Shown here: piece by piece, positions 1 to 64,000 of the stretch
How the letters are laid out: the number at the start of each line of letters is the position of its first letter
Position numbering within the stretch: the first letter of the stretch is position 1
Origin: Escherichia phage vB_EcoM_SA21RB
Sequence record: OL960580
Length of the DNA: 64,000 nt
Strand: one strand, 5' to 3'
The notes under the pieces: generated by a model
Seen by the model: only the letters and a program-made list of their open reading frames with translations
What the model was told of the DNA's origin: nothing
The model's database searches: none
Position numbers and translations under genes: made by a program

Positions 1-11
1 AATTTTCCTTA

Positions 12-2189
12 TTAGGCCGCAAGGGCCTTCATAGTTTTAGCGATTTGGGAAACTTCATCATCACTTAAAGAGTTGCGATAACCGATGAAGTCGGAAACAA
101 TACGGAATTTCTTGGTAAACTCAGCAACCATTTTATCACTATTTTTTGAAGCATTACGTGATAATTCATCAAAGAGATTAGTTACTGTCCAGATATCATG
201 ACCGATGGTACCTTTTCCACCGTTGAAATATATGCCCTGCAATGAACTAACCATATTACCAAGGCGAGTATATTCTTCAGAAACTTCATCTACACTGAAG
301 TACTTCATCATAAAATCGAGTTCAGGATACTTAATAATTTTATCAATATATCGTTTAGCTGAACTTGAATAACCTACATACTTATCATAATCTACAGCAT
401 CAAAAGCATCTACATATAAATCACGCAGAGTTTCAAAAATACATTGGCACTGACCAAGTTCTTTTACCTTTTTCTGTAAAAGTGGACGAATAACATAAAA
501 TTCATTAATGCCAATAAGATTAGCCATACGAGTCAAAATACTCGTAGATGGATGACAAAGCGATGTAGTACCATCCATAGAGAAAATATCAGAACGATGC
601 ATATACGCTACATAACCAGTAATTTCATCTGCTTCTGACGTAAGTGTAAACAGTTCCTCTTTTTCCCAGCGCCCGTCTTTAATTTCAAACTTAAACGCAG
701 TAGCAGCTTTAGGACGAGGAGCTTTACTTTTAACTGCCTTCGGAATATAACTTTTAACTAAAGCTTCAATTTCTGACAAATAATGAATGTTAACTTCATC
801 ACTTTCAAACATTGCCATAATATCAGGGAGTAAATCAATCTGCGATTCTACTTCCGGATTAATAAACAGAAGACGCTCATTATGATGAATATTCAAAGTG
901 TTGTTAAATTCTTTATCATCTAACGCATGTGCTAATCCACGGACAATATTAACACGATTTTTAATATTATCAATAACGATATTAATTTTTGTTGTATTAA
1001 TACCGAACAGACGATAACTTGATGCAACGGCTGAAGTTTCATGGCTTTGCTTAATGCGTTTCAGTCGAGGGTCAAGATTTACTTCATACACAACTCCTGC
1101 ATTGCATAGTTTACTATCAGGTTCAAACATGCTTTGCATCTTCTTATATGACAGATTTTTAGTCGTGAATTTGACTGAATTACTAATCATATAATCTCGA
1201 GCAGAATATCCCATCTTCATCAATTCACGGTATGTATGACGAGGAGATGTAGATTCTTTAAATCGTTTTACATCTTCATTGAATGCCTTTTCACTAAGCT
1301 CTTTAACACGCTCAATAATATTTTTACGAGTACGATCATCTAGTGAAAGAGCTTCGCGTGATGGAGCAATATCAAGTGAACCCATTGGAAACTTAATGTA
1401 ATTCACTTCATTGCGGATGCTTAACCAGTTACGGTCTCTAATAACACCATCAATAGGATAAACAATACCACCATAGATAGCATACAATCCACCACGATCT
1501 GGCCAGTATCTTTCTGGATTTACGCCGTAATAGTCATCAAAATCCGGAAAATAATCAATTTCGCGGTCAAGACCATTAATGATAGCCAAATCTTTGAATG
1601 GCCGCATGATATAAGAAACTTCATAAGCAAAGTTTCTAAAGTCTTTTTCTTCAACTGGAACTACGATTTCAATACCAGTTTTATCATTTGGACCCATTTC
1701 TTTTACGAATGTAGGTTTAATCTGCGGACCGTCACCATCCATGTAAGCTACATAACCACGAATTTCGCCTTTATGATATGAAGTAATACTAAATGTATCA
1801 GTATAACTAAACGGAGATTTAGAACCTAAACCAAATCCGCCAATGAAATCGTTAGATTCAGCCTTAGATGAACTGAAGTATGAATTATACAACCCAGGAG
1901 AATTATCATCACCTTGAATATCAAAATCGCTCATACCCGGACCAAAATCTCGGCAAACAAATCGCGGATCTAATCGTCCTGGAACTTGAATGATAAATTT
2001 TTCAGGATTTCCATTGAGAGCATGGGCATCAATCATGTTGGTAATCAATTCACGGACTACTGCGCGAATCTTGTTTGTATACAAATCAGATGATAGAATT
2101 TTAAATACTTTAGGATTTGCTGCGATGCTAAATGCCTTTGATTTAGAACCATTACCAAGAATTGTTTCTTTTTCAGTGGTGATAATCAT
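12..2189 (-). CDS. rIIA: RIIA protein (membrane-associated, rapid-lysis / Rex-exclusion locus)
   Basis: 725-aa ORF with ATG start; N-terminus [20 protein letters not shown] and length match my memory of T4 RIIA; GHKL-ATPase-like N-terminal region. Confidence 0.93.
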
Positions 2190-2199
2190 AATTTCCTCA

Positions 2200-2403
2200 T
2201 TAATTCATATTGCGTTTAATAACTTCAGCAACTTCTAGTAGTTCATCTTTAGTTGCGGTGTCGGATTGAATTTTATCTCTAATATCCTTAAAGCGGTTTT
2301 TAAACTCTTCGGCTTCTCCCATATCGAAAAAGCGTTGAATGATTCTATATTCTCGATGAACTGCTTTATCAAAAAGTTCTAAATTTACTTTATATGATTT
2401 CAT
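2200..2403 (-). CDS. small hypothetical protein (position of T4 rIIA.1)
   Basis: 67-aa ORF with ATG start, tightly packed between rIIA and gene 39; early promoter just upstream. Confidence 0.6.
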
Positions 2404-2427
2404 TTCAATATCCTCATTTGCCCAATT

Positions 2428-2457
2428 AATTATACCACATCCTTGTGGTAAAGTAAA
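2428..2457 (-). promoter_or_regulatory. T4-type early promoter for the rIIA.1-rIIA unit
   Basis: minus strand reads GTTTAC (-35), about 18 nt, TATAAT (-10); sits between the gene 39 stop and the rIIA.1 start. Confidence 0.55.
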
Positions 2458-4275
2458 CTATTGGCTCATCCATTCTTTACGAAGGTCAGCATTATCTCCC
2501 ATGAGCATTTCAAAAAGCTCTTTCCAGTTCTCAGGAAGTTTAACAACATCATATACTGGGTTTTGAATCATCTCACGATATTCAGATTTTTCCAAAGAGC
2601 CAAGTCCCTTAATATAACGGATGCTATGTTTAGGTAGAGCATCTTTGGCACTCTCATATTCAGTGACTGTATAAAACCATTCTTGTTTTTTACCGACCTG
2701 AGCGATGATTACAGGAGTTTTGACGAAGCGAATTCTTCCTTGTTCAAACAGTTCTGGCCAATTACTAAAAAATCCGAGCAGAGAAGGATAAATGCTCCCT
2801 AGACCATCATGGTCAGCATCAGTCATAATAGCAATATTATGATAATTCAAGTTTTCAGCCTTTTCACCAAGAACTAATCCAGTGATTGCGCAAATATCAA
2901 ACAGTTCTTTGTTTTTAAGCATATCAGCATATGACATACCCCAACTGTTGAGAACTTTACCACGCAATGGATAACCACCATGAAGTTCTTTATCACGAAC
3001 ATCAATAAGATATCCGATAGCAGAATCACCCTCAGTCAAGAAAAGAGTCGTGTCAGCATCTTTACCACAAAGATTCGCTTTAATATGTTTATGAACCTTA
3101 GCTTTAGAAGCCTTTTTAGCTGCTTTAGTTTCTGCTGCTTTTTCTGCCGCCAATTTACGAGCCAAGGCAGCTTCAATAATTGGCATTAAAATTGCTTCAT
3201 TATTTAAAATAGCGCGTGAAATCTTTTTAGCATCAAGCTGAATATGACTACGAATTTCACCAAATGGAGAAGTCAAACGCTCTTTAGTCTGAGAATCAAA
3301 TCGCATGTTTTTCATATCACGAACAAACATAACGATAGTCAAACATTCTTTAACACGTGCTTTAGTTACATCAATTTTGAACTTACGTTTGATTTGTGGA
3401 ATAAGGTCTTCACAAATATCATCCATAACACAGTCAATGTGATGACCACCATTCTTAGTATGAATGTTATTGACGTATGTTAATTGACGAAAACCATCCG
3501 GTGAACGACCAACCGCAATAGAACAATTTTCTTGTTCTTGAACAATAGCATGCTCATCATATTGGCGTGCATATTTCTTAAAATTACCCTGAACCTTTTT
3601 ACCGTTAAAGGTAAATTGAATATCAGGATAAACTACTGCAAGTGTCTGGAGACGATCTAGTGTAATGTCAAGATAAACCTGAGATAGCTCATTAGTTTCA
3701 AATGACATAAAATCAGGAATGAAAGTAACACGAGTTCCTTTCCATTTTCCAGGAATATCTTCCCATGATTTATTTTCCATGCCATTTGAACAACGAACTA
3801 CAATATTATTTTGACCGTCGCCAGTTTCACCGACAAACATCACAGAAAAAATGTTAGTTAAACTAGAACCAACACCGTTCATACCGCCAGTGACGCGTTC
3901 TTTGTCATCACCAAAGTTACCACCTGCTTTTGGAATAGTCCAAGCTGCAACAGGACCAGGAATTTCTTCACCAGTAGGTGTTTTAACCATCGCTTGTGGA
4001 ATACCACGACCGTTATCTTCAACTGTTACTTGATTGTTTTTAATAGTAACATTAATTTTATTCGCGAATTTAAACTTAGTACGAATACCTTCATCTACTG
4101 AGTTATCGATAATTTCATCAATAAGCTTAACAAGACCAGGTACATACTGAACACTTTCCCATTTACCAAACAGAAAGCGCTCATGCATTTCATTAGCAGA
4201 AGAACCAATGTACATGCCGCTACGCTTTTTGATATGTTCAATATCGCTCAGAATTTTAATTTCATTCTTAATCAT
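2458..4275 (-). CDS. 39: DNA topoisomerase II large subunit, single uninterrupted ORF covering the T4 gp39 and gp60 regions
   Basis: ORF track starts at GTG 4278; next codon is ATG 4275 with GAGGA SD, giving 605 aa; GyrB-like ATPase N-terminus; C-terminus NIAIMTDADHDGLGSIYPSLLGFF...RKEWMSQ matches my memory of T4 gp60. Confidence 0.9.
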   Translation of the reverse strand: MIKNEIKILSDIEHIKKRSGMYIGSSANEMHERFLFGKWESVQYVPGLVKLIDEIIDNSVDEGIRTKFKFANKINVTIKNNQVTVEDNGRGIPQAMVKTPTGEEIPGPVAAWTIPKAGGNFGDDKERVTGGMNGVGSSLTNIFSVMFVGETGDGQNNIVVRCSNGMENKSWEDIPGKWKGTRVTFIPDFMSFETNELSQVYLDITLDRLQTLAVVYPDIQFTFNGKKVQGNFKKYARQYDEHAIVQEQENCSIAVGRSPDGFRQLTYVNNIHTKNGGHHIDCVMDDICEDLIPQIKRKFKIDVTKARVKECLTIVMFVRDMKNMRFDSQTKERLTSPFGEIRSHIQLDAKKISRAILNNEAILMPIIEAALARKLAAEKAAETKAAKKASKAKVHKHIKANLCGKDADTTLFLTEGDSAIGYLIDVRDKELHGGYPLRGKVLNSWGMSYADMLKNKELFDICAITGLVLGEKAENLNYHNIAIMTDADHDGLGSIYPSLLGFFSNWPELFEQGRIRFVKTPVIIAQVGKKQEWFYTVTEYESAKDALPKHSIRYIKGLGSLEKSEYREMIQNPVYDVVKLPENWKELFEMLMGDNADLRKEWMSQ

Positions 4276-4302
4276 CACTTATCCTCGTTTGGTTTCGGGA
4301 AT

Positions 4303-4328
4303 ATTATACTCCGGTAATCATAAAGCTA
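4303..4328 (-). promoter_or_regulatory. possible middle-type promoter upstream of gene 39
   Basis: minus strand TAGCTTTA (MotA-box-like), 10 nt, AGTATAAT; about 25 nt upstream of the gene 39 ATG. Confidence 0.3.
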
Positions 4329-4345
4329 AAGGCCCGAAGGCCTTT
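4328..4345 (-). terminator. C(UUCG)G tetraloop hairpin after the lipoprotein gene
   Basis: minus-strand RNA GGCC-UUCG-GGCC immediately 3' of the stop at 4345; weak U tract. Confidence 0.4.
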
Positions 4346-4605
4346 TATTTAAAACGGATAGTCGAATCCTTGAAGAATAGACCAGAACATACGGTTCCTT
4401 CTACTTTCTGCCCGGTAGGTCCAATAGCACGAAATCCAGTATGTTGGAAATCATTTTCAGAGCAACCGAACCAATTGTATCCAGTGATTTCAATATTAGT
4501 AAAACCACTTGAAGACAAAACTTTGGTTGCATTATCAGCATCAGTACATCCTGCTAAAGACACTGCTAATACTAATGCTGCGATAGAACGATTAATATAT
4601 TTCAT
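4345..4605 (-). CDS. small lipoprotein
   Basis: ORF track start is TTG at 4617; in-frame ATG at 4605 gives 86 aa MKYINRSIAALVLAVSLAGC with lipobox LAGC. Confidence 0.55.
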   Translation of the reverse strand: MKYINRSIAALVLAVSLAGCTDADNATKVLSSSGFTNIEITGYNWFGCSENDFQHTGFRAIGPTGQKVEGTVCSGLFFKDSTIRFK

Positions 4606-4609
4606 AATT

Positions 4610-4981
4610 TCACTCAAATTTAATGGCTTGAAGAAGACTAATAATTCTCAAGCGACTTCTTTCATCTTTAACCGTAAATGAAAGAGGGTCACCAGATTTC
4701 ATAGTGATAGTACATTCAAAATCAAAATCTTCAGGAACTTCTTCGAAGAAGTCAAATTCTTCGTCATAAATTAGAACATTACTCTGAAAACTGTGAAGAA
4801 TTTTTCCATCATTTCCAGATGCTGTACTAATCATTGTAACATTATGGCCTTTCATATCTTCAACGATAAATTCGCTTGTAGATATTACGGCATTAATAGA
4901 ACCATTCCTATAAATAGAAGAAAGTAAATATTTCTTTTCTTCACCTTCGCGAACACGATATTTCTTACCGATTTTAAACAT
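4610..4981 (-). CDS. hypothetical protein
   Basis: 123-aa ORF with ATG start, tightly tiled with neighbours. Confidence 0.5.
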   Translation of the reverse strand: MFKIGKKYRVREGEEKKYLLSSIYRNGSINAVISTSEFIVEDMKGHNVTMISTASGNDGKILHSFQSNVLIYDEEFDFFEEVPEDFDFECTITMKSGDPLSFTVKDERSRLRIISLLQAIKFE

Positions 4982-4983
4982 AA

Positions 4984-5160
4984 TTACCCTTTAAGTAAGT
5001 CGTAAAAACCACCATTCACATGCTTAGGAGCAGAAGGCCGACGAGTAGACAGACGATGACATTTAGGGCAAACATCATTTTCTCGTTCAGAAATCTTTTT
5101 AATTTTTTCATATTCATGCCCGCAATCTTCGGATTGGCATTTATAATCATACATTGGCAT
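4984..5160 (-). CDS. FmdB-like zinc-ribbon small protein
   Basis: 58-aa ORF below the track cut-off: MPMYDYKCQSEDCGHEYE...CPKCHRLS has two CxxC pairs; fills the gap exactly. Confidence 0.5.
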   Translation of the reverse strand: MPMYDYKCQSEDCGHEYEKIKKISERENDVCPKCHRLSTRRPSAPKHVNGGFYDLLKG

Positions 5161-5162
5161 AA

Positions 5163-5582
5163 TTATTCCTTAAAGTGTGCTTTCAACATCTGATACAAGG
5201 ACCATGCCTGTTCATTATTTTCAATAGTAACTTTCATGACAGGAAATGCTGTGAAATCTTCTATTTGTTCTTGCTCTTCCTGCTCTTGCTCTTCAGCTGC
5301 CTGGTATGGATTTTCAACTTCATCAAAGAACCCAGCTTCGTTAGTAGAGAGCCAGATAAAGTTTTCGTCAAGGATATCACCATGTTTTGCATATCCAATT
5401 GTGCCAGTAAATGACATAATTTTAGTAGGACGACCAAGATGGTCAGCATCTAAAATTTTAAAAGGTTCCATACCTAAACGTCGTGCATAGATTCCGTTAT
5501 CAGTATGGTCTTTAATAAAATTTTCTTGAGCCTGTTTATTTTTAAATTGATACCATTTATTAACTTCAAATTTAATAGCCAT
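5163..5582 (-). CDS. hypothetical acidic protein
   Basis: 139-aa ORF with ATG start; [10 protein letters not shown] acidic tract. Confidence 0.55.
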
Positions 5583-5797
5583 TAATAAATTTCCTTCCAG
5601 TAAGTTGTACCGTCTTCAGTGATTTCACGGAATACACCGTAAATTGGCTGTTTATCACCAACCTTTTCATAAACATAAACCGAAGTCAAGTGAGTAAACT
5701 TAATGGTGTGTTCCTTTTGAACCACTACCAAATCTGGATCGAATAATACATCTTCAAATTCGTCATTAGTGCAATTCTGAACAGTTTTACGTTTCAT
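5582..5797 (-). CDS. hypothetical protein
   Basis: 71-aa ORF with ATG start; stop/start abuts the neighbour. Confidence 0.5.
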
Positions 5798-5810
5798 TAC
5801 AATTTCCTCA

Positions 5811-6080
5811 TTAATTGAACAGTGGAGCGATGCGTTTCAGAAGAGTAGCAGCACCTTTGGCGAATTTTACATCATGAAAAACAGTTTCTTCTTCCGTTAC
5901 AACACGAGCTTTAATGTTTTCACAATCCCAATTTTTACGAACAATCTTCAAAAGCTGCAGTAAATCTTTACATTCAGCAATATCGATAACACATCCACGA
6001 GAATCTTCCATTATCGCACGATAACCGTAAGCCATACCATAATCGTTGAAAGACTGTTCGATGATAATTAAGTTTTCCAT
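5811..6080 (-). CDS. hypothetical protein
   Basis: ORF track start is TTG 6092; ATG at 6080 with GGAG SD gives 89 aa; preceded by a promoter-leader cassette. Confidence 0.5.
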   Translation of the reverse strand: MENLIIIEQSFNDYGMAYGYRAIMEDSRGCVIDIAECKDLLQLLKIVRKNWDCENIKARVVTEEETVFHDVKFAKGAATLLKRIAPLFN

Positions 6081-6187
6081 TTTATTCTCCAAGTTGTTTT
6101 CTGTATCAGTAGTTGATATTGATATAGTACCATAATCAACTACCGATGTATATAGTTTTATGAAAAAATTTTAAACTTTATGCAAAT

Positions 6188-6607
6188 TTATGCTAAAGCT
6201 GCTTCGCACCATTTTTTAATTTGGAATTCAGGAACTACCATGAACTGGCCTGCAAAAACAATATTGTAGAGCTTGACGCCATCTTCTACCCAACGGTCCG
6301 AAATAAAACCAGCGACTTGATTCGTTGTCCATGGAGTTCCATCTGTTGCCGCCGCAATTGTGAATTTATGGTCTTTTACAACTAAAACTGAAGAACAAAG
6401 TTTCCATTTAAATGCGCTTTCTTCTGGCTCAATGAACTGGCTTGAGACATAACCAATGTTACCATCAGCGTCACGAACTTTAACCTCGTTACGACCAAAA
6501 ACTGGATCACTCACAGAAAGAACTTCAACCAGCTTTCCTGCAACTTTAGAACGAGAAGCAACGGATACATATACGTAATCACCAGTAGAGAGATTTACAA
6601 TATTCAT
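6188..6607 (-). CDS. hypothetical protein, paralogue family member A
   Basis: 139 aa; N-terminus and C-terminal motif GFISDRWVEDGVKLYNIVFAGQF shared with the next two genes. Confidence 0.6.
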   Translation of the reverse strand: MNIVNLSTGDYVYVSVASRSKVAGKLVEVLSVSDPVFGRNEVKVRDADGNIGYVSSQFIEPEESAFKWKLCSSVLVVKDHKFTIAAATDGTPWTTNQVAGFISDRWVEDGVKLYNIVFAGQFMVVPEFQIKKWCEAALA

Positions 6608-6616
6608 AATAATTCC

Positions 6617-7093
6617 TTAAGCTTTACGAGGAGAAGCATAACGAGTGATTTCAGATTCTTCAACAACCCGGAAGTCACCTAAAAATACAATATTGTATAG
6701 CTTTTTACCGTCTTCAATCCATTGGTCTGTAATGAAGCCACACATCCTATCAGTTTTACTTGGACCAGCGAAATCATCAATATAATCGAATTTTTCAGCA
6801 GTTACAAATTCAACGCCTTTGCACAATGGCCATTTAAATTGTGCATTAGGCTTAGTGGATTCAACTTCTTTAACAGAAGCAAAATGAGCGCTAACACGAG
6901 TTTCCAGAAATTTAGGACTTACGTAAGCGTACTGAGTTTCAATTTTTCCAGAACTAGGAATGATTCGAACTTTAACTTCTTTAACACGACCAGTACCATT
7001 AGTACGAAGTCCTACCACTTCAACTAGACGACCTGCAGCTTTAGAACGGGATTTATCAGATACACGAGCAATTTCACCAATATTAATAATCAT
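6617..7093 (-). CDS. hypothetical protein, paralogue family member B
   Basis: 158 aa; ...SRSKAAGRLVEV and GFITDQWIEDGKKLYNIVFLGDF motifs. Confidence 0.6.
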   Translation of the reverse strand: MIINIGEIARVSDKSRSKAAGRLVEVVGLRTNGTGRVKEVKVRIIPSSGKIETQYAYVSPKFLETRVSAHFASVKEVESTKPNAQFKWPLCKGVEFVTAEKFDYIDDFAGPSKTDRMCGFITDQWIEDGKKLYNIVFLGDFRVVEESEITRYASPRKA

Positions 7094-7137
7094 AGTTATC
7101 TCTCACTTGTTAAAAAGATTTTATACTCCGCGGGACC

Positions 7138-7167
7138 ATTATACTCTGGTCCCAAGAGTTTGTAAAC
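7138..7167 (-). promoter_or_regulatory. T4-type early promoter
   Basis: minus strand GTTTAC, 18 nt, TATAAT in the gap between paralogues B and C. Confidence 0.5.
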
Positions 7168-7169
7168 TA

Positions 7170-7712
7170 TTAATTTAAAATAGCTACCACAGCACTACGA
7201 GGTACTACACTAAAATCACCTGCATGAACAACGTTCAGAAGTTCAACACTATCTTCAACCCACTGGTCTGTTACCCAACCACAGACCGAAATAAATGGGG
7301 TCTTGATAGCTACAGCACGAGTTAGAAGGTCGGTAGGGTCTTGTTCTTCAACTTCTTGGAACAGGATGAACTCTGCTTCATAAACCAGGATTTTCTCCAT
7401 TTTGTTATTGTCTAAACGACGACCGTGGACAATATAAGATTTAGTAAACCATTTACTTTTTTCAAAGTCTTCAACGGTAAATTCGCCTTCGCCAAAAACA
7501 TCAGTCAAAGTTTTATGGCCGGAAATCAAGGCATTAGTTTTAATTTCAGGTTCAACCAGTTTGTAGGTTTTGCCGATTTCAATAGCAGTAGTCATAGTAG
7601 GTTCCTTAATTTCCAGTGGTTTAACAGGGCATACATAAGTGCTTACAACATCAAAATCAATCAGTTTAGCTACCGGATTTGGTGTGTATTCAGGATTATA
7701 ATTAAATTTCAT
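7170..7712 (-). CDS. hypothetical protein, paralogue family member C
   Basis: 180 aa; C-terminal GWVTDQWVEDSVELLNVVHAGDF motif. Confidence 0.6.
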   Translation of the reverse strand: MKFNYNPEYTPNPVAKLIDFDVVSTYVCPVKPLEIKEPTMTTAIEIGKTYKLVEPEIKTNALISGHKTLTDVFGEGEFTVEDFEKSKWFTKSYIVHGRRLDNNKMEKILVYEAEFILFQEVEEQDPTDLLTRAVAIKTPFISVCGWVTDQWVEDSVELLNVVHAGDFSVVPRSAVVAILN

Positions 7713-7714
7713 AT

Positions 7715-8218
7715 TTATCTCATTTCAATAAAATCTACGAGTTCAGCATGCGATTTACGGAACATTACTTGGTGTCCGCCAATTATAACTTCATCTTCAG
7801 GAACTTCGTATACAGCGAGATAAAATCCTTTGGAAGATAATTCTTCACGCTCTTCTCGAGTAAACCATCTCATCATATCATATTCACTAGCGAAAGCAAA
7901 ATGATAAAGAGCTATAAACCATCCTGGAATATAGTGATCTACGCCTACATATTCCTCTTTCTCAAATTTAGTATTAATTGCTATATTAGCATTTTTAACT
8001 AATAATTTGTCTTCGCGCGGAAGAGGAATTCTTTTGTTATCATTACTATGATGTGTAAAATTAGGTCTATCATAACCTACGTGTAATAACCACTCTTCGC
8101 TCCATGAATCTATTATACTCCTGTATGGCGTTATTTGAACACAAAGATTTCGACGTATTGTTATAGCATCTTCACAATTAAGAATACTAAACGATGATTC
8201 AACACGATAAATTTTCAT
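7715..8218 (-). CDS. MotB-like protein (by position and size)
   Basis: ORF track extends to 8365 through the dexA 3' end and promoter; ATG at 8218 with GAGG SD gives 167 aa MKIYRVESS... Confidence 0.5.
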   Translation of the reverse strand: MKIYRVESSFSILNCEDAITIRRNLCVQITPYRSIIDSWSEEWLLHVGYDRPNFTHHSNDNKRIPLPREDKLLVKNANIAINTKFEKEEYVGVDHYIPGWFIALYHFAFASEYDMMRWFTREEREELSSKGFYLAVYEVPEDEVIIGGHQVMFRKSHAELVDFIEMR

Positions 8219-8244
8219 TTTATTATCCTCAGTAGCTATGGTTG

Positions 8245-8276
8245 TTATAATACCACAACTAACCGAGGAAGTAAAC
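8245..8276 (-). promoter_or_regulatory. T4-type early promoter
   Basis: minus strand GTTTAC, 18 nt, TATTAT between the dexA stop and the 8218 start. Confidence 0.5.
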
Positions 8277-8282
8277 AACTTT

Positions 8283-8966
8283 TTATCGTTTTGTTGGAAG
8301 AGAAAGAGGATCGCACTCTTCCTCTGACGGAGCATCTTCAAGACCCATAGCATATCGCAAAGCATACTTCATCATCAGGATGTCTTTCGCACAGTCATGA
8401 ATAGAATCATGTGCAACGAATCCATCTAAAGTTCCCTTTGGAAGAGGACACGTGGTCATATCACGAACAAGCAGAAGTGCTTCAATTCTGGTACGAATAT
8501 CACGTTGATTCCAGAATTTACATGGTTCTAACTTAAATGTGTCAAGTTCATTCTCGGAAACGCCGTTAAGACGTTGAATATCACGAATGAGATCAACTAA
8601 AATTGGAAAATCAAACGACATTCCACGGCACCAGCCCTGAGATTTCCAAGGATCGATATTATGCGCATTGATGTAATCATTAAATTTTGCAATACCATCG
8701 ATAGTGCTTACATCTTCATCTGATGGCGCAATATTTTTTCGAGCTTCAGGAGATTGATTTTTCCACCATTCGATAGTGCTTTTAGTAAAAAGACGATGTC
8801 CTTTTTGGCTTTTTAAATCAAACTTGATTTTAATGCCGCGTGAAACTAATTCATCAAAGGATTCAACTACTTCTGGGTTAGGGTCAAAGGCAATAACAGC
8901 TAAGTCAATAACAGCTGCCTTTTCACCGCTTCCCATTGTTTCAAAATCTATAATAAAATCAAACAT
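8283..8966 (-). CDS. dexA: exonuclease A (DnaQ-like 3'-5' exonuclease)
   Basis: 227 aa with ATG start; DFETMG exonuclease motif; length and position next to dda as in T4. Confidence 0.85.
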   Translation of the reverse strand: MFDFIIDFETMGSGEKAAVIDLAVIAFDPNPEVVESFDELVSRGIKIKFDLKSQKGHRLFTKSTIEWWKNQSPEARKNIAPSDEDVSTIDGIAKFNDYINAHNIDPWKSQGWCRGMSFDFPILVDLIRDIQRLNGVSENELDTFKLEPCKFWNQRDIRTRIEALLLVRDMTTCPLPKGTLDGFVAHDSIHDCAKDILMMKYALRYAMGLEDAPSEEECDPLSLPTKR

Positions 8967-9208
8967 TAAATTTTCCTCGCTAAATCGCGAATTTGACCTA
9001 CAGTATAATCTTGGATATAAACTTTATTAATGGGCTCATCAATAAATTTTGCCATAGATTCAATATCTTTTTGTATCTCTTCAAGACTGTATACTATCTT
9101 TAAAGCTTTTTCGCGAATAGTAACATTATCAGGTCCTGAATTTTCTTGAATGACAGCTTTAACATTTGTCATAAGAGATTTAAACTGCTGCAAACTTAAT
9201 TCAATCAT
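8966..9208 (-). CDS. small hypothetical protein (paralogue of 9201..9446)
   Basis: ORF track start is GTG 9241; ATG at 9208 with AAGGCGG SD gives 80 aa. Confidence 0.45.
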   Translation of the reverse strand: MIELSLQQFKSLMTNVKAVIQENSGPDNVTIREKALKIVYSLEEIQKDIESMAKFIDEPINKVYIQDYTVGQIRDLARKI

Positions 9209-9446
9209 TAATAACCGCCTTATAAAGATGGCTAATTTCACCTAAAACATAATCACTGATTGTAACAGTTTTCACTTCGCCGCAAAAGAATTCTAATGCA
9301 ATCAAATCTCGTTCAATTTCTTCCAATTGAAGCATTAACTTGCCTGATTCAATTTTTACATTTGTACGATTTTTACTATAAGCTATTTCATAAATTTCAC
9401 TCACTTTATCTTGAAGCAGATAAAACTGGTCTTTAGTTATTTCCAC
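9201..9446 (-). CDS. small hypothetical protein (paralogue of 8966..9208)
   Basis: ORF track start is TTG 9461; GTG at 9446 preceded by GAGGAAG SD gives 81 aa; shared LEEI(Q/E)(K/R)D...Y..G(Q/E)I pattern. Confidence 0.45.
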   Translation of the reverse strand: MEITKDQFYLLQDKVSEIYEIAYSKNRTNVKIESGKLMLQLEEIERDLIALEFFCGEVKTVTISDYVLGEISHLYKAVIND

Positions 9447-9693
9447 GAATAGCTTCCTCAAATTTAATCAACAGCTTACAGACACTTTCATCTAATGTAA
9501 TTACCGTGTCTGTGTTACTATGATATGATTGTTTTTCAATTCGTTTAATTGCTAGTATAGTATCACTTATAAGATTAAGCTTATAAAGGAGCTCAGCTCC
9601 TGTTACCATAACACTGAGGTTATCTTGCTTATCAGTATGCTTCTTTATACCATCTATTAGACGATTTAAATATTTTGAATTGATGTTAATCAT
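9433..9693 (-). CDS. small hypothetical protein
   Basis: 86 aa; ATG with GAGGA SD. Confidence 0.5.
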   Translation of the reverse strand: MININSKYLNRLIDGIKKHTDKQDNLSVMVTGAELLYKLNLISDTILAIKRIEKQSYHSNTDTVITLDESVCKLLIKFEEAIRGNN

Positions 9694-9699
9694 ATATCC

Positions 9700-11019
9700 T
9701 CACACATAAAACACATCATAACGACCACGAGTGACACCAACATAAAGAAGCTGCTGAGCCAATTCAGCATCTGCATAATGAATACAAGGCGTATAGATGA
9801 AAGCACGGTCTACAGACATGCCCTGAGCTTTGTGGAATGTTGATGCAGGAAGTGCTTTCACTTTACTAAACTGCGATTTAGCATCCCAAAAATCACTCCA
9901 CGGAGCTTTTCCACCTTTATTCCAATTTTTATAAGTTTCTGCCGTTTTACCTAAAAATAAGTTAAACTTATACAGCTCTTCATCAGATGAAATTATTTTA
10001 ATCTTTTCACGATAATATTCATCATCGCCGTAAGTTTCTACTGTTAAATCCCAATGACGAATTAGATATTCTCCAGAAACACCACGAGCTTTAACAAACG
10101 TCGATGTATACTCTGCTTCTATAATACGAACTAATTGTCCGTTATTAAAAATAATTTCTGACACAGGCTTTCCATCAATTTTATATGTTTTAATTAATGG
10201 TTCCTGCATTACAATAATTTCACCAACGATAAAATCTTTATCAGTTTCAAAAATCTTTTTGCGAATAATGCTATTTAACTTATCAACAGATTTATTCGTA
10301 AATGCCATTACGCGATTTTCAAACAAATCATCTAGTGATTTTACGATTGAAAAATAATTTACCATAAAATCGCGTAAAGCGGTATCACCAGTAAATCCAC
10401 GTACTCCATGCCCGTCAACAACTTTATCATAAATCCACTTACCGTTACGAACATCAGTAGCTACATCAATAATAGGAGCATTACTGCGTTTAACTTCAGT
10501 GAGTTCACACTGATAAAAATCTTTATGCGTAAAGAATGGACTGATATAAGCAGTGTTTTCTCCTGGGTCAACAGGTCTAATTTGCTTATTATCGCCTATT
10601 CCAATTATAGTACACCACGGCGGGATAGTTGAAAGCAGAATTTTGAATAGCTTTCTATCATACATTGACACTTCGTCGCAGATTAATACCCTGCATTTAG
10701 CTAAATCCGGTACTTCTTTTTGTTCAAAAAGAACGTTTTCTTCATATGTTACTGGGTTAATTTTAAGAATACTGTGAATAGTACTCGCTTCTTTCCCTGA
10801 CAGTTTTGAAAGAATCTTTTTAGCTGCATGAGTAGGAGCTGCTAAAATAATGCCAGTTTCGCCCGTAGATATTAAGGCTTCAATGATGAACTTAGTAAGA
10901 GTAGTCTTACCAGTACCAGCAGGTCCATTAATAGTTACATGATGTTTCTTTTCTTTAATAGCCCTCATAACGATGTTAAAGGCATTTTTCTGGCCTTCTG
11001 TTAAATCATCAAATGTCAT
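9700..11019 (-). CDS. dda: Dda DNA helicase (SF1)
   Basis: 439 aa; MTFDDLTEGQKNAF..., Walker A GPAGTGKTT; length matches T4 Dda. Confidence 0.95.
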   Translation of the reverse strand: MTFDDLTEGQKNAFNIVMRAIKEKKHHVTINGPAGTGKTTLTKFIIEALISTGETGIILAAPTHAAKKILSKLSGKEASTIHSILKINPVTYEENVLFEQKEVPDLAKCRVLICDEVSMYDRKLFKILLSTIPPWCTIIGIGDNKQIRPVDPGENTAYISPFFTHKDFYQCELTEVKRSNAPIIDVATDVRNGKWIYDKVVDGHGVRGFTGDTALRDFMVNYFSIVKSLDDLFENRVMAFTNKSVDKLNSIIRKKIFETDKDFIVGEIIVMQEPLIKTYKIDGKPVSEIIFNNGQLVRIIEAEYTSTFVKARGVSGEYLIRHWDLTVETYGDDEYYREKIKIISSDEELYKFNLFLGKTAETYKNWNKGGKAPWSDFWDAKSQFSKVKALPASTFHKAQGMSVDRAFIYTPCIHYADAELAQQLLYVGVTRGRYDVFYV

Positions 11020-11327
11020 CGTAAATTCCCTGCAATTGGTATACTAACAATACGCCCAGTATCTAAAATTCGCCGATATAATCTTTGTGTGTCTACATCA
11101 GGCTTAACGTGTTTAACTTCTATTTTATTAAACCAAAACTTGCGTGGAGTCTCAACTAATCTCGGAATTCCCATACCTAAAGCTAGCCGATACTGCTCTT
11201 TAAGCGTGGTAAATACTTTATCAGCAATCTCCCTTTCAAAAAATACAGCAGGGCGATGTTCATCAAGAGGAACAGGCACCGCAAATCCATCTTTATCTCT
11301 ATACACTATCGCATATACATAAAACAT
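11016..11327 (-). CDS. hypothetical protein (position of T4 dda.1)
   Basis: 103 aa; ATG with GAGGA SD; stop overlaps the dda start. Confidence 0.55.
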   Translation of the reverse strand: MFYVYAIVYRDKDGFAVPVPLDEHRPAVFFEREIADKVFTTLKEQYRLALGMGIPRLVETPRKFWFNKIEVKHVKPDVDTQRLYRRILDTGRIVSIPIAGNLR

Positions 11328-11328
11328 A

Positions 11329-12075
11329 TTATCCTCGGATAAGTTTAAAAATTGAACAATTTAGCGGGTATCCTCTTTTCAGTTTAAGTTTATCAATAAA
11401 AGACAAGTTTTGATACCGCTCTACACCTTGAATAATTTTATCACACATATCATATTGCATTTCTGCTTCTGACAACTTTTTCACAGTTTTCCAATCAGAG
11501 CCTTTAAGAAGAACGTTCAATTTAACAACTTCAGTGCCTTCTGCTATACGAGAACCATCAATACGAGCTTTGAGTGCTACAATCGTTAGCTTAATATCAG
11601 AGGTTTGTTTTGATTTAGAAAGCTGAGAAATGTGTTCAATTCGGTTTTCACGTTTTTTCTGTATAGCTTTAATTTGATTATAAGTCTTTTTGATTTTAGC
11701 CCATTTCTTTTCATCTAAATTTAGTTTATGAACTTTTTTCGCAGATGAACGACCAATTCGCAAAGCAAATAAATCACGCTTTTCAATCAACTCTTCTAAA
11801 GTATAATCAGAACGAAATGTATTATACTTTTTCTTTACTGCAATAACATTCCCTTTAATGTATCCAACGTTATTATCAAAACGTTCTAATGATAATTTCT
11901 CTCCTTCAATACGATTATCAAAAGGTTCTCCAGAGTAAGCGCAAACTTTCTGATCTAAAATGTTCTTAATGTAATTGAAGTCTAAGTTAAAATCTTTAGA
12001 ACGTCTTTTAGCAGATGCCTGAGTATGCTCTAGACGACGTGTAATTTTACGAATTTGATTTTTAGACAGTTTCAT
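11329..12075 (-). CDS. hypothetical protein at the T4 srd position, with a degenerate His-Me-finger-like segment
   Basis: 248 aa, ATG start; segment CAYSGEPF...LSLERFDNNVGYIKGNVIAV; identity as Srd is positional only. Confidence 0.5.
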   Translation of the reverse strand: MKLSKNQIRKITRRLEHTQASAKRRSKDFNLDFNYIKNILDQKVCAYSGEPFDNRIEGEKLSLERFDNNVGYIKGNVIAVKKKYNTFRSDYTLEELIEKRDLFALRIGRSSAKKVHKLNLDEKKWAKIKKTYNQIKAIQKKRENRIEHISQLSKSKQTSDIKLTIVALKARIDGSRIAEGTEVVKLNVLLKGSDWKTVKKLSEAEMQYDMCDKIIQGVERYQNLSFIDKLKLKRGYPLNCSIFKLIRG

Positions 12076-12104
12076 ATTTTTCTCACGGACGGTTAACTAC
12101 TTAT

Positions 12105-12134
12105 ACTATAACATTTTTACTTCAGCTTGTAAAC
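12105..12134 (-). promoter_or_regulatory. T4-type early promoter
   Basis: minus strand AT-rich upstream, GTTTAC, 18 nt, TATAGT; about 25 nt upstream of the 12075 start. Confidence 0.5.
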
Positions 12135-12190
12135 AACTTTATGAAAAATGCTTTAAAACTTTCATGGTATAATGAATCTAAGTCCTTCCA

Positions 12191-12793
12191 TTATAGATTA
12201 AATCCTTCAAAGTCAAGAGTATAGATAGTGTATGTTGAATACTTTTTATACTCGTATCTATCCGCAATTTTAAATACACTTCCAGCCGGTATCATTACTT
12301 CTTGTTCATCTGAAACTAATTCCATATTACGATAGCGATGGCTATCTGAAAACTTAAAACTCGGACTATATTCTTTACAACGTAGAGCTTTTATAGCATA
12401 CTCCTGGAAATTAAACACCATAGGAGCTTTGAATTCAAAAATAACTTGTGTGTTGTATTCTAATCCAGAAGCAAAATGTAGAGCTATATTTTTATCATAT
12501 GAAGCTGATACTACTTTATCAAATGTAATAATATCAATTCCTTGATTTAATACCTGTTTAGTTTCAACTGGAACACCTCTCCAAAGAGGTTTATCGTTTG
12601 AAACCAAACGAGATTTGATTATTTCATTTAACCAAGAATGATCGTCTGGCTTATTAGTAATACAATGAATTAAAAGTTCAATTTCGGATAAATTAAATCC
12701 TTCGGAAAGTAATTCTTCACGAATAGAAGCACGCACCGATGCATCCATTGATTTGATTTTAAAATCTTTTAATTGCATTGCTGAATATTTCAT
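12191..12793 (-). CDS. modA: ADP-ribosyltransferase ModA
   Basis: 200 aa; R (LWRG), S-x-S and QEVMIP elements typical of ARTs; length and position match T4 ModA; modA versus modB assignment rests on length. Confidence 0.7.
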   Translation of the reverse strand: MKYSAMQLKDFKIKSMDASVRASIREELLSEGFNLSEIELLIHCITNKPDDHSWLNEIIKSRLVSNDKPLWRGVPVETKQVLNQGIDIITFDKVVSASYDKNIALHFASGLEYNTQVIFEFKAPMVFNFQEYAIKALRCKEYSPSFKFSDSHRYRNMELVSDEQEVMIPAGSVFKIADRYEYKKYSTYTIYTLDFEGFNL

Positions 12794-13413
12794 TCAACTA
12801 CCTCAATATCATACACTTTAAATGTTCCAAATGAATCGTGCAATTTTTCTTTTGAAATAGAAGTTATTTTATACTTTCCAATTGGAATCATCCATTCTTG
12901 TTCACGTACAATCATCATTAAGTTATCAGTACGTTCTGAATCTAATCCATCAGTATCTTCATATGTATACTTAAACTCAGTATTAGGAGAAGAAAGTATA
13001 ATATCGCTGATATGGTCAGAGTAATTAAAAGCTTTATCAGTTTTTAAGCGAAATATTATTTCAGTGAAATACTCAACATAAGAAAAACCGCATGCTGTGT
13101 GCAAACTAGTAGTAAATGAATCTACTCTGTTCGTTGAAAACACTTCTCCAACTTGTAAATCTTTAATGAGTTCTTTTGTCGATTTTGATATACCACGATA
13201 TAGCTGATAAGGCGATTTAGTTAAATGCTTTTTAACGATTTTATTCAACTGCTGATGAAGGGCTTCATTCTTTTTGGCTTCCATACATTGCCAAAGAACT
13301 GACTGTTCAAAGTCCGTAAATTTTTCACAGACCTTTTTATACATATCATATTGAAAATCGACACTTTCAGCTTTTATAGATAACTGTTCAACATCTGCAA
13401 GATTAATAATCAT
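12790..13413 (-). CDS. modB: ADP-ribosyltransferase ModB
   Basis: 207 aa paralogue of the previous gene (YRG...STN...QEWMIP); stop overlaps the modA start. Confidence 0.7.
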   Translation of the reverse strand: MIINLADVEQLSIKAESVDFQYDMYKKVCEKFTDFEQSVLWQCMEAKKNEALHQQLNKIVKKHLTKSPYQLYRGISKSTKELIKDLQVGEVFSTNRVDSFTTSLHTACGFSYVEYFTEIIFRLKTDKAFNYSDHISDIILSSPNTEFKYTYEDTDGLDSERTDNLMMIVREQEWMIPIGKYKITSISKEKLHDSFGTFKVYDIEVVE

Positions 13414-13439
13414 GATAGCCTCCGTATACTTCAGAAGCT

Positions 13440-13469
13440 ATCATATCATTGTTAGGAAGGAAAGTAAAC
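13440..13469 (-). promoter_or_regulatory. T4-type early promoter
   Basis: minus strand GTTTAC, 18 nt, TATGAT directly upstream of the modB SD and ATG. Confidence 0.5.
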
Positions 13470-13480
13470 AACTTTTTGAA

Positions 13481-13663
13481 TTATTTTGCCCAGGGAGCCC
13501 AGGGCGGAGGGTCAAGATGGTATGAAGCTAGTTCTTCTAGAAGAGCATCTGGGGCTTCAATTCCATAATTCTGTAATACTATACGGTACTCTTTCTTATA
13601 ATCACTAGAATCATTCTGGATATTCGTAGAATGATTATCTTCTAACATCTCAAATAAATCCAT
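13481..13663 (-). CDS. small hypothetical protein
   Basis: 60 aa, ATG start. Confidence 0.45.
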   Translation of the reverse strand: MDLFEMLEDNHSTNIQNDSSDYKKEYRIVLQNYGIEAPDALLEELASYHLDPPPWAPWAK

Positions 13664-13671
13664 ATTAATTC

Positions 13672-14142
13672 CTAGCGATAAAAACCAAATTTACGATTAG
13701 TTTCAATAATCTTTCTTTCTTCTTCGGACATTCTCCAACGTAGTCCAACATCAAAATGAGCCCAGACCATCTTAACAAATGCATTTATATCTTTAATATC
13801 TTCAATAATGAATGTTTTACTTTTAGAAGGTTGACTAGCTAATTTAACTTTATCGTCTTCAAACAGGTCAAAAAGACCATATTCATGAGCTCTTTTATAG
13901 CCTTTAATAGTTAAAGCTTCAGAAGAAGAAAACGGTGAATCAGTATTCTGCAAAATATCTTCAGTATGCTTTATAATTAGAATAACATTTTCTGGATATT
14001 TTCTTTCTTTTATATCTTTAATTAAAATATCCGGATTTTCTGCTAAAGGAATAATTAATGAGCACTCTTTATCAAGTGTATTTACTGATTTACCTTCTTT
14101 AGACATAAATTCTATTGAATAATGTTTTGCTACTTCAATCAT
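13672..14142 (-). CDS. hypothetical protein
   Basis: 156 aa; ATG overlaps the upstream stop (ATGATTGA). Confidence 0.55.
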
Positions 14143-14299
14143 GTGATTTCCTCTTGCCTACTAATGGGCCGTCAGGAATTTTGTTTTCCTGGATATATTT
14201 CTCATTTTCTTCCATCATTTTACTGCCAATTTTAAGAAGCAAATCCATTGCTTCATTTGCTTTAGCTTTAGCCTCTTCTAGCGTCATATCTCTGTTCAT
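14135..14299 (-). CDS. small hypothetical protein
   Basis: 54-aa ORF below the track cut-off, [21 protein letters not shown]...; start and stop both overlap neighbours. Confidence 0.4.
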
Positions 14300-14499
14300 G
14301 ATTTATCCCCATAGATGTCTCTCATCAATTTAAGCGCTGAGCGTTCTAATTTCTTTTCTTTCTCAGCACTAATCATTGATTTCATCCATTCTTCTGATTC
14401 GTTCTGCATTTCTTTATTTGCTTGTTCAACCCAACCATCATCAATGTACATTGAGTTTGGTCTACTGAACCATTCAAGCATTTTCTTCAGAACTTTCAT
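14296..14499 (-). CDS. small hypothetical protein
   Basis: 67 aa, ATG start. Confidence 0.5.
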
Positions 14500-14959
14500 T
14501 TGTTTTACCTAAAACAACAGTAGGAGCATCATCAAATTCATGAATTTTTAGCAAATTTGGATGTAAACTATTCCATACAGAAGAAATAAAGTATGATAAA
14601 GCATCTTCACTCACAATTATAAATTTATTTCCTTTATCTATTTTCCAGCTATATACTGAATCATACGAATAGAAAGATAAAGGTTTACCATTATATTGTT
14701 CTGCGCTAACATTAATGTATTCGGATTTAGTAAATGCTTGAATTGCCATAAATGGAGAATTTTGTACAGTTTCAATAATTCCGATCTTTTTAAGTTTTAT
14801 TTCAACATCTTCTGGAACTGGCATTGAAATAAAATCTTCTACTAGATACATGTCATTGTCATATCTTTTATCAATCATTACTGCTACTGTAATTGGAACA
14901 TCCTTGACAAACGCCATATTAATACTATTGATAGACATTTCAAACAAAATCGCTTCCAT
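14474..14959 (-). CDS. hypothetical protein
   Basis: ORF track start is TTG 14971; ATG at 14959 with GAGGAAAA SD gives 161 aa. Confidence 0.55.
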
Positions 14960-14967
14960 AATTTTCC

Positions 14968-15309
14968 TCAATCACAAGATGTAGATGAACAACTAGAATC
15001 ACAAGAACTTCCACATGAATCGCCCGTCCATACATGAACAGGAACATTAGTATCATATGAATCAGAACTAGACTGTGTATTCTGTGCATTAGATGATGTA
15101 GTAGGTACTGACCAGCGCCAAGGATTTTTATAATATTCTTGGGCTTCTTCATAAGTCATAGTAACTGCTTCTACTGTTCCATCTCCCATATAAACATATT
15201 CAACTACAGTTAAAGGAAGGTAGTCATTTGAAATAGGAACTACACCTTCTCCCGGAGTTGTAGAGAAAAAATCTGTAAAGAAATTTTTAAACCAATTAAA
15301 GATAAACAT
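14968..15309 (-). CDS. hypothetical protein with Cys/Ser-rich C-terminus
   Basis: 113 aa; C-terminal [15 protein letters not shown]. Confidence 0.5.
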
Positions 15310-15515
15310 TACAAAAAGCCTCTTTTGAATTCGACTTGCTTATCGCCATAATCATATCGAATCTCTGCATTAAATTCGACAGAACCATCTGCGTACATCA
15401 TAAATGAATGCACAACAACTTCTGTAGACCATGGTTGCAATTCATATTTCTTCATTACATGCCGTGAAATGATAATATCTAAATCTTCATTTGGTTTAAT
15501 CCAACGATTTAACAT
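15309..15515 (-). CDS. small hypothetical protein
   Basis: 68 aa; ATG with AGAGGAG SD. Confidence 0.5.
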   Translation of the reverse strand: MLNRWIKPNEDLDIIISRHVMKKYELQPWSTEVVVHSFMMYADGSVEFNAEIRYDYGDKQVEFKRGFL

Positions 15516-15541
15516 AGTGCTCTCCTCTATAAGATAATTCT

Positions 15542-15571
15542 ATTATACCATACTCATTTTGATATGTAAAC
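15542..15571 (-). promoter_or_regulatory. T4-type early promoter
   Basis: minus strand GTTTAC, 18 nt, TATAAT; lies just downstream (in transcription sense) of the soc terminator. Confidence 0.5.
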
Positions 15572-15580
15572 CATTTAAAT

Positions 15581-15604
15581 GAAAAAGGACTCCCGAAGGA
15601 GTCC
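15581..15604 (-). terminator. intrinsic terminator after soc
   Basis: minus RNA GGACUCC-UUCG-GGAGUCC followed by UUUUU. Confidence 0.65.
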
Positions 15605-15613
15605 TTAAATTAT

Positions 15614-15871
15614 TTAACCACCTACACCTGGTGTAGGTGTAACAGTCCAAAGACCTTCATTAGCAGTAATCCATTCAGTACGCTGATTTTCTTCATATAC
15701 TGTAGAATATGCTGCTTTTTCTGAAGGGAACGTCTGGTAATGAGCACCAGAAATTTTGTGAACATCAGAATAAAGAGGGAAAGCTACAGAAATTTCTTTA
15801 CCCTGAATTGTACCACCATCAACTGCTTGGTCAAATGTTTTAATATTAACATAACCGCGAGTACTAGCCAT
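15614..15871 (-). CDS. soc: small outer capsid protein
   Basis: 85 aa; MASTRGYVNIKTF...ISVAFPLYSDVHKISGAHYQTFPSEKAAYSTVYEENQRTEWI matches my memory of T4 Soc; AAGGAG SD. Confidence 0.9.
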   Translation of the reverse strand: MASTRGYVNIKTFDQAVDGGTIQGKEISVAFPLYSDVHKISGAHYQTFPSEKAAYSTVYEENQRTEWITANEGLWTVTPTPGVGG

Positions 15872-15887
15872 GTAATTCTCCTTTTAT

Positions 15888-16097
15888 TTAAATTACATGA
15901 CTATTTATAATAAATTCTCGCGGAACGTTAAAATACCCAATTTTAGTTAATATAACAACATCACCGTTAATAATTACCGGAGAATAATCTTCTGGAGCAT
16001 TAAATTTCCAATGGGCTCTAATATTATATCCATCAGAACCAAATGCTCGAGTAGCCGGTCTCCCGGCTTTTTGCCACGCGTAGAAATCAAATTTCAT
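15888..16097 (-). CDS. small hypothetical protein
   Basis: 69 aa, ATG start, between soc and gene 56. Confidence 0.45.
   Translation of the reverse strand: MKFDFYAWQKAGRPATRAFGSDGYNIRAHWKFNAPEDYSPVIINGDVVILTKIGYFNVPREFIINSHVI
15902..15909 (-). promoter_or_regulatory. T4 late promoter for soc
   Basis: minus strand reads exactly TATAAATA about 30 nt upstream of the soc ATG. Confidence 0.55.
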
Positions 16098-16288
16098 TTT
16101 GAATGATCTATAATTAATTTTAAAGCTTCTTCACTGACAAAAATTTCGTCAGGACCTTCTATAACTTCAACCATACGAAGTTGATTAGTTAAGAGCTCAC
16201 ACACGAGCTCTTTGTTATAATCTTTAAATAGCTGGTCAATACGTTTCTTATGGGCTTTCTTAAGCTGACGCTTATTTAAACGAGCCAT
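16094..16288 (-). CDS. small hypothetical protein
   Basis: 64 aa, ATG start; overlaps neighbours by a few nt. Confidence 0.45.
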   Translation of the reverse strand: MARLNKRQLKKAHKKRIDQLFKDYNKELVCELLTNQLRMVEVIEGPDEIFVSEEALKLIIDHSK

Positions 16289-16806
16289 TAATAACCTCGG
16301 TCTTGACGAGCGAAGTTTTCAGCATTTTTCAGATAATAAAGTTTAAAGATTTCTTCTGCTGTAAGACCAAGACCTTGGAACATGTTCAGAACGAAATGGA
16401 GAATATCAATCATTTCAAACTTAATTTCTAACTGGTCTTGTGGAGACAAATCAGTAATCAGAGTTTCACGACGTTCACCATGCTGCGACTTCCAAGGTTT
16501 CCATACAGCAGATGCATCTTTTTCACCATTACTCATACCACCAAGAGAAGTCAGAAGTTCACGGAATTCATCGTCAATATAATCTTTCTGATTACGCAAC
16601 CAATCAACAACTTCACCTGCAGTAGCCAAATCATCAGGATGACGGTTATATTCAGGTTTATCTTTAGCTAAACGAATCTGCAGAGATTTCTGCATGTCAA
16701 GCATTACCTGCAGCGGGTCTTTTTCATCACCGAGAATATCCCAATATTCATTTTGAGCTTTATCAGCGCCTTCAATCAGTTGTGAACATTCATTAAAATA
16801 TGCCAT
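16288..16806 (-). CDS. 56: dCTP pyrophosphatase (MazG-like)
   Basis: ORF track extends to 16899; ATG at 16806 with AAGGA SD gives 172 aa MAYFNECSQ...; position between soc and 61. Confidence 0.8.
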   Translation of the reverse strand: MAYFNECSQLIEGADKAQNEYWDILGDEKDPLQVMLDMQKSLQIRLAKDKPEYNRHPDDLATAGEVVDWLRNQKDYIDDEFRELLTSLGGMSNGEKDASAVWKPWKSQHGERRETLITDLSPQDQLEIKFEMIDILHFVLNMFQGLGLTAEEIFKLYYLKNAENFARQDRGY

Positions 16807-16877
16807 TATTTTTCCTTTCAATTCATGGGTTAGTAGATTAATTATACAATAAATATATAAAGCAATAAGGAGGACAT

Positions 16878-17078
16878 ATGGTACAAAAATTAATGGCACT
16901 TGTTGATGCCATAAAAGGTAATAAAAAACGTATAGCTTTTACTATTTCTGCTATGGTAGGAATTTTACTCTGGAACTTTATTTTATCACCCATTGCAATT
17001 GCACATGGTATTAATATTCCAGTAGTTACTCTTGATACATTCGTAGATTTAGCATTTGCTTTAGTTGGGTTAATTTAA
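16878..17078 (+). CDS. plus-strand small hydrophobic membrane protein
   Basis: 66 aa; perfect SD AAGGAGG 5 nt before the ATG; fills the 56-61 gap exactly; two hydrophobic segments. Confidence 0.45.
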   Translation: MVQKLMALVDAIKGNKKRIAFTISAMVGILLWNFILSPIAIAHGINIPVVTLDTFVDLAFALVGLI

Positions 17079-18103
17079 ATCTTAGCATATTTAGATAACC
17101 GCATTTTAGCCATCAACCCCTGTGCAATATTATTTTTCATATATTCCATAATTTGTTCAGGGGTTGCACCTTCCTTTCTAATCATATCATTAACATCTTT
17201 TGATTTCCATGGAGATTTATCCCAAAACATAACTCTTTCTCCTGCATCAACTAATTTAGTCATTCGCTTGATAGTGTCAGGATGACGAGGTTCATTATCT
17301 AAAACCCACGCTCGTCTATCTTTAAATGGAACAACTTCTAGGTCTAATTGACCACCCGTAATAGCTATACCATTTTCAATAAAAAGCGAATCTATAGGTC
17401 CTTCTAGAACATATACATCACCATCTTTAACTCGTTCGACTCCATATATTTTTGTTGCCTCAGGATAAGCTTTAATGGTGATATATTTTTGAGGAGCATC
17501 TTTCTTTAATGCACGTCCTTGAAAAGACTCAGCTTTTCCATTAGCATTATAAATTGGAATAACAAGACGAGGCTCAGGTATTTCCTTTTTATATGTTCCC
17601 GGTGCTATACTATTAACTAATTTAGGCCATTCGGTTGTAAACCAAAGATATTTCCATTTATCCTTTGGAATACAACGAGCTTTTACATATTTTATAATTG
17701 GATGGTCTTCCGCCAGTTTATCTAATCTAACACATGACGGAAGAGATTTAATTATTTTCTTCTCAGGTTGTTTAGGAAGTTCTTTAGGTTTTTCTACTGG
17801 ACGACTTTTACCTTTTTCTTTTCTTATTTCAAAGATATACTCACGATATAAATCGGGTTCAAACTCCTTTAAATATATTCCGATTGGTGCATGATAGTTA
17901 CAGTTATAACAATGAATATTTCCTTCATTATTATCACCATAATACCATCCACGAGCTTTATTTTGGTCGGTTTTTGAATCTCCACAAACCGGGCATCTAA
18001 ACCGCAATTTAAAAGTTGAACTATTATTTACTTGTGTGAATTTAGGTAAATGAGCTAATGCACGGTATGCAAACTCATTATCAATCCAAGGTATTGATGA
18101 CAT
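17075..18103 (-). CDS. 61: DNA primase
   Basis: 342 aa; Zn ribbon CPVCGDS...CYNC and TOPRIM-like core; length matches T4 gp61. Confidence 0.93.
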   Translation of the reverse strand: MSSIPWIDNEFAYRALAHLPKFTQVNNSSTFKLRFRCPVCGDSKTDQNKARGWYYGDNNEGNIHCYNCNYHAPIGIYLKEFEPDLYREYIFEIRKEKGKSRPVEKPKELPKQPEKKIIKSLPSCVRLDKLAEDHPIIKYVKARCIPKDKWKYLWFTTEWPKLVNSIAPGTYKKEIPEPRLVIPIYNANGKAESFQGRALKKDAPQKYITIKAYPEATKIYGVERVKDGDVYVLEGPIDSLFIENGIAITGGQLDLEVVPFKDRRAWVLDNEPRHPDTIKRMTKLVDAGERVMFWDKSPWKSKDVNDMIRKEGATPEQIMEYMKNNIAQGLMAKMRLSKYAKI

Positions 18104-18105
18104 TT

Positions 18106-18270
18106 TTACTCTTCTTTTTCTTTAGATTCCTCTTTTTTCTTTTTAGGAATCTGTTCAGGACCTTTATTTACTACAGCGCCTGACGTTGTTCCAGTAGAGA
18201 TATTTTCAGGATTACCACCTGAATCTCCAGCTACCATATCTTCTTTGATAAATTCTTTATATGTTTTCAT
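18106..18270 (-). CDS. small hypothetical protein with MKTYKEFI N-terminus
   Basis: 54-aa ORF below the track cut-off; TAA then ATG of gene 61 two nt later; lysine-rich C-terminus. Confidence 0.4.
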   Translation of the reverse strand: MKTYKEFIKEDMVAGDSGGNPENISTGTTSGAVVNKGPEQIPKKKKEESKEKEE

Positions 18271-18271
18271 A

Positions 18272-18628
18272 TTAACCTCTATTCATAAAAGCATTAAAAA
18301 TTTGGTCATCAATAGATGGTGCAGTAATATTTTCTGCATCATTTAGCAAATCATTAATTTCATCAGATAGCATAACACATGTACCTTTATTTCCTGTAAT
18401 TGTTACTGCGCAATTACGAACGTTTTCTTTATTAAATTTTAGGTTAATATTTTCGTAATGAAAATCCTTTAATGCTGAATATATTTTTAAAATAAAATTA
18501 TCTTTTACTACAATAAACCCAACCTCACTATTAAAACGTGGTTCATGGAAACTGTAATAAACCTTTTCATCTATAAAATCGTATGAAATTTTTTCCATTT
18601 TTAAATATGAAAATTCAGAACTATACAT
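18272..18628 (-). CDS. hypothetical protein (paralogue of 18630..19262)
   Basis: 118 aa; C-terminus SIDDQIFNAFMNRG shared with the next gene. Confidence 0.5.
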   Translation of the reverse strand: MYSSEFSYLKMEKISYDFIDEKVYYSFHEPRFNSEVGFIVVKDNFILKIYSALKDFHYENINLKFNKENVRNCAVTITGNKGTCVMLSDEINDLLNDAENITAPSIDDQIFNAFMNRG

Positions 18629-18629
18629 A

Positions 18630-19262
18630 TTAACCTTTATTCATAAAAGCATTAAAAATTTGATCGTCAATAGAAACTTTTACTTTAGGCTGTTCTTCAA
18701 ACGGTAATTCATATCCACATATTACAATTTTGTGATCGATACCAAAATACACAGAAGCAATATGATTAATGTTGTTTTCAGTAAAGTCTAAATCAACATC
18801 AATATCTTTTTGACCACAGCCCAAAGGATAAATAATGCGAGTAATTCGATTATCTTTAACAAATATTCCACCGACATACTCTGTGCTGCGTTTAAAGTCT
18901 ACACGCCGACGAAATGAAAAATATTCAGGCTCTCTATGAGCTCGGCTCATAGGACACAACGAGTAACTAGAATAAGAGATGTCAAATCCTACGCCTTCAA
19001 TATGAGCCAACGTGTCATGATTAAACCAATTATAATCATACGCCAAGTCCATTAGATTATAATATGTAAAAGGCACCGGATTAACATCATATATTGTACC
19101 TTTAAAATCTGCCCAGGCAACGATTTCATTATCTTTAACAATTACAAAAATTGTGCCAATAAGATATCCACGGTTATTTTCATCAGGCGTTATATTATAA
19201 CATTGTGCATCAGGAAATTTACCATATTTAAACGGTGGATTTTTGTGCATATAATAAATCAT
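18630..19262 (-). CDS. hypothetical protein (paralogue of 18272..18628)
   Basis: ORF track start is GTG 19271; ATG 19262 with AGGTGA SD gives 210 aa; C-terminus SIDDQIFNAFMNKG. Confidence 0.5.
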   Translation of the reverse strand: MIYYMHKNPPFKYGKFPDAQCYNITPDENNRGYLIGTIFVIVKDNEIVAWADFKGTIYDVNPVPFTYYNLMDLAYDYNWFNHDTLAHIEGVGFDISYSSYSLCPMSRAHREPEYFSFRRRVDFKRSTEYVGGIFVKDNRITRIIYPLGCGQKDIDVDLDFTENNINHIASVYFGIDHKIVICGYELPFEEQPKVKVSIDDQIFNAFMNKG

Positions 19263-19263
19263 A

Positions 19264-19557
19264 TTATTCACCTGTGATTTCGGTTACGATATTTTTGTTA
19301 TTAAAGTTTTTATCGCAATACAGAACATAATTATACTGCATTACACCACCAGACTTAAGTTGTTTTTGTACTTCAGCTTTCATTTCAGGACGATCACGCT
19401 CAACGATATTCATAATATCCGCTTCAATTTGAGTTTCAACTTCAGTCTGATCCGCAGTCATAGACCATTCGCACAAATCTTTATCATATCCTGCCATAGC
19501 AGGCTGAGCAGCACAAGAAGCCAAAGTAAAAATTGTAGCAAAGATAAATTTTTTCAT
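19264..19557 (-). CDS. sp: Spackle periplasmic protein (superinfection exclusion)
   Basis: 97 aa with signal peptide; GAGGAG SD; length and position (between 61 and 41) as in T4. Confidence 0.75.
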   Translation of the reverse strand: MKKFIFATIFTLASCAAQPAMAGYDKDLCEWSMTADQTEVETQIEADIMNIVERDRPEMKAEVQKQLKSGGVMQYNYVLYCDKNFNNKNIVTEITGE

Positions 19558-19617
19558 GATAATCTCCTCAGTAGTTTATGTTTATATAGTATCTCAATTT
19601 CCAATAAAAGTAAACAG

Positions 19618-19875
19618 TTATTTTAAAATTTCTGCGTAATCACATGTTACAAACTGTTTCTCTAACTTGACGATTTTACGAAAATACCTTTTACACTGAC
19701 GAATCTGCCTCTTCGTAGGACGTACAGCAAACTTAATAAATTCCACTCGACCAAATGGAGGACTTTCTTCTGCTGGAATATCTAACACCAATTCCCACGT
19801 ATCTGCAATAAGTGCTTTGAATTGCGTATTTTTCCTGACGTTATACGGAGTAGGTTTAAATAAAACAATATGCAT
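19618..19875 (-). CDS. hypothetical protein
   Basis: ORF track start is TTG 19929; ATG 19875 with strong GAGGA SD sits right after the dmd stop, giving 85 aa. Confidence 0.5.
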   Translation of the reverse strand: MHIVLFKPTPYNVRKNTQFKALIADTWELVLDIPAEESPPFGRVEFIKFAVRPTKRQIRQCKRYFRKIVKLEKQFVTCDYAEILK

Positions 19876-19876
19876 A

Positions 19877-20059
19877 TTATCCTCGGCAATCCACTTCATA
19901 CACTTTCTTGTCATCAATGAAAGCTTCAACTAATGCTTTATTAACTTCAGCATATTGAGTAGTAGCCCATTGAACGTCATCTTTCATCATTGTGATTTCT
20001 TTAGTAAACATGCTTTCATTCTTAAACCACCCCATAAAAACTACCTTTACCAATTCCAT
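19877..20059 (-). CDS. dmd: Dmd, antitoxin against RnlA/LsoA
   Basis: 60 aa MELVKVVFMGWFKNESMFTKEI... matches my memory of T4 Dmd; directly downstream of gene 41. Confidence 0.85.
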   Translation of the reverse strand: MELVKVVFMGWFKNESMFTKEITMMKDDVQWATTQYAEVNKALVEAFIDDKKVYEVDCRG

Positions 20060-20088
20060 AACAATCTCCTCATTTAACCAACAAGACT

Positions 20089-20118
20089 ACTATACCACAG
20101 TCTTGTAAGCTTGTAAAC
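20089..20118 (-). promoter_or_regulatory. T4-type early promoter for dmd
   Basis: minus strand GTTTAC, 18 nt, TATAGT overlapping the 3' end of gene 41. Confidence 0.5.
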
Positions 20119-21545
20119 TAAAATTTTAATTCATTTGCCAAAGCATCTAACTGAGCTCGAGCGGATTCGTTTCTTTGATAGCGATTCTGTTCAGCCTGAA
20201 TCTGCTGTGAACCTGCTACTTCGTTCACTTCAGTTGGAGTAGAATCTTGTTCAATTTCTACCCATTTCTGATTTCCTTTTTGAACACCCATCAAAAACTT
20301 ATTCCATTTATTCTTATCACCGTATCGTGATTTGATTTGCTTAATGAGTTGTTGTTCAGCAGCTGCTAACTCCTCAGTTTCAATGACCGCAAGCATAAAA
20401 TCGGCTGTTGCTGGAAGACCGGCAGATTCTGCAATATCGCTCATGTTAACATCAGAAGAATCCCAAGCTTGCTTACCAACCTGTGCTGCAGTCCAAAGAA
20501 CAGTTTCGGTTTCAACAGCCAGAGCACGCAATTCTTCTGCGATGGCTTTAACAGTTGTGTAACTATTTTCTGAGTAAACTCTGATGCGGCAAGATTTACA
20601 AATACCTAGATAGTCGACAATAATGATTGTTGGAACAAAATTCTTCTTGAGCTTTAATTCATTCAAGAGAGACCTGAATGTGTTAGCGTCTGCTCCACCA
20701 GTAGGATACTGTTTAACGATTAAACGACCGAGAGTAGATTTCTCACGCCATTTTTCCATTTTTCCTTTATACTCAGCGTAAGAAATATGTCCATCATCAA
20801 TGTCATCAAGAGAAACATCAAGCATATTAGCGTCAATACGTTTAGCACAGACTTCTTCTGCCATTTCCATTGAAATGTAAAGAACATTATGACCGAGCTG
20901 TAAATAATCTGCTGCCAATGAACATAGACCTAATGACTTACCAACGTTAACACCAGCCATTAAAACGTTCAGTGTTCCAGTCTCAGCTCCGCCTTTAGTA
21001 ATTTTATTTAGAATTTTGAGTTTAAATGGAACCTTACGAGCTTTATTCATATAAGATAGCCAACGTGCTTCATAGTCATCCATCCAATCATGACCAACGT
21101 AACTATCAAATGAAATTGATAATGCTTGGCGCATGATGTCAGGAATAGCACCTACATCTGGCATTTTCTTATTTCGTTTTTCTGGAGGAAGCTCAGCATT
21201 AGTTTGAATTTCAATTATTTTAGACGTAGCATTAAACATCGCCCTTTGCTGAACATATTTTTCTGTTTCTTTTACTAACCAGCTGTGGTCTTCCGGAGAA
21301 TCGGCTAGTTTTGAAATAAGTGTTTTTACACCAGAATATTCTGTTTCAGTAAATGAACTATTTTCTAATGCAACATTTAACGCATTAATGGATGGAACGC
21401 TATGGTACTCATTAACATGAGATTTAATTAATTTGAACGTATTTTTAGCTGGACCACTTTCAAAATATTCTGAATCCATATATGGCCAAACTTTTGAAAA
21501 ATAAGCTTGATCAAATATGAGATGAGAAAGAATAATTTCTACCAC
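20118..21545 (-). CDS. 41: replicative DNA helicase (DnaB-like)
   Basis: 475 aa; MVEIILSHLIFDQAYFSKVWPY...; Walker A GVNVGKS; first codon reads GTG. Confidence 0.95.
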   Translation of the reverse strand: MVEIILSHLIFDQAYFSKVWPYMDSEYFESGPAKNTFKLIKSHVNEYHSVPSINALNVALENSSFTETEYSGVKTLISKLADSPEDHSWLVKETEKYVQQRAMFNATSKIIEIQTNAELPPEKRNKKMPDVGAIPDIMRQALSISFDSYVGHDWMDDYEARWLSYMNKARKVPFKLKILNKITKGGAETGTLNVLMAGVNVGKSLGLCSLAADYLQLGHNVLYISMEMAEEVCAKRIDANMLDVSLDDIDDGHISYAEYKGKMEKWREKSTLGRLIVKQYPTGGADANTFRSLLNELKLKKNFVPTIIIVDYLGICKSCRIRVYSENSYTTVKAIAEELRALAVETETVLWTAAQVGKQAWDSSDVNMSDIAESAGLPATADFMLAVIETEELAAAEQQLIKQIKSRYGDKNKWNKFLMGVQKGNQKWVEIEQDSTPTEVNEVAGSQQIQAEQNRYQRNESARAQLDALANELKF

Positions 21546-21554
21546 ACTTACTCC

Positions 21555-21917
21555 TTAAAAGAATTTAAATTTTTTCTTTGACCTTTTATTAAATGCATCT
21601 TGTAGTTGCATTGTAATACATTTTTCTACATGAGGAGCTAACTCAGCTTTTCTTTCTTGGTCAAGAACAGCAAAGTCCATTACGACTTTTCCATCAACCC
21701 AATCTAATTTTGTCACATACACAATGTGTGTAGAACCATCTTCTAGTTTAATGACAATCTCCTGGATAACATTTTCCATGGCAGATTTAATTATCTTAAG
21801 AGATTCATTAAAAAGACGTTCTTTTCTTTCTTCTTCCCCCTCCGAAGAGGGGGACTCGTCGATAATTTCTAGATCTAAATCTAAATCATCTTTATTCATT
21901 AAATTCTTCCATATCAC
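21555..21917 (-). CDS. 40: gp40-like protein (head assembly factor), start uncertain
   Basis: ORF track start is GTG 21917 (120 aa); alternative ATG 21899 lies 2 nt after the uvsX stop; identity by position between 41 and uvsX. Confidence 0.6.
   Translation of the reverse strand: MIWKNLMNKDDLDLDLEIIDESPSSEGEEERKERLFNESLKIIKSAMENVIQEIVIKLEDGSTHIVYVTKLDWVDGKVVMDFAVLDQERKAELAPHVEKCITMQLQDAFNKRSKKKFKFF
21836..21853 (-). other. C(UUCG)G-type hairpin inside the gene 40 coding sequence
   Basis: minus RNA CCCCCUC-UUCG-GAGGGGG, 7-bp GC stem, encodes ...PSSEGEE... Confidence 0.4.
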
Positions 21918-23073
21918 TTAACTGATCTAGGTCAGTTTCTAAATCAGCTGCTGATTTACTTTTACTTTCTGGAGATTTAAATTTTTCAACCTTTGAGTTA
22001 ATTAATTCGTCAACTTCAGCTTCAACAATTTCATTACTATCAATAGCACCTAACTGATAAGCACGTTTAATAGCATCTCGGAATGGCTGATGTTTAAATA
22101 AAGGACCCCAGAATGTAGTGCAATTGGTATCTTTTGCGCGCCAAGATTTTTCTTCGCGAATCATCTCACCGGTTTCTTCATCAAGAAATTCACGAGCATA
22201 CCAGCCATTTTTAGGTTTTACCACAAATCCTAATTCAAGAGCCATATCTAACAATCCAGAATAAGGATCGATACCACCGTCAAATTTAACATCAATAAAG
22301 AATTTACTTTTTTCTTTGACGGTACGAGATTTTTCTACATTTAGAACAAATTGATACCCCTGAAGATCAGAACCATCTTTAATCTGGCGCTTACCGATAA
22401 TGAATACAGTATCAGCCGAATACATTACGCCTGTACCACCTGTCATCACGGTTTTACTAAACATTTCAATTGTTTCAATTGTATGGTTAACCGCAACGCA
22501 CGGAATGTTTTTAATACTAAAATAAGGAGTAACAATACGGAATAATGACTTCAGTGATTTAGCACGAGTCATATCTGCCACGGATTTTTCATTCAAGGCA
22601 TCTTCCGTTTCTTTCTTAGAAGCCATATTACCGATTGAGTCGATGAATACAATAACTTTTTCACCACGCTCAATAGCTTCAAGCTGATTCACCATATCAA
22701 TTTTCAGCTGTTCAACTGACTGAATTGGCGTATGAATTACTCGTTCCGGGTCAACTCCCATGGATCGCAAATAAGCTGGAGTAATACCAAATTCGCTATC
22801 ATAGAATAAACAAACCGCATCAGGATATTTGTTCAAATACGCCGCAACCATAGTCAAAGACATATTTGATTTAAAGTGTTTAGAAGGACCTGCAAAAATA
22901 GTTAAACCAGACTGCATACCACCATCAATCGCGCCGGAAATAGCGATATTGAGCATTGGAATTTTTGTACGGATTACATCCTTTTCATTAAAGAATTTAG
23001 ATGTAGTCAGTTCAGCAGTCATTTTAGAAGTGGAAGCTTTAATCAAACGGGATTTTAAATCTGCAATAGACAT
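21892..23073 (-). CDS. uvsX: UvsX recombinase (RecA-like)
   Basis: 393 aa MSIADLKSRLIKASTSK...; RecA-fold Walker A GPSKHFKS; matches my memory of T4 UvsX. Confidence 0.95.
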   Translation of the reverse strand: MSIADLKSRLIKASTSKMTAELTTSKFFNEKDVIRTKIPMLNIAISGAIDGGMQSGLTIFAGPSKHFKSNMSLTMVAAYLNKYPDAVCLFYDSEFGITPAYLRSMGVDPERVIHTPIQSVEQLKIDMVNQLEAIERGEKVIVFIDSIGNMASKKETEDALNEKSVADMTRAKSLKSLFRIVTPYFSIKNIPCVAVNHTIETIEMFSKTVMTGGTGVMYSADTVFIIGKRQIKDGSDLQGYQFVLNVEKSRTVKEKSKFFIDVKFDGGIDPYSGLLDMALELGFVVKPKNGWYAREFLDEETGEMIREEKSWRAKDTNCTTFWGPLFKHQPFRDAIKRAYQLGAIDSNEIVEAEVDELINSKVEKFKSPESKSKSAADLETDLDQLSDMEEFNE

Positions 23074-23126
23074 TCATTTTTTCCATAGGCATCATTATAT
23101 TTTCCTCACTGGTTAAAGATAGAGTA

Positions 23127-23151
23127 ATTATAACACAATAAATTTAGGCAT
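23127..23151 (-). promoter_or_regulatory. middle-type (MotA-box) promoter for uvsX
   Basis: minus strand AATGCCTAA (MotA-box-like), 11 nt, TATAAT. Confidence 0.4.
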
Positions 23152-23993
23152 TAATCAACTGCTATTGGATGAATAGCATTAAACTTATGAAACGCTTCTG
23201 ATTTTTCTTTGCGCGAAACACACATGCGAAGAACCTTTAATGGCTCGTCTTCTTCACCCAACGATTTTCGTTTTTCAATATTAGAAGTTTTCCAACGAGC
23301 TTGCTCTGGAAACTCTTTATTGATTTGCTCAAGAGCTCTATTATGTTTTGAATTACTACGAATTGAACTACATCCGCCTGGAGCTTGTGCTTTTCCAGAC
23401 ACAACCAGATATTTGAACAAAGCCAAATGCGGATAACCTTGGTTAATTAAATTGAGAAATGCATACATATCTTCGCATAAATCAATTTTTCCATACCCAA
23501 TTTGTTCTGTAGTAAGTTTCCCGAGGTCATACCAAGTATTCGTGAATCCATATGAATTTTCACGATAATTACCCCAAGATGAAGTAATTTTAAAAATAGG
23601 TAGACGAGCATGACCATGATAATACCCGCAATCCATGGCATCTTCAACGTATTGAATCAATTCATAGAACTGTTCACGAGTTAATTGATTAATTTTATCT
23701 ACGCAGCGACGATCATCTCTCTTTCGCATTGAACTCATACGAATAGTAGTATCATCATCAATCATCCAAATTCGTTGACCTGCATACATATCAGTAATTG
23801 CTTTACGAGTTCCAGCAATTCCATTAACATCATCAGGAATAGTTATAATTTTAGCCCTAGACCCGTAAGCGTCATAATAAGCTTTTTCTTCATGTTCACG
23901 TACTACAATATGAGGTTCATAATCAGTCGGAAACATATCAAGGGCAGAAACTGCCCCTACGCGTTGATAGCTTGGAATTACGAATTGAATCAT
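23151..23993 (-). CDS. DXD-motif glycosyltransferase at the T4 beta-gt locus (not T4 beta-gt)
   Basis: ORF track start is GTG 23999; ATG 23993 overlaps the gene 42 stop (ATGA), giving 280 aa; WMIDDDTT DXD motif; no resemblance to the T4 Bgt sequence I recall. Confidence 0.7.
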   Translation of the reverse strand: MIQFVIPSYQRVGAVSALDMFPTDYEPHIVVREHEEKAYYDAYGSRAKIITIPDDVNGIAGTRKAITDMYAGQRIWMIDDDTTIRMSSMRKRDDRRCVDKINQLTREQFYELIQYVEDAMDCGYYHGHARLPIFKITSSWGNYRENSYGFTNTWYDLGKLTTEQIGYGKIDLCEDMYAFLNLINQGYPHLALFKYLVVSGKAQAPGGCSSIRSNSKHNRALEQINKEFPEQARWKTSNIEKRKSLGEEDEPLKVLRMCVSRKEKSEAFHKFNAIHPIAVD

Positions 23994-24730
23994 TTCCACT
24001 CACCGTTATAATCTTTTTTCGCAATATGAGTTTCGCCAGTTTTCCACCAATGGTCAACCAAATAAAAATGACGGGAATACACATGAAGGCTTCCGACATT
24101 CCATATAATGGAACCTGCTTTATACTGACGAGTTGAATCACCTGCATTCAAATCAGATACTAATTTATCTAGTACATATTTTTGCCATGCATAATCATTA
24201 CGGAATCCGAAGACCACGTCATTTGAACGCATGTTAACCACTGCATTAATTTTCTTATCACGAATCAGGTATTGTACTGTATTAGTACACATGAAATCTG
24301 ACATACCATCTTTATTGTAGTCAAACTGCATGGATGGACGAGTATAAATCATGATACCACGTCGAGAATCAGGATTTTGACCAAGTTCAGCTAAACACAT
24401 GTCATACTGGGCATAGTTATCTTCTGACCAGATGGCCCAACCATAATTCGAGTTAATTTCGCCTTTAGAAGATGCTACCTGCTGCCAAATCTTTGGTGTT
24501 TCACCTGGAATATCTTTAACAAACAGACTTTGAGACTTATACCATTCAAGTTCACGCTGAATGTATTCATCATTAAGAGCGCCAAAAATAAAAGGTTCAT
24601 CTGCTACAAATGATGCACCAATAATTTCAATAGTTTTAACCCCGGTTTTATCAATTACGAAATCTTTTTCCTTTAATGCAAGACCCAAATCAAGACGGAT
24701 TTCTTCAACTGTCATATAATCGTTAATCAT
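23990..24730 (-). CDS. 42: dCMP hydroxymethylase
   Basis: 246 aa; thymidylate-synthase-like fold; length and position as in T4. Confidence 0.93.
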   Translation of the reverse strand: MINDYMTVEEIRLDLGLALKEKDFVIDKTGVKTIEIIGASFVADEPFIFGALNDEYIQRELEWYKSQSLFVKDIPGETPKIWQQVASSKGEINSNYGWAIWSEDNYAQYDMCLAELGQNPDSRRGIMIYTRPSMQFDYNKDGMSDFMCTNTVQYLIRDKKINAVVNMRSNDVVFGFRNDYAWQKYVLDKLVSDLNAGDSTRQYKAGSIIWNVGSLHVYSRHFYLVDHWWKTGETHIAKKDYNGEWK

Positions 24731-24837
24731 TTAAACCTCAATTGATGCATTCATATTTAATTTGTAACAGTAATAAACTCCAACCTATAATAAGTGGCGG
24801 AATCATAAGAGGAACTGTTACGCTATAGTATATACTT

Positions 24838-24866
24838 ATTATAATCATCAAGATTAAAAGCAATAC
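24838..24866 (-). promoter_or_regulatory. middle-type promoter for gene 42
   Basis: minus strand TTGCTTTTA (MotA box), 11 nt, TATAAT in the imm-42 gap. Confidence 0.45.
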
Positions 24867-24883
24867 TGCTAAAATTTTGCTTT

Positions 24884-25135
24884 TCATTCCTTCTCTCTGA
24901 TGATAATTACTCGATTTTGCTGTACAGATTTTTTAGTTTCACCCGCAATTGACCAAATAAATGTAATAAACCAACCAATGATTGACCAGTTAAACAGTAA
25001 AGATGTGAAAAAGATTCCTACTGTCGATTTTGACCCACGCATCAAGGCGATGAACCATGGAAGCATGTATATAATAATAGCCAACACGCCTGAAACTAAA
25101 ACCATAAAAATTGAACCTGCTACTAAAGTTTCCAT
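24884..25135 (-). CDS. imm: Imm superinfection immunity protein
   Basis: 83 aa with two TM segments; length and position as in T4. Confidence 0.85.
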   Translation of the reverse strand: METLVAGSIFMVLVSGVLAIIIYMLPWFIALMRGSKSTVGIFFTSLLFNWSIIGWFITFIWSIAGETKKSVQQNRVIIIREKE

Positions 25136-25142
25136 GTTTTCC

Positions 25143-25523
25143 TCACTTAGTCAAATTTTTTACACATGAATTATAAGAATTTACTACATACTCCATCGGA
25201 GCATTTTTACCGGTACGCCATTGGTAATTATTAGCCCAATTTGCCCAAAGTTCAGCACAGTAGTTTTCAATTTTTTCTTCACGCGTAATCACATCTGAAT
25301 TACGATATGCTTGTGCAGATTCATCTGGACGAATAGCTTCGTCAAAATTCGCCTGCATTTGTTCTACTGTCTGTTTTGGAGCCTCTTTATAACACTTGAC
25401 GTTAGGATTATAAAATTTGCTTGAACAGTTTACAATTTTTCCTACATCAGACTGATTTACTACTGGTCCTTGAGCTACACATCCAGTAAGACCCAATGCA
25501 ATAACCAAAATAGCGATTTTCAT
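25143..25523 (-). CDS. lipoprotein
   Basis: 126 aa; MKIAILVIALGLTGC lipobox. Confidence 0.55.
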   Translation of the reverse strand: MKIAILVIALGLTGCVAQGPVVNQSDVGKIVNCSSKFYNPNVKCYKEAPKQTVEQMQANFDEAIRPDESAQAYRNSDVITREEKIENYCAELWANWANNYQWRTGKNAPMEYVVNSYNSCVKNLTK

Positions 25524-25533
25524 AATAATTTCC

Positions 25534-25770
25534 TCAAATACAAGTAGTAATTACTCCAGTAGTGCTTACACAGGTATTACCTAATTGAACACCCAGCGTT
25601 CCATTAGTATTCATATGAAGATTATCATCAATTTTTGTTGATACTTTACCATTCATGTGAATAATAGTATTAGATTCAATCACATTCTGAGTGTCATTTT
25701 CAATATCAATAAATGGAACAGTTGCTAATGCAACTAAACACACTGCTAAACAACCATAAACAATTTTCAT
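25534..25770 (-). CDS. small secreted protein
   Basis: ORF track extends to 25881 through the promoter; ATG 25770 with GGAG SD gives 78 aa MKIVYGCLAVCLVALATVPF... Confidence 0.5.
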   Translation of the reverse strand: MKIVYGCLAVCLVALATVPFIDIENDTQNVIESNTIIHMNGKVSTKIDDNLHMNTNGTLGVQLGNTCVSTTGVITTCI

Positions 25771-25804
25771 TTTATTCTCCAAATCCGTATCAGTTGATAG
25801 TTGT

Positions 25805-25834
25805 ATAGTACCATGGAAGAACGGGAATGTAAAC
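25805..25834 (-). promoter_or_regulatory. T4-type early promoter within a conserved promoter-leader cassette
   Basis: minus strand AAAATTTTTTTCACAAAACTGTTTAC...TGGTACTATACAACTATCAAC; same cassette at 50810, 52511 and 56099. Confidence 0.55.
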
Positions 25835-25913
25835 AGTTTTGTGAAAAAAATTTTTAATGAATTTACAGGACCTAGAATCATCTATTTTTCCTAAGTATAG
25901 ATTTATATTACTT

Positions 25914-25939
25914 GTATGAAAAAGGGACCCGGAGGTCCC
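25914..25939 (-). terminator. intrinsic terminator after gene 43
   Basis: minus RNA GGGACC-UCCG-GGUCCC followed by UUUUUC. Confidence 0.6.
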
Positions 25940-25952
25940 TAGATTTATTCTA

Positions 25953-28649
25953 TCAGCCAAACAGGAAGTCTAACGAAGCTTTTTCTTCATAGTCCATACC
26001 CGCCGATTCACACATACCCGCAAGCGGTTTAACAAACGATTTTTGGAACAAAGTTGAGTAGTCAATCCAAGATAGTACGTCAGAGCGAATTTCTTTTGGA
26101 AGTTCCGTACCCGACGGCCAAGCAATACACTTGTCACCAAATGGATTTCCCTCACGTAATGGAAGAACCATTACCTTATTTCCATCCAAAATTGGAGCTA
26201 CACCTAAACCACTAACAGCTCGACGATAAGTTAGTACACCACGAATATGGAACGGGCATTTAAACCCTGGCCAACCTTTATCGTCATATTTCGCTATATC
26301 GTTCGCGGTTTTTACTTCAGCAATAACTTTATAGTCAAGTTGACGGTATTCTTTCTCAAAGTTCTTATAGTATTCTTGGACAGACTCTTCGCCTTCCTGA
26401 AGAATACGACGAATACTTTCTTCGAGAGCTTCTTGTACTGCTTTTGGTGTTGAACTCTGCTGAGTTTCCATACCCATGATTTTTAGATGCGGTTCAGCAA
26501 ATCGCTTATCTTCCATATCATAAACGTTCAGAGCATAACGTTTTTTCGCTTTCCAAAATCCACCAACACCCTTTGAACCAAGTGGAGGGCAAGAAATAGC
26601 TTCACGGTCCATATGCATCAGATGCTCGCGGTTATTCATATAATCACATAACTCACGATATGCAACATCAATCATAGGTTCCATCTTTTTCTTACCAAAC
26701 TGATTCATGAATTCAACTAAATCATTTTGTTCTTTAAAGCGGTCAAGACCTACTTTTTCAATTACTTTATCTACACAAACATATACCGAATCAGTATCAC
26801 CCGCGGCGATGAAATCTTCACCATCAGTTCCACATACTTTATTCAGATATTCATTAATTTTGCGAGCAATCCACTGAATACCGACTTGACCGAAAATTGT
26901 GATAGCAGTAGCATTTCGCAAATCATAGTAACGGAAATGAATATTACCAAGAGCACCATAAAGACTGTTGATAAGAATTTTACGGTTCAGCTGATTTGTG
27001 TTAGCAAGTGTAGCTGCTTTTTCACATTCTTCGATCAGACTATTAAGAACAGATTCAGTGTAATTCGATAATTCGTTTAAGAAATCATCACTGAACTTAA
27101 CATATCGTTCAACTTCTGGTTTAGTTGAGCAAGACCCTGCACCTTTCATAATAATCTTTTTAATAGCTTCGGCATTCATTTCTTCAGCGAACATTTTCTT
27201 TTTCCAATCTTTACGCTGGAAAAATACTTTAGCGATTTCCTTTGGAATGATACCTTCTTGGTGCTTATCATACATCCATCCATTCGGAGAGCAAGAATAT
27301 TCATCACTTGGCTTAGGAGCTGTTCCTGCGATATATTCATGAATTGGATGAACTTTAAACTGTCCACGAATAGTCTCAGGACTAATGTTAACCTGACGAA
27401 TAATGCTAGGATACAGAGATGTCAAGTCAAAACTCATAATGTATCGACGGGCAATCGGTTTAGGTTCAAACACAAATGCGCCTGGAAAACTCTGCTTAAC
27501 GTGCGAACCTTGTTGAGGAATAACCTTATGTTCACTTTTCAGTGAGTTAAAAATAATAGCATCCCAAGTTTTAATAGGACTCATTACACCAGAAAAAGGC
27601 ATTTTAGCATAATAAGACATACTTAAAACTAGATCGATAAACCCACGAATTTTATCAATTGCTTGAACTGATTCTACGTCAATAATGTTATAACTAATGT
27701 ATCGTTGATGATTAGTCTCACGAAGTTTATTAATAGGACCATCGTACGGCAATTTACCTTTTTTGGTTTCATGTTGAGCAACTGATTCCAAAGAGAATGA
27801 TGGCAAATTAGTAAATGCGAATTTCTTGTACAAATCTAAATAATCAAGAATAGATACGCCATCAATAGAATAAATTTCTTTGCTACCGTACATATTTTGA
27901 ATTAGTTTAGATTTTACTCGACCGATTGGAGAGAAGCGTTTCATACTACGTTCACCAAGAACCATTTTAACGCGATTCATGATATACGGAACGTCAAATC
28001 CCTCAATATTCCAACCAGTAAAAATAGCAGGTCGTTTCTGTTCCCAGAGATTAATATATTCCATGAGCATATCACGCTCATTATCAAATGGCATATAAAT
28101 TACTCGGTCAAGAATTTCTTGAGGAACTTCATCACCACCTTCACAGTCAAGTTTAGCAGCTAACTTTGCATCCCATTTTGATACTGAACCGTACATTGAA
28201 TTCAACAAATCAAAGACGTAAAAACGGTCGTCAATTGAATCATAATGAGTGATAGCATCAATTTCATATTCTGCTTTCATTGGGTCAGGAAATTTATCGC
28301 CAGTAACCTCAATGTCACAGTTAGCTACACGAACAAATTTTCGGTCATAAACAATTTCTGAACCATATGTATCACTGATATAAGCGAGTTTAAAATCGTT
28401 CATACCAAGAGCTTCGAGACCGATGTCTTCCATTCGCTTCATCCAGTCTCGTGCATCTTTCATTGATGGAAATTTTTGAGGAGCACAGTTTTTACCATAA
28501 ATGTCTTTGTATTTTGACTCTTCCTTACAATGCCTAAACATAGTTGGAAGATATTCTACTTCACGAGTACGTTCCTTTCCATTTTCATCAATATAACGCT
28601 CAACAATGTTATTTCCGACTGTTTCGATAGAGATATAAAATTCTTTCAT
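25953..28649 (-). CDS. 43: DNA polymerase (family B)
   Basis: 898 aa; MKEFYISIETVGNNIVERYIDENGK...; exonuclease and polymerase motifs (YGDTDS); matches T4 gp43. Confidence 0.97.
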   Translation of the reverse strand: MKEFYISIETVGNNIVERYIDENGKERTREVEYLPTMFRHCKEESKYKDIYGKNCAPQKFPSMKDARDWMKRMEDIGLEALGMNDFKLAYISDTYGSEIVYDRKFVRVANCDIEVTGDKFPDPMKAEYEIDAITHYDSIDDRFYVFDLLNSMYGSVSKWDAKLAAKLDCEGGDEVPQEILDRVIYMPFDNERDMLMEYINLWEQKRPAIFTGWNIEGFDVPYIMNRVKMVLGERSMKRFSPIGRVKSKLIQNMYGSKEIYSIDGVSILDYLDLYKKFAFTNLPSFSLESVAQHETKKGKLPYDGPINKLRETNHQRYISYNIIDVESVQAIDKIRGFIDLVLSMSYYAKMPFSGVMSPIKTWDAIIFNSLKSEHKVIPQQGSHVKQSFPGAFVFEPKPIARRYIMSFDLTSLYPSIIRQVNISPETIRGQFKVHPIHEYIAGTAPKPSDEYSCSPNGWMYDKHQEGIIPKEIAKVFFQRKDWKKKMFAEEMNAEAIKKIIMKGAGSCSTKPEVERYVKFSDDFLNELSNYTESVLNSLIEECEKAATLANTNQLNRKILINSLYGALGNIHFRYYDLRNATAITIFGQVGIQWIARKINEYLNKVCGTDGEDFIAAGDTDSVYVCVDKVIEKVGLDRFKEQNDLVEFMNQFGKKKMEPMIDVAYRELCDYMNNREHLMHMDREAISCPPLGSKGVGGFWKAKKRYALNVYDMEDKRFAEPHLKIMGMETQQSSTPKAVQEALEESIRRILQEGEESVQEYYKNFEKEYRQLDYKVIAEVKTANDIAKYDDKGWPGFKCPFHIRGVLTYRRAVSGLGVAPILDGNKVMVLPLREGNPFGDKCIAWPSGTELPKEIRSDVLSWIDYSTLFQKSFVKPLAGMCESAGMDYEEKASLDFLFG

Positions 28650-28651
28650 AG

Positions 28652-28686
28652 ATATTCCTTAGTTTATAGCCCGAGTTATTAGGCTC
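28652..28686 (-). promoter_or_regulatory. gene 43 translational operator
   Basis: minus RNA GAGCC-UAAUAACUCG-GGCU hairpin with AAUAACUC loop, then AAGGAA SD and ATG. Confidence 0.7.
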
Positions 28687-28709
28687 TTGATATATTATAC
28701 TCCAAATAA

Positions 28710-28723
28710 GGGGCCGAAGCCCC
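28710..28723 (-). other. intercistronic C(UUCG)G hairpin between regA and gene 43
   Basis: minus RNA GGGGC-UUCG-GCCCC; TATAAT-like -10 just downstream. Confidence 0.45.
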
Positions 28724-28727
28724 TTGC

Positions 28728-29096
28728 TTAATTACCAATCGTATATTTAGGAACGAGTTTCCATTCATGTTTTTGTTTAAAAGAAATAACTCGGAAGTTA
28801 TTGGTTAAATCTTTCATAAAAGTTCTTTGACCAGGAACGATTTCAATCAGCCCCCAATCTTCTAACAGCCATGCAATCGAATCACGACGAACTTCATCTT
28901 CTTCTGTCATTTCAACCTGGCGGCCATCCATACGAAGCATTTCTTTAAAATGAACGATATAGTATAGTCCTTTTTTCTGAAGAATGTGGCAGGACTGATA
29001 CAGAACTTTATCTTTATTATTAGCAATTCCCATACGAGTCAAAGTTTCTTTTACTTTCAGAAAATCTTCAGGTTTTTTAAGAGTAATTTCAATCAT
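28728..29096 (-). CDS. regA: RegA translational repressor
   Basis: 122 aa MIEITLKKPEDFLKVKETLTRMG...; length and position (62-regA-43) as in T4. Confidence 0.85.
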   Translation of the reverse strand: MIEITLKKPEDFLKVKETLTRMGIANNKDKVLYQSCHILQKKGLYYIVHFKEMLRMDGRQVEMTEEDEVRRDSIAWLLEDWGLIEIVPGQRTFMKDLTNNFRVISFKQKHEWKLVPKYTIGN

Positions 29097-29097
29097 T

Positions 29098-29661
29098 TTA
29101 CCATTCCAATGCTAGTTTTTTGAGTTGTTTCTGTTCTTTTACGTTCTTAGTCACTTCTTTCAAAAAATCATCCGTGACTAAACCTTTTAGTTCTTTTAAT
29201 ACTAAAGGAAGTTTTCCATTTTTAGTAAGAATTGATTTATAATTAATTGCATCATTTGTATTAACTTGATACCGCTTAGCAAGTAACTTAATAATCAATA
29301 CTTCGGTAGAATCTTCGACAAGTTTTGCCCATTTACCATATCTTTTACCCCGAGGAACAGCAGCCATCAGATAATTAAAATGGGCTTCATCGCTTAAACC
29401 TGATCCAATTAAATTCATAGCATATACAGCTGGCATGCATTCAGGAAATTGTGATAATGCATTCTCAACCATGTATTTTGAATAATCTTTTTGAGCAATA
29501 GAGCATTTAGTTTTATTATTGATAGCTCCAATTATTTCAAAAAATTCATTTTCAGCTTTTTCTTTAAAAGAATCAGCAGCGGATTGGACAGCTGTCCAAT
29601 CTTTTGAATACCAAGCAACTTGATGCTCGTTTAATTGAATATCATCTTCAAATAAGCTCAT
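29098..29661 (-). CDS. 62: clamp loader small subunit
   Basis: 187 aa; immediately downstream of gene 44. Confidence 0.85.
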
Positions 29662-29662
29662 A

Positions 29663-30622
29663 TCACTTCCATTGCATTTCGCATGCCAATTGAATGAAAA
29701 GATATGCTAAATGTAATTCCGTATTAGCCGCAATTCCGTGATACTGGTTATTTTCACCAACAATTTCATACATACGAATAATACTTTGCGGAGTTACGCG
29801 TGTATAGATTTCTTCGGCAAGTTTACCAACGAACCACGAATAATCAGCCGCATATTTTGGTGCTAAAGCTCTGAGTTGTTTAACATCTTTATTTTTGAGA
29901 GACTCAAGAACATCATCAATAGCACCACGATCGTTAGTAACCAGTGATAAAATACCAGCATCCAAAACACCTTTAGACGAATAACTATCGAGCTCGCCAA
30001 TAGTTTTACGAAAATCAGGAAAATTCTTTTTAACCAAAGCTGCTACAACTTTCATATCAGCTATAGCAATTCCTTCATGCTTACAGATTTCAGTCAATCG
30101 GCGAATCATCTGCTTCATCATTTCAATTTTATCTTCATCGGTTGGTTGACCGAACGTAATAACTCGGCAGCGTGACTGAAGCGGTTTAATAATACCATCA
30201 ATATTGTTAGCAGTAATAATAATACTACAGTTTGAACTATAAGCTTCCATAAAGGAACGAAGATGTCGCTGAGACTCTGCTAACCCTGAACGGTCAAATT
30301 CATCAATAACGATTACTTTTTGACGACCATCAAATGAAGCTGCACTAGCAAAATTAGTCAAAGGACCGCGAACGAAATCAATTTTACAATCTGACCCATT
30401 CACAAACATCATATCAGCATTTACATCATGGCACAATGCTTTTGCTACGGTTGTTTTACCTGTTCCTGGAGAAGGAGAATGAAGAATAATATGTGGAATC
30501 TTACCTTTACTTGTAATAGATTTAAAGGTTTCTTTGTCAAAGGCGGGAAGAATACATTCATCGATAGTAGATGGACGATATTTCTGTTCAAGAATGTGTT
30601 CTTTTTCATTTACAGTAATCAT
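29663..30622 (-). CDS. 44: clamp loader large subunit (AAA+)
   Basis: ORF track extends 5 codons upstream; ATG 30622 gives 319 aa [20 protein letters not shown]...; Walker A GTGKTT. Confidence 0.95.
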
Positions 30623-30656
30623 AATTTCCTCATTCAAGTTTTAGTGTAAATTATAA

Positions 30657-30670
30657 AGGGCCGAAGCCCT
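30657..30670 (-). other. intercistronic C(UUCG)G hairpin between genes 45 and 44
   Basis: minus RNA AGGGC-UUCG-GCCCU, 4 nt after the gene 45 stop. Confidence 0.45.
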
Positions 30671-30673
30671 CTA

Positions 30674-31360
30674 TTAAAAATCGTGGGTAGAATCAGCTTC
30701 AAGAGCTACTACATAATTCGCGTGTTCACCTTCAAATTTAGCAGCGCCTTGTTTACCTTTTGCCCAGAGCAGAAGTTTATAATTTCCCGGTTGCATTTTC
30801 ATATTTGCCATATTGATAATGAAATTAAATGTATTTTCACCATCATAATCACCAAGAGTCAAAGAATATTTAACACGAGTCAAAGCAGAATCTTCTACTT
30901 TATTAAAACCGTTAATTACGATTTTACCTTCTTTTACTGTGATAGCAATTGTATCAATCTGCAGACCACGAGATACACGCAACAGCTGTTGAAGGTCTTC
31001 AGCTTTAATTTCAGTAACAACAGATGCTACCGGGAATGGAATTGGTTTATTAGGAGCAACTACTGTACTCGGATCGGCTGCTGGCCAAAAAATTGTTGAA
31101 CGGGCATCAGCAATTTTAATATTTCCATCTTCTGACTGGGAAATTTCTGCATCGTCATTAACTAGAGACAGAATACCGAGAAAACCATTCAAATCGTAAA
31201 TTGCTACATCAAAATCAATAGTGTCAGAAATATTTGCTTCTGCATAAGTTGTACCATTAACTGCGCGAGTCATAATAAATTGACCAGATTTAAGCATAAT
31301 ACCAGAGTTAATAGTAGCGAAATTTTTAAGCAGAGCAGTAGTATCTTTAGACAGTTTCAT
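30674..31360 (-). CDS. 45: sliding clamp
   Basis: 228 aa MKLSKDTTALLKNFATINSGIML... matches my memory of T4 gp45. Confidence 0.93.
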   Translation of the reverse strand: MKLSKDTTALLKNFATINSGIMLKSGQFIMTRAVNGTTYAEANISDTIDFDVAIYDLNGFLGILSLVNDDAEISQSEDGNIKIADARSTIFWPAADPSTVVAPNKPIPFPVASVVTEIKAEDLQQLLRVSRGLQIDTIAITVKEGKIVINGFNKVEDSALTRVKYSLTLGDYDGENTFNFIINMANMKMQPGNYKLLLWAKGKQGAAKFEGEHANYVVALEADSTHDF

Positions 31361-31391
31361 GTAATTTCCTTCATTTCAAATGAGATTTAAT

Positions 31392-31415
31392 TTTATAACT
31401 AATTTAATAAAGCAA
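31392..31415 (-). promoter_or_regulatory. middle-type promoter for gene 45
   Basis: minus strand TTGCTTTA (MotA box), about 10 nt, TATAAA. Confidence 0.45.
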
Positions 31416-31805
31416 TTAACGATTAAAATCAGCAGCAATTGTTTCTGCAACAATTTGAGCAGCAACAATTAGACGTTCATCTGCATTACCGCAATAATCA
31501 TCTTCAAGGCGTTCACCGCATGAAGTCATAATAAATTTAGCACCAGCATTTAGAGATTCTGTCGTATGTTTGCGCATTAGTTCAATCCATTTATCACTCA
31601 CTTCACGATCGATAGCTTCATAATACGCATGACGAGCAGGTGCAGATTTAATTTTATTCTGAATAACTTCCATTGCGTTATCAGAAAGAGACAAAACCCA
31701 TGCTCGACGAATTTTATTTTGGTTTTGTGGATTTGAATCAGAACGCACGTGTTTTGGCTGAATATCTTTTACATCAACAGTATAATTCACAGTAATTTTA
31801 GTCAT
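31416..31805 (-). CDS. rpbA: RNA polymerase binding protein RpbA (by position and size)
   Basis: 129 aa ORF directly upstream of gene 45. Confidence 0.65.
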
Positions 31806-31814
31806 AATACACCT

Positions 31815-32003
31815 TTAGTCATAATAATCAGTAACAGTCCAAGCTTCATTCCTGTTGGACATTATTTTCGTATATTCTGATTTAAATGCATTCTTAAGCA
31901 TAGATTCAGTAACTATATGCTCTTCATTAGAAAAATTATTTCTCAGAATATATCGTTTTATTTCAGGAATAGTTAATAGATGCTGTCCAGTTGAATATTC
32001 CAT
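31815..32003 (-). CDS. small hypothetical protein (position of T4 45.2)
   Basis: 62 aa, ATG start. Confidence 0.5.
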   Translation of the reverse strand: MEYSTGQHLLTIPEIKRYILRNNFSNEEHIVTESMLKNAFKSEYTKIMSNRNEAWTVTDYYD

Positions 32004-32058
32004 GTTTTTCCTCCATAGAGATTATACTCTAATAAATTAAAGCATAATCTCTTATAAA

Positions 32059-33741
32059 TTAAACCATTACAGTAAATCGACCAACTTTCTTCATTTGAAG
32101 ATGCTGACCATATGCTTGTGGGTCATGGTCTCTATGCGAAATAACAAAAACGTTAGTATTTTTTAAACTATCTAAAATAGTTGAAATAGCTTTTACACCT
32201 TCAACATCGGTCGCTGAATCAAAAACTTCATCAAGAATTAATGTGTTTATTTTAACACCTGAAACTTTTTCAGCAATATCACGCCAAGTAAATAAAAGAG
32301 CAATATCAATTCGTGCTTTTTCACCTTGACTAAATGAAGCATAACTAAAATCTTCACGACCACGGGATTTAATTGTCTCATTAAATTCTTCATCTAATGT
32401 AAACACATAATCCGCTTCCATTATTTTAAGATAATGGTTAATCTGCTTATTAAATAATGGAATGTACTTTTTAATAATAGCACCTTTAATACCAGAATCT
32501 TTGAGCATATCAGTCAAAATTCCTCTGTGGTATTTTTCCATTACTAAATTAGTTTTTGTCTTAACAATTTTATCAAGTTCTTCTTGAAGCAGTGCTATTT
32601 CATCAGCATGGTCAATAAACTCAGATGATGCTTTTTCTATAGCCGCTTTAACTTTTTTAGCTTTATCTACCGTCGTGATTAAGGATTGCTTTTTATTGCG
32701 AATATCATTTGCCAACGTCTGCTGGGTTTTAATATTATCTCGGTATTCGTCAACAAGAACTTTTAAATTATCACGATGTGTTGAAAGCTGTTCAAATGAA
32801 TGCGTGCATTCAGAAACTTTATCTTTAATTTTAGAAACAACTTTATCACCGGAACTTAATTGTGACAAACAGGTTGGACATAATCCACCTTCGTGATACA
32901 TATTAATGACTTTATTATACGAGTCAATTTTTGATTTAATTAAAAATGCTTCTTGACCGATTTTATTAAATGCATCAGTCGGGTCTTCATCCAAAACAAT
33001 ATTAACTAATCTTTCATTAGCTTCTTCTATTTCCGATTTTAGCGTTCTAGCTTCTTTTGCCAAATCATCATACATATTCTGTAGACGAGTAAGGTTATCA
33101 CCTGTTAATTTTTTCTGACGTTCAACGTTATCATTATATATTTTAATTTGTTGGATAATACTATCTTTTTTAACATCAAGCACTTGGTTTTGTGAATTTA
33201 ATTCACGTATTAGTGCTTTATTAAGCTTATCCATTTCAGCTAATGTTCCTACCTCAAGCAGGTCTTCCACAAGCTTTCTTCGCGCAGGGGTCGACAAACC
33301 CATGAAAGGGGTATACCCTGCTGTACCAAGGACAACAATCTGCTTGAAACTGGCATATGACATTCCGATAAGCTGTTCAAATTCTGCTTGGAAATCTTTA
33401 CTGCTGGCAGATTCATTAAGACGTGTACCGTTAACGGTGATTTCGAAAACGTTTGGTTTTTGTCCTCTTTTGATATAGTACTTTTTCTCATCATATTCCA
33501 TCCACAGTTCAACTAAAAGTTCTTTCTTATTTGTGCTGTTTATTAATTGGCCTTTCTTTACATCACGAAATGGCTTGCCAAAAAGCCCAAATGTGATGGC
33601 TTCTAACATAGTAGACTTACCACCGCCATTTCGTCCAGTAATAAGAGTTTTTTGAACCTTATCTAGTTGAATGTCAATAGGATTTCCACCTACTGACATT
33701 ATATTTTGATACCTAACTCGATTTAGTTTAAAATTCTTCAC
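32059..33741 (-). CDS. 46: recombination endonuclease subunit (SbcC/Rad50-like)
   Basis: 560 aa; Walker A GRNGGGKST, zinc hook CPTC, coiled coils, C-terminal Walker B LILDEVFD; first codon reads GTG. Confidence 0.93.
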   Translation of the reverse strand: MKNFKLNRVRYQNIMSVGGNPIDIQLDKVQKTLITGRNGGGKSTMLEAITFGLFGKPFRDVKKGQLINSTNKKELLVELWMEYDEKKYYIKRGQKPNVFEITVNGTRLNESASSKDFQAEFEQLIGMSYASFKQIVVLGTAGYTPFMGLSTPARRKLVEDLLEVGTLAEMDKLNKALIRELNSQNQVLDVKKDSIIQQIKIYNDNVERQKKLTGDNLTRLQNMYDDLAKEARTLKSEIEEANERLVNIVLDEDPTDAFNKIGQEAFLIKSKIDSYNKVINMYHEGGLCPTCLSQLSSGDKVVSKIKDKVSECTHSFEQLSTHRDNLKVLVDEYRDNIKTQQTLANDIRNKKQSLITTVDKAKKVKAAIEKASSEFIDHADEIALLQEELDKIVKTKTNLVMEKYHRGILTDMLKDSGIKGAIIKKYIPLFNKQINHYLKIMEADYVFTLDEEFNETIKSRGREDFSYASFSQGEKARIDIALLFTWRDIAEKVSGVKINTLILDEVFDSATDVEGVKAISTILDSLKNTNVFVISHRDHDPQAYGQHLQMKKVGRFTVMV

Positions 33742-34001
33742 AAAAGATTCCTTTTAATGTATCTTTTAGACCATTCTATCATATCATCATAATCTAAAAA
33801 GTATTCATCAAATTCAGCCATGCAAACAACACCTTGTGCTGCTTTTGATGTGATATAAATTATTCCAACATATCTAGAATCTTCTTCGGTGTAATCAATA
33901 TTTGCTATGAATTCATCGTTAATGTCAAATGTCGAAAACTTCACAGTATGCATCCTTAATACAAGATACAGCCATATCTTGTAATGATTTAGGTGTGTCA
34001 T
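33738..34001 (-). CDS. small hypothetical protein
   Basis: 87-aa ORF between 47 and 46; N-terminus overlaps the next ORF, start uncertain. Confidence 0.45.
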   Translation of the reverse strand: MTHLNHYKIWLYLVLRMHTVKFSTFDINDEFIANIDYTEEDSRYVGIIYITSKAAQGVVCMAEFDEYFLDYDDMIEWSKRYIKRNLL

Positions 34002-34188
34002 TATCTAAAATGTTGAAGTTAAAAGATACAGCCCAGTCAGTGCAGACCGTAACCTTTTTAATACAATTATCTTCAACCTCTAACGGTTCAAACCAATATT
34101 CAATAATTTCTTTATGACCAATATCATCTTTTACTTCGCATTCAAAATGCTGGCTCATCATAACATTTTTAAATTCATCAAAAGTCAT
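33925..34188 (-). CDS. small hypothetical protein
   Basis: 87 aa, ATG start; overlaps the gene 47 stop region. Confidence 0.45.
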   Translation of the reverse strand: MTFDEFKNVMMSQHFECEVKDDIGHKEIIEYWFEPLEVEDNCIKKVTVCTDWAVSFNFNILDNDTPKSLQDMAVSCIKDAYCEVFDI

Positions 34189-35204
34189 TGTGTTGCCTCT
34201 ACATATAACTGATTTGCATATTGAATAAGTGCTTCGCGGTCAGAATCAGTGATGTCTGGAATTGCATTAATGTATTCTTCCATCAACGTCTGAAGAGATT
34301 GAACTTCAACTTCTTCACTATCATCTGACTCGACAGAGTTATCAATCTTTGACACAACTCGTAATGAATGCACAACTTTTTCTAGTTCAGATTCGAACTT
34401 CGTCAGATTTTTGTCTACCTCAGTTACTATAACACGTACTGATAGATTTGTAAAATCTTTATAGTCAATTTTTCCCTTAAATGGATATTGAATTCGACGA
34501 TGCCAGGTAGTGTTGTTTGGAATAAATTCCATTCGTTCTGTTTCTGTATCAAACACCCAGAACCCACGAGGGTCATTCTCGTCACCTGCAGTTAGTGTCC
34601 ATGGTGTCCCAATATATCTGACGTTAGCAGCCTCAGAGATAGTATGGAAGTGACCAGACCACACCTCTTTATAAGTCTTAAGGAAATCAGGTTCAAGACC
34701 GTGAGATTTCATTCCTTTATAAAAATAAAATCCATTCAGTTCCCAGTGACCAACACAAAAAGAAGCAGATGAAGTTTTGATGTGTTCAAGAATTTCACCA
34801 GTATTTTCTTCGCACATCCAAGGAATTAAATCAATCAAACATCCGTCAAAATCTACTGTAGTAGGCTTATCATATACTTTAACATTAGGATATTTAGCCA
34901 AAAGCTCAGTAGAAGCATTTGGAGTTAAAGTATTTTTAAAGTGCATATCATGGTTTCCTACAACAGTATGCAGGGTAATACCAGCATCATCAAGCATTTG
35001 AACTATTTCACGGGCGAACTCCATAGTTTTATGCGTGATTGCTTTTCGCACATCAAAAATATCGCCGTATTGAATCCATGTAGTAATTCCATTTTTCTTA
35101 GAATATTCTATTGCTTGTTTAATTCCATCCAACTGAATGGATTGAATCCACTCATCATCGGCTTTAACACCTAAATGCCAATCACCTAAATTTAAAATTT
35201 TCAT
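34185..35204 (-). CDS. 47: recombination endonuclease subunit (SbcD/Mre11-like)
   Basis: 339 aa; calcineurin-like phosphoesterase motifs (GDWHLG, GNHD). Confidence 0.93.
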   Translation of the reverse strand: MKILNLGDWHLGVKADDEWIQSIQLDGIKQAIEYSKKNGITTWIQYGDIFDVRKAITHKTMEFAREIVQMLDDAGITLHTVVGNHDMHFKNTLTPNASTELLAKYPNVKVYDKPTTVDFDGCLIDLIPWMCEENTGEILEHIKTSSASFCVGHWELNGFYFYKGMKSHGLEPDFLKTYKEVWSGHFHTISEAANVRYIGTPWTLTAGDENDPRGFWVFDTETERMEFIPNNTTWHRRIQYPFKGKIDYKDFTNLSVRVIVTEVDKNLTKFESELEKVVHSLRVVSKIDNSVESDDSEEVEVQSLQTLMEEYINAIPDITDSDREALIQYANQLYVEATQ

Positions 35205-35360
35205 ATATCAAGAACCGTCATTGAAATGCAAAATAAAATTATTGAAATAAACCCATCTGGTGTGCTAAAGAACCCAATCCAACATGCTCTAGTGAATAGA
35301 TAAAACGCAAGAAAAAGTATCACATATCCAAGAAATATCATTATATCAAACTCCGTATAA

Positions 35361-35378
35361 AGCTAAAGGGCCGAAGCC
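35361..35378 (-). other. C(UUCG)G hairpin at the 3' end of alpha-gt
   Basis: minus RNA AAAGGGC-UUCG-GCCCUUU immediately after the alpha-gt stop. Confidence 0.45.
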
Positions 35379-35380
35379 CT

Positions 35381-36583
35381 TTATTTTGTAATAATGTCAA
35401 ACTGCTCTTTAAAGCAGAAGCTTGAATCTTGATGCTGATACAAAAATTCATATGCTTTTTCTCGCTCACGATCATAAAGAGCTCGGTCAGATGACAGTTC
35501 TTTAATACGTTCAAATGTTGATTCCATATCATTTTCATCAAACCAAATGATACCGCTATCATGCGAGGTCAAAGGAGTATTATCAACACGGAATTTTAAA
35601 TTTTCGCCAGTAGATTTCCAAAATACCGGAATTGTTCCACATGCACCAAGCTCGAGATGAGTATATTCTAAAGAACGTTGTAGATATTTTTTATCTAATT
35701 TACTCAGCTGATAACCAAATCCGGATTTACTCATGCGTTCAAGCATTTCGCTATTTACATAACGGTCGAGAATTTGCGTTGGCAAATTAGGAGCAATTTT
35801 AATTTGGTCTACTTGATGAAGACGATAATACTCGTATGGAATTCCTTTTTCTTTAATAGGAATGAATGCTGGAGAACGTTCCAGACCTTCCATAATAGTA
35901 CTTAGTCCTGCAGGTTTAAGATGTTTTTCGTGAAAATCAAACATCTGATAAAAGCCTTTCCATGTAGTAGTACGACCAATCCAACGGTTGATATTCATGT
36001 TAATTTCAGAAACATCTTTCCAGTAAGTTGATCGAACCTTCGCAATATCCATAGGAGGCTGGAAGTTATATACGGTCGGTGCTTCTTCAATATCATCAAA
36101 CAGAGAAACAGTTTCCGGATACCATTCTTTCATCAGAACTTTATTAAAATCACCATTATCAGAATGACTAAAAATAACATCAGCTCGACGAACAGTTTCT
36201 TCTAATCCCAAATTTCGACGTAAAGAAAGAGAAGAATGGTCATGTTGATAAACTACAACACGAACCGAAGGTTTAATGTTATCAATAATTTTTTTATAGT
36301 TATTAATTGTGTCTTCTTCGACTGAAGTAGCAGGAACTGAATTGATAATTAGAATATCACAATCATTTACCAGCTTAAGTGTTTTATCGTATTCTTTTGC
36401 CAATAAAACCGGAATTGAAAATGACTTATAATCATGCGCGCAATTACGAGTAAATGATTTATCTTTAGCATAAACCAAAGTTACTTCATGACCATTTTTA
36501 ATAAACCAATCACGCTGCTCAAGAGAAAATTTAGTTACGCCACAACCTTCAAGACCTCGAGCCATAAAAATGCATACTTTCAT
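35381..36583 (-). CDS. a-gt: alpha-glucosyltransferase (hmC DNA)
   Basis: 400 aa; ...CIFMARGLEGCGVTKFSLEQRDWFIKNGHEVTLVYAKDKSF... matches my memory of T4 Agt. Confidence 0.9.
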   Translation of the reverse strand: MKVCIFMARGLEGCGVTKFSLEQRDWFIKNGHEVTLVYAKDKSFTRNCAHDYKSFSIPVLLAKEYDKTLKLVNDCDILIINSVPATSVEEDTINNYKKIIDNIKPSVRVVVYQHDHSSLSLRRNLGLEETVRRADVIFSHSDNGDFNKVLMKEWYPETVSLFDDIEEAPTVYNFQPPMDIAKVRSTYWKDVSEINMNINRWIGRTTTWKGFYQMFDFHEKHLKPAGLSTIMEGLERSPAFIPIKEKGIPYEYYRLHQVDQIKIAPNLPTQILDRYVNSEMLERMSKSGFGYQLSKLDKKYLQRSLEYTHLELGACGTIPVFWKSTGENLKFRVDNTPLTSHDSGIIWFDENDMESTFERIKELSSDRALYDREREKAYEFLYQHQDSSFCFKEQFDIITK

Positions 36584-36633
36584 TTAATATCCTCATTGTT
36601 TTGGTTTATTTTACCAAAAATTTATAAAGCAAT

Positions 36634-36653
36634 ATAGGAGCCGAAGCTCCTAT
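36634..36653 (-). other. C(UUCG)G hairpin
   Basis: minus RNA AUAGGAGC-UUCG-GCUCCUAU followed by AU-rich sequence. Confidence 0.4.
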
Positions 36654-36823
36654 CCGCATAATACACCATACAGAGGCTCATTAGAGCTTCTAAATTTTAT
36701 ACGCTTATATGTTATAGTTCCTTCTGCTTTAGCTTTATCATGAGATTCTTTAAAGCGTCTCATCATTTCTACTTTAGAGGAACGAATTTTATTATAATCT
36801 ATTTCACAAGTCTGGGCGTTCAT
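36650..36823 (-). CDS. possible small basic protein
   Basis: 57-aa ORF below the track cut-off (MNAQTCEIDYNKIRSSKVEMMRRFKESHDK...); no obvious SD. Confidence 0.3.
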   Translation of the reverse strand: MNAQTCEIDYNKIRSSKVEMMRRFKESHDKAKAEGTITYKRIKFRSSNEPLYGVLCG

Positions 36824-36826
36824 CTT

Positions 36827-37030
36827 TCACAGCTGCCACCATTTTTTGACTTGATAGGAATCAACCCACACTTTCATATTAGGGTCTGCTCTTACAATAG
36901 GAGGATTAACTTCTTTAATTGAACTATCGTGGTATTCTTTTTCAGAAATTTTCACACAAAGATGACCATTCAAAGATTCAGTAAATCCTGCATTAATTTT
37001 AAGACGCTTGAATTTTACGTGTGTAAGCAT
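36827..37030 (-). CDS. small hypothetical protein
   Basis: ORF track start is TTG 37033; ATG at 37030 gives 67 aa. Confidence 0.45.
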   Translation of the reverse strand: MLTHVKFKRLKINAGFTESLNGHLCVKISEKEYHDSSIKEVNPPIVRADPNMKVWVDSYQVKKWWQL

Positions 37031-37316
37031 CAATCATATCCTCAATCTGTGATCTAGTAGTCTTCCAAAGAATACTAATGAGTTCATCGTTATATGGCTG
37101 TTTTAGAATATCCCGACTTTTCTTGATAGCATATTCGTATTGAGCAAAATTATTGTTTTCAGCTGCAATCTGAGCGTGCTTATAAAGACGATTCAGTTCG
37201 CGTTTGTTTTTAGACAATAACTTATTTGCTTTTCTTTCTGCTTCAAGACGGTTCTTTTCTTCAATAGAAGAAATAAGCTTTTCCACTTCATCATTAATTT
37301 CGGGTTTATCAGTCAT
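36999..37316 (-). CDS. hypothetical coiled-coil protein
   Basis: 105 aa. Confidence 0.5.
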   Translation of the reverse strand: MTDKPEINDEVEKLISSIEEKNRLEAERKANKLLSKNKRELNRLYKHAQIAAENNNFAQYEYAIKKSRDILKQPYNDELISILWKTTRSQIEDMIDAYTRKIQAS

Positions 37317-37317
37317 A

Positions 37318-37536
37318 TTATTTCTCTAATATAAAATAAAAATCATCATCTGTTAAATGATACCGATAGTTTAATTCTACACCATTAGATTTAAAAGCGG
37401 TATCATACGGATTTTCTGGATCAATATCAATGTCAAGAGCTAAAACTTCCCTGAGATACATTTTAAGTAAATAGGGAATAGCTTCAACTTCAGGTATTTC
37501 TTCCAAGAATCCGGAGAGGTTAATCGTTAGCCTCAT
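37318..37536 (-). CDS. small hypothetical protein
   Basis: 72 aa; overlaps the gene 55 3' end by a few codons. Confidence 0.45.
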
Positions 37537-38077
37537 ATAAAAAATCCAAACTAGGAGAATCGTCTACAACACTTTTCTTTTCAGCCCCCGGTGTTCTATA
37601 GGTTGATTCTTCGTAATGCGTCATTTTATCGTAGATGTCTTGAATAAAAGTTTCATCTACTAACGCAACCATATCGTCGTCACGACTGTCATAGACATTG
37701 TGAACGAAGTAACTATATTTCTTTGCAACTTCCTTACGTTCTTTTTTAATACGTTGGACGAATGCATTAAAACAAGCTTGAGTTATATATGCATGTGGGT
37801 TTTTATATTTCGTTTCATCAAAATTATGAAGCCCCTTAATAGAAGCTTCTATACCATCTGCAATCATTTCTTGTTTCCAAGATTGGGTGTATCCTGAAAA
37901 GTTGAAACGTTTAGATAAGCCTTCTGCAATAAGCATAATGGCTAATCCGATAGTATCATTCTGACGAACTACTTTATTTGGGTCTTTATTATTTGCTAAT
38001 TCTGTTTTCCAATCAATAATAGCTTGTAAAAGCTCTTTATTGTTTACGTAATTATATTTAGGCTTAGTTTCTGACAT
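37520..38077 (-). CDS. 55: late transcription sigma factor
   Basis: ORF track starts at GTG 38083; ATG 38077 with AAGAGGTGA SD gives 185 aa [24 protein letters not shown]... matching my memory of T4 gp55. Confidence 0.9.
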
Positions 38078-38155
38078 TTTCACCTCTTAGCTCAATTCAT
38101 AGATCTATTATATCATAATATTTGAAGATCTATCTTAAAGCATAGAGGATATCAG

Positions 38156-38425
38156 TTATCTAAGTAAGCAGTATGCTTGAAACACTTTCTCCATCATCTT
38201 TTTAAATTCGTGAATATCTATATAATGACTAGTTAAATCAGCATGATATAAAAAGTCTAAAAACTTTTCATGTGTGCTAGCATATTCACTTTCATTTAAT
38301 TCAGAAACATGGCTTTCCCAATACCCAACACCAGTCTTATTTGGGAAAAATGAAATTTTCATGCATTGATCAACATAGAAAATGCCATAATTTTCAATAG
38401 TAATAGAAATATTAATAAATTTCAT
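38156..38425 (-). CDS. hypothetical protein
   Basis: 89 aa. Confidence 0.5.
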   Translation of the reverse strand: MKFINISITIENYGIFYVDQCMKISFFPNKTGVGYWESHVSELNESEYASTHEKFLDFLYHADLTSHYIDIHEFKKMMEKVFQAYCLLR

Positions 38426-38637
38426 GCATTCATCAACTTAGCCGCTCCAAGAGCTGCATCTAGTGAATCAAATTGGTCAACGTATTCAATCAATTCGCCG
38501 TAATTGGCATATAACCACCATTGGCTAAATTCATACTCAAGGATGAATCCATTTCCTTCAATTTGAGTTAAACCATTGCCGTTTGTATTTACTTCATACC
38601 CAGCGAGACGCAAATCGTTAATAAGAGCTTCGTTCAT
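38422..38637 (-). CDS. small hypothetical protein
   Basis: 71 aa; stop overlaps the next start. Confidence 0.5.
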   Translation of the reverse strand: MNEALINDLRLAGYEVNTNGNGLTQIEGNGFILEYEFSQWWLYANYGELIEYVDQFDSLDAALGAAKLMNA

Positions 38638-38639
38638 AA

Positions 38640-38966
38640 TTATACCTTAGTAATTTTCAGGTCTGCAAATTTTTTCTTGCGTTGATTTTTCATGCGACGA
38701 ATAGTTTTATCGGAAATTTCATGCTTTTGATAAGCTTTAGATTCTACACCAAAAGCTTTAACATCAAATTCTGACAAGATATATTGAACCAACAATTCAC
38801 GGATAGTATTACGTCCAATCTTCTGATCATTCTGTTTCATCGTCTGATGAAGCTCTTTTTCCCATTTATCCAAAATTTGAGGAGTTACAATATCGCCTTT
38901 TTCTAGCAAAGAAACTACTTTATCATATGCGTAAGAATTGATGGCGTTTTTAATTTGAATAGTCAT
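38640..38966 (-). CDS. hypothetical protein
   Basis: 108 aa. Confidence 0.5.
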   Translation of the reverse strand: MTIQIKNAINSYAYDKVVSLLEKGDIVTPQILDKWEKELHQTMKQNDQKIGRNTIRELLVQYILSEFDVKAFGVESKAYQKHEISDKTIRRMKNQRKKKFADLKITKV

Positions 38967-38994
38967 ACATTATCCTCAATTACGTTAAAATTTT

Positions 38995-39020
38995 ATTATC
39001 CAAAAAGGGCCGAAGCCCTT
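38995..39020 (-). terminator. intrinsic terminator / C(UUCG)G hairpin
   Basis: minus RNA AAGGGC-UUCG-GCCCUU followed by UUUUG and AU-rich sequence. Confidence 0.5.
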
Positions 39021-39219
39021 AGCTAAACTTTTTGGCACCCTTCCAGCCTTCATACATCATTGCGGCTGATATTAATATTGCTCCTGAGCAACTTGAATAT
39101 TTGTGATTCCAAAACCAGTTTAGAAAAACTTCGTCATCAATACCTTGGGCTATCATATTTTCAAAGAACTGACGACGAGCTTCGGCAATTCGCTGCGATA
39201 ATTTAGATTCAGGATTCAT
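39019..39219 (-). CDS. small hypothetical protein
   Basis: 66 aa; stop codon sits within the hairpin. Confidence 0.45.
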   Translation of the reverse strand: MNPESKLSQRIAEARRQFFENMIAQGIDDEVFLNWFWNHKYSSCSGAILISAAMMYEGWKGAKKFS

Positions 39220-39351
39220 TTAAATTTTCCAGTTACCATTTTCATCAATAAATTTAATCCAGTCATTTACTGACCACTTAGTTGTATCACCTTTTGGAGT
39301 AACATTTAAAGTGTATAACCCCTGCTTAAAAAGCACTCGTTTGATATTCAT
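39220..39351 (-). CDS. small hypothetical protein
   Basis: ORF track extends to 39435; ATG 39351 with GAGGAAAAT SD gives 43 aa. Confidence 0.35.
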   Translation of the reverse strand: MNIKRVLFKQGLYTLNVTPKGDTTKWSVNDWIKFIDENGNWKI

Positions 39352-39358
39352 ATTTTCC

Positions 39359-39652
39359 TCAGCTGTAACGATAACACTCGTTTGATTTACGTTTAGCAAC
39401 TCGTTGAGAAGTATTATAATCAAAATCATCGTCAATGTAAACTGATTTTTTCAACTTTCTTACTTCACCGCGTAATTGACGATTTAGCTCATCTTTAACT
39501 TCTGAATCAATACCTTTCATTCTACGCCATTTATCTGAGCGAAAAATGTTTTCAACCATATCTTTATGACTTACACCATCAGGAGCTTTACGCTTTCCGA
39601 AATAGTCATAATCACGTACTTTTAAATCTTTACGACGATACGTTTTACCCAT
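39359..39652 (-). CDS. highly basic small protein (putative nucleic-acid binding)
   Basis: ORF track extends to 39697; ATG 39652 with AAGGAAA SD gives 97 aa, Lys/Arg-rich. Confidence 0.45.
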   Translation of the reverse strand: MGKTYRRKDLKVRDYDYFGKRKAPDGVSHKDMVENIFRSDKWRRMKGIDSEVKDELNRQLRGEVRKLKKSVYIDDDFDYNTSQRVAKRKSNECYRYS

Positions 39653-39821
39653 GGAGTTTAATTTCCTTAGCAACTGAACTAAATACAGCACGATCACAAA
39701 CCATGCGTTTGTTCCATTTAATCACAGTATAATGAACATCTAGATCATCGACTGCTGTAACAATAACGATATGTCCGTTAACACGATAGTACTGGTCAAT
39801 TTTAATCTCTTTATCAACCAT
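39645..39821 (-). CDS. small hypothetical protein
   Basis: 58-aa ORF below the track cut-off; GAGGAA SD; stop overlaps the next ATG. Confidence 0.4.
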   Translation of the reverse strand: MVDKEIKIDQYYRVNGHIVIVTAVDDLDVHYTVIKWNKRMVCDRAVFSSVAKEIKLHG

Positions 39822-39851
39822 ATCAATTCCTCAAAGGTAATTCATATGTTA

Positions 39852-39881
39852 ATAATACCACGGTTTGAACCTGTTGTAAAC
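39852..39881 (-). promoter_or_regulatory. T4-type early promoter
   Basis: minus strand AT-rich upstream, GTTTAC, 18 nt, TATTAT. Confidence 0.5.
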
Positions 39882-39962
39882 AACTTTGTGAAAAATATTT
39901 TAGGGAATGATAAGAAAGGAACGATAGCTTAGAATGGTAATATACAGAATGTAAGAAAGAAA

Positions 39963-39975
39963 GGCCCAGAGGGCC
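39963..39975 (-). terminator. hairpin terminator after the glutaredoxin-like gene
   Basis: minus RNA GGCCC-UCUG-GGCC followed by UUUCUUUCUU. Confidence 0.5.
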
Positions 39976-39978
39976 GTC

Positions 39979-40302
39979 TTAATCTTCTATGATATCTCTA
40001 TCATATCCAAGTGAAATGAGAGTTTCTTTGAAGTGTTTAATGTTCTTTTGTCTAGAATCATTAATGAAAATGACTGGATAACGAATGTTAAGAGATGTGA
40101 ATCCAGCGCGTTTAGCAAGAGATACAATCAGTGGACGATCATACTCAATCTTACCATTATTAGTGAGGACTTTATAAAATGTATAAGGAGCATTGAGCTC
40201 CTTTAAAAGTTTTGTAACTGATTGACATCCAGGACAACGACCTACTTCATCTGGAATTCCATAGACTTCAATCTTATTCTTTAAGTTCGAGTTTTGTTCC
40301 AC
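39979..40302 (-). CDS. glutaredoxin/NrdH-like redoxin, start codon uncertain
   Basis: CPGC active site in ...IEVYGIPDEVGRCPGCQSV...; no in-frame ATG nearby; candidates are GTG 40302 or ATT 40272; the track's 150-aa extension from GTG 40431 looks spurious. Confidence 0.55.
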   Translation of the reverse strand: MEQNSNLKNKIEVYGIPDEVGRCPGCQSVTKLLKELNAPYTFYKVLTNNGKIEYDRPLIVSLAKRAGFTSLNIRYPVIFINDSRQKNIKHFKETLISLGYDRDIIED

Positions 40303-40585
40303 GAGAAATAATTCCTTGGTAAGCCCAATAAGGAGGATTAACAGAATCCTCACCAGAGTTTTCTTCAGGAAAATAAACCTGGATAACAAATCCAGACGCA
40401 TCAAAGGTAAAATAAACCGTAGGTAGTTCACCTAACAATTCGGCACGAGTATTAATTTCTTCGAGATCTCGTTCACGTCCAGCCCAAAAACTAGGATTTA
40501 GACTACATTCGTAAAAATAATAGTCATTACCGAACATATCAAAACCCTTCCAACTCTCTACCACATACCGCTCAAAACTAATCAT
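40274..40585 (-). CDS. hypothetical protein
   Basis: 103 aa. Confidence 0.5.
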   Translation of the reverse strand: MISFERYVVESWKGFDMFGNDYYFYECSLNPSFWAGRERDLEEINTRAELLGELPTVYFTFDASGFVIQVYFPEENSGEDSVNPPYWAYQGIISRGTKLELKE

Positions 40586-40587
40586 AA

Positions 40588-40803
40588 TTAAGCCTTTTTA
40601 TCAAGAACAGAATTCAGCTTGTTAGTAATTTTATCCAGACGCTCATTAAACTCACTAGAAGATAAGCCCTTTTCTGGAGAAATTAAACTAATAACGAAAA
40701 ATATAGCAATAAAAGGAATAAGGAAAATAGCTCCAACTGCCATAAACAGAAAGAATGTTACAGTTGTAAGAAAATCAGCTAAACCTTTACGAAATTTATA
40801 CAT
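40588..40803 (-). CDS. small membrane protein
   Basis: 71 aa with one long hydrophobic segment. Confidence 0.5.
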   Translation of the reverse strand: MYKFRKGLADFLTTVTFFLFMAVGAIFLIPFIAIFFVISLISPEKGLSSSEFNERLDKITNKLNSVLDKKA

Positions 40804-40918
40804 ATTTTACCCTTAATTAATTAACAAAGCATTGATAAGTACTAAACTATATTGGGAATAAAATTCTGGACCAAAATGAAAAATCATATCATTTATAGTG
40901 TCCATAATATAATTCAAT

Positions 40919-41389
40919 TTAATCATGTTTCCACACCCCATCGGTATTTGACCAAAGTCGCTGATTATCTGATCCTCTCCACAGCTTTTTGGTAGGAAGA
41001 TTTTTCTCATACTTCCCATCAATAATAACATCAACATATTTAAGCATTTCTAGTTGTTTAATATCTTCAAATTTATATCCTGTCCACAACCAAATGCTTT
41101 TATTTGGATAAAGATTTTTTACTGTTTGAACAATGCAATGAACAACATCTCTGTTATCAGGATAAAGAGGGTCACCCCCAGTTATAGTTAATCCTTCTAT
41201 ATAATCATTATTTAAACATTCAATTAATTGTTCTAGTGTTTCACCAGTGAATGGAACGCCATTTCTAGCATTCCATGTTGATTTATTATAACATCCTTCA
41301 CATTTATGCAAACATCCCGTAACGAAAAGAACGACCCTGCATCCAGGGCCATTCACAAAATCACAGGGATAAAATCTATCGTAATTCAT
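40919..41389 (-). CDS. nrdG: anaerobic ribonucleotide reductase activating protein (radical SAM)
   Basis: 156 aa; CxxxCxxC-type cluster (GCLHKCEGCYN); adjacent to nrdD. Confidence 0.9.
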   Translation of the reverse strand: MNYDRFYPCDFVNGPGCRVVLFVTGCLHKCEGCYNKSTWNARNGVPFTGETLEQLIECLNNDYIEGLTITGGDPLYPDNRDVVHCIVQTVKNLYPNKSIWLWTGYKFEDIKQLEMLKYVDVIIDGKYEKNLPTKKLWRGSDNQRLWSNTDGVWKHD

Positions 41390-43203
41390 TGGTGTTTAAC
41401 CCTATGCATGATTTCTTTATTTTTGCCAAGATTAAATCCGCGTTCGTTCGGATTTCCCAAATAACCACAAGTTCTTCTTATTGTGTTCATCTTTTTAGGA
41501 TCAGTTTCTCCACAAATAGAACAAACAAATCCGTTTTCAGTAGGAGTCATTTCATGGGTACTTCCACATGTAAAACATTTATCTACTGGCATGTTAACAC
41601 CAAAATAATCTAAATGTTGTGCAGCATAATCCCATACAGCCTCAAGACCTTTTAGGTTATTTTTCATATCAGGAAGTTCAACATAAGAAATGTGACCACC
41701 TGTCGCAATGAAATGATATGGGGCTTCTCGAGAAATCTTTTCAAACGGAGTGATATTTTCTTCTACTGAAACGTGGAAACTATTAGTGTACCATCCTTTA
41801 TCAGTAACATCCTTTACACTTCCATATTTTTCGGTATCGAGTTTACAGAAGCGATAACACAAGTTTTCAGCAGGTGTAGAATACAAGCTAAAAGCAAAAC
41901 CAGTTCTTTCAGTCCACTGCTTAAGACGAGCATTCATTTTAGTTAAAATTTCCTGTCCAATATCACGACCGACAAGAATATTCAATTCGTGAATACCGAT
42001 GTATCCTAGGGACACTGAACTTCTACCATTTTTAAATAACTCAATTATGTCATCATCAGGTTTAAGACGAACCCCGAATGCACCTTCTTGGTAAAGAATA
42101 GGAGCAACAGTCGCTTTAACTCCTTTTAAGGAACTAATTCTACACATCAAAGCTTCAAAACACAAATCCATTCGTTCATTGAACAATTCAACAAATTTCT
42201 GTTCATTGAACTGTGTTCCAATATAAGAATCTAATGCAATACGAGGAAGATTCAGTGTTACAACGCCAAGATTATTACGTCCATCAAGAATTTCATTACC
42301 AGTCGAATCTTTCCATACACTCAAGAAACTGCGGCAACCCATTGGAGAAACAGGAATAGATGAACCTGTGATAGCTTTATTGTTCTTAGCCGAAATGATG
42401 TCAGGATACATTCTTTTGCTTGCGCACTCTAAAGCAAGCTGCTTAATATCATAGTTCGGATCGTCTTTATAAAGATTAACACCTTCTTCAACGAACATAA
42501 CAAGTTTAGGGAAAATAGGAGTTATCCCATCACGACCGAGACCTTTAATACGATTTTTCAGAATTGCTTTCTGAATCATTCGTTCAGTCCAGTCAGTTCC
42601 CGTACCAAATGTAATTGTTACAAAAGGCGTTTGCCCGTTTGAACTAAAGAGAGTATTTACTTCATACTCATAAGCTTGAAATGCATCGTATACGTCTTTT
42701 TCTGTTTTAGATTGGGCGTAATTCAACGCATCAGCGATTTGCCATTTTTCTGCGTCCTCAATATGTTTTGCATAGGTGCGTTTAACATAAGGAGAAAGTA
42801 CTTTATCTACATTCGCAAAAGTCGTTCCGCCATATTGGTGGGAAGCAACCTGTGCAGTAATTTGCGCCATAATTGCAGTAGCAACGCCGATTGATTTAGG
42901 AGTTTCAATCTGTGCATTACCGAGCTTAAATCCGTTCTCAAGCATTCCTTTTAAATCTACTAAACAGCAATTAGTAAATGGAAGAGCAGGGGAATAATCA
43001 ATATCGTGGAAATGGATAATTCCGCTTTCATGCGCTTTCATAATAAAAGACGGGACCATATTTTTGGCAATGTGTTTAGACACAATACCAGCCATAAGGT
43101 CCCGTTGAGTTGGAAAAACACGAGAATCTTTATTAGCATTCTCGTTTAAAAGGTCTTTATTAGTTTTATGAATTAGTCCTTCAATTTCTTTTTCAATCGT
43201 CAT
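41386..43203 (-). CDS. nrdD: anaerobic ribonucleoside-triphosphate reductase, uninterrupted
   Basis: 605 aa continuous ORF; C-terminal Zn ribbon CFTCGS...CSICG and glycyl radical region RTCGYLG. Confidence 0.95.
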   Translation of the reverse strand: MTIEKEIEGLIHKTNKDLLNENANKDSRVFPTQRDLMAGIVSKHIAKNMVPSFIMKAHESGIIHFHDIDYSPALPFTNCCLVDLKGMLENGFKLGNAQIETPKSIGVATAIMAQITAQVASHQYGGTTFANVDKVLSPYVKRTYAKHIEDAEKWQIADALNYAQSKTEKDVYDAFQAYEYEVNTLFSSNGQTPFVTITFGTGTDWTERMIQKAILKNRIKGLGRDGITPIFPKLVMFVEEGVNLYKDDPNYDIKQLALECASKRMYPDIISAKNNKAITGSSIPVSPMGCRSFLSVWKDSTGNEILDGRNNLGVVTLNLPRIALDSYIGTQFNEQKFVELFNERMDLCFEALMCRISSLKGVKATVAPILYQEGAFGVRLKPDDDIIELFKNGRSSVSLGYIGIHELNILVGRDIGQEILTKMNARLKQWTERTGFAFSLYSTPAENLCYRFCKLDTEKYGSVKDVTDKGWYTNSFHVSVEENITPFEKISREAPYHFIATGGHISYVELPDMKNNLKGLEAVWDYAAQHLDYFGVNMPVDKCFTCGSTHEMTPTENGFVCSICGETDPKKMNTIRRTCGYLGNPNERGFNLGKNKEIMHRVKHQ

Positions 43204-43673
43204 TTTAAACTCTTTCTAAGCTGCTTCTTAAATGAAGCTATTAATTGTGTTTTAGTGTCAGATTCATTATATTCAAATCCTCTTTGAAGCATCTCAGCCA
43301 TCATTTCCTCTTTTCCTAAACGAGAAAATTCCTTTGATTTATCTCCAACAAAGTTAGGGTGAATATTATTTTGGGTGTAATCGGATTTTAAATAAGTAAG
43401 TAAATTTTCTAACCATTCAAGATAATCAACACCTTGTCCCTTTAAGCCAGAACGATTAAATTTATGCTTCATTTGACCTTCTGCAGCATTGCAGAGATTA
43501 CATAGCAACCCACGTACCTTTCCTGCTTTTGGTCCATTTAATTCATGGTCATGGTCAAGGTGATTAGCTTGAACATCAGGATTTAATTCTCGTTGGCAAA
43601 TTAAGCATTTACCATTTTGTGCATTATAAAATTTTTGTTTTTCTTCTTTGTATAATTTGCCAGTCAATAACAT
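43200..43673 (-). CDS. 49: endonuclease VII (Holliday junction resolvase)
   Basis: 157 aa; His-Me finger / Zn motif CLICQ...HLDHDHEL...CNLCN. Confidence 0.9.
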   Translation of the reverse strand: MLLTGKLYKEEKQKFYNAQNGKCLICQRELNPDVQANHLDHDHELNGPKAGKVRGLLCNLCNAAEGQMKHKFNRSGLKGQGVDYLEWLENLLTYLKSDYTQNNIHPNFVGDKSKEFSRLGKEEMMAEMLQRGFEYNESDTKTQLIASFKKQLRKSLK

Positions 43674-43721
43674 AATAAACCCTTACCTTAAATAGATAAG
43701 GGTATTTATTATTTTCAAGTA

Positions 43722-44186
43722 TTAAAACGCTCGGTCAGAAAAAGAAATTCGAGTTTCAAGCCATTCAATGTATTCTGCCGCAGCTTGCATCAAATTTCCT
43801 TCGTAATCATCAATATCTTTTTTCAACGCCGATTTAGATAATGCATATGAAATACGTTCACCCTGAAAAGCGGCTTTAGGTTTATGAATAGCTTGATCAA
43901 CTCGTTCTACAACTTCTTCAATTTCGCCATTTTCTACTGATTCAGTATTCCACAAGCACCAATACGTAATTGGCTTATCATAGATGTTAATAACCTTTCC
44001 GTCAGAAAGTTCAATTTCAATAATTCCAGTATCAGGTTCTATATCATCTTCACATTCTTTTGCAAGTTCACGAACTTTAAAGACAGTACCTGCACTAAGT
44101 TCTGGCCAATAATTACATAGCCCTTTATCAGCACGATTAATTCTAAACCACTTATCTACTGTAATCATGTCCCATCTCCATATCAA
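43722..44186 (-). CDS. hypothetical protein (position where T4 has pin)
   Basis: 154 aa; identity positional only. Confidence 0.5.
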   Translation of the reverse strand: MIWRWDMITVDKWFRINRADKGLCNYWPELSAGTVFKVRELAKECEDDIEPDTGIIEIELSDGKVINIYDKPITYWCLWNTESVENGEIEEVVERVDQAIHKPKAAFQGERISYALSKSALKKDIDDYEGNLMQAAAEYIEWLETRISFSDRAF

Positions 44187-44291
44187 TTATGTCATTTATT
44201 GTAGGTTCATTATATACTGTTTCTTCATCAGTGTAAACCGGTTCTTCCGGCTCTGGCTCTACTGTTTCCCATCTAGCCGCCCACCAAGGTT

Positions 44292-44612
44292 TTATAGCGT
44301 AATCCATTCTCGTATTGTCTGAGTTACTACACGTTCACGGGGCTCGACTAGTTCAACAGTCGGAACTGCATAATACCAGTCAGAATGGTAAGAACCTGAG
44401 CGAGATTCATTTACAGACACATGTACGTTATGTTTTGGACTAAAATAAACGCACTGCCGATATTGGCATTTGCCATCTTGTACCCAATCTTCTATTTCGA
44501 CAGGTTTAAGATAATCCGAAAAATCGAAATCATAATTTTCTGAAAATGCATCATGGTCTTCGATGATTTCACTCAGAACTGCATCAACATCTAATTTATT
44601 TTCAATATTCAT
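44292..44612 (-). CDS. hypothetical protein
   Basis: 106 aa. Confidence 0.5.
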   Translation of the reverse strand: MNIENKLDVDAVLSEIIEDHDAFSENYDFDFSDYLKPVEIEDWVQDGKCQYRQCVYFSPKHNVHVSVNESRSGSYHSDWYYAVPTVELVEPRERVVTQTIREWITL

Positions 44613-44622
44613 TTTTCACCAA

Positions 44623-44832
44623 TTAATTTCGCAATTTATTAAGTTCTTCATAATCAATCCAGGATTCTAATCCTGATGGCAAATCAGATTCAATTTCCCA
44701 AAGAAGCTCTTCAATTTTCTGAAGACGATCTAATTCTTCGGCTGGAATAGTAACCATTGACGGAGTTCTTGATACACTAATATCGTAAATCATATTTACC
44801 CCAGTTTGACCATGCAATCGCCATATTTCCAT
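44623..44832 (-). CDS. small hypothetical protein, start uncertain
   Basis: 69-aa ORF; alternative ATG at 44793 would give 56 aa without overlap. Confidence 0.4.
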   Translation of the reverse strand: MEIWRLHGQTGVNMIYDISVSRTPSMVTIPAEELDRLQKIEELLWEIESDLPSGLESWIDYEELNKLRN

Positions 44833-45011
44833 TTAGAAATAGACTTTTCACCGTTAGAATAATAAACTTCGAGTTTAGCACGATTATTTTTAATTTGAAT
44901 AACCTTTGCTGTCATCAAAGTTCCATACCCGTAATAAACTGCGACTTCATCACCTACATATACCGCGCTTCCGCGGTAGTCATGGATATAATCAGTTCCT
45001 TCGAGCATCAT
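44796..45011 (-). CDS. small hypothetical protein
   Basis: 71 aa; start overlaps the nrdC stop. Confidence 0.45.
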   Translation of the reverse strand: MMLEGTDYIHDYRGSAVYVGDEVAVYYGYGTLMTAKVIQIKNNRAKLEVYYSNGEKSISKWKYGDCMVKLG

Positions 45012-45271
45012 TTAAAGTATTCCCGCAATTGGTCAAATCCACCAATATGACTTCCATCAGGAGCAAATACTTGCGGCATCGTCAATCCGATTTGAGTATC
45101 ACGACCCAGTTTAGTCAGAAGCTCAGCAATTTTCTCATCATCAAAAACACCTTTTTCCGGCATAATGTTGATAAATTCAAACGGCTGTTTCTTCACAGTC
45201 AAGAGACGTTTTGCATTATCGCAATACACGCATTTATGGATGCTGCTATCATAACCATATACCTTAAACAT
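45008..45271 (-). CDS. nrdC: thioredoxin/glutaredoxin NrdC
   Basis: 87 aa MFKVYGYDSSIHKCVYCDNAKRLL... matches my memory of T4 NrdC; CVYC active site. Confidence 0.92.
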   Translation of the reverse strand: MFKVYGYDSSIHKCVYCDNAKRLLTVKKQPFEFINIMPEKGVFDDEKIAELLTKLGRDTQIGLTMPQVFAPDGSHIGGFDQLREYFK

Positions 45272-45272
45272 A

Positions 45273-45515
45273 TTATTCCTTAATTCCTAGTACTTGTTTA
45301 AAAGTCTCGTCGTAATCAAGACTTTGACCCGTTTGTTCTTTATGTTTGTATATAATATCACTTACTTCTGATAGCATATTTTTATATGAACGAGTTAAAG
45401 CAGATTTAAGCACGCTGTATCTATCAGGAAATTTACCGTGTTCATTATAATAAGCTATTGCTAATTCACGGACTGCTTTTTCAGCAGTCTCCATATATTC
45501 TTTACGCTTTGTCAT
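45273..45515 (-). CDS. small hypothetical protein
   Basis: ORF track extends to 45674 in a frame overlapping the next gene; ATG 45515 gives 80 aa. Confidence 0.4.
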
Positions 45516-45819
45516 TTTCTTCTCGGTTAAATCGGTGTTTGCAATGACGGCATTTATAACGAAGATTACTAGTCTGCCAATGGACCAATTGAACCTGTTC
45601 AGTACCGCATTCAGGACAATTAGGAACGTTTTTAGAAGCCCTTTCACGCCGTTCAACCATAGCCATAATGGCATCCCAAGCTGGAGGTTTAAAATCTAAA
45701 TCGTCACAACCATGAATCTTTCCACGCATTTCTAAATCGTCTTCTTCACCAGCCATAATAATTTTAATTAGGCTAGAATTACTTGAAGCTGCAATGTCTT
45801 CTAATAGACGCTTTTTCAT
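45502..45819 (-). CDS. zinc-ribbon protein
   Basis: 105 aa; C-terminal CPECG...CRHCKH. Confidence 0.5.
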
Positions 45820-46745
45820 TTTAATACCTCAATAGCATTACGTAAACCATTTGCTTTGGCAGTTAAATCTTTAAGAACTTTAGTATGCTCTTCAATCTGT
45901 TTTTCAACTTCAATTAAGCGAGCATTAAGATATTCGCGTTCTTCGCTCAGGCTATCAACCTTTTCTACTTTAGGTTCTTTTACAATTGGCTTGTATGTAT
46001 TAGGGTTCTTCAGTTTAATTAGAATGCGTGAGCTGTATAACATTGAACCATTATCTTCGGTTTCGTCATACATTTCTACTACGTCCATGATTTTTAGCAT
46101 CATGCGGAGTTTATAAGACAACGAACGAATAGTTTTGTTGTGCTTATTAATTTCTCTAGCTGTCATGGTGCCGAGATTACGTGAGTAATAATAAGGAACC
46201 TGGATATTAATTAATACTGATGAACCACCTGGCATGTGTGTTACTTCATCAGCAATAACCCAGTCCTTAACATGAACTGTATTTGTACGGTCATCACCCG
46301 CGGTAAATAGTTTGCGAGCATGCTTAAAAAGCATATTCACTTGGTCATTGAATTGACAAGCAAATTTATCAGCAAATTTAGTTTCAGGAATGGTAGATAA
46401 CCAATCAGCCAAATGGGTCTTTTTAACATCGTTAACAATAGTAAATTCAACCAAATCAGTTATAGATGTCTCAGATTTAATAAAGCTCGGCTTCATAAAG
46501 TTTTTAATGTTATCGCGAGCTACAGTAGAAGATAACATACGAGAACGTTTAAACCATTGAAGCAAATTGCCCAACGAATGAGAATAAGCGTTTTGAGTAT
46601 CTTTACAGATATGATTTTCCTGGCCAACATATTGAAGGAAATCACGAAGAATATTATTGATTACTGCTCTGTGTCCGATCTGATAATTACGGTGTTTAGT
46701 AATAAGACTGTCAAAATAATCAATATAATGTTTACGAGTTTTCAT
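45816..46745 (-). CDS. coiled-coil paralogue array member 1
   Basis: 309 aa; MKTRKHYIDYF N-terminus; C-terminal coiled coil; shares architecture with the next three genes. Confidence 0.6.
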   Translation of the reverse strand: MKTRKHYIDYFDSLITKHRNYQIGHRAVINNILRDFLQYVGQENHICKDTQNAYSHSLGNLLQWFKRSRMLSSTVARDNIKNFMKPSFIKSETSITDLVEFTIVNDVKKTHLADWLSTIPETKFADKFACQFNDQVNMLFKHARKLFTAGDDRTNTVHVKDWVIADEVTHMPGGSSVLINIQVPYYYSRNLGTMTAREINKHNKTIRSLSYKLRMMLKIMDVVEMYDETEDNGSMLYSSRILIKLKNPNTYKPIVKEPKVEKVDSLSEEREYLNARLIEVEKQIEEHTKVLKDLTAKANGLRNAIEVLK

Positions 46746-46797
46746 ATTCTTCTCACTTGGTTAATGATTTATACTCCGAGCCATCCCTGGCTTTAAA

Positions 46798-47799
46798 TTA
46801 CTTAATTAACTGTAAAGCTTGTTCAAGACGATCAAGACGATTAACGGATTCTTCCCAAATCTTTTTAGCCTGCTCATATTCTTTCTGCGCTTTATTAGAA
46901 ATTTCTAGAACTTCTTTATAAGCTTTTTCTAGTGCAATAACTTCTGGACGAATTTCTACCGGTTCAGGCGAATCGTCAAGATTATCCATTAGTTCCTCAA
47001 GGGTAGTTTCTTCTTTAGGAGTATTCACAATTTCTTCACATTTTTGTTGGTAAATTTCTTTATCAGTCGGTAAATAAGCACATTTCACTTCACGAAGACT
47101 AACTACAATTTTATATCCTTCCCAACCGCATATATTCTTAAAAGGATACGTATGAATATTTTCTACTGTTTCCATACAAAGTAATGCGGTTTCTAATTGA
47201 CGAGTTATAGTGCTAGCAATTGAGAAAAATTTATTAATGTTCTTTTGGTTAGTTTCTGGTGTAAAAAATCCATAATTCACAAAAATAGATACTTTATTTT
47301 TATCAAGTTCATATTCTTTTACGATAATCATATCAGAAGCCAAAGGATGAATTTGACGATAATCGCCATAACATAATTTAGAAGCTGATTTTAGAATTTG
47401 CTTTTTGAAAAGTCTGAAATTACTAATCCAACGACGAGTAAAAATATTCTCAGGGTCTTCTTTATTATTAAGATGATAAGAATTAACATCACCGAACCAA
47501 TTATATCCTACTACATCTTTGGTTCGTTTAATTTCTTTCCCAAAATTACCAAGAATATCCCGATTAACCAAATATGAAAGAAGACGAGACTCTTTAAAGG
47601 TTTTCTTGATAACATCTTTATCTACACGACTAGAAATTTTACGAATTTCATGAATAAATTTAGTAGAAGAAACAATACCTGCATCAACACTATTGAGCCA
47701 TTGATTGATAATAGAAAGAACGCTATTTTGGCCAAACATCGGTATAGCTTTATCATCAATAACGCTATTGAATGATTTGATATATTCGTTACGAGTCAT
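46798..47799 (-). CDS. coiled-coil paralogue array member 2
   Basis: ORF track extends to 47850; ATG 47799 with GAGGAG SD gives 333 aa MTRNEYIKSF... Confidence 0.6.
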   Translation of the reverse strand: MTRNEYIKSFNSVIDDKAIPMFGQNSVLSIINQWLNSVDAGIVSSTKFIHEIRKISSRVDKDVIKKTFKESRLLSYLVNRDILGNFGKEIKRTKDVVGYNWFGDVNSYHLNNKEDPENIFTRRWISNFRLFKKQILKSASKLCYGDYRQIHPLASDMIIVKEYELDKNKVSIFVNYGFFTPETNQKNINKFFSIASTITRQLETALLCMETVENIHTYPFKNICGWEGYKIVVSLREVKCAYLPTDKEIYQQKCEEIVNTPKEETTLEELMDNLDDSPEPVEIRPEVIALEKAYKEVLEISNKAQKEYEQAKKIWEESVNRLDRLEQALQLIK

Positions 47800-47827
47800 A
47801 TTAATCTCCTCAGTAGAAAGTAAGAAC

Positions 47828-47857
47828 ATTATACCACATCCTTGTGGCAAAGTAAAC
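47828..47857 (-). promoter_or_regulatory. T4-type early promoter, near-identical to the one at 2428..2457
   Basis: attataccacatccttgtggcaaagtaaac versus attataccacatccttgtggtaaagtaaac. Confidence 0.55.
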
Positions 47858-48885
47858 TAGTTCAGTGCATTTAGTGCATTGTTCAGTTTAGAACGTTGCT
47901 TCGTGAGATTTTTGACTTTTTCTTGAGCTTTTTCTAGCATCTTTTCAGCTTCTAGCACTTCATTAGTTGCTTTAACGAGTTCATCATCTACTGCCTTGAT
48001 AGACTTCTCAATCGCATCTGCATGCCATTTTTCAACAGGTTTAAGACTCGGATTTTCAACAGGAAGAAAATTCACTTTATTGAATTTCCATGCATCCTTA
48101 TTACCTGAACTATACATCCAAAATTTAGGATCGTTTGATGAGTAATTGGATAAATTTAAATTTAAGTTATCTTGCACTTCTTGCTTTTTCTCTTGCGTGA
48201 CTTCGTCCTTTCTCAAAAAATCGTATTTAAATGAAACGATCATATCAAGTTCATACGTTGTTGTATGTTCCCAATTTCGCTCAAAACGAGGTAAAATCTT
48301 AGAATGAACTGCAGCAACAACATCCATATACTTAAATGCTTCTGTCAACTGCGATTTAAGGCATTCGCAAATTGAAAGAGAATTTTTTGTATTAGGTTTA
48401 AAGCTAATTCGTGCAGTTCTGTTATTTTCTTTTAATGGTCTTACTTCCATCTGAAGAGTATAACCATCAAATTTCAGGTTCTTTAAGTTAATATCAGAAC
48501 CTTTTAATCGACTCGCAGTTGATAAAATTTGCTTTAATTGTCTACGGAACAGAGCAATAAATCTCCATTCAATACGATAATGATTTGGATTGAAAAATCC
48601 AGATGATAAATCGACCTTACTTTGACCAACGCCTTGAACAAATAGAGGATTTTTATAATCAATAGTTTTACAGAAATCTGTGAGCTGCTCACGAGCCGTC
48701 ATTTGTGTAATATACCCTGCTTTACTAAAATTACGTATCCATTCACTGCTATTTGTATACTTAAAGTGATGAATAACATGATTAACTTTATCAGGGTCTA
48801 AATTATTTTCACACAAAAATGTCATAACATCACGAGTATAGCTGGCATTACGAACCATATCTTCAATTTGAGAACGAGTTTTCAT
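47857..48885 (-). CDS. coiled-coil paralogue array member 3
   Basis: 342 aa; MKTRSQIEDM N-terminus; central RFIALFRRQLKQILSTASRL segment. Confidence 0.6.
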   Translation of the reverse strand: MKTRSQIEDMVRNASYTRDVMTFLCENNLDPDKVNHVIHHFKYTNSSEWIRNFSKAGYITQMTAREQLTDFCKTIDYKNPLFVQGVGQSKVDLSSGFFNPNHYRIEWRFIALFRRQLKQILSTASRLKGSDINLKNLKFDGYTLQMEVRPLKENNRTARISFKPNTKNSLSICECLKSQLTEAFKYMDVVAAVHSKILPRFERNWEHTTTYELDMIVSFKYDFLRKDEVTQEKKQEVQDNLNLNLSNYSSNDPKFWMYSSGNKDAWKFNKVNFLPVENPSLKPVEKWHADAIEKSIKAVDDELVKATNEVLEAEKMLEKAQEKVKNLTKQRSKLNNALNALN

Positions 48886-48893
48886 GGTATTCC

Positions 48894-49820
48894 TTAAGAT
48901 TTAAGTAAATCGACAATTTTAATTAACTTTTCACGCTCAGATTTAGCTTTACTACTCAATCCAGATAGTCTGAAAATTTCATCGTCATATTGTTGAATAG
49001 AAATATTCAGCTCTTCAATCTGCTTATTAAAATAATCAATTTGTTCAGAATGTTTTTCGTTACTACGAACTGGTACAGGTTTTGTAGGCAATGTAGTTGA
49101 ACTGGATTCATTCGGGCGATAAATTAAAATACAACTTGAACCAATAGGGCATTTTGCACCAGATGAATATTCTAATGTTCCAGCTTCTTTTAAAACTTCA
49201 AAAGCTAAACAGAGATGATGCCCCATATTAACATAATCTGTAGAGTGAGCTCTGATGTAATAATCATCTCCACGAATACTAAATTTAAAGCATTTAAGGT
49301 CTTCTGTATTATTGGTCTTAAAAATCATTTGTTTATCTAGACCTTTAGCTAATCGAGCGCCTAATGCTAATAATCGTCGTTGATTTTCCCACAAATCTGC
49401 AATCATTTGGTCGAATGATAATTTCGGCATTAGTCGACCATAAAGGTCATATCCTTTATTATAATTACGAAGGATTTCACTCGCGTTAATACGAGACAAC
49501 GCTCCAATTTTATTAAGGGCTTTCATAATGCGATTAGATAAACTCATTCCAGATCCATTTGTTCGCTGTAAATGTTTTTCTAATCCAAATCCAATATCAA
49601 CTTTAAACTTATCTAAAATTTCAGCATGAACATCTCTGTCGATAACATTCAAATCCAAAGTTGGGTTAAATCTGTGAAAAAATTTATCTGGCTCTCCACG
49701 ACGAAGTACAGTCCATTCATTCATCATTTTTTTATTAACTAATGATTTAATTACTGCATTGACATTATTAATTACTACTGACATATTTTCCTCACTCAAT
49801 TTCAATTTTACTAAATACAC
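48894..49820 (-). CDS. coiled-coil paralogue array member 4
   Basis: 308 aa; central WENQRRLLALGARLAKGL segment; C-terminal coiled coil. Confidence 0.6.
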   Translation of the reverse strand: MYLVKLKLSEENMSVVINNVNAVIKSLVNKKMMNEWTVLRRGEPDKFFHRFNPTLDLNVIDRDVHAEILDKFKVDIGFGLEKHLQRTNGSGMSLSNRIMKALNKIGALSRINASEILRNYNKGYDLYGRLMPKLSFDQMIADLWENQRRLLALGARLAKGLDKQMIFKTNNTEDLKCFKFSIRGDDYYIRAHSTDYVNMGHHLCLAFEVLKEAGTLEYSSGAKCPIGSSCILIYRPNESSSTTLPTKPVPVRSNEKHSEQIDYFNKQIEELNISIQQYDDEIFRLSGLSSKAKSEREKLIKIVDLLKS

Positions 49821-50199
49821 AGAATATGATTGAACAGACTACATAAGCGCCACACACGGATTGAACTAATACCATCCCAAAGAACCAAACAATATTATCA
49901 AACAGTGTCTGTTTTACGTCGAAAGGACGTAAACTTACAGTAATATTATCACCTTTTTCTATTGAAGAATACATCTCTGGGGAAATATATTCACTAAATC
50001 TATAACCGTCTTTGAGTTCATATACGGCAATAAACGATAAACTAGACCCCTTTCCTTGTGTTCCTGTAATAGTATTAACTACAGTAACATCATAATCTTT
50101 ATAGTGCATATAATCATTAATTGCGTAATAACCATATGCAACTACTACACATAAACAACATATCAATAAATTCAATCTTTTAATTATCAACTGTTTCAT
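49792..50199 (-). CDS. membrane protein
   Basis: 135 aa with N- and C-terminal hydrophobic helices. Confidence 0.5.
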   Translation of the reverse strand: MKQLIIKRLNLLICCLCVVVAYGYYAINDYMHYKDYDVTVVNTITGTQGKGSSLSFIAVYELKDGYRFSEYISPEMYSSIEKGDNITVSLRPFDVKQTLFDNIVWFFGMVLVQSVCGAYVVCSIIFCVFSKIEIE

Positions 50200-50254
50200 A
50201 ATAATCTCAATTAAAAGGGCTTAGAACCATTATACCATCCTTGGTATAAAGCGG

Positions 50255-50782
50255 TTATGCGAGTACCGTCTTTAACCGTTCTTCAAACTTCCGAAGAGTA
50301 TTTTGGCGTTCAGCTCTTTGCTTTTTGTAAGTTTCAATACGCTCTGAAATGAGAGAGTATCGTTCATTTACTGATTCTTTCATAAAATCAGGAATTTCAC
50401 GAGAAGCTTTAATTTCGTCAAATTTATCAATAACAGCTTGCTCTTCAGCAATTAAATTATCATACATTAAAATATCTTTCTTGATGAACTCAATATCTTC
50501 TTGAGTTACACGAGACATTTTAGATGCTTTATCCTTTTTGTACTGTTCGTTAGTATCACGAGACCAGTGTAATGTACGATTTTTATTCGTATTCTTGTAA
50601 ATTTCTACAATACCAATCTCATCAATAATAACGATCCAATTCCAACGGGATTTGTAAATTTGTCCTCCATCAACTGTGATTTCACCTCCGATTGAGATGT
50701 CGTTAAAGAACTTGCTTTGTGCTTCTGATTTAAATTTACCATCATTGTAATTTACCAGGTTGAAAATATCTTTAGCGTTCAT
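50255..50782 (-). CDS. hypothetical protein
   Basis: 175 aa; preceded by a promoter-leader cassette. Confidence 0.5.
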   Translation of the reverse strand: MNAKDIFNLVNYNDGKFKSEAQSKFFNDISIGGEITVDGGQIYKSRWNWIVIIDEIGIVEIYKNTNKNRTLHWSRDTNEQYKKDKASKMSRVTQEDIEFIKKDILMYDNLIAEEQAVIDKFDEIKASREIPDFMKESVNERYSLISERIETYKKQRAERQNTLRKFEERLKTVLA

Positions 50783-50809
50783 TTTCTGTTCCTCCGTAGT
50801 TGATAGTTG

Positions 50810-50840
50810 TATAGTACCATAGAGGAACAGTCTTGTAAAC
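50810..50840 (-). promoter_or_regulatory. T4-type early promoter (conserved cassette)
   Basis: minus strand GTTTAC...TGGTACTATACAACTATCAAC. Confidence 0.55.
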
Positions 50841-50842
50841 CA

Positions 50843-51157
50843 CTAAAAGAAACTTCTTTCACAATTTTTTCCACTGAACCATGCGCTCACTGCTTTCTTA
50901 GTCTCAGGAGCAGTGTTATCCATAAACCATTCAAAGGCAGCCTTTTTATGATTCTGGAGGGCTTCTCGGGCTTTAATCTGCTCACGGTCTATTAACACTA
51001 ACATATGAGCCTTTCTTGTCACCAAGGGCTTCTTATGATTCTTGGAGTATTCCCAGTCATTTGTCCAACGCATTGTCGTTGCGAACTGATGAACCGCGTC
51101 TTTAATTTTAGTTTCGTAAATTTCACGAGCCTTTGAGTATAACATCATTACCTCCAT
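50843..51157 (-). CDS. hypothetical protein
   Basis: 104 aa. Confidence 0.5.
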   Translation of the reverse strand: MEVMMLYSKAREIYETKIKDAVHQFATTMRWTNDWEYSKNHKKPLVTRKAHMLVLIDREQIKAREALQNHKKAAFEWFMDNTAPETKKAVSAWFSGKNCERSFF

Positions 51158-51246
51158 TTACCAGTTTAATTCTAGTCATCTTTTTAATGGCAGTCCATAT
51201 AATCTATTTCTGAACTGCCTTTTTATCTTAGAAGGCCTCTTATGAA

Positions 51247-52215
51247 TTATTTCAGAAGAGTAACCTCAGCGATTTCTTCCCAACCGTTTTTGTCGGTCAT
51301 AATAAAGTCAGCAAGATAAAGAGCAGTACGCAGTGAAACATTGCGTAAACGATTAACATTGACTTTCATCCATGATAATGCTTTATAAGTTTCTTCATCA
51401 GAAAGACCGCGCTTTTGCATCATGTCAGTTGAAAGAATAACATCTTCAACCCTAACCATAATTTCTTCATTAGTGTGAACACCCAAATCCAAATAAACTG
51501 AGCGGGACACTAATGCTTGTAAATGTGGAGCAAGTTTAGTACCACGGTCTAATTCGCGGTCAATGTCAACGTTTGTGATAAAAACAATCGTTCCTTTAAA
51601 TTCAAACTCGCGCTCAATGCCTTTTTCTTCTAAGTAAGAAGATGCAGTGCTCCAGCAGACTTTACGGGTCTCTCCAGTGTCCAGAGCAGCTTTCAGAAGA
51701 TTAAGAATGTCCATATCAGAGAAAACATCCACATCATCAATCAAAAGGACAGAATTCTCTTCACGATTATTCCAAAGTTGTTCATAAAGACCGATACCGG
51801 AGATTTTACCGTTAATGCTTTTATATTCAATGTATCCATTATCATTTGCTTTATTTAAAGCTTTATCTAAAGAATACGTTTTACCAATACCCGCCGCACC
51901 AGAGATAATTAATGAACGAATGTTTCCGTTAATAATACCATTCGTCATCATTCCCATAACATTAAATCTTTTATTAATGCGGGTTTTCATATCTTCATAC
52001 GATTCTTTAACTTCTTCAACTTTTACACCATCATATGAAATGTCTGATTTGTAAACCCAAACACCACGACGTTTACCGTCAATTTCAACAAAAACTTTAC
52101 CATCTCCTTGTGCATCTACCGGAGCATTATCTGGGAACCATTCACCTAAGAGCTCAAAAGTTCCAGAGATTTCTTTACCGAAGTAGATACCCTTATTGAT
52201 AGTTACAGTTTTCAT
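51247..52215 (-). CDS. P-loop ATPase (AAA-like)
   Basis: 322 aa; Walker A GAAGIGKT, Walker B VLLIDDVD. Confidence 0.65.
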   Translation of the reverse strand: MKTVTINKGIYFGKEISGTFELLGEWFPDNAPVDAQGDGKVFVEIDGKRRGVWVYKSDISYDGVKVEEVKESYEDMKTRINKRFNVMGMMTNGIINGNIRSLIISGAAGIGKTYSLDKALNKANDNGYIEYKSINGKISGIGLYEQLWNNREENSVLLIDDVDVFSDMDILNLLKAALDTGETRKVCWSTASSYLEEKGIEREFEFKGTIVFITNVDIDRELDRGTKLAPHLQALVSRSVYLDLGVHTNEEIMVRVEDVILSTDMMQKRGLSDEETYKALSWMKVNVNRLRNVSLRTALYLADFIMTDKNGWEEIAEVTLLK

Positions 52216-52272
52216 TTTATTCTCCTTTGATTTGATAGGACTACTATAACATAGTCCTATCAGTTTGTATAC

Positions 52273-52473
52273 TTATTTTGACATTTCTTCGATGTCACGA
52301 CGATACCCGTCACGAACTTCACGAAGAGCTTCAAGGCCACACATAGGCTCGATACCAGTAATGTGAACTTGATTAATCTGATACTCTACATCTTCTAACT
52401 GAGTGAAAACATAACGACGTTCAGCTGCGCACCCAGATTTAGCTTTACCGAAACGTTTATTCAAAGTAGTCAT
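52273..52473 (-). CDS. small hypothetical protein
   Basis: 66 aa directly behind a promoter cassette. Confidence 0.5.
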   Translation of the reverse strand: MTTLNKRFGKAKSGCAAERRYVFTQLEDVEYQINQVHITGIEPMCGLEALREVRDGYRRDIEEMSK

Positions 52474-52510
52474 TTTGTATCTCCAATTTACTCATTTGTT
52501 TTGATAGTTG

Positions 52511-52541
52511 TATAGTACCATAAAGCTTTATGCTTGTAAAC
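52511..52541 (-). promoter_or_regulatory. T4-type early promoter (conserved cassette)
   Basis: minus strand AAAAATTTTTCACAAAACTGTTTAC...TGGTACTATACAACTATCAA. Confidence 0.55.
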
Positions 52542-52561
52542 AGTTTTGTGAAAAATTTTTG

Positions 52562-52590
52562 AAATAAAAAAAGGGAGCCCGAAGGCTCCC
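52562..52590 (-). terminator. strong intrinsic terminator
   Basis: minus RNA GGGAGCC-UUCG-GGCUCCC followed by UUUUUUUAUUU. Confidence 0.7.
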
Positions 52591-52592
52591 TA

Positions 52593-53606
52593 TCATTTAT
52601 AATAACTTCGGTGGTTTTCAAGATAGACCTTCTCAAGGAAGTCATCCCAGAAACCCATGTCCACTTTTTGCTGCATACCGTTCTTAGAAGCTTCAGTAGA
52701 TGCTGCTTCTACTTGATCGACCACATCTTCCAAAAACTCTTGAACTGTTTTAAATGGATGTTTACCCAACTTCACGTCGAGAATAAATGGAGCATCTTGG
52801 AGTGGATAAACCAAGTCACCAGTTTTGTAAATTTCCAATAGTTGAAGTCCACCACGACAAGCATGGCTCAGAGCTTTCCAGTCAATGCCTTCATTGGCTT
52901 CGGCCTTACGAGCACGTTCACCGTATTCAGCATCTAATTTGTTCAGTGACTGTTTAAGCTCAATAAGAGAAAGAGTTGTCTGATATTTACGACCCAACAC
53001 AGTGTAGAACGTTTGTGGGCCTGTTTTCTCATGATTATGGAACACCCATTCACAGAATTCGTTTTCTGGAAGACGATGCTTAATATCTTCAACTTTAGTG
53101 CGACGTTGCTTAATGGAACCGTCTTCTTGGTAATCAACCCATTGCTCAGGGATTTGATTAACTACTTTCAATACATCACGTAATGCAGCCAAACGAGAAC
53201 CCTTGACACCGTATTTAGAAGCTTGCTTGCGAACATATCCTAAATAGGATTTCATGTTAGTCGTATAAAAACGAGAACGATTGTCTTGAATAAACTTCCA
53301 CACATCAGGCAAATCAGATTTAACCACTAGTTCAGGTGGAGTGTGAAGCATATCCAATGCTACAGTTTCACCATCTGCTGCTAATTTAAAGAAATATTTA
53401 AGACTGTATAGTTCATGGTCAATATCATCTTTAGTGTTTTTAGATGATGTGTTGTTAGTGTTTTTACTCATGTGTTCTTTGACATTTCCGATAAGAATAT
53501 CGCGAGCAGGAGGAACAAAGATTTCTTTAAAATCTACATCAGATTCTGGAGTAGAAGTTCCATAAAGATGACTACCAAAATAGCTTTTCATTACTGTTTT
53601 CATCAT
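52593..53606 (-). CDS. Pol-beta-superfamily nucleotidyltransferase
   Basis: 337 aa; N-terminal GSHLYGTSTPESDVDF (G[SG]x9-13DxD) and a downstream acidic residue (VALDML). Confidence 0.6.
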   Translation of the reverse strand: MMKTVMKSYFGSHLYGTSTPESDVDFKEIFVPPARDILIGNVKEHMSKNTNNTSSKNTKDDIDHELYSLKYFFKLAADGETVALDMLHTPPELVVKSDLPDVWKFIQDNRSRFYTTNMKSYLGYVRKQASKYGVKGSRLAALRDVLKVVNQIPEQWVDYQEDGSIKQRRTKVEDIKHRLPENEFCEWVFHNHEKTGPQTFYTVLGRKYQTTLSLIELKQSLNKLDAEYGERARKAEANEGIDWKALSHACRGGLQLLEIYKTGDLVYPLQDAPFILDVKLGKHPFKTVQEFLEDVVDQVEAASTEASKNGMQQKVDMGFWDDFLEKVYLENHRSYYK

Positions 53607-54064
53607 TCAGCCTTATATTCAATAACAGGACATACTTTAGCTTTACGAGCTTTTAAAAATTCGACGATAATCGATTTCTTGGGTTGAATAGGAGGTAAAC
53701 CTTTATACGCTCTATCAATATTTTCTACGTGTAAAGCATAATCCTTTTTCCATTTATAATCTTTATATTTTTCACGCAAATGTGCAGGAATAACAAATGA
53801 ACCGATAATAAGTAAAACAACCAAAAGTGCAAGTATAAATGCCGATGGAAGAAGAGTCCATAAACTACCGAAAATAAGCCAACGTTGTAGGCTTTCTGCA
53901 CAAATAATTGTTAACCCTACGAGTATAGCACACCCAAAAATAGAAACGAAAAATGTAGGAATGGCAATAGACCAAAAATATGCGCATAATGTCTTAGGTC
54001 GTTGCCATTCATCGTTAAACAATTTGAATAATTTATAGTGCCAAGAGTTTTCATTAATAATCAT
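53603..54064 (-). CDS. membrane protein
   Basis: 153 aa with at least three hydrophobic helices. Confidence 0.55.
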   Translation of the reverse strand: MIINENSWHYKLFKLFNDEWQRPKTLCAYFWSIAIPTFFVSIFGCAILVGLTIICAESLQRWLIFGSLWTLLPSAFILALLVVLLIIGSFVIPAHLREKYKDYKWKKDYALHVENIDRAYKGLPPIQPKKSIIVEFLKARKAKVCPVIEYKAE

Positions 54065-54066
54065 AA

Positions 54067-54588
54067 TTATCCTTTCATTGAAGGCGTAACGGTTGTTAAA
54101 TACTTAATCATAGCTTCAGCTTCTGATTTTGATAATGAAATTTCTCCATTGTTTTGACGAATAGAAATAAAATCCGGATGACGGTCACCACCAGCTTTTA
54201 AAACACACATATAAGTATCAACTTCACCTTCAATATTTGAAATGATTGAAGCAGTTCCACATGAATGTGGTTTTTGATAAATCAATGCAGCTTTTCTTCC
54301 ACCGTTTGACTGTTCATAGGCTTTTAATACATCAAGCAAATCAGTTCTTTTATCAATAGCTAAAATGTTATTTTCATCCTCAATGTTAAATCCTTCGGAT
54401 ACTTCATAAAGTGTTACCCATAAATCACCGATGTCAATAACAGCATTTACGCTTCCACGGCTTTCAAGAGTATGACAAATTTTCTTGATTTCATCATAAC
54501 TCATTTTAATAATATCATCTCCTTGACTAAGGAAGATGTCATTTTTAAATTCAACACGAATTAAACCACTTTCACTTGAAATAAACAT
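54067..54588 (-). CDS. hypothetical protein (paralogue of 54595..55152)
   Basis: 173 aa; C-terminus SKSEAEAMIKYLTTVTPSMKG resembles the neighbour's. Confidence 0.55.
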   Translation of the reverse strand: MFISSESGLIRVEFKNDIFLSQGDDIIKMSYDEIKKICHTLESRGSVNAVIDIGDLWVTLYEVSEGFNIEDENNILAIDKRTDLLDVLKAYEQSNGGRKAALIYQKPHSCGTASIISNIEGEVDTYMCVLKAGGDRHPDFISIRQNNGEISLSKSEAEAMIKYLTTVTPSMKG

Positions 54589-54594
54589 ATTTCC

Positions 54595-55152
54595 TCACTT
54601 TGAAATCATAGTTGGAATAACAGAATCAAGATAAGTCTTTAGTGCAATAGCTTCGTCTTTGTTTAATGTAATGATATGTGATCGAAAATCGTCAATTTGA
54701 CGAATAGATACTACATCTCCCTCTTCATAGCATTTTGACACATTTAAAATAGTTTCATCATTCTGATTACAGGAGTTAGTAATAATAGCATTACATTTTT
54801 TAAACCATTTTAAATTATGTTTTCTTTTAGTAGAATCATAAAAATATTTAATGTTAGTTATAAAATTATCCCAATTATTAATTGATAAGCACATTGACTC
54901 GCTTTTAATATTAAATCCTGGGCATGAAGAATAAAAATGAATTTTATGCTCATCATTAATGCTTACAATTTTATCAGTGTAAGCATATTCAATTTGGGTT
55001 AAACGAACAATTTCACTAGGCGTAAAATATAACATATCATCTTCTTGCGTCAAACGATACATGTTATTTACTTTTTCGATCGCTAATTCACCAAAAAGCA
55101 CACTATCTTCTAATACTAATCGTTTCATATTGATTCTCTTCGACTCACTCAC
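54595..55152 (-). CDS. hypothetical protein (paralogue of 54067..54588)
   Basis: 185 aa; C-terminus NKDEAIALKTYLDSVIPTMISK. Confidence 0.55.
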   Translation of the reverse strand: MSESKRINMKRLVLEDSVLFGELAIEKVNNMYRLTQEDDMLYFTPSEIVRLTQIEYAYTDKIVSINDEHKIHFYSSCPGFNIKSESMCLSINNWDNFITNIKYFYDSTKRKHNLKWFKKCNAIITNSCNQNDETILNVSKCYEEGDVVSIRQIDDFRSHIITLNKDEAIALKTYLDSVIPTMISK

Positions 55153-55287
55153 AATTACATACTCCTTTGAATAATATCAATAATGTTGTTCACCAGATTA
55201 TAAGTAAACAATGGGTAATTATATTGAATCATCACATACACAACAAACAAAACTTTCATTCTCTTCTCCTTGGCAGTTGGCAAGATT

Positions 55288-55317
55288 ACTATACCATAAC
55301 CTTGCCAACTTGTAAAC
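55288..55317 (-). promoter_or_regulatory. T4-type early promoter
   Basis: minus strand GTTTAC, 18 nt, TATAGT. Confidence 0.5.
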
Positions 55318-55319
55318 CA

Positions 55320-55493
55320 TTAAATGACGTTTTCGATAAAATTCTGAAGCTTTGTATGAGCATCAACCATGATTTTCATTTCTTCTTTGGCGAAAGCTGT
55401 ACCTCTTTCCCGAGAAGAACATTCATAGTCAGAAACTGCATTAGCATATTCTTCAATTAGCTTCATTAAAAACATCTGCTTTTCAGTTTTCAT
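55320..55493 (-). CDS. possible small protein
   Basis: 57-aa ORF below the track cut-off (MKTEKQMFLMKLIEEYANAVSDYECSS...) in an otherwise ORF-free 330-bp gap. Confidence 0.35.
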   Translation of the reverse strand: MKTEKQMFLMKLIEEYANAVSDYECSSRERGTAFAKEEMKIMVDAHTKLQNFIENVI

Positions 55494-55677
55494 TATTCCA
55501 CCTAATCATTTCAAGATATTGAACTAACTTAGCTTTGGATTTATCCAAATCCTTTTTAGCTGCTTCTATACCGTCGTATGAATATCCTTCACAATGCTCA
55601 ACTGCTAATTGATATGAATCTATTTCAATATCACGTGCTAATTTAATGATTTTTTCAAACTGTTCGCGTGTTAGCAT
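55483..55677 (-). CDS. small hypothetical protein
   Basis: 64 aa. Confidence 0.45.
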   Translation of the reverse strand: MLTREQFEKIIKLARDIEIDSYQLAVEHCEGYSYDGIEAAKKDLDKSKAKLVQYLEMIRWNNEN

Positions 55678-55679
55678 AC

Positions 55680-55919
55680 TTAAACTCTCGTATTATGATC
55701 GATAATTTCATCAAGAAACATATCTAACGCTTCTAAAGCATTATCAACTTTAGCTTCAAGTTCATCAATACCTTTATTTGCAATGCCTGACGAAAACCAA
55801 GCAAAGTCACTAAGTTCCTCATCTGCTTTACGAATTAAAGCTACCAATTCTTTAATCTTATCAGCTTGTTCGATACTAATCATTATTCCACCACATATGA
55901 AAGAGAGAATATTGCACAC
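55680..55919 (-). CDS. small hypothetical protein
   Basis: 79 aa. Confidence 0.45.
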
Positions 55920-56071
55920 GCCATATGAGTTGCAACTTCATCACACATATTATAACGTTTCTTAAGAAGTTCTACAAGTTCTTCACTAGTAACTTCATCC
56001 ATGTCGACGAAAAAATCACCATTAATGATGACGTAGATATTTCCTTCTTGATTGAGTGCTTCAATTTTCAT
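55883..56071 (-). CDS. small hypothetical protein
   Basis: ORF track extends through the promoter to 56116; ATG 56071 with GAGGAG SD gives 62 aa. Confidence 0.45.
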
Positions 56072-56098
56072 GATGTTCTCCTCTTTATCCGATAGTTG

Positions 56099-56129
56099 TA
56101 TAGTACCACAGCTCAAACGGAAAGTAAAC
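56099..56129 (-). promoter_or_regulatory. T4-type early promoter (conserved cassette)
   Basis: minus strand GTTTAC...TGGTACTATACAACTATC. Confidence 0.55.
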
Positions 56130-56137
56130 CGGTAAAA

Positions 56138-56161
56138 TGAAAAAAGTCTCCCGAAGGAGAC
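56138..56161 (-). terminator. intrinsic terminator
   Basis: minus RNA GUCUCC-UUCG-GGAGAC followed by UUUUUUCA. Confidence 0.65.
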
Positions 56162-56166
56162 TAATG

Positions 56167-56553
56167 TTATTCGAGGGAAAGAAGATACTTACTCTGGTAA
56201 AACATCCCAGTAATATCATCTATCGTGCTTTGAATGGCTGGAGGCATTTCTTTATAAATGCTGTTAGATTGGTCTAGTATGCGATCAATCATTTTAATTG
56301 TGTCGGTAGGAAGTTTACTGGCATCTGGAATTGAAGGCGTGTATTTTCTACCAGAATACCCCAAATATTGCTCACCAAATTTATCAATCAAATCTGGCAA
56401 CTCGGAGAAAATAAAATCGTATGCTTTGTGTCTAGCATAACTTTTAGTTTCAAAATGTGCAGAATGAAAATAAGCTTGTGCAGCCATTAATAAACCTAAG
56501 TATTCATCTGCCTTTGAAGGTTTTCCACTTTGTGAAAAGTCGCTGAATTTCAT
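56167..56553 (-). CDS. hypothetical protein (position of T4 rI.-1)
   Basis: 128 aa immediately downstream of rI. Confidence 0.55.
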
Positions 56554-56843
56554 TCAGTCTCCAATTTAATTTTCATAATTCTAGCGTATGATTGTGCCAT
56601 CTCCGCGCCTCGCTCTATACATTCAAAATCAGAAGAGCACGGGTCATTTTTATAGGTCGTTCTCATAAAACTATAGAATTGTTCAGACGATTCTACACTT
56701 TTATTTTCAAAAAGTGTATAAACGTGCCTAATACCAGATTCCATAAATTTATCAAAATGAGGATCGACATTCGCTTCAATCGATGGAGATAAAACAAATG
56801 ACAATCCTAGCATGGCAAAAAGTGCCGTTGCTTTTAAGGCCAT
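56550..56843 (-). CDS. rI: lysis inhibition regulator RI
   Basis: 97 aa MALKATALFAMLGLSFVLSPSIEANVDPHF... matches my memory of T4 RI; signal-anchor. Confidence 0.88.
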   Translation of the reverse strand: MALKATALFAMLGLSFVLSPSIEANVDPHFDKFMESGIRHVYTLFENKSVESSEQFYSFMRTTYKNDPCSSDFECIERGAEMAQSYARIMKIKLETE

Positions 56844-56855
56844 AAAGGCCTCCTA

Positions 56856-57068
56856 TCATTTTTGTCCTGTATTTACTTTATGCCGATGCACGGCCTTAAC
56901 TTTATCAAGGTATTTTTCAAAATTTCGCAATCTAGTATAGTCTGCCGGAGATTGGTTGAGTGATACTTCTCGACGCAAAGCTGAAATAACATTTCCAACT
57001 TCCCTACGAATTTCATCTAATTGAAGAACAGTAAGATTGCGAAGTTGCTTTTCAGTTAATTGTAGCAT
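56856..57068 (-). CDS. small hypothetical protein (position of T4 rI.1)
   Basis: 70 aa. Confidence 0.5.
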
Positions 57069-57110
57069 ATATACCCCTTTAGTTAGATAAACCTATTTAT
57101 AACTTTTGCA

Positions 57111-57692
57111 CTAACCGAGCTTTTTAGTTAATTCATTCCAATGTTTTCTACACAAAGAAACATAAATTTCATCACCAATACAGATTTGATTACCTTCTTT
57201 AACTGGTGTTCCATCTTCCATTAATCGAGCTGTCATAATCGCTTTTTTACCACAATGACAAACTGCTTTTAGTTCAATAAGTTTATCTGCAATCGCCAAA
57301 AGTTCTTTAGAACCTTCAAATAATTTTCCAGCGAAATCAGTCCTTAGCCCATAAGCCATAACAGGAACATTATATGTATCAACAATTCGGCTTAATTGAT
57401 GCACTTGTTCAGTTTTTAAAAACTGAGCTTCATCTACAAATACGCAATGAATATCTTTTTGTGCTTCAGCCCATTTATAGAACTCAAAAATATCCATATC
57501 ATCCGTAATAATATTCGCTTCCTGTTTAATTCCAATGCGAGAAACGACTTCACAGACAGAATCGCGAGTATCAATAGCAGGCTTAAGAACTAATACACTC
57601 ATTCCACGTTCTTTATAATTATGTGCAGCAGTCAAAAGAGAAGCAGATTTTCCAGCATTCATTGCTGCATAAGTAAAAATTAAACTCGCCAT
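57111..57692 (-). CDS. tk: thymidine kinase
   Basis: 193 aa; P-loop AMNAGKS and Zn ribbon CHCGKK...C..H. Confidence 0.95.
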   Translation of the reverse strand: MASLIFTYAAMNAGKSASLLTAAHNYKERGMSVLVLKPAIDTRDSVCEVVSRIGIKQEANIITDDMDIFEFYKWAEAQKDIHCVFVDEAQFLKTEQVHQLSRIVDTYNVPVMAYGLRTDFAGKLFEGSKELLAIADKLIELKAVCHCGKKAIMTARLMEDGTPVKEGNQICIGDEIYVSLCRKHWNELTKKLG

Positions 57693-57701
57693 ATCACCTT
57701 C

Positions 57702-57887
57702 TTAAAGCGTATTCACATAAGCTATTAATTCGTTTTCTTTCTTATCAAACCGATCAGCAAATTCTTCTTGCTGTTCGGGAGATAGCGGGCCGTATTCATC
57801 ATAAAAGGTGTTTGCTTCTGTATGCTCATCTAGAAGTTCATGGATAAGCTCAAACAATTTATCTTTTTGTTCTTTACTCAGACTCAT
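57702..57887 (-). CDS. small hypothetical protein
   Basis: 61 aa, acidic. Confidence 0.45.
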   Translation of the reverse strand: MSLSKEQKDKLFELIHELLDEHTEANTFYDEYGPLSPEQQEEFADRFDKKENELIAYVNTL

Positions 57888-58056
57888 ATATTAATTCCAG
57901 GAGTTTTAAAATAATTCGCTTTTGCTTAAATATTTCCATAGTTAAATGACCAGTATCTTTTTGACCGATTCCAATGGCAAAACCTTTATTAACAGCGAGT
58001 TCAATTAAATTATCAAGCTCACGTAACACTTCGTATTGTAACTCAAAACTATTCAT
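57874..58056 (-). CDS. small hypothetical protein
   Basis: 60 aa. Confidence 0.45.
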   Translation of the reverse strand: MNSFELQYEVLRELDNLIELAVNKGFAIGIGQKDTGHLTMEIFKQKRIILKLLELIYESE

Positions 58057-58280
58057 TTTGGTTTACCTTCTTTAACGAAATCAGGATAAGGATAAAATCC
58101 TGAATAAAATCCTTCACCTTTATGATTGATGCATCCTTTATTAGAACAATAGCACCAATAATCGAAATCACAAGTCATTTCATCGTTGCATAAAGCAAAA
58201 ACAACCGGCCACTTACACTTTTCACAGTGGGCATTTTTAAGAATACTAGTTTGGCTCATAACCATGTAACCTTTAAGCAA
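58053..58280 (-). CDS. small Cys-rich protein
   Basis: 75 aa; CEKCKW...CNDEMTC...CYCSNKGC. Confidence 0.45.
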   Translation of the reverse strand: MLKGYMVMSQTSILKNAHCEKCKWPVVFALCNDEMTCDFDYWCYCSNKGCINHKGEGFYSGFYPYPDFVKEGKPK

Positions 58281-58468
58281 TATTCTTCTACATGTTGTTT
58301 ACGACCTTTCTTATCAATAAAGGTATATTCAACGAATGTTCCAATGTAGTCTTTATCTACATCATGTGGACTATTAATTGGACATTTAGTGCGGCAAATG
58401 CGTTCCCATTGACGAATAATTACTGCTTTGTTTTTAGGATCAAACGGATGTGGGTAATGTACTTTCAT
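58256..58468 (-). CDS. small hypothetical protein
   Basis: 70 aa. Confidence 0.45.
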   Translation of the reverse strand: MKVHYPHPFDPKNKAVIIRQWERICRTKCPINSPHDVDKDYIGTFVEYTFIDKKGRKQHVEEYCLKVTWL

Positions 58469-58919
58469 AATCCACCACTATTAAATCAATATCAGGAGTA
58501 AACATGTCGATTAATTTAGAAACCTTATCCCAATCACCGCCAGCAATACCACAACCTATGCGTGGAATGTAAATTACTGGTTTAAACAAAAGGGTTTCTG
58601 CCTGTAGATTTAATTCTATCATGCAGTTTACTAAAGCACCATAATCAAGATTAGGACCTGGTTCGTATTGCGTATACAGGTTATAGCATATACCAAATCC
58701 CGTAGGACTATGTTTAAAAACAATAGACATATCGCCTAATTTATCACGAGAACCGTACTCAGTAGTGGTTTTATCTATTTCTAAAATTTTGGGATAGGCT
58801 CTTGCTAATTGACCCGCTACGCCTGAACCCATAGTATGAAAACAATTGCACCCGTGCGCAATAATATTACCTTGAAGAAATAGGGCGACAATATCGCCCT
58901 TGATATATTTTACAATCAT
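58440..58919 (-). CDS. macro-domain-like protein
   Basis: 159 aa; GDIV...HGCNCFHTMGSGVAGQL and IPRIGCGIAGGDW resemble the two glycine-rich loops of macro domains. Confidence 0.55.
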   Translation of the reverse strand: MIVKYIKGDIVALFLQGNIIAHGCNCFHTMGSGVAGQLARAYPKILEIDKTTTEYGSRDKLGDMSIVFKHSPTGFGICYNLYTQYEPGPNLDYGALVNCMIELNLQAETLLFKPVIYIPRIGCGIAGGDWDKVSKLIDMFTPDIDLIVVDYESTLPTSV

Positions 58920-59257
58920 CTAGTACTCAATCCTCGATTATAAGAATCTACCAAACGGTCAACCATTGAATGACAAGCGGCTTTATCTTTTTCCTCCGCA
59001 ACTGAACATTCTAGGGTATTCCACTTTTTAGCATATCGTTTTAACAATGTATCATTTTTGTATCTGCTTGATTTATCTCTTTCTCCGTCTTTATATGCAT
59101 ATATTAATTTCTGTGCAAATTCAGCTTGGCATGCTTTATTTTTCCCGCAATAATCCGCTGCAGTACGGTTTACATACTCTCTAATTTCAGTATATGATGT
59201 ATCTGCTAACGCAGAAAATGAAATTAATCCTATACATAAAACCAAAATTTTAGTCAT
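58916..59257 (-). CDS. secreted small protein
   Basis: 113 aa; signal peptide MTKILVLCIGLISFSALA; four Cys. Confidence 0.55.
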   Translation of the reverse strand: MTKILVLCIGLISFSALADTSYTEIREYVNRTAADYCGKNKACQAEFAQKLIYAYKDGERDKSSRYKNDTLLKRYAKKWNTLECSVAEEKDKAACHSMVDRLVDSYNRGLSTR

Positions 59258-59795
59258 TTACTATTTCCAAAAGTTTATTATTTTTAAGGTAATTAGCCTT
59301 TTCTAGGACTTCAGAAGCATATTTAGAACCTGCTTTAACATTCCATCCCGAATTATAAGAGGATATTGCTTTTCTTATATCGCCCTTATGTATATTTAAC
59401 CAATAAGAAAGTTCAATGTACGCCCAGGAAGCTGAATTGGATCGTTTATTCAACATTCTTTTTATTTCAGCATCGGTCATATTATAACCAAGTTCCTTAA
59501 CTCTTGCTCGCATAGTAGGCAAATAATTTTGGAACATTCCATAAGCGTGATGCTTTGGTTTAGATTTTAAATTAACTCCGCCAGAGCTTTCTTGCCATAA
59601 AATAGCAGCCATTATATGACCTAATCCGCTCTTGTGGATATTTTTGTGTGTTTTATATTTTCCATCCTTAGAAAATTGTTCCCCGAATTGATACGCGTAA
59701 CGCATGTTATCGAGTTGGACATTACTGAAAGTATGCTCGGAGCTATGTGCCATCATTGAAATGGCCAATAGACCAGCGAGTAGTGCTTTTCTCAT
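59250..59795 (-). CDS. secreted lytic-transglycosylase-like protein
   Basis: 181 aa; signal peptide; LWQESSGG followed by Y..GMFQ, SLT-like. Confidence 0.5.
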   Translation of the reverse strand: MRKALLAGLLAISMMAHSSEHTFSNVQLDNMRYAYQFGEQFSKDGKYKTHKNIHKSGLGHIMAAILWQESSGGVNLKSKPKHHAYGMFQNYLPTMRARVKELGYNMTDAEIKRMLNKRSNSASWAYIELSYWLNIHKGDIRKAISSYNSGWNVKAGSKYASEVLEKANYLKNNKLLEIVND

Positions 59796-59802
59796 GCTTA
59801 CC

Positions 59803-60264
59803 TCATTGAGTTTTAATTACTGCTTTAGAAGCCTTTCCTGGTAAACGACGACTGTTAATAATTGCCATCCTGCATTGAAGCGACGGGTCTTTGAACTTCG
59901 CATTAGGTTTACAAACTGTAAATCCAAGCCAAAGATTTCCATCTGTGATTTCTAAACGTCCAGGACGATATTCAACCCCATCAATAAAATCCTCGTCAAT
60001 GTCAGGACGAGGAGGCATACTCAGGAATTCATTAACTTCTAAAACATGGTCTTTTATTTTATGGAATAATTCAAAAACGTATGTCTCATCAATCTCCCGT
60101 TGAATTGCACGATCAAGAAGATGTTGAGAATATTTTAGATGAAACGATGAGACCCCTGCTGCTTTTGATGCCTCACGAATCTCATTGTTAATTTGACGAA
60201 ACTCCGACTCAAAGTGACGACGAAGCTTATTTCGACGGATAAAAACTTCTGTGTTGATAGTCAT
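59803..60264 (-). CDS. regB: RegB endoribonuclease
   Basis: 153 aa MTINTEVFIRRNKLRRHFESEF...; length and neighbourhood as in T4. Confidence 0.85.
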   Translation of the reverse strand: MTINTEVFIRRNKLRRHFESEFRQINNEIREASKAAGVSSFHLKYSQHLLDRAIQREIDETYVFELFHKIKDHVLEVNEFLSMPPRPDIDEDFIDGVEYRPGRLEITDGNLWLGFTVCKPNAKFKDPSLQCRMAIINSRRLPGKASKAVIKTQ

Positions 60265-60291
60265 GTTATTCTCCTCTTAACTGATAGAAAA

Positions 60292-60321
60292 ATTATACCA
60301 CAGTCAAGAGGAAAAGTAAAC
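60292..60321 (-). promoter_or_regulatory. T4-type early promoter for regB
   Basis: minus strand GTTTAC, 18 nt, TATAAT directly upstream of the regB SD and ATG. Confidence 0.5.
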
Positions 60322-60323
60322 AG

Positions 60324-60644
60324 TTATTCTTTAAATCTAATCAATTTATTCATAGACTTTGAAACTTCTGCACGAACCTCATGTAGATTTTTGAGCTGTT
60401 CAAGGCGCTGCGTATAGTAAGCAATTTCATCTTCTTCGAGACAGTCCTGTGAATCTTCTTTAAGATAACGTGCATAGTCCTGGAAAGCGTTACGGATTAC
60501 TTCCTGGAAATCATCAAGACTTTGAATTTTCTTAGGAGCAGCAGATACACGACGAGGGGCAGTATAATACTCATAACCAAACCCTGCACTTAATTGAGCC
60601 ATTAATATTTTTCCTCTGGTTGGAACATTGCACGACAAGCCCAC
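60324..60644 (-). CDS. hypothetical protein
   Basis: 106 aa. Confidence 0.5.
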
Positions 60645-60904
60645 ATACTGGCTTCTTTGAGTTTCGTTTTAGCAATAGTTAACTGATCGAGGCTTTCAGC
60701 ATAATTCTTCGCGAGTTCATCATCTTCACAGCTATCGAATGCTTCCCAGAATTCATCATATAAAGCATCAAAGATAAGTCCTAAACGAACTTCAGCGTCT
60801 TTGATAGCATTCACTTTACCGATTTTCTCTTCAGTATGCGGCTTATAACCTTTAATGTCTTCAATCATATTTGACTTCCTCACCAGTACATAAATCATAT
60901 TCAA
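60602..60904 (-). CDS. hypothetical acidic protein
   Basis: 100 aa; overlaps the neighbour by 43 nt, start uncertain. Confidence 0.45.
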
Positions 60905-61082
60905 CTAAACGAATAGGTTCATGAATGCCATATCCCTGAACAGAAATTTCTGTCGTAGGATAAATTCCATCAATATCACCCATATTCCACGCTTCGTTAA
61001 ATTGCTGTTCGCCTGAATTACTAAACCACTCGGCGAAAGCATTTAGCACATCTTTAGAACCTTCAATAATTATCTTTGCCAT
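60861..61082 (-). CDS. small hypothetical protein
   Basis: 73 aa. Confidence 0.45.
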   Translation of the reverse strand: MAKIIIEGSKDVLNAFAEWFSNSGEQQFNEAWNMGDIDGIYPTTEISVQGYGIHEPIRLVEYDLCTGEEVKYD

Positions 61083-61444
61083 TACAAACTCTCGGTAAAG
61101 GTACGAGCGATAACGTCGCGCTGCTGTTCCGGAGTCAGAGAGTTAAAGCGAACTGCATAACCGGATACACGGATGGTCAGCTGCGGATATTTTTCCGGAT
61201 GCTTAACTGCATCTTCCAGAGTTTCACGACGCAGAACGTTAACGTTCAGGTGTTGACCACCTTCAACTTTAACTGTAGGCTGTTGCTCAATTTCAATTTC
61301 ACGGGCATGCAAACCGTAGAAAATTTCTGGGTCTACAAAAGAGTCCTCTTTAAAGGTTTTAGAGACAATAATTCGTGCTTGAATACCATCTTCAAAATAA
61401 ATAGTACCTTTATGTGTGCCTTCAAGAATTTGATATGCTTTCAT
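61082..61444 (-). CDS. autonomous glycyl radical cofactor (GrcA/YfiD-like)
   Basis: 120 aa; C-terminal [25 protein letters not shown] glycine-radical signature. Confidence 0.7.
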
Positions 61445-61451
61445 ATAAACC

Positions 61452-61832
61452 TCAATTAGAAAATAAATTTATCCAAGATTGTTCTTTAATTAAAAATGGC
61501 TCAGAATCATATGCCATTAAACTCTGCGTGATTAGTCCTTTAAAAGGTCCATCAATAAATTCCATGGTAAAATATGGAATTTTATTCATTAGCCGTGCAT
61601 TAGGAGCAGTACATAAAACTTTGCATCCTTTGAATACACCCTTTTGTAATTTGTATTGCTTGGGATAAAATTCGCTCAAAATGTTATTATTTGCTAAAAT
61701 TTCAAAATGATTCACCAATTTATTTTTAATAGTTTTTGGCGAAAAATAAAGATATTCGAAAAGCTGAGTGTCTGTCATCATTGCATTCCGATTACGAAAA
61801 ACTGTGGACGAGTAATACCGCCAATACAACAT
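61452..61832 (-). CDS. hypothetical protein
   Basis: 126 aa; overlaps the upstream gene in another frame, start uncertain. Confidence 0.45.
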
Positions 61833-62317
61833 TTAATATTACAGCAGCAGTGTACGGTGTCAATATGGACACTATAAATCTTATCCATATCAGGAGATTT
61901 GACAGGCTCGTCAATTATATACAAAATTCGCGAAAGCGATAAACCTCTGAACTTGCTTCCTTTATTACCTATAAAACTGCGCACAGAATCAGTAAATAAA
62001 CGAAAACGTATATCATCATTAGAATAACGCGAAAATTCCTTTTTAATGTTATTTGCAGAAATTTTAGCGTAAGCTGAAGTATTAGAAAGAACAATAACTG
62101 TTCCACCGTCATACAACCAATTAGCGGCAAAATTAGTTACTGCAGTTGATTTACCAGATTGACGTCCACCATCTAGTCGAAGTGTGCAATACTGCTTAAG
62201 TAAGTCTTCAAATGGCGGGATATATTCGTTTTTACAAATTTCTTCTACTCTAGCGTCAGAATGGTGTGTAAAAGCATTCATCAGGGATAGATAAGGACCA
62301 GTTAAAAATGTTCTCAT
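61778..62317 (-). CDS. P-loop NTPase-like protein
   Basis: ORF track extends to 62365; ATG 62317 gives 179 aa; Walker A GGRQSGKST. Confidence 0.5.
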   Translation of the reverse strand: MRTFLTGPYLSLMNAFTHHSDARVEEICKNEYIPPFEDLLKQYCTLRLDGGRQSGKSTAVTNFAANWLYDGGTVIVLSNTSAYAKISANNIKKEFSRYSNDDIRFRLFTDSVRSFIGNKGSKFRGLSLSRILYIIDEPVKSPDMDKIYSVHIDTVHCCCNIKCCIGGITRPQFFVIGMQ

Positions 62318-62470
62318 TTTCTTCTCTCTAAATTTGGGCCATTCCATGGCGCATGAATTGTCCATTTCTGTATTTACCCATTACCGCACTTGGGCTCGAC
62401 CTTATTACAGGTTGGCGGGAATCCCTCATAGAATCATGAGGTCCAGCTTGTTCCCATATTTCTTATTTGC

Positions 62471-62944
62471 TTATTTGAATGATTTGACGTACTGAATAGA
62501 ACCTTTACTATTCACGAAAGCGATTTTACCATTTTTATTATACATGGTAGCAGTACGCTGATAGCCATAAGTTTGTTTACCAGATTGATAACCAACTAAT
62601 GCGAAATTATCTTCACCCATTTTATTCTGTTTAGCGCGAATACGTTCATGACCGTGTGCCATAAGAACCTTAGCATCACCAGTTGCAATGGATCGACGAG
62701 TTTTTTCATCTTCAACTGTATTAACAAAGTCGTCAAATGAATCAAATTTAGCATGAGATTTATTATACAGTTTTCCATCTACTGCATAATTATATCCTTG
62801 TACATCCATCTCAACTTCTGTACCATCATCCAATACAGCAGTGATTTTCTGACCTTTTTTAAATTTCAAAAGATCAGTAAAAGATTCAGCAATAATTTGA
62901 GAATTAATAGCTGCTTCAGTAATAAATTCTTGATATGTTTTCAT
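62471..62944 (-). CDS. internal-protein-like head protein with capsid targeting sequence
   Basis: 157 aa starting MKTYQEFITEA, the conserved N-terminal targeting sequence of T4 internal proteins; length differs from T4 IPII. Confidence 0.7.
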   Translation of the reverse strand: MKTYQEFITEAAINSQIIAESFTDLLKFKKGQKITAVLDDGTEVEMDVQGYNYAVDGKLYNKSHAKFDSFDDFVNTVEDEKTRRSIATGDAKVLMAHGHERIRAKQNKMGEDNFALVGYQSGKQTYGYQRTATMYNKNGKIAFVNSKGSIQYVKSFK

Positions 62945-62985
62945 ATGTTTCCTTTAAATGTAAATAGGTCTGAGTATTAGCTTTA

Positions 62986-63567
62986 TTAAGAATTACCACG
63001 GGCTGCATTAGCAACGGCGTAAGCGTACTGAACATTAGCGTCTTTAAACGTACCTTTAGAGGTATCTAGTTCTGCCTTAAAGCCGCCTTTAGTCATAACC
63101 TCGGCGAATTCTTTACGGAAAGCCATTGCATCAAGGCTTCTCCATGATGATTTGTGCTTGGCGAATTCAAGACCAGCGTAGTTGACAGCCTTAGCTAATT
63201 TATTATCAATAACCCATTTACCAGATTTAGGCACAAACACCGGGCCTTTCTGTTTAGAGAATAGTTTTAAATTCCAGCGACGAAGGTCACCGTCAGCTTT
63301 AACAAAAGCTGCGTCCAAGTTACTAGCAACAACATCTTGAATATGACCAAATTTAAGCCCATCAACTTCAATATTTAAATCGGTACGCCAGCGAAGTCCT
63401 TCCCAAGCGAAGGCTTTAAAGTCGGAAGCCTTTGTAGCTAAGTACCGTTCAATAGGAGCTGTTTTAGGGTCAAAGCCGTTTCCCGATCGGTAGGTCCACT
63501 CATCTTTATTAATGCCTTTGGCCTTTACTACAGAAGCTTCGGCAATAAATTCTTGATAGGTTTTCAT
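62986..63567 (-). CDS. ipIII: internal protein III
   Basis: 193 aa starting MKTYQEFIAEA; length matches T4 IPIII; directly upstream of e. Confidence 0.7.
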   Translation of the reverse strand: MKTYQEFIAEASVVKAKGINKDEWTYRSGNGFDPKTAPIERYLATKASDFKAFAWEGLRWRTDLNIEVDGLKFGHIQDVVASNLDAAFVKADGDLRRWNLKLFSKQKGPVFVPKSGKWVIDNKLAKAVNYAGLEFAKHKSSWRSLDAMAFRKEFAEVMTKGGFKAELDTSKGTFKDANVQYAYAVANAARGNS

Positions 63568-63627
63568 GTGTATCCTTTAAATGTAATTATTTTAATTAAT
63601 AATTTATCTCTTCAAGTAACTGTGAAT

Positions 63628-63657
63628 ATACTATCACAATTCCAAGAGAAAGTAAAC
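63628..63657 (-). promoter_or_regulatory. T4-type early promoter for the internal protein genes
   Basis: minus strand GTTTAC, 18 nt, TAGTAT between e and ipIII. Confidence 0.5.
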
Positions 63658-63661
63658 GGCT

Positions 63662-64000
<339 letters not shown>

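Follow-up and report, generated by a model that had tools for sequence, protein, structure and literature searches.

We analysed a 64,000-nucleotide stretch of the genome of Escherichia phage vB_EcoM_SA21RB (sequence record OL960580; the window, below) and, within it, the region around a glutaredoxin-like gene on the minus strand. By its sequence the gene is identified as nrdH, which in T4-type phages encodes the second of the glutaredoxin-like proteins. It closes an nrdD-nrdG-55.8-ORF103-nrdH block and is followed by a homologue of gene 55.6 (39645-39821). The features of the locus were as follows:

41386-43203, minus strand: nrdD, 605 aa, uninterrupted
40919-41389, minus strand: nrdG
40588-40803, minus strand: gene 55.8, a 71-aa predicted membrane protein (phrog_1930, E = 3e-36)
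40274-40585, minus strand: ORF103, a 103-aa gene of the RB69 ORF082c / RB51 ORF079 type (phrog_2749), with its TAA stop at 40276-40274
39979-40431, minus strand: mechanical ORF of 150 aa, the longest open frame, beginning with GTG
40303-40431, minus strand: upstream part of the 150-aa mechanical ORF, not nrdH coding (on substitutions, Shine-Dalgarno signal and a TGA in Gaprivervirus, see below)
40313-40317, minus strand: Shine-Dalgarno (SD) sequence AAGGA, 10 nt upstream of GTG 40302
39979-40302, minus strand: nrdH coding sequence, 107 aa plus TAA stop; T4-type glutaredoxin-like protein, orthologue of T4 NrdH
40300-40302, minus strand: GTG start codon of nrdH, aligning with the annotated GTG of T4 and T2 nrdH
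40274-40302, minus strand: overlap of ORF103 and nrdH, 29 nt, with nrdH in the +1 frame relative to ORF103
40225-40236, minus strand: CPGC redox-active motif (Cys23-Pro-Gly-Cys26), read from the sequence
39981-39979, minus strand: TAA stop of nrdH, read from the sequence
39953-39975, minus strand: intrinsic terminator directly after the nrdH stop, GGCCC-TCT-GGGCC and then TTTCTTTCTT (39975-39963 plus a T run)
39852-39880, minus strand: strong sigma-70-type promoter, TTTACA, 17-nt spacer and TATTAT with an upstream TG

Gene 55.8, whose product is named gp55.8 in the annotations of UFV-AREG1, T4 and T2, stops 2 nt ahead of the ATG of ORF103. The closest public record, that of UFV-AREG1, lists in the same order nrdG, gp55.8, a hypothetical protein and an nrdH glutaredoxin of 324 nt with the same GTG start, and the identical 324-nt coding sequence was annotated in ATK48, Shf125875, AV110 and CHD16UKE1 as well. 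A 751-nt query over the junction matched 657 phage records with identities up to 98.9%, almost all of them Tequatrovirus (T4-like) phages of Escherichia, Shigella and Yersinia. In the 40919-43203 region nrdD is a single ORF abutting nrdG and lacks both T4 mobile elements, whereas in T4 (NC_000866, 42446-46385) nrdD is split by a group I intron carrying I-TevII and is separated from nrdG by the homing endonuclease gene mobC. A terminator was annotated at the equivalent place in ATK48, and a 'terminator' feature lay under the match in vB_EcoM_112 and ASO78A. The promoter at 39880-39852, a good one of early type, sits between this terminator and the 55.6 homologue, and the two elements therefore mark a transcription-unit boundary right after nrdH. 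The search for a separate nrdH promoter inside ORF103 gave as its best candidate a 9/12 consensus match, no better than shuffled sequence, so nrdH is most likely translated from the nrdD-nrdG-55.8-ORF103 transcript.

The 107-aa product scored 24.1 bits against the Pfam Glutaredoxin model PF00462 (cut-off 22.9) and matched the thioredoxin-domain family phrog_22 with E = 3e-16; together with the CPGC at 40236-40225 this bears out the clear redoxin domain noticed in the initial annotation. Identity with T4 NrdH (NP_049686.1) was 97% in a 12-sequence alignment, and tblastn gave 99% with the T4 and T2 records over 97 aa, counted from an ATT codon onward (see below). Both CPGC cysteines were invariant among the 12 aligned NrdH sequences, with the CxxC placed after the first beta strand. 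The closest solved structure was the T4 NrdC glutaredoxin ('T4 thioredoxin'; PDB 1AAZ, 1ABA, 1DE1 and 1DE2), with E about 2e-3. Its first beta strand and its CxxC can be aligned with those of the window protein, CPGC standing against the CVYC of NrdC (1AAZ), but the similarity is weak and NrdC differs in having CVYC instead of CPGC, in its locus, in its ATG start and in lacking an N-terminal leader. In the NCBIfam scan the bacterial NrdH-redoxin model gave no match at E <= 0.01, and the sole match, TIGR02196 (YruB-type glutaredoxin-like), scored 16.5 bits where the cut-off is 88.55. In the phages the name 'NrdH' is thus a label and not a statement of membership in the bacterial family. Glutaredoxin activity of T4 NrdH was reportedly described by Gvakharia et al. 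in 1996, a study cited in PMC8022965. The note in the T4 nrdH record reads 'NrdH glutaredoxin; related to T4 thioredoxin but has glutaredoxin activity', and in PMC2993671 nrdH figures as one of the quasi-core genes for auxiliary metabolism in T4-related phages.

The gene had been singled out in the initial annotation for the apparent lack of a canonical start codon. Direct reading of the minus strand confirmed that no in-frame ATG exists between 40302 and the conserved IEVYG strand. The frame there runs GTG(40302-40300) GAA CAA AAC TCG AAC TTA AAG AAT AAG ATT(40272-40270) GAA GTC TAT GGA, in agreement with the two candidates named at the outset, GTG 40302 (with a 29-nt overlap, 40274-40302) and ATT 40272; the 150-aa version likewise begins, as had been noted, at a far-upstream GTG (40431) within the reading space of another gene. 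GTG is a standard start codon in bacteria and phages, and it is the annotated nrdH start in the T4 and T2 references, so that 'without a canonical start codon' was an overstatement. SD strength was expressed as the duplex energy (dG) with the 3' end of 16S rRNA:

GTG 40302: -5.4 kcal/mol
ATT 40272: -0.9 kcal/mol
ATG 40401: -2.4 kcal/mol
GTG 40431: +0.1 kcal/mol
60 long ORFs in the window, reference: median -5.65 kcal/mol
Random positions, reference: median -1.0 kcal/mol

The SD of GTG 40302 is therefore on a par with that of a typical gene of the window, ATT 40272 has none, and no SD was found at any of the standard start codons within 40303-40431.

Comparison with T4 and T2 placed the same site at an annotated start. 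T4 nrdH (T4p072, NP_049686.1, formerly ORF Y55.7) is a 309-nt coding sequence that opens with GTG (TAAGGAATAGTTGTGAAACAAAATAAGATTGAAGTC); T2 nrdH is likewise annotated from GTG, and the start context of both is AAGGAATAGTTGTGAAACAAAATAAGATTGAA. The window sequence AAGGAATTATTTCTCGTGGAACAAAAC...AATAAGATTGAA matches T4 base for base except for indels of 4 nt and 15 nt, the window reading AAGGAAT-TATTTCTC-GTG-GAACAAAAC-(15 nt)-AATAAGATTGAAG and T4 reading AAGGAAT-AGTT-GTG-AAACAA-AATAAGATTGAAG. This alignment makes the T4 start site the homologue of GTG 40302 and its AAGGA. The two genes also share the CPGC site, the position after nrdD-nrdG-55.8 and before 55.6, and the terminator, but the leader in the window is five codons longer (MEQNSNLKNK vs MKQNK) and the spacer between SD and GTG is 4 nt longer. 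A further difference is that T4 and T2 lack the 103-aa gene, which in the window separates 55.8 from nrdH and overlaps the latter by 29 nt. In T4 and T2, gene 55.8 stops 2 nt ahead of the nrdH GTG, and ORF103 is reduced to its final ~25 nt, which carry the SD and the start codon; in T4 an in-frame TAA lies four codons ahead of the nrdH GTG. As the sequences indicate, a deletion of ORF103 in T4/T2 left the end of 55.8 running into the ORF103 remnant in another reading frame. Loss of ORF103 in T4/T2 is more parsimonious than its gain elsewhere, since at least five named genera carry the gene and T4 retains the 3' remnant. The C-terminus of gp55.8 was ...VLDKKA in the window (with its stop, 40588-40610, minus strand) and ...ALSKE in T4 (with its stop, L002:4117-4140). 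In the phage collection, the window-type junction occurred in 419 records and the T4-type junction in 211.

Conservation of the start was examined in 48 IMG/VR loci and 19 annotated phage records. The loci with an upstream ORF103 homologue carried, in all but four of those sampled, an SD and an in-frame GTG 15-30 nt before the I-E-V/I-Y-G motif. The in-frame GTG was found in Tequatrovirus, Mosigvirus, Gaprivervirus, Dhakavirus and a lineage represented by L042, L043, L045 and L070 (L042-type); the exceptions were L036 and L037, with TTG only, and the Pectobacterium phage PM2 pair L044/L072, with the GTG one base out of frame (see below). The start regions were:

Tequatrovirus (window type) and Mosigvirus: ...AAGGAATTATTTCTCGTGGAACAAAAC...
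Gaprivervirus: AAGGAGTGATTTCCTGTGGGCCAAAAC
Dhakavirus: AAGGAGTTATTTCCTGTGGACCAAAAG
L042/L043/L045/L070 lineage: GAAGGTGGTATTACACGTGGAAAACCAA

The counterparts of the SD were AAGGA in T4, AAGGAG in Gaprivervirus and Dhakavirus and AAGGTGG in the L042-type loci. The nrdH genes of Mosigvirus, Gaprivervirus and Dhakavirus (e.g., Shf125875, vB_EcoM_RZ and JS98) resemble that of the window, the end of ORF103 again enclosing the SD and the GTG, but differ in leader (GTG at -21 or -30) and in overlap length. In Gaprivervirus and in L011 an in-frame TGA lies two codons ahead of the GTG; because of this TGA and the T4 TAA, GTG is the only standard start (ATG, GTG or TTG) common to these lineages. The check proposed in the initial annotation, a comparison with the orthologous start in related phages, thus returned GTG in T4, in T2, in four genera and in the L042-type lineage.

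One relative replaced the codon by ATG. In the Dhakavirus-like locus L058 (IMGVR_UViG_2974741249_000001, ~680-720) an ATG stands at that very codon (...TTATTTCCTATGGACCAAAAG), while its sisters L038-L041, L063 and JS98 have GTG there; the change from GTG to ATG is a Cys to Tyr replacement in the overlapping upstream gene. The initial annotation would have taken such a relative as a sign of a local sequence error. However, the ATG of L058 replaces the homologous GTG in L058's own genome, and it therefore confirms the start site and implies no error in the window. The two sequence features of SD-led initiation at a standard start codon were both found at GTG 40302, namely an SD at a working distance and a codon that is conserved or exchanged. 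In the papers searched, no usable data were found on the T4 NrdH N-terminus or on T4 ribosome profiling or proteomics.

Lineages without ORF103 start differently. In Jiaodavirus JD18, Roskildevirus Cronus, Gelderlandvirus STML-198, Pseudotevenvirus Lw1 and Lazarusvirus AM101 the start was an ATG 1-4 codons before the first strand, and in Karamvirus one 8 codons before it. JD18 NrdH begins MIEIYG and T4 NrdC begins MFKVYG; judging by these N-termini, the 10-residue leader is dispensable for the fold and a shorter product is structurally possible. In more distant relatives, L036 and L037 (contigs of about 171-175 kb) and L071, TTG was the only standard start just before V-E-I-Y-G, so non-ATG starts recur in the NrdH gene family.

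Substitutions were tallied between the window and seven relatives, the upstream part being the whole ORF103 region, 40303-40585. Read in the nrdH frame, this part had 0-3 synonymous against 5-26 replacement changes (e.g., 1:17 to 1:26), whereas in the ORF103 frame changes were mostly synonymous (e.g., 14:4 to 22:6 synonymous:replacement). Past the overlap the nrdH frame was conserved, with synonymous:replacement counts of 9:1 to 26:11. Between the SD and the ORF103 stop, a span of 45 nt, there were 0-2 differences, against 4-14% over the region as a whole. A T>C change in Shf125875 abolishes the ORF103 TAA and extends that protein by 2 residues, yet in the nrdH frame it is a synonymous AAT>AAC; L008, which has a T4-type leader, has the same synonymous AAT>AAC.

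We consider it highly probable that nrdH starts at GTG 40302 behind the AAGGA at 40317-40313, encodes 107 aa and owes its GTG to the overlap with ORF103. Homology, conservation, SD strength and the coding-frame signal are what was observed, and from them we infer that ribosomes would use GTG 40302. Translation directed by the AAGGA would begin there and yield a protein with the N-terminus MEQNSNLKNKIEVYG. Ribosome-binding site and start lie inside the last ten to 15 codons of ORF103, where the GTG is spelled C/T-GT-G, and this position within the end of another gene would be the reason for a GTG instead of an ATG. T4 and T2 would have kept GTG because they lost ORF103 but retained its last ~25 nt, with SD and GTG.

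A start at ATT 40272 would be a rare AUU start, of the kind used by Escherichia coli infC, giving a 97-aa protein from the first beta strand, (M)IEVYGIPDEVGR or (M)EVYG. The codon is in frame immediately ahead of EVYG, and the product would resemble the N-termini of JD18 NrdH and T4 NrdC given above. However, its dG of -0.9 kcal/mol is at the random-position median, with no SD, and a good SD-GTG pair lies 30 nt upstream. Moreover, the codon varies among relatives (ATA, ATC, GTT, GTA, GTC or GTG), and the codons between GTG and ATT behave as nrdH coding sequence, with the synonymous AAT>AAC described above. This start, listed as available in the initial annotation, is very improbable. AUU initiation of the infC type, with a conserved AUU and a ribosome-binding signal of its own, was rejected as a model for the site, where the codon was variable and a signal was lacking.

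A fusion of ORF103 and NrdH by a +1 ribosomal frameshift near the ORF103 end was considered because of PM2. In this phage (NC_028940.1, 41901-42500, corresponding to L044:407-1006) a single 199-aa ORF, annotated as 'glutaredoxin', spans the ORF103 homologue and nrdH, and the conserved GTG is present, 20 nt instead of 21 nt before the ATT and inside an A7 run. A single ORF spanning both parts would favour a fusion, as would the fact that the nrdH frame of the window is open through part of ORF103. Nevertheless, PM2 alone, 1 of 543 records, has both parts in one frame, by a one-base difference in the A7 run; no further fusion was found, and 541 other records with both parts had them in two frames. 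In Gaprivervirus the stop two codons before the GTG would force the shift to fall inside the short overlap, direct reading revealed no evident slippery or prfB-like site at the ORF103 stop, and T4 and T2 make NrdH without ORF103. A frameshift fusion hence appears barely credible, and the programmed-frameshift candidate was rejected on the Gaprivervirus stop and the single fused record. The single frame of PM2 is most likely a homopolymer sequencing error.

A longer nrdH, from GTG 40431 (150 aa) or ATG 40401 (140 aa), would take in the LRFILPLMRLDLL... stretch. The frame is open back to 40431 and one public record, Yersinia phage PYPS2T, annotates a 423-nt version, but both codons lack an SD (+0.1 and -2.4 kcal/mol, respectively) and the stretch lies in the conserved ORF103. 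Upstream of 40302, substitutions in the nrdH frame were almost all replacements, and the open frame is not conserved, being closed by a stop two codons ahead of the GTG in Gaprivervirus and L011 and four codons ahead of it in T4, which leaves the longer gene a negligible probability. Equally negligible is a local sequencing or assembly error, or a pseudogene, which has the absence of ATG in its favour and nothing further, and against it a junction common to 419 phage records (in 130 of these with >=99% identity across its 78 nt), an intact nrdH frame 97% identical to T4 NrdH and the GTG of T4 and T2 nrdH. Thus, among the explanations put forward in the initial annotation, a GTG start overlapping the upstream gene stands, and an exotic start and an artefact do not, the junction being present in hundreds of independent genomes.

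Returning to the GTG 40302 start, the overlap itself may bear on the choice of codon. ORF103 matched no family in Pfam or NCBIfam, and a large protein database held only 4 cluster representatives of it, none with a Pfam domain. Read in the ORF103 frame, the nrdH GTG straddles two codons, taking its GT from Arg (CGT) or Cys (TGT) and its final G from the Gly codon that follows; an ATG at the nrdH start would need Tyr-Gly in that frame, as L058 has. The SD falls on the conserved Gln-Gly codons of the ORF103 segment ...YQG(I/V)IS(R/C)G. The non-ATG starts (GTG or TTG) of the sample all occurred in ORF103-bearing lineages or in T4/T2-type remnants, except in the TTG-only locus L071, where an ORF103 homologue was not detected. 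Since non-ATG starts track ORF103 or its remnant, this suggests that codon choice is constrained by the overlap. In genomes that carry ORF103, the SD and the GTG could owe part of their conservation to the YQG(I/V)IS(R/C)G C-terminus of ORF103, itself conserved; constraint on the start site and constraint on this C-terminus are told apart only by the T4/T2 deletion. P0002, a metagenomic ORF103 variant of 101 aa retrieved with the ORF103 of the window as query, changes to the third reading frame at ...YQG/NYFSWNKTQT, which implies a 1-nt indel within the nrdH SD region of that contig.

Overlapping gene pairs with the downstream ribosome-binding site inside the upstream gene allow translational coupling in bacterial and phage operons. 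The window is like such pairs in that the nrdH SD and start lie within the last 15 codons of ORF103, whose stop is 29 nt downstream, but unlike them in that no significant local RNA structure masks the nrdH site: the fold around the start (40243-40362) was no better than shuffled sequence (z = -0.47). Coupling of nrdH expression to ORF103 translation is plausible, because ribosomes on ORF103 would cross the nrdH SD and GTG and terminate 29 nt downstream, and it is not obviously required, as the local RNA fold is unremarkable. A stronger version would make ORF103 (phrog_2749) and NrdH functional partners, with the near-invariant overlap enforcing coupled low-level synthesis from a GTG start and PM2 as a real 'Rosetta stone' fusion. 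We regard this as unlikely; if true, the two proteins could, for instance, serve together as accessories to the anaerobic ribonucleotide reductase whose genes lie immediately upstream.

The GTG start of nrdH is on record in the reference annotations of T4 and T2 and in those of many relatives, and no new biology is implied. The extent of the gene is nevertheless inconsistent among public records. Many give 107 aa from the GTG, but JS98 (EF469154; L016:731-997) is annotated from an internal ATG, which gives 88 aa and removes the first beta strand and is probably a mis-annotation, and PYPS2T (MT828551; L075:327-749) from an upstream ATG inside ORF103, which gives 140 aa. In HMD-9 (PV287714) nrdH is uncalled, and in ESh34 (ON528744) none is listed under the match. 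The value of the present analysis lies in annotation: the comparative evidence fixes the nrdH start at the GTG, resolving these conflicting records, and explains the GTG of T4 and T2 as the remnant of an overlap.

What the first reader, a model, noticed from the sequence alone, without database searches (positions are those of the whole stretch)
52500..52590. Repeated promoter-leader cassettes paired with stem-loop terminators flank accessory genes
A near-identical module of about 55 bp, minus-strand AAAATTTTTCACAAAACTGTTTAC-(17)-TGGTACTATACAACTATCAAC, recurs at about 25790-25858, 50797-50845, 52500-52560 and 56089-56135, with a degenerate copy at 6106-6176. Several copies sit next to C(UUCG)G hairpin terminators (52573-52590, 56146-56161). 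A second family (ATTATACCACATCCTTGTGG.AAAGTAAAC) is almost identical at 2428-2457 and 47828-47857. Such early-promoter plus stem-loop repeats have been proposed in T4-type phages as substrates for modular gene shuffling.
Basis: partly seen in the sequence, partly recalled or inferred. Interest (0 to 1): 0.5.

Follow-up and report, generated by a model that had tools for sequence, protein, structure and literature searches.

The report
T4 early promoter-terminator cassettes (PeSLs)
The repeats are the strong early promoters of a T4-like phage, some joined to terminator hairpins; these cassettes are already described in the literature, and here they do mark several places where small accessory genes were gained or lost.

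Summary
The window is the first ~64 kb of a Tequatrovirus (T4-like) genome. The repeats are real and far from chance. They are sigma-70 early promoters of the T4 type: an A/T-rich UP tract, GTTTAC, 15 nt, then TGnTAnnnT. I found 20 such sites, all on the minus strand. The five copies in the finding are a subfamily with an identical extended -10 (TGGTACTAT) and a similar start region (ACAACTATC). Their spacers are unrelated, and only 2-3 copies share the upstream half, so "near-identical 55 bp" is overstated. T4 and three other genomes carry the same copies at orthologous sites. Only 3 of 20 promoters have a UUCG terminator hairpin upstream. Seven or eight others have an inverted repeat bracketing the -10 instead.

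The shuffling idea is published as PeSLs (Repoila 1994; Arbiol 2010; Comeau 2014, which includes T4/PST), and this window supports it:
- A 275-bp module carrying a 66-aa ORF at 52226-52500 is 95% identical in Mosigvirus phages at a different locus.
- The filled and empty sites of that module join at the -35 hexamer, or at the -10/start region and the ribosome-binding site.
- Phage SH-1 carries a two-module insertion whose crossover lies in a -35 hexamer.
- 7 of 19 indels that carry no homing-endonuclease gene touch a cassette (2.9 expected); 0 of 12 homing-endonuclease indels do.

This is a known kind of feature and of low novelty.

The parts
52474..52568 (-). Family-1 early promoter in the finding. 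UP tract 52542-52565, -35 GTTTAC 52536-52541, TGG plus -10 TACTAT 52512-52520, then start region and leader up to the ORF66 ATG at 52473.
   Evidence: PWM score 43.5. Orthologous to the T4 promoter upstream of nrdC.10.
52572..52591 (-). Intrinsic terminator after nrdC.11: AGGGAGCC-UUCG-GGCUCCCU followed by U7.
   Evidence: (-17.1 kcal/mol, z -3.7). Identical in T4.
52273..52473 (-). ORF66, a 66-aa accessory gene (phrog_6200, unknown function). It is the cargo of the 275-bp module at 52226-52500, which is absent from T4, LF73P1, SH-1 and HP3.
   Evidence: It is 95% identical at a different locus in Mosigvirus JS09 and moskry.
52232..52272 (-). P', a second promoter-like element at the downstream end of the module: GTATAC-N15-TGTTATAGT. 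A 12-bp stem (GATAGGACTA.. / ..TAGTCCTATC) encloses the -10.
   Evidence: -17.7 kcal/mol, z -6.3. Its -35 is the crossover point between the filled and empty Mosigvirus sites.
52215..52225 (-). Ribosome-binding site of nrdC.10. It is a perfect match to the strong RegB/S1 cleavage consensus GGAGRAYARAA and forms the right-hand junction of the ORF66 module.
   Evidence: consensus from PMC3014915.
56072..56140 (-). Family-1 early promoter (core 56100-56129) with its leader, upstream of a 62-aa ORF (the mobD.5 orthologue).
   Evidence: (score 45.6).
56145..56162 (-). Intrinsic terminator after rI.-1: AGUCUCC-UUCG-GGAGACU followed by U6.
   Evidence: -10.8 kcal/mol, z -3.5.
50783..50860 (-). Family-1 early promoter (core 50811-50840) upstream of nrdC.8. 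A stem joins the spacer (CTGTTCCTC) to the ribosome-binding site (GAGGAACAG) and so brackets the -10.
   Evidence: -19.9 kcal/mol, z -3.9.
25770..25861 (-). Family-1 cassette from UP tract to ATG: core 25805-25834, RegB-type ribosome-binding site 25770-25780. It lies upstream of a 78-aa ORF (25534-25770) that T4 lacks.
   Evidence: It is 83% identical over 102 nt to the T4 nrdC.10 cassette.
6080..6184 (-). Degenerate family-1 cassette: -35 ATATAC, core 6124-6153, a 13-bp stem bracketing the -10, and a RegB-type ribosome-binding site at 6080-6090. Against T4 it is an island of 97% identity flanked by non-homologous DNA on both sides.
   Evidence: (-19.5 kcal/mol, z -5.5).
2429..2458 (-). Family-2 early promoter GTTTACTTTACCACAAGGATGTGGTATAAT, with the hairpin CCACA-AGGA-TGTGG inside the spacer. 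It lies upstream of rIIA.1.
47828..47857 (-). Family-2 early promoter, 29/30 identical to the copy at 2429-2458. It lies upstream of nrdC.4.
19586..19615 (-). Early promoter upstream of the spackle-like gene. Relative to this site, phage SH-1 has a 603-bp insertion of two promoter-plus-ORF modules, and the crossover lies in the -35 GTTTAC.
15542..15606 (-). Early promoter (core 15542-15571) with an upstream UUCG terminator (15585-15606). Its terminator/-35 half is 86% identical to that of the 56.1-kb copy.
   Evidence: (family D16).
39852..39899 (-). Early promoter that shares the upstream half of family 1 (AATATTTTTCACAAAGTTGTTTAC) but has a different -10 (TGGTATTAT). This shows that half-cassettes occur in different combinations.

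Best explanation
The repeats are T4-type early promoters, read by host sigma-70 RNA polymerase straight after infection. Each has an A/T-rich UP tract, the -35 element GTTTAC, an extended -10 (TGn plus TAnnnT) and a short leader ending in a GGAG ribosome-binding site. That site is also a target of the phage RegB RNase.

Many of the promoters are joined to a stem-loop. In some it is a UUCG intrinsic terminator just upstream, which isolates the unit from read-through. In others it is an inverted repeat that brackets the -10 or sits in the spacer. Together these form the composite 'promoter-early stem-loop' (PeSL) cassettes already described for T4-like phages.

The five copies in the finding are an old subfamily, conserved at the same loci in T4. 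They share the -10/start block, and three of them share the whole leader plus a perfect RegB site.

The cassettes are short patches of identity scattered through the accessory-gene regions. As a side effect, the phage's homologous recombination machinery uses them as crossover points. Small promoter-plus-ORF modules are therefore inserted, deleted or moved between loci and between genera.

Shown here: the sequence anatomy, orientation and orthology of the cassettes, and the positions of the indel junctions. Inferred: transcription start, termination, RegB cleavage and the recombination mechanism itself.
For: - A PWM built from 16 regex-selected sites finds 20 sites, all on the minus (transcribed) strand and none on the plus strand; 0.1 is expected in shuffles. 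Nearly all lie just upstream of an ORF with a ribosome-binding site.
- The consensus matches the published T4 early promoter: GTTTAC at -36 to -31, TGn, a UP tract (PMC1524935; PMC2988021).
- Both families sit at orthologous positions in T4, LF73P1, SH-1 and HP3.
- The terminator hairpins fold with z -3.4 to -3.7. The hairpins that bracket the -10 fold with z -3.9 to -6.3. Self pairing between spacer and start region is the best of 21 possible partners for 7 promoters.
- The only three perfect matches in 64 kb to the strong RegB site GGAGRAYARAA are the family-1 ribosome-binding sites (PMC3014915).
- Recombination, ORF66 module: it is present here and absent from T4. It is 95% identical at another locus in Mosigvirus. 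The Mosigvirus empty site is a hybrid of the two flanking promoters joined at the -35. The Tequatrovirus junctions lie at CTATCAA (start region) and GGAGAATA (ribosome-binding site).
- Recombination, SH-1: a two-module insertion with its crossover in GTTTAC.
- Recombination, statistics: 7 of 19 non-endonuclease indels have a junction in a cassette, against 1.4 expected under a uniform null and 2.9 under a gene-start null (P = 0.00015 and 0.02). For endonuclease indels the count is 0 of 12.
- The PeSL model has experimental support in RB49/phi1 (PMC2839356) and was extended to T4/PST (PMC4122927).
Against: - No transcript 5' or 3' ends were available for this phage, and I found no genome-wide start-site data for T4.
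- The enrichment test is small. It rests on four comparison genomes, the events are not phylogenetically independent, I sorted the indels into endonuclease and non-endonuclease classes after seeing them, and the gene calls are crude.
- Two of the seven 'cassette' events are better explained by microhomology inside or at the start of an ORF than by promoter-promoter exchange: 5873-6072, and the left-hand junction of 7179-8185.
- The indel at 25524-25762 could be loss or gain of a tandem paralogue through ATGAAAAT microhomology.
- Twelve of the 19 non-endonuclease indels are not at cassettes.
- The promoter spacers are not conserved, so the identical patches are short (6-21 nt).
Confidence: 0.82

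Rival explanations
1. The cassettes are purely regulatory. They resemble each other only because strong promoters, ribosome-binding sites and RegB sites are constrained to a consensus. They lie next to indels only because both are confined to intergenic DNA, and they play no part in recombination.
For: - The copies are conserved at orthologous loci rather than spreading.
- The spacers are no more alike than those of unrelated promoters.
- Enrichment over the gene-start null is modest (7 observed against 2.9 expected, P about 0.02, classification made after the fact).
- Several junctions are plain microhomology within ORFs.
Against: - Three events have junctions inside the promoter elements themselves, at base-pair resolution. 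These are the hybrid promoter at the Mosigvirus empty site, the SH-1 crossover in GTTTAC, and the Tequatrovirus ORF66 junctions at the start-region motif and the ribosome-binding site.
- The same module sits at 95% identity in unrelated contexts in two genera.
- Upstream and downstream half-cassettes occur in different combinations.
- Mini-circle formation between PeSLs has been shown experimentally in RB49/phi1 (PMC2839356).
Confidence: 0.13
2. The cassettes work like integron sites. A dedicated phage protein recognises the stem-loops, or the conserved -10/start block, and catalyses site-specific excision and insertion of ORF modules.
For: - Arbiol et al. raise this possibility.
- Stem-loops bracket the -10 in 7-8 of 21 promoters.
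- The 21-nt block is identical across copies and genomes, which is more than -10 function alone requires.
Against: - The crossover points differ between events: the -35 hexamer, the start region, the ribosome-binding site.
- The stems differ in sequence and position.
- No recombinase is known in T4 beyond the general UvsX/UvsW/gp46-47 machinery (established knowledge), which acts on short homologies.
- I did not search for such a protein.
Confidence: 0.04
3. The repeats are chance matches in A/T-rich DNA.
For: The window has 34.6% G+C, and the generic sigma-70 scan is barely above its shuffles (84 against 73.6).
Against: - Zero matches were expected for either half of the motif; 3-5 were found.
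- The PWM finds 20 sites on one strand and none on the other.
- The sites are conserved in four other genomes.
Confidence: 0.01

Closest known systems
Bacteriophage T4 early promoters (Pe), the 'uber' UP/-35/TGn/-10 class (Hinton 2010, PMC2988021; Nolan et al. 2006, PMC1524935)
   Same: GTTTAC at -36 to -31, 17-bp hexamer spacing, TGn, a TAnnnT -10 and an A/T UP tract. All are on the early-transcribed strand upstream of early or accessory ORFs. The very same sites exist in T4 (upstream of the cef region, imm.1, nrdC.8, nrdC.10, mobD.5, rIIA.1 and nrdC.4).
   Different: Nothing material. The subfamily's -10 is TACTAT rather than TATAAT, and it carries a conserved ACAACTATC start region. I could not confirm from accessible papers that these particular T4 sites have mapped 5' ends.
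PeSLs, promoter-early stem-loop cassettes (Arbiol et al. 2010, PMC2839356; Comeau et al. 2014, PMC4122927, T4/PST consensus TTTACW-N17-TAYWAT)
   Same: A composite of an early promoter and a stem-loop, followed by a ribosome-binding site and the start of a small ORF of unknown function. The stem-loop may be upstream, in the spacer or overlapping the -10. The cassettes are concentrated in plastic regions, lie next to indels, and include a promoter-ORF-promoter unit whose loss leaves one hybrid promoter.
   Different: - In RB49/phi1 the promoters are near-perfect TTGACA/TATAAT and the stems are G/C-rich.
- Here only 3 of 20 promoters have canonical terminators.
- One transfer used the start region and the ribosome-binding site as junctions, not two promoters.
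- Mini-circles were not tested here.
Internal-protein (IP) locus polymorphism of T-even phages (Repoila et al. 1994, as cited in PMC2839356)
   Same: The promoter at 63628-63657 heads an IP-type locus in which genes beginning MKTYQEFI are swapped between phages. The junction lies 25 nt downstream of the -10.
   Different: At that locus the conserved 5' coding sequence (the capsid-targeting leader) also supplies homology. The finding's copies lie elsewhere.
Morons of lambdoid phages (Hendrix et al. 2000, as discussed in PMC2839356)
   Same: A small accessory gene with its own promoter and terminator inserted between resident genes.
   Different: Morons are thought to arrive by illegitimate recombination, often in the opposite orientation. 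Here the regulatory elements are themselves the homology, and the orientation is always that of the neighbouring genes.

Membership tests
T4 early promoter (sigma-70, Pe class) | The -35 element GTTTAC (-36 to -31), 17-bp hexamer spacing, TGn, and a -10 element TAnnnT | tested here: met
   All four main copies and 15 other sites fit GTTTAC-N15-TGnTAnnnT. The copy at 6124 has ATATAC instead.
T4 early promoter (sigma-70, Pe class) | An A/T-rich UP-like tract at about -40 to -60 | tested here: met
   AAAAATTTTTCACAAAACT and similar tracts lie upstream of the -35. The tract is weaker in the 50.8-kb copy.
T4 early promoter (sigma-70, Pe class) | Orientation and position: on the early-transcribed strand, upstream of an ORF with a ribosome-binding site | tested here: met
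   20 of 20 sites are on the minus strand and none on the plus strand. Each is followed within about 25-45 nt by GGAG/GAGG and an ATG.
T4 early promoter (sigma-70, Pe class) | Orthology to promoters of T4 itself | tested here: met
   The same sequences sit at the same loci in T4 AF158101.
T4 early promoter (sigma-70, Pe class) | Transcription starts immediately after infection and is insensitive to chloramphenicol | not testable with these tools
   This needs 5'-end mapping. I found no accessible start-site dataset for T4.
PeSL (promoter-early stem-loop cassette) | A stable stem-loop joined to the promoter: upstream, in the spacer, or overlapping a promoter box | tested here: met
   Upstream UUCG terminators at 3 sites; stems bracketing the -10 at 7-8 sites; stems in the spacer at 2 sites. 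The remaining 7-8 promoters have no convincing stem, including the 25805 copy (-8.6 kcal/mol).
PeSL (promoter-early stem-loop cassette) | Lies immediately upstream of small ORFs of unknown function in plastic regions | tested here: met
   The five downstream ORFs (62-175 aa) match only PHROGs of unknown function and have no Pfam match.
PeSL (promoter-early stem-loop cassette) | Indel and replacement junctions between related genomes coincide with the cassettes | tested here: met
   7 of 19 non-endonuclease events, against 2.9 expected. Base-level junctions lie in promoter elements for the ORF66 and SH-1 events. Most events are elsewhere.
PeSL (promoter-early stem-loop cassette) | The stem-loop terminates or attenuates transcription, and recombination between neighbouring cassettes gives mini-circles | not testable with these tools
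   Shown experimentally only for RB49/phi1 (PMC2839356). Here there is only the hairpin plus U-run anatomy.
T4 middle (MotA) or late (gp55) promoter | A MotA box (a/t)(a/t)(a/t)TGCTTtA at -30, or the late promoter TATAAATA at -10 | tested here: not met
   Neither motif is present in the aligned cassettes. All have a sigma-70 -35 element.
Strong RegB/S1 cleavage site | GGAGRAYARAA in a translation-initiation region | tested here: met
   There are exactly three perfect matches in the window, all family-1 ribosome-binding sites (6080-6090, 25770-25780, 52215-52225), against 0.41 expected. Cleavage itself was not tested.

The most novel reading that the evidence does not exclude
The family-specific 21-nt block (TGGTACTATACAACTATCAAC) is identical across copies and across genomes. 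Together with the inverted repeats that bracket the -10 in about a third of the early promoters, it may be more than a promoter. It could be the recognition site of an unidentified phage factor. That factor might be a regulator defining a kinetic subclass of early promoters, or a recombination protein that would make these cassettes integron-like attachment sites.
Probability: 0.05. Interest if true: 0.65.

Novelty: already known. Interest (0 to 1): 0.2.

Why it matters
If the recombination role holds, these cassettes explain how T4-like phages take up, lose and exchange small accessory genes without disturbing neighbouring transcription units. Many such genes are thought to be host-range or anti-defence functions. 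That idea is already in the literature.

This window adds clean worked examples in the T-even group itself:
- A 66-aa gene module is polymorphic in both Tequatrovirus and Mosigvirus. Its filled and empty sites resolve to the -35 hexamer in one genus, and to the -10/start region and the ribosome-binding site in the other.
- The subfamily's shared leader is a perfect strong RegB site.

For annotation, the 20 sites give the early transcription map of this phage.

Tried and rejected
- Promoter annotation in the T4 GenBank record AF158101: none is held in the collection's copy.
- The T4 genome review PMC150520, for the list of mapped early promoters: not held.
- Genome-wide T4 start-site data: two literature searches found none.
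- Supplements of the 2014 PeSL paper, for PST/T4 cassette coordinates: none held.
- The generic sigma-70 scan is uninformative in this A/T-rich DNA (84 sites against 73.6 in shuffles), so I built a T4-type PWM instead. My first regular expression used the wrong spacing and found nothing.
- Rfam at gathering threshold over the whole window: no hits. The hairpins are not a curated RNA family.
- Pfam on the five downstream ORFs: no hits.
- Homing-endonuclease mobility as the cause of the cassette-adjacent indels: rejected. The seg/mob/I-Tev-type insertions carry no promoter and none touches a cassette.
- A simple precise deletion between the TATACAA repeats flanking ORF66 as the origin of the T4 arrangement: rejected. 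That would leave the P' hairpin behind, and T4 lacks it.

Full report
**What the window is.** A 7-kb stretch around the finding is 96-98% identical to hundreds of Tequatrovirus (T4-like) genomes. The whole window is collinear with the first ~62 kb of T4, from rIIA to vs.1, at 85-98% identity, broken by about 19 indels or replacements. Nearly all genes are on the minus strand.

**Checking the observation.**
- The minus-strand 21-mer TGGTACTATACAACTATCAAC occurs at 25793-25813 and 50799-50819 (exact), 52500-52520 (1 mismatch), and 56088-56108 and 6112-6132 (3 mismatches each). None is expected by chance.
- Segment by segment, the five copies are 100% identical in the extended -10 (TGGTACTAT) and 74% in the next 14 nt. 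Other early promoters share only 33% there. The copies are 53% identical in the UP tract and 36% in the spacer, which is no better than unrelated promoters. "A near-identical module of about 55 bp" is therefore overstated. What is shared is a conserved -10/start block, GTTTAC, and in some copies the UP tract.
- The gap between the two quoted halves is 15 nt.
- The two UUCG hairpins with U-runs are real: 52572-52591 at -17.1 kcal/mol and 56145-56162 at -10.8 kcal/mol, both with z about -3.6.
- The second family (2429-2458 and 47828-47857) is 29/30 identical. It has a small hairpin (CCACA-AGGA-TGTGG) inside the promoter spacer.

**What the repeats are.** A position-weight matrix built from 16 sites fitting GTTTAC-N15-TGnTAnnnT finds 20 sites above threshold. 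All are on the minus strand and none on the plus strand; 0.1 is expected in shuffles. Nearly every site lies 25-45 nt upstream of a GGAG/GAGG ribosome-binding site and an ATG.

This is the published T4 early-promoter architecture: GTTTAC at -36 to -31, TGn, a -10 element and an A-rich UP tract. Such promoters are described as "uber" UP/-35/TGn/-10 promoters that out-compete host promoters for sigma-70 polymerase (PMC1524935; PMC2988021). No MotA box or late TATAAATA motif is present.

T4, LF73P1, SH-1 and HP3 carry both families at the same loci. In T4 the family-1 sites lie upstream of the cef region, imm.1, nrdC.8, nrdC.10 and mobD.5, and the family-2 sites upstream of rIIA.1 and nrdC.4. These are old, conserved regulatory elements, not recent repeats. 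The five downstream ORFs (62-175 aa) match only PHROGs of unknown function and have no Pfam match. Rfam finds nothing in the window.

**The leader.** Three family members share the whole cassette from UP tract to ATG, including ATCAACT(ACT)GATACGGATTTGGAGAATAAAATG(A/G)AAA. They are window 6124, window 25805, and the T4 nrdC.10 promoter, whose ribosome-binding-site half is at 52215-52225 in the window. The ribosome-binding site GGAGAATAAAA is a perfect match to the strong RegB/S1 cleavage consensus GGAGRAYARAA (PMC3014915). These are the only three perfect matches in 64 kb, against 0.41 expected. The "promoter-leader cassette" description therefore holds for part of the family, and the leader's conservation has a plausible functional reason: translation initiation plus rapid inactivation by RegB. 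That reason is an inference.

**The stem-loops.** Only 3 of 20 promoters (15542, 52512, 56100) have a canonical UUCG terminator with a U-run just upstream. Other arrangements are more common.
- An inverted repeat pairs the spacer with the start region or ribosome-binding site, so that the -10 sits in the loop. This is seen at 6124, 7138, 20089, 50811, 52243 (P'), 55288 and 60292, and less clearly at 8247.
- Self pairing is the best of 21 possible partners for 7 promoters, and these stems fold with z -3.9 to -6.3.
- Family 2 has its stem inside the spacer.
- These positions match the PeSL subclasses described for RB49/phi1 (PMC2839356).
- At 50811 and 60292 the 3' arm contains the ribosome-binding site. 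Read-through transcripts could therefore have that site sequestered, while transcripts started at the promoter would not. This is an inference, by analogy with known T4 cases recalled from my own knowledge.

**Do the cassettes mark synteny breakpoints?** I chained blastn alignments of the window against T4, LF73P1, SH-1 and HP3 and measured each junction's distance to the nearest promoter.
- Twelve events are insertions or replacements of homing-endonuclease genes (seg, mob or I-Tev type). Six of them were examined directly: they carry no promoter and sit precisely between genes. None of the twelve touches a cassette.
- Of the 19 other events, 7 have a junction within -35 to +65 of a promoter. 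The expectation is 1.4 if junctions fall anywhere (P = 0.00015) and 2.9 if they fall near random gene starts (P = 0.02).
- This test is small, the classification was made after seeing the data, and the events are not phylogenetically independent.

**Base-level cases.**
1. ORF66 module in Tequatrovirus. Window 52226-52500 holds a leader, a 66-aa ORF, and a second promoter-like element P' (GTATAC-N15-TGTTATAGT inside a 12-bp stem). All four comparison genomes have 13 nt in its place. The left junction is at CTATCAA, just after the -10. The right junction is at the ribosome-binding site GGAGAATAAAATG of nrdC.10.
2. ORF66 module in Mosigvirus. The same module is 95% identical in JS09 and moskry, but between the RB69ORF134c and ORF133c homologues in the e-nudE region, with unrelated flanks. 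About 62 records have it at that locus; others, such as PhAPEC2, lack it. The empty site is a single hybrid promoter, with the UP tract and GTTTAC of the upstream promoter joined to the spacer, -10 and stem of P'. The difference between filled and empty sites is about 268 bp. That is one promoter-to-promoter unit with the crossover at the -35 hexamer, as the PeSL excision model predicts.
3. SH-1 insertion. At window 19609-19617, SH-1 has 603 bp containing two promoter-plus-ORF modules. The window's single promoter combines the upstream part of SH-1's first promoter with the downstream part of its third, joined in GTTTAC. SH-1's second module has the same leader as ORF66 (CTATCAAAACAAAYGAGTAAATGGAGA) in front of a different ORF.
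4. T4 comparison at 6 kb. Against T4, window 6073-6184 is a 112-bp island of 97% identity, and it is exactly the cassette, between non-homologous flanks.
5. IP locus. The promoter at 63628 heads the internal-protein locus, where genes are swapped 25 nt downstream of the -10. This is the polymorphism attributed to Repoila et al. 1994 in PMC2839356.

Weaker cases:
- 25524-25762 joins at ATGAAAAT and may be gain or loss of a tandem paralogue.
- 5873-6072 is a deletion inside an ORF.
- 7179-8185 runs from inside an ORF to a UP tract.

Upstream halves (terminator/UP/-35) and downstream halves (-10/start region/leader) also occur in different combinations across promoters. The T4 imm.1 promoter spacer resembles the nrdC.8 promoter spacer rather than its own orthologue in the window. 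Both points hint at exchange within promoters.

**Comparison with what is known.** Everything here fits two described things: T4 early promoters, and PeSL cassettes (Arbiol 2010; Comeau 2014). The 2014 paper explicitly covers the T4/PST pair, with the consensus TTTACW-N17-TAYWAT, and reports cassettes next to indels. The window adds worked examples: the ORF66 module in two genera, and junctions at the start region and ribosome-binding site as well as at promoters. It also adds the RegB-site observation. It does not add a new kind of element.

**Verdict.** Novelty: already known. Interest: low (0.2).

Noticed in passing
window 2458-4275 and 2794-2857: T4 has 1117 bp here that the window lacks (the gene 60 / mobA / gene 39 split region). 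The window has one 605-aa ORF, which suggests an unsplit large topoisomerase II subunit without the gene-60 bypass element.
   Followed up: no
window 16846-16867: About 900 bp of T4 (16826-17724, the dam methyltransferase gene) have no counterpart at this position in the window.
   Followed up: no
window 23062-24007: The T4 segA and beta-glucosyltransferase region (1941 bp) is replaced by 946 bp containing only small ORFs. Alpha-gt (35381-36583) is present. The DNA glucosylation pattern may therefore differ from T4.
   Followed up: no
window 42665/42666, 41368-41390, 36575-36598: The nrdD intron with I-TevII, and the mobC and mobB homing-endonuclease genes of T4, are absent. Conversely, LF73P1 and SH-1 carry GIY-YIG or HNH genes at window positions 23994, 32001-32072, 33725, 35198 and 51232-51265. 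All of these are inserted precisely between genes and have no promoter of their own.
   Followed up: partly
window 4327-4348, 28707-28728, 30654-30675, 35364-35385, 39003-39024: A separate family of GGGC-UUCG-GCCC hairpins (minus strand) lies between replication genes, not next to early promoters. In LF73P1 and HP3 a 219-bp small-ORF insertion sits exactly between a stop codon and the hairpin at 28707-28728.
   Followed up: partly
window 18268-18316 and 18626-18674; 18640-19262: A 49-bp direct repeat (94% identical) flanks a 623-bp segment that LF73P1 and SH-1 lack. This looks like a tandem paralogue duplication or deletion in the 61.1/61.2 region.
   Followed up: no
window 62471-62944 and 62986-63567: Two adjacent genes begin MKTYQEFI, the capsid-targeting leader typical of internal proteins. 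SH-1 has a denV-like gene (MTRINLTLVSELADQHL...) in place of the upstream one.
   Followed up: partly
window 52226-52279 (P'): The first 54 nt of the ORF66 module (P' with its hairpin) match at 83-94% identity at 1-6 places per genome in many other T-even-type phages, in varied contexts. P' may therefore be a repeated cassette in those genomes.
   Followed up: no
L007 (SH-1) 262 and HP3 concatenate (reverse complement of L009+L010) 222, i.e. upstream of the window start: A further exact copy of TGGTACTATACAACTATCAAC lies just beyond the left end of the window in SH-1 and HP3. The family therefore has at least one more member outside the window.
   Followed up: no

Follow-up and report, generated by a model that had tools for sequence, protein, structure and literature searches.

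Organization and identity of the locus

The window analyzed here, a stretch of 64,000 nucleotides from Escherichia phage vB_EcoM_SA21RB (sequence record OL960580), covers the beginning of a T4-like Tequatrovirus genome. Its first 25 kb begin with rIIA, as do T4-type genomes, and positions 57000-60500 share 98.5% identity with many T4-like phages of Escherichia and Shigella. The gene in the focus of this analysis was defined from the ORF list and its translation. It lies on the minus strand at 58440..58919 and encodes a stand-alone protein of 159 amino acids. Its upstream neighbor is vs (58916..59257), behind which vs.1 (59250..59795) and regB (59803..60264) are located, while its 3' end adjoins tk.3 (58256..58468). 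Three small ORFs separate tk.3 from tk (57111..57692). The same order of tk, small ORFs, tk.3, macrodomain gene, vs, vs.1 and regB was found in T4 and T6, and the gene occupying the slot between tk.3 and vs in both phages is tk.4. The macrodomain gene shares an ATGA with vs, its ATG overlapping the vs stop codon. At the other end, its last 29 nt run out of frame into the start of tk.3, where T4 has an ATGA overlap. Compared to T4, vs carries a 6-nt deletion at 59170..59223 in the part encoding a signal-peptide-like N-terminus, resulting in 113 instead of 115 amino acids.

Comparing the proteins, 58% amino acid identity was observed to T4 Tk.4 (NP_049723; 155 residues, gapless, E 1e-70) and 57% to T6 Tk.4. 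The protein matched PHROG 335 with an E-value of 1e-71, the same PHROG to which T4 Tk.4 belongs, and a 100% identical protein is present among the GenBank phage records. Judged by sequence and gene order, the gene is orthologous and syntenic to T4 tk.4, which was recently named adfM, and represents a divergent allele of it. This identity with an annotated T4 gene was not recognized in the initial annotation of the window, which had been made from the sequence alone. The A1pp/macro motif of T4 tk.4 has been on the annotation record for about 20 years: The T4 RefSeq record labels tk.4 as “phosphatase; contains A1pp phosphatase motif”, and the A1pp domain of tk.4 orthologs was noted in a comparative investigation as early as 2006 (PMC1524935). 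Gene, domain and likely role had all been described before this analysis.

Potential regulatory elements were inspected as well. A scan for sigma-70 promoters yielded 21 sites versus 20.9 expected, and no promoter claim was drawn from it. A motif resembling the MotA box of middle promoters (TGCTTTA, 12 nt, TAGAAT) is located inside tk.4 at 58613..58638 on the minus strand, directed toward tk.3 and tk. T4 reads CGCTTTA...TAGAAT at this site, and the pattern was found enriched in the window with 18 matches versus 5 expected. Furthermore, codons 7-13 of tk.4 contain an inverted repeat (58882..58900) with a perfect 7-bp stem (AGGGCGA/TCGCCCT) and a 5-nt loop, the 6-bp core of which (GGGCGA/TCGCCC) is conserved in T4. 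It could form an mRNA hairpin affecting translation, or could be due to chance.

A divergent allele between conserved flanks

A pairwise DNA alignment combined with sliding identity to T4 delimited an allele-specific segment of about 340 nt in the distal part of the gene (58468..58810, minus strand). In 60-nt windows, identity to T4 amounted to 40-65% from 58810 to 58468, i.e., after the first glycine loop, versus 97-100% over tk, the 5' part of tk.3, most of vs, vs.1 and regB. Accordingly, the protein was found 89% identical to T4 Tk.4 over residues 1-38 and about 48% identical beyond. Given the low-identity segment inside these highly conserved flanks, the sequence looks like the result of a recombinational allele replacement. 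At 40-65% nucleotide identity, synonymous sites are saturated between the two tk.4 alleles. Using megablast with the divergent segment and a cutoff of at least 90% identity, about 300 phage records were found to carry the allele of the window, and the T4 segment retrieved about 225 phage records, including T4, T2 and T6. The commonest tk.4 allele among the sequenced tequatroviruses is consequently not the one tested in T4.

Differences are also found in two short stretches of the protein. The second glycine-rich loop of the window allele (IGCGIAGGDW) equals the family consensus, whereas T4 carries IGAGIGKGNW and the T4 clade IG[AST]GIG[GNK]GNW. Close to the end of the gene (58440..58468) a 13-nt indel versus T4 changes the C-terminus to YESTLPTSV, compared to WEPLL in T4. 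The C-terminus of the window protein is 4 residues longer than that of T4, and this tail is predicted to be disordered.

A second mosaic island was observed at 57698..58290, directly downstream of tk.3, with 22-68% identity to T4 in 60-nt windows between flanks of 95-100%. Its ORFs encode 61, 60 and 75 amino acids and belong to PHROGs 653, 3452 and 2306, all families of unknown function. The Cys-rich 75-amino acid ORF (58053..58280) has no T4 counterpart, and T6 carries RB32ORF110c/111c in this slot. With such an island in the direct neighborhood, mosaicism alone may explain the dimorphism of tk.4.

Predicted macro fold and assignment to the TARG1/ALC1-like class

The initial annotation had proposed a macrodomain-like protein on the basis of two glycine-rich loops, and this call was borne out by profile searches, PDB matches, the predicted fold and structure comparison. 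The Pfam profile Macro (PF01661) matched with 32 bits versus a cut-off of 22 (E 1.3e-7) over profile positions 2-117 of 118. Searching the PDB by sequence yielded BT1257, TARG1, SCO6735, Poa1p and DarG, reaching an E-value of 4e-10 with the single sequence as query and ranging from 9e-19 to 5e-10 for these proteins with a 96-member family profile. When the C-terminal 105 residues were used as query, the PDB search produced a short local match to SCO6735, with Gln84 lying outside of it.

Structure prediction, which had been suggested as a check, also returned a macro fold. The AlphaFold2 model, built on 95 homologs with the T4 sequence not among the alignment rows, reached a pLDDT of 94.2 and a pTM of 0.89, with disorder confined to the last residues. 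The 159-amino acid protein is predicted to adopt the alpha/beta macro fold with two glycine-rich loops for ADP-ribose binding. Comparing the model with known structures by Foldseek, a probability of 1.0 and TM values of 0.7-0.8 were obtained for TARG1, Poa1p, BT1257 and DarG, with 0.72-0.83 for TARG1 and Poa1p. In sequence and structure the protein was nearer to TARG1, DarG, SCO6735 and Poa1p than to MacroD, PARG, macroH2A and viral Mac1. Taken together, the profile, the PDB matches, the model and the Foldseek results assign the protein, at the level of sequence and predicted structure, to the macrodomains of the TARG1/ALC1-like class.

Predicted active site

Both loops named in the initial annotation are present and align with macrodomain loops. 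Loop 1 (HTMGSGVAGQL, residues 28-38, 58806..58838, minus strand), the first predicted ADP-ribose-binding loop, aligns with “RMGAGIA” of TARG1, “VMGKGVA” of DarG and “GWGKGFV” of SCO6735. Loop 2 (IGCGIAGGDW, residues 121-130, 58530..58559, minus strand) is predicted to bind the diphosphate. Upstream of loop 1, an H22-G23-C24-N25 motif (58845..58856, minus strand) was placed by hhalign against SCO6735/BT1257 and against a DarG set consisting of the Taq, Mtb and Thermosipho proteins and PhiKZ gp104. The Gln84 codon (58668..58670, minus strand) was located by the hmmsearch alignment to TARG1 and by hhalign to SCO6735 and DarG. Among 95 homologs, which were 38-96% identical, H22, G23, N25, C26, G33, A35, D49, N80 and Y82 were invariant, as were Q84, P119, G122, G124 and W130.

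Aligning the family profile to TARG1 with hmmsearch, Q84 was found at the position of Lys84 and A126 at that of Asp125. The hhalign comparison with SCO6735/BT1257 (probability 99%, E 2.6e-18) paired H22 with His24, G23 with Val25, N25 with Asn27, Q84 with Gln85 and G124 with Gly128 of SCO6735. H22 corresponds to His23 of Poa1p as well. Against the DarG set (probability 98.7%), Q84 fell on Lys80 of Taq DarG and N25 on Asn23 of PhiKZ. The window protein therefore lacks the lysine used catalytically by DarG and TARG1 and has Gln84 at the aligned position. Two other alignment strategies were abandoned. A single-sequence hhalign to PhiKZ had put Gln84 two residues off the lysine of the FPTK motif and was replaced by the four-member DarG set. 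Pairwise BLASTP to PhiKZ gp104 and SCO6735 gave fragmentary or misaligned central regions, and profile-profile alignments were used instead.

Despite having no catalytic lysine, SCO6735 removes thymidine-linked ADP-ribose from DNA (PMC9411070). Its Q85A, N27S and G128E mutants lose activity, Q85A being inactive, and a water-mediated mechanism was proposed (PMC9411070). Mutation of Asn23 in PhiKZ AdfM lowers the activity (PMC13309987). As Q84, N25 and G124 match active-site residues of SCO6735, the alignments indicate that the Tk.4 family carries a Gln-type active site like SCO6735 and not the Lys-type site of DarG. Two features of SCO6735 are missing: Lys34 aligns with Ser32 in the window protein (Ala in most homologs), and hhalign showed the 5-residue insertion carrying Lys89 to be absent from the Tk.4-type protein. 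Since both the DNA-contacting Lys34 and the Lys89 loop are lacking, use of a DNA substrate is not guaranteed.

Distribution of Tk.4-like proteins and of ModA/ModB

The initial annotation had pointed to two ADP-ribosyltransferases, ModA and ModB, encoded in the same genome at 12191..13413. Both were confirmed by PHROG 832 and by direct comparison with T4: ModA (12191..12793) and ModB (12790..13413) are each 96% identical to the respective T4 protein. The Pfam search recognized neither of them. Tk.4-like proteins were found in 2,788 out of 50,697 phage records, including Pseudomonas, Vibrio, Acinetobacter, Aeromonas and Bacillus phages. ModB-like ADP-ribosyltransferases, on the other hand, occurred in 1,010 phage records, almost all of them T4-like phages of Enterobacterales hosts. 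As Tk.4-like proteins are spread over many genera and the ModB-like proteins are confined, the macrodomain gene is not tied to ModA/ModB. No link between ModA/ModB and the macrodomain gene was found, and a functional link was rejected on grounds of distribution and clade. The suggestion that the protein tunes the phage's own ADP-ribosyltransferases thus found no support.

A 40%-identical homolog is encoded as a stand-alone gene on the chromosome of Pelagimonas phthalicica (L005, 6001..6459). Its neighbors are devoid of toxin-like and phage-like Pfam domains. In this respect it is closer to SCO6735, which likewise stands alone, than to a DarTG operon.

Proposed function in counter-defense against DarTG2

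Phage DNA is the target of ADP-ribosylation by DarTG systems, both types of which T-even phages withstand. Resistance to DarTG1 is accounted for by AdfA and AdfN, and the factor directed against DarTG2 has recently been identified as Tk.4/AdfM. Resistance of T-even phages to DarTG2 had been found before to be independent of AdfA and AdfN (PMC11257639). A T4 transposon library propagated on Escherichia coli expressing DarTG2 gave tk.4 as single significant hit, a clean tk.4 deletion sensitized T4 to DarTG2, and the gene was renamed adfM for anti-DarT factor Macrodomain (bioRxiv 10.1101/2025.11.20.689424). The proposal of the initial annotation that the protein acts against an ADP-ribosylating host defense agrees with these published genetics of the T4 ortholog. 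The DarTG2 phenotype was established for the T4 allele only, by genetics, in a preprint. For PhiKZ gp104, which is also called AdfM, removal of DarT2 marks was demonstrated in vitro (PMC13309987). As gp104 is DarG-like and barely alignable to Tk.4, this biochemical evidence comes from relatives and not from a Tk.4-type protein. We found no other paper mentioning both Tk.4 and ADP-ribose.

The window also contains an ortholog of T4 gene 61.2 (AdfA) at 18633..19262 on the minus strand with 77% identity, and a weak second match to gene 61.2 (34%) just downstream of it at 18275..18568. AdfA is an anti-DarTG1 factor (PMC11257639). Together with tk.4, the 61.2 ortholog brings the candidate DarTG counter-defense genes within the window to at least two.

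From sequence and from analogy to these systems, we propose with a probability of roughly 60% that the gene encodes a counter-defense macrodomain hydrolase, which strips DarT2-installed ADP-ribose from thymidines of single-stranded phage DNA via Asn25 and Gln84. Once the DarT2 toxin is released in an infected cell, it modifies single-stranded phage DNA with ADP-ribose at the N3 position of thymidines, and replication is blocked. This ADP-ribose would be bound by both glycine-rich loops of the phage macrodomain, with Gln84, held by Asn25, positioning the distal ribose. The bond between ribose and thymine might then be hydrolyzed in a lysine-independent, water-mediated reaction, as proposed for SCO6735, leaving free ADP-ribose and a restored base. 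By analogy to T4, the window allele most likely acts like T4 tk.4 against DarTG2, and would do so by hydrolysis. We read Tk.4/AdfM as an “orphan antitoxin” type of counter-defense. Several observations weigh against a hydrolase of DarT2 marks: Past residue 38 the identity to T4 Tk.4 is only about 48% and the T4 evidence is purely genetic, both the catalytic Lys of DarG/TARG1 and the DNA-contacting lysines of SCO6735 are missing, and the N-terminal half also resembles Poa1p, an ADP-ribose-1''-phosphate phosphatase.

The divergence of the allele raises the question of the target. An enzyme of the same class could act on a different or broader target, such as the marks of other DarT-like or nucleic-acid ADP-ribosylating toxins, e.g., uracil-linked ADP-ribose on RNA or the marks of different DarT2 variants, instead of those set by the E. 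coli DarTG2 used with T4. The distal two-thirds of the gene, 40-65% identical to T4 within flanks of 97-100%, the differing loop 2 (IGCGIAGGDW versus IGAGIGKGNW) and the commonness of both alleles would fit such a shift, as would the ability of both SCO6735 and TARG1 to cleave ADP-ribose off uracil in RNA as well (PMC13036486). However, all invariant active-site residues are common to both tk.4 alleles, and in mosaic T4-like genomes with an unrelated divergent island adjoining, the dimorphism may be no more than a trace of past recombination, which is why we regard a changed target as unlikely. The same low weight is given to the related idea that an arms race keeps the two diverged alleles, each with a different specificity either for DarT2 variants or for the nucleic acid mark (e.g., thymine in DNA versus uracil in RNA), with both acting by lysine-independent catalysis. 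To our knowledge, such a lysine-independent catalytic mechanism has been demonstrated for no phage enzyme.

In line with the historical “A1pp phosphatase” annotation, the protein could instead be an enzyme for small molecules, i.e., an ADP-ribose-1''-phosphate phosphatase, an O-acetyl-ADP-ribose deacetylase or a degrader of immune signals derived from ADP-ribose, not of DNA marks. This was considered rather improbable, as the T4 ortholog shows a specific DarTG2 phenotype and the closest full-length relatives are BT1257 and SCO6735, members of a lineage with demonstrated activity on DNA marks. Moreover, we know of no source of ADP-ribose-1''-phosphate in T4 infection. The presence of ModA and ModB in the same genome would, in principle, be compatible with an eraser or reader of the phage's own Alt, ModA or ModB marks on RNA polymerase, ribosomal protein S1 or other host proteins, and arginine-specific macrodomains do exist, for example MavL of Legionella (cited in PMC13036486). 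Nevertheless, the gene is located about 45 kb from modA/modB, the substrates of the TARG1/DarG/SCO6735 clade are Glu/Asp esters, phosphate ends and N3 of thymine or uracil, but not arginine, T4 tk.4 was a hit only with DarTG2 present, and the 2,788 records with Tk.4-like macrodomains contrast with 1,010 for ModB-like enzymes, rendering this role very unlikely. Hardly any weight was given to a non-catalytic inhibitor, which would neutralize DarT2 chiefly through binding to the toxin or shielding of the toxin's product. The Q85A mutant of SCO6735, although devoid of catalysis, does inhibit DarT in vitro, and more strongly than inactive DarG or TARG1 (PMC9411070). On the other hand, H22, N25, Q84 and the glycine loops are strictly conserved in 95 diverse homologs, as expected for an enzyme, and the C-terminal DarT-binding domain of DarG is missing, the NCBIfam match being limited to positions 2-142 of 338.

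Comparison with known systems

The system found in the window is not of a new kind, and the points made here are incremental. What remains of interest is the common window-type allele together with the lysine-independent active site. The closest known counterpart, T4 Tk.4, occupies the same slot, falls into the same length class and shares the invariant motifs AHGCNCFHTMGSGVAGQL, NLYTQ and PRIG-G-...-W with the window protein. SCO6735 (PDB 5e3b) and BT1257 (2afc/2fg1) are likewise stand-alone macrodomains of the TARG1/ALC1-like class with a Gln at the catalytic position. They are, however, cellular and not phage proteins, share about 25% sequence identity with Tk.4, and SCO6735 helps to hold the DNA with Lys34 and with Lys89 in its 5-residue insertion, both of which are missing in Tk.4. 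Human TARG1/OARD1 (PDB 4j5r) belongs to the same macrodomain class and also removes thymidine-linked ADP-ribose, but its catalytic dyad Lys84/Asp125 corresponds to Gln84/Ala126 in the window protein. Yeast Poa1p (PDB 6lfq) shares the fold class and the H-x-C-N-C motif, but is a small-molecule phosphatase.

The DarG macrodomain of DarTG2 (PDB 5m3i, 5m31, 7omu) carries Lys80 (numbering of Thermus aquaticus DarG) where Tk.4 has Gln84. DarG furthermore possesses a C-terminal DarT-binding domain and is encoded beside DarT, whereas the neighbors of Tk.4 are vs and tk.3. Correspondingly, Tk.4 scored 27.7 bits versus a cut-off of 250 with the DarG equivalog model NF048014, covering positions 2-142 of 338, and the match to the PADLOC DarG model was limited to positions 3-144 of 329. 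PhiKZ gp104 is, like Tk.4, a stand-alone phage macrodomain countering DarTG2, and its Asn23, the equivalent of N25, is needed for full activity. Unlike Tk.4, it is DarG-like with an FPTK lysine motif, is barely alignable to Tk.4 by BLASTP, and is imported into the phage nucleus. The name AdfM therefore currently covers two unrelated macrodomain lineages, which were acquired independently, and as it stands both for the Gln-type T4 Tk.4 and the Lys-type PhiKZ gp104, transfer of annotation between them would be misleading. The allele, the Gln-type site and the AdfM naming bear on the choice of the protein to be purified and of the residues to be mutated, and equally on the prediction of DarTG2 sensitivity of therapeutic T4-like phages.

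Follow-up and report, generated by a model that had tools for sequence, protein, structure and literature searches.

Lytic transglycosylases such as Slt70, MltD and MltE belong to the SLT family (PF01464, GH23), which is recognized by three motifs: a catalytic Glu-Ser, a G-L-M-Q-type motif and an A-Y-N-x-G-type motif. Goose-type lysozymes, of ~185 aa, are hydrolases that carry auxiliary Asp residues after the catalytic Glu. A protein of another kind is the 'tau' factor of bacteriophage T4, which is described as binding valyl-tRNA synthetase (ValRS) and has a reported size of ~10 kDa; in classical genetics, vs alleles alter phage growth on valS(ts) hosts. The standing annotation of the vs product, Vs, is that of a protein binding the cytoplasmic ValRS (Muller and Marchin 1975, 1977, cited in PMC8076793). 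Phages also provide described proteins that are exported and act on murein or on murein-cleaving enzymes. Tgl of kayviruses has a signal peptide, is lytic-transglycosylase-like, shows early-like transcription and works together with the main endolysin (PMC7150955), and Spackle (gp61.3) of T4 is a small, helical, early protein that is exported by the Sec pathway to the periplasm and binds a muralytic enzyme, the gp5 tail lysozyme, stoichiometrically (PMC7677548).

The window analysed here, a 64,000-nucleotide stretch of Escherichia phage vB_EcoM_SA21RB (sequence record OL960580), comes from a T4-like phage and has the same gene order as T4. On its minus strand, positions 58916..59795 consist of two overlapping ORFs, with exactly the limits given in the original prediction, which had claimed two adjacent genes for signal-peptide proteins, the longer of them resembling a lytic transglycosylase. 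The longer gene (59250..59795, minus strand) encodes a 181-aa putative SLT/GH23-type enzyme precursor with 100% identity to T4 Vs.1 (NP_049725). The shorter (58916..59257, minus strand) encodes a 113-aa protein with 97% identity to T4 Vs (NP_049724, 'valyl-tRNA synthetase modifier'), relative to which a two-residue deletion lies inside the predicted signal peptide. Both ORFs are real genes, with homologous ORFs in many phage records (2045 for Vs.1 and 795 for Vs), and mass spectrometry of T4-infected cells has detected both products (PMC9697503 supplement). They are also already catalogued T4 genes, and finding them in SA21RB is mostly a re-discovery. The original prediction did not carry the names vs.1 and vs, the published SLT resemblance of Vs.1 (in print since at least 2006; PMC1524935) or the universal ValRS-modifier annotation of the 113-aa gene.

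Upstream of the pair lies regB, encoding an endoribonuclease (59803..60264, minus strand; Pfam REGB_T4, 230 bits), and downstream lies tk.4/adfM, encoding a macrodomain protein (58440..58919, minus strand; Pfam Macro, 32 bits). The latter gene has a 4-nt overlap with the vs stop, and its product was named anti-DarT2 factor AdfM (preprint 10.1101/2025.11.20.689424). The vs.1 stop and the vs start share an 8-nt overlap (GTA AAT GAC TAA / ATG; 59250..59257, minus strand) that suggests translational coupling of the two genes, although the overlap alone says little, since tight packing with overlapping stops and starts is the rule among T4 early genes. A sigma-70-type early-promoter-like site upstream of regB (TTTACT-17-TATAAT with TG; 60292..60320, minus strand) is likely the start of a regB-vs.1-vs-tk.4 early transcript; the site is a consensus match only, and the region contains nine promoter-like sites where shuffled sequence would be expected to give 9.7. 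In published data, vs.1 and vs were both classed as early RNA, middle protein (PMC9697503).

The SLT resemblance claimed for the 181-aa protein is borne out by the family profile and by its motifs. Vs.1 scores 25.1 bits against Pfam SLT (PF01464; E 1.4e-5), a small margin over the gathering cut-off of 21.3, with residues 61-154 aligned on profile positions 16-101 of 117. The three family motifs occur in the expected order. Motif I, E69-S70-S-G-G (59577..59591, minus strand), holds Glu69, the presumed catalytic acid, and opens the ESSGG...Y..GMFQ arrangement noticed originally, which is contained in residues 67-89, WQESSGGVNLKSKPKHHAYGMFQ. Motif II is G86-M-F-Q89 (59529..59540, minus strand) and motif III is Y147-N-S-G150 (59346..59357, minus strand). 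Across 39 relatives reaching down to 40% identity, E69, G86, F88, Q89, Y147, N148 and G150 are invariant and S70 is kept in at least 90% of the sequences. The same motifs are present in the homologues of Det7 (Ackermannviridae) and of Felixounavirus, among relatives down to 30-40% identity. A search of the PDB sequences with a Vs.1 profile gave no significant match, its only lysozyme-type hits being goose-type lysozymes (E 0.33-4.2); in the weak alignment at E 0.33, the motif III stretch resembles goose-type AYNtG...DYsnDVvaRAqwYk. An NCBIfam search gave no match for either Vs.1 or Vs.

An SLT/lysozyme-like fold, which had been anticipated for Vs.1, is likewise predicted. The AF2 model (pLDDT 89, pTM 0.83) is all-helical and lysozyme-like, and in a Foldseek comparison with the PDB its first 18 matches were to MltD, a GH23 chitinase and Slt, followed by the phi6 P5 lysin, T7 gp16 and Slt70. 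These matches reach a probability of up to 1.00, with E-values of 7e-3 or weaker and TM-scores of ~0.45-0.53, and structural alignments with lytic transglycosylases have 14-16% identity. Taken together, the Pfam score, the motifs and the predicted fold mark Vs.1 as a bona fide SLT/GH23-type protein. In a full-text literature search, its function was discussed nowhere beyond the Pfam match.

Like Slt70, MltD and MltE, Vs.1 has correctly ordered and spaced E-S, G-x-(M/F)-Q and (A/S)-Y-N-x-G motifs, together with a predicted all-helical lysozyme-like fold and a predicted Sec export to the periplasm. It differs from them in being a minimal single domain (predicted mature form of 163 aa, 18.8 kDa, pI 9.65) without a lipobox, LysM or superhelical domain, and in being a phage-encoded, early and very divergent, putative enzyme. 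Goose-type lysozymes are of similar size and align with Vs.1 residues 62-174, including Y-N-x-G ... Y-A-x-x-V ... A-x-Y-L-K, in matches that are not significant. Their auxiliary Asp residues are absent from Vs.1, which would favour transglycosylase rather than hydrolase chemistry and make Vs.1 most likely a lytic transglycosylase. Compared by features, kayvirus Tgl is also a phage enzyme beyond the main endolysin that uses host Sec export, as is predicted for Vs.1, but it serves in a Gram-positive host, its muralytic activity is demonstrated where that of Vs.1 is putative, and it has no Vs-like partner.

Both proteins begin with signal-like N-termini, as was originally proposed. Each N-terminus has a positively charged n-region, an uncharged hydrophobic core and a small-x-small cleavage motif, and signal peptides are predicted at residues 1-18 of Vs.1 (MRKALLAGLLAISMMAHS; 59742..59795, minus strand) and residues 1-18 of Vs (MTKILVLCIGLISFSALA; 59204..59257, minus strand). 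Cleavage would occur directly in front of SEHTF in Vs.1 and DTSYTE in Vs, with predicted neo-N-terminal peptides of SEHTFSNVQLDNMR and DTSYTEIR, respectively. These calls were made by a home-made heuristic (n-region, h-region of 8-18 uncharged residues, small residues at -3/-1) together with conservation patterns. The Vs score of 47.8 was the top of the window, and Vs.1, at 36.5, was on a par with the T4 periplasmic proteins Spackle (38.7) and RI (36.7), the positive controls from the same window; the heuristic is unspecific in that the cytoplasmic proteins Tk (14.6) and Tk.4 (29.3) were also flagged, with lower scores.

Conservation of the N-termini is one of character rather than of sequence. 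Among Vs.1 relatives, 38 of 39 score at least 30, the lone exception being a truncated gene call, and 56 of 57 Vs relatives are signal-positive, with an N-terminus that is variable and has indels, yet is always hydrophobic. The signal segment is the least conserved part of both proteins, and model confidence there is low (pLDDT 57 in Vs.1, against >90 in its body, and ~50 in Vs). That Vs keeps a signal-like N-terminus while its sequence drifts argues for a functional export signal and not a folded part of the protein. A start for a signal-less Vs isoform was looked for between codons 6 and 40, where no in-frame ATG, GTG or TTG occurs. A lipoprotein reading of Vs was rejected because residues 5-8, 'LVLC', do not form a lipobox and sit too near the N-terminus. 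Judging from these features, Vs and Vs.1 both appear to be exported from the cytoplasm, which is ordinary for Vs.1 and awkward for the label of Vs. In the Nolan 2006 supplement, SignalP results are tabulated for novel ORFs only, with vs and vs.1 outside the table, and the full-text literature search found no paper discussing a signal peptide in Vs.

Vs itself belongs to the PF26829 'ValRS_modifier' family, with a precomputed PF26829 match in 64 of 64 relatives, and matches phrog_1256 at E 5e-40. A Cauli_AT match, obtained with a Pfam set that lacks PF26829, was judged spurious. The family is small and restricted to T4-like phages. Its AF2 model is a confident four-helix bundle (pLDDT 94-98 over residues 31-110), in which four Cys, invariant in 57 sequences, are placed at two helix-hairpin turns: C37 and C43 (C-x5-C; 59129..59149, minus strand) flank the loop between helices 1 and 2, and C84 and C95 (58973..59008, minus strand) flank the turn between helices 3 and 4. 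The predicted mature protein has 95 aa, 11.0 kDa and a pI of 8.9, from precursors of 12.9-13.1 kDa. A structural search with the Vs model gave no informative fold neighbour. When full-length, N-terminally His-tagged Vs was produced in the E. coli cytoplasm, it was insoluble (PMC8076793).

Spackle would be the natural precedent for a Vs that targets Vs.1 or an incoming enzyme. A Spackle-like identity for Vs was dropped, as a profile comparison showed nothing past the signal peptide, and structural searches with the Vs model did not bring up Spackle. Compared more widely with the known periplasmic inhibitors of muralytic enzymes (Spackle, Ivy, MliC/PliC and PliG), Vs has no sequence or fold likeness to any of them. 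The gene arrangement differs as well: vs is always found directly next to vs.1, but sp lies apart from the gene of its target. As for 'tau', the vs ORF bears that name in every database, and the predicted mass of its mature product is near the reported one, but the partner described for tau is a cytoplasmic enzyme, while the vs product has the predicted hallmarks of an exported, disulfide-bonded protein.

The vs gene adjoins the 3' end of vs.1 in T4, PM2, JS10, kv_tblp8, VR7 and Acinetobacter phage Mokit, and also in three metagenomic/genomic contigs, while the flanking genes on both sides differ between phages. Spacing between the two ranges from -8 to +2 nt over the ten phage genomes or contigs examined. 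Acinetobacter phage records contain Vs.1 and Vs 69 times each, and 15 Vs.1/Vs cluster pairs have equally long longest contigs, some of only 2.5-4 kb. Vs.1 is also present without Vs, namely in Aeromonas phage 31, Ackermannviridae (Det7) and Felixounavirus. Of the two proteins, Vs evolves much the faster, and its divergence is discordant with that of Vs.1: against the proteins of the window, those of CGG4-1 have 74% identity for Vs.1 and 32% for Vs. With respect to lysis-control genes, rI lies ~2.4 kb from vs.1 in both the window and T4; the Vs.1 homologue of Acinetobacter phages is three genes from the antiholin gene rI; and that of Felixounavirus finno, annotated 'putative lysin', sits beside rIIA/rIIB and three genes from the i-spanin gene.

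The two genes also share a mutant phenotype in published T4 transposon data, where mutants of both are ~10-fold under-represented in LB and fall further in minimal medium. In LB, mean reads per site were 26.6 for vs and 22.6 for vs.1, against 178.6 for regB, 289.6 for tk.4 and 652 for vs.3 (10.1101/2025.11.20.689424). In M9, vs insertions changed by a log2FC of -2.19 (adjusted p <0.00001) and vs.1 insertions by -0.87 (p 0.0055, adjusted 0.155) (10.1101/2025.11.20.689424). Recent transposon work put vs first among the T4 genes required in minimal medium and accounted for this through ValRS. The transposon has no terminator, and widespread polarity was argued against (10.1101/2025.11.20.689424); part of the vs.1 phenotype could come from lost translational coupling to vs. 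For the roles suggested originally (wall remodelling, superinfection exclusion or lysis timing), the support is circumstantial and consists of the nearness to rI, rII and spanin genes in other phages and of this shared fitness phenotype.

On balance, we lean slightly towards the view that vs.1 and vs form an early, co-transcribed, periplasm-directed pair, in which a murein-cleaving enzyme and a disulfide-stapled partner adjust the wall of the infected cell. The two genes are probably translationally coupled, and their products would both be exported to the periplasm via the Sec pathway. Mature Vs.1 would be a basic enzyme of 163 residues with an SLT/goose-lysozyme (GH23) fold, whose Glu69 would cleave the MurNAc-GlcNAc bond of host murein. 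Mature Vs would be a 95-residue four-helix bundle, with one disulfide stapling each of its two helical hairpins, and would act in the compartment and pathway of Vs.1, most likely as its stoichiometric partner or regulator, be the interaction physical or functional. Together, they may adjust the infected cell's wall before lysis, with a measurable fitness gain that is larger in minimal medium. The simple notion of Vs as an antitoxin-like inhibitor of a toxic Vs.1 was not preferred, given that insertions in vs.1 cost as much in LB as those in vs.

T4 lysis is fully explained genetically by e, t and the spanins, which counts against the idea that Vs.1, instead of remodelling the wall early or serving in exclusion, is an auxiliary lysis enzyme, pre-positioned in the periplasm, restrained (possibly by Vs) until holin triggering and then aiding T4 lysozyme. 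Such a role has an analogy in the Sec-secreted Tgl of kayviruses or in SAR endolysins, it would suit the location of Vs.1 homologues near rI, rIIA/rIIB and the i-spanin gene, and the harder effect of M9 on vs than on vs.1 mutants is as expected if Vs restrains Vs.1. However, vs.1 is non-essential, the equal LB cost of insertions in the two genes is not what a simple enzyme-plus-inhibitor model predicts, and Vs resembles neither the known lysozyme inhibitors nor Spackle, all of which makes this role improbable. Far less probable still is that Vs.1 binds murein without catalysis, or acts on another glycan, and that its SLT likeness is a relic of the fold. It is true that the Pfam score is barely over the threshold (25.1 against 21.3 bits), that the PDB sequence matches are not significant, that Foldseek values lie at E ~1e-2 and TM ~0.5, and that a GH23 chitinase is among the close structural matches; yet the invariance of Glu-Ser and the other two motifs down to 30-40% identity would be hard to explain without catalysis.

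For Vs, the established label has to be weighed against the features of the protein. The effect of vs alleles on valS(ts) hosts argues for a cytoplasmic action of Vs, and Vs could be the cytoplasmic tau that binds and stabilises ValRS, with an N-terminus that is unused or partly used and with vs.1 as an unrelated periplasmic enzyme gene alongside. Database annotation is universal on this point (PF26829 'ValRS_modifier', phrog_1256), a biochemical literature is cited in PMC8076793, and the strongest minimal-medium fitness defect of T4, that of vs, fits amino-acid/tRNA economy and a role in aminoacylation. The phage groups that have Vs.1 without Vs, and the very different evolutionary rates of the two proteins, also agree with unrelated functions. 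We nonetheless regard a purely cytoplasmic Vs as rather unlikely. Its signal-like N-terminus is kept in all but one of 57 relatives despite the drift in sequence, its four invariant Cys stand at hairpin turns, an alternative start codon is lacking, and Vs with a blocked N-terminus, when produced in the cytoplasm, is insoluble (PMC8076793). Beyond the Cys and a few core residues, Vs is not conserved (~30% identity between T4 and S16-like phages), though the ValRS of the hosts is near-identical. The original sequence record names the gene only 'ORF 60.9', and a literature search, with the classical vs papers outside its scope, found no paper tying the locus vs to the ORF. Mature Vs, at 11.0 kDa, is also nearer the 10-kDa factor than are the precursors, which would imply processing by signal peptidase. 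A bolder alternative, which we advance as a tentative possibility, is that Vs is a Sec-exported, disulfide-stapled, periplasmic four-helix protein and forms with Vs.1 a conserved module of T4-like phages of Enterobacterales and Acinetobacter that controls murein cleavage in the infected cell, a function of most importance in nutrient-poor medium; ORF 60.9 would then have been mis-assigned to vs, or the association with ValRS would arise only after cell breakage.

The main point worth keeping is this mismatch: judged by sequence, the features of Vs are in tension with its name as a cytoplasmic ValRS modifier. If Vs is indeed periplasmic and works with Vs.1, the minimal-medium phenotype of vs would need an envelope-based explanation, and hundreds of phage genomes would carry a misleading copied annotation, which in them has often shrunk to 'valyl-tRNA synthetase'. 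Besides Spackle and Imm/RI, the pair would then count as a third early periplasmic system of T4.

The minus strand at 58916-59795 carries, as the original prediction held, two adjacent genes, namely an ORF of 181 aa (59250..59795) and one of 113 aa (58916..59257) that overlap by 8 nt, with the stop codon of the former placed just past the start codon of the latter. The 181-aa product is 100% identical to Vs.1 of T4 (NP_049725), and the 113-aa product matches T4 Vs (NP_049724), the "valyl tRNA synthetase modifier", at 97% identity, differing from it in length only by a two-residue deletion within a signal-like segment. Identification of the genes as T4 vs.1 and vs from these matches is a robust part of the analysis, and the phage itself is, by its sequence, a Tequatrovirus. 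The T4 gene order of tk, the tk.x ORFs, tk.4, vs, vs.1, and regB is kept, and a 1.9-kb query around vs.1/vs matched 719 phage records, the top one at 99% identity. In the original sequence record of 1986, vs.1 and vs were named only ORF 61.4 and ORF 60.9. Public annotations have drifted: Vs often appears as "valyl-tRNA synthetase", "modifier" having been lost, and Vs.1 homologues are listed as "endoribonuclease", "site-specific RNA endonuclease", or "putative RegB protein", apparently carried over from regB, or as "C-type lysozyme/alpha-lactalbumin family protein", "putative lysin", or "transglycosylase SLT domain protein".

An equally robust part is the prediction that Vs.1 is a murein-cleaving enzyme of the GH23 type. 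Its match to Pfam SLT (PF01464) scored 25.1 bits, above the cut-off of 21.3, and in an alignment of 39 relatives (40-82% identity) E69, G86, F88, Q89, Y147, N148, and G150 are invariant and S70 is kept in at least 90%; these residues make up three motifs of the family-1 lytic transglycosylases (E-S, G-x-x-Q, and Y-N-x-G). Vs.1 has homologues in 2045 phage records, which reach far outside the T4-like phages, and the motifs recur at ~31% identity in Det7 gp70 (Ackermannviridae) and in gp46 of Felixounavirus finno, annotated "putative lysin"; N-terminal signal peptides are present in both. When the AF2 model of Vs.1 (pLDDT 89, pTM 0.83) was compared with the PDB by Foldseek, the top 18 matches were lytic transglycosylases or GH23 enzymes, and the phi6 P5 lysin, T7 gp16, and Slt70 came next; probabilities ranged up to 1.00, yet the E-values were modest (7e-3 and weaker) and the TM was ~0.5. 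A PDB sequence search with Vs.1 returned only non-significant matches, to goose-type lysozymes. Because the Pfam match, motifs, and fold agree but the PDB sequence matches are non-significant, Vs.1 is a minimal and highly divergent GH23 protein. The anticipated SLT resemblance and lysozyme-like fold are thus borne out, but the resemblance is not new, since Nolan et al. (2006) had published the match, citing earlier PSI-BLAST evidence (PMC1524935); the genes, too, were already known. The original prediction was right about the signal-like N-termini and the SLT resemblance, but it missed both the vs.1/vs identity and the published match.

Both proteins are very probably exported, judging from their N-termini. 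A home-made n/h/c-region score for signal peptides, applied to all 160 window ORFs of at least 60 aa, was highest in the window for Vs (47.8; predicted cleavage between MTKILVLCIGLISFSALA and DTSYTE) and reached 36.5 for Vs.1 (between MRKALLAGLLAISMMAHS and SEHTFS), against 38.7 and 36.7 for two positive controls of confirmed identity, Spackle (19264..19557) and RI (56550..56843). The score is crude, because the cytoplasmic proteins Tk.4 (29.3) and Tk (14.6) were also flagged, as false positives, and the stronger argument is the evolutionary pattern. Conservation across 39 Vs.1 and 57 Vs relatives is lowest in the first ~18 residues, where indels also occur, while a positive-hydrophobic-AxA N-terminus is kept in 38/39 and 56/57, respectively, both exceptions being truncated gene calls. 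AlphaFold pLDDT is ~50-57 for the signal-like segments and >90 for the rest of both proteins. A signal-less Vs isoform is ruled out by the lack of any in-frame ATG, GTG, or TTG in vs codons 6-40. Strong signal- or anchor-like N-termini were also seen in four small minus-strand ORFs (4345..4605, 25143..25523, 49792..50199, and 40588..40803) of PHROG families phrog_902, 1754, 2547, and 1930, with function-less annotations; two contain canonical lipoboxes (LAGC, LTGC). Counting Spackle and RI, envelope-directed small proteins are unusually numerous in the window.

The Vs family is small: 8 clusters were recovered when 1.84 billion representative proteins were searched with a profile, and 64 members, all with PF26829 ("ValRS_modifier"), by a word-indexed search using a broader profile. 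Sources are exclusively T4-like phages or phage-like contigs, with Enterobacterales and Acinetobacter as hosts. Only five columns (C37, C43, C84, C95, and G109) are invariant among 57 sequences reaching down to 23% identity. AF2 confidently models Vs as a four-helix bundle (helices 20-37, 41-61, 68-84, and 89-110; pLDDT 94-98 across residues 31-110) in which the turn of each helical hairpin is flanked by one cysteine pair, and disulfides may span these turns. That Vs is a predicted disulfide-stapled helical protein, genetically coupled to Vs.1, is likewise robust. Two subtypes occur in the alignment, a T4 type of ~113-119 aa with a C-x10-C second pair, and a short type of ~106-109 aa with a C-x9-C second pair and a GLLDR or GLT ending, the latter found in Acinetobacter phages and in Salmonella S16-like and Klebsiella phages with a T4-close Vs.1; this distribution suggests cassette exchange or faster vs evolution, independent of vs.1.

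The gene vs lies directly 3' of vs.1, with the two -8 to +2 nt apart, in every examined genome or contig having vs (T4, Pectobacterium phage PM2, JS10, Klebsiella phage kv_tblp8, VR7, Acinetobacter phage Mokit, and three further contigs). The ORF downstream of Mokit vs.1 is a Vs-family member, and the gene upstream of vs in the three further contigs encodes a Vs.1 homologue (38-74% identity). Flanks vary: Acinetobacter-type loci are without regB upstream, and the genes after vs there gave no Macro-domain match. Vs.1 and Vs were each found in 69 Acinetobacter phage records, and 15 pairs of Vs.1 and Vs clusters have a longest contig of equal size (down to 2.5 kb), taken as the same contig. Vs.1 occurs without Vs in Aeromonas phage 31, Det7, and Felixounavirus, and Vs evolves faster than, and discordantly with, Vs.1; in phage CGG4-1, identity to the window counterparts is 74% for Vs.1 and only 32% for Vs. 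Between vs.1 and tk.4 of Aeromonas phage 31, the slot at 2356..2796 is occupied by a 75-aa ORF lacking a signal peptide and by a predicted lipoprotein of 146 aa, which may be a non-homologous envelope protein in the vs position.

Downstream of vs, the minus-strand macrodomain gene tk.4 (58440..58919; Pfam Macro, 32 bits) encodes 159 aa here (T4, 155 aa) and has a 4-nt overlap with the vs stop; a 2025 preprint (10.1101/2025.11.20.689424) renamed it adfM and showed that T4 is protected by it from the DarTG2 defence system. Within its 5' end, just downstream of vs, a perfect 8-bp-stem hairpin (AGGGCGAT-ATT-GTCGCCCT) with a T-rich tail after it, and a second hairpin, were noted on both strands at 58845..58900, and terminator-like sites are over-represented at 58300..60700 (6 found, 1.4 expected from shuffles). 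Upstream of regB, a sigma-70-type promoter is predicted at 60292..60320 from a good consensus match, and promoter-like sites in the region are no commoner than in shuffled sequence.

In T4, vs and vs.1 belong to the early RNA and middle protein classes, and both proteins were seen by MS in infected cells (PMC9697503 supplement). In the HIDEN-SEQ transposon study, no other T4 gene was as strongly depleted as vs in M9-glucose compared with LB, and a deletion confirmed this (10.1101/2025.11.20.689424). Mean reads/site in LB and then M9 (its supplementary Data S8) were 26.6 and 5.0 for vs (log2FC -2.19; p and adjusted p <0.00001), 22.6 and 11.9 for vs.1 (-0.87; p 0.0055, adjusted 0.155), 289.6 and 275.0 for tk.4 (-0.07; p 0.86, adjusted 1.0), and 652.1 and 626.2 for vs.3 (-0.06; p 0.91, adjusted 1.0). 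In LB itself, vs and vs.1 insertions were each ~10-fold rarer than those in neighbour genes, and a second sheet repeats the pairing (vs 8.9, vs.1 5.1, tk.4 248). Insertions in regB were enriched in M9 (178.6 and 403.0; +1.17; p 0.049, adjusted 0.80), opposite in direction to downstream vs.1 and vs, which argues against a simple polar effect from upstream insertions; the transposon has no terminator, and its authors dispute widespread polarity. Lost translational coupling to vs could possibly account for part of the vs.1 phenotype. The fitness pattern common to these adjacent genes, and absent in their neighbours, is the best functional evidence for joint action.

Predicted export is in conflict with the name of Vs, which is annotated everywhere as a factor binding cytoplasmic valyl-tRNA synthetase (ValRS). 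The 1986 record contains no link of ORF 60.9 to the vs locus or to a ValRS factor. The ValRS-modifying factor is of ~10 kDa, which fits processed Vs (11.0 kDa) better than its precursor (12.9 kDa). On the other side, vs alleles alter growth on valS(ts) hosts, and because this effect points to the cytoplasm, the textbook reading of Vs as a modifier of ValRS, unlikely as it may be, is kept as a serious rival. A primary role of Vs other than that given by the ValRS label is itself put forward only tentatively.

Less certain than the robust parts is the proposal that Vs would act as a partner or regulator of Vs.1, the pair tuning the host cell wall during infection. In M9 the defect is stronger for vs than for vs.1, a hint that Vs restrains the enzyme, while in LB the two defects are equal, a hint at cooperation. 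The antiholin gene rI lies three genes from vs in Acinetobacter phages, and the Felixounavirus Vs.1 homologue adjoins rIIA/rIIB near an i-spanin; such closeness to lysis-control genes lends mild support to the earlier suggestion of a role in lysis timing or the envelope. A precedent is Tgl of Kayvirus, an early, Sec-exported auxiliary transglycosylase (PMC7150955). The one point that merits a test at the bench is the location of Vs and whether it works with Vs.1.
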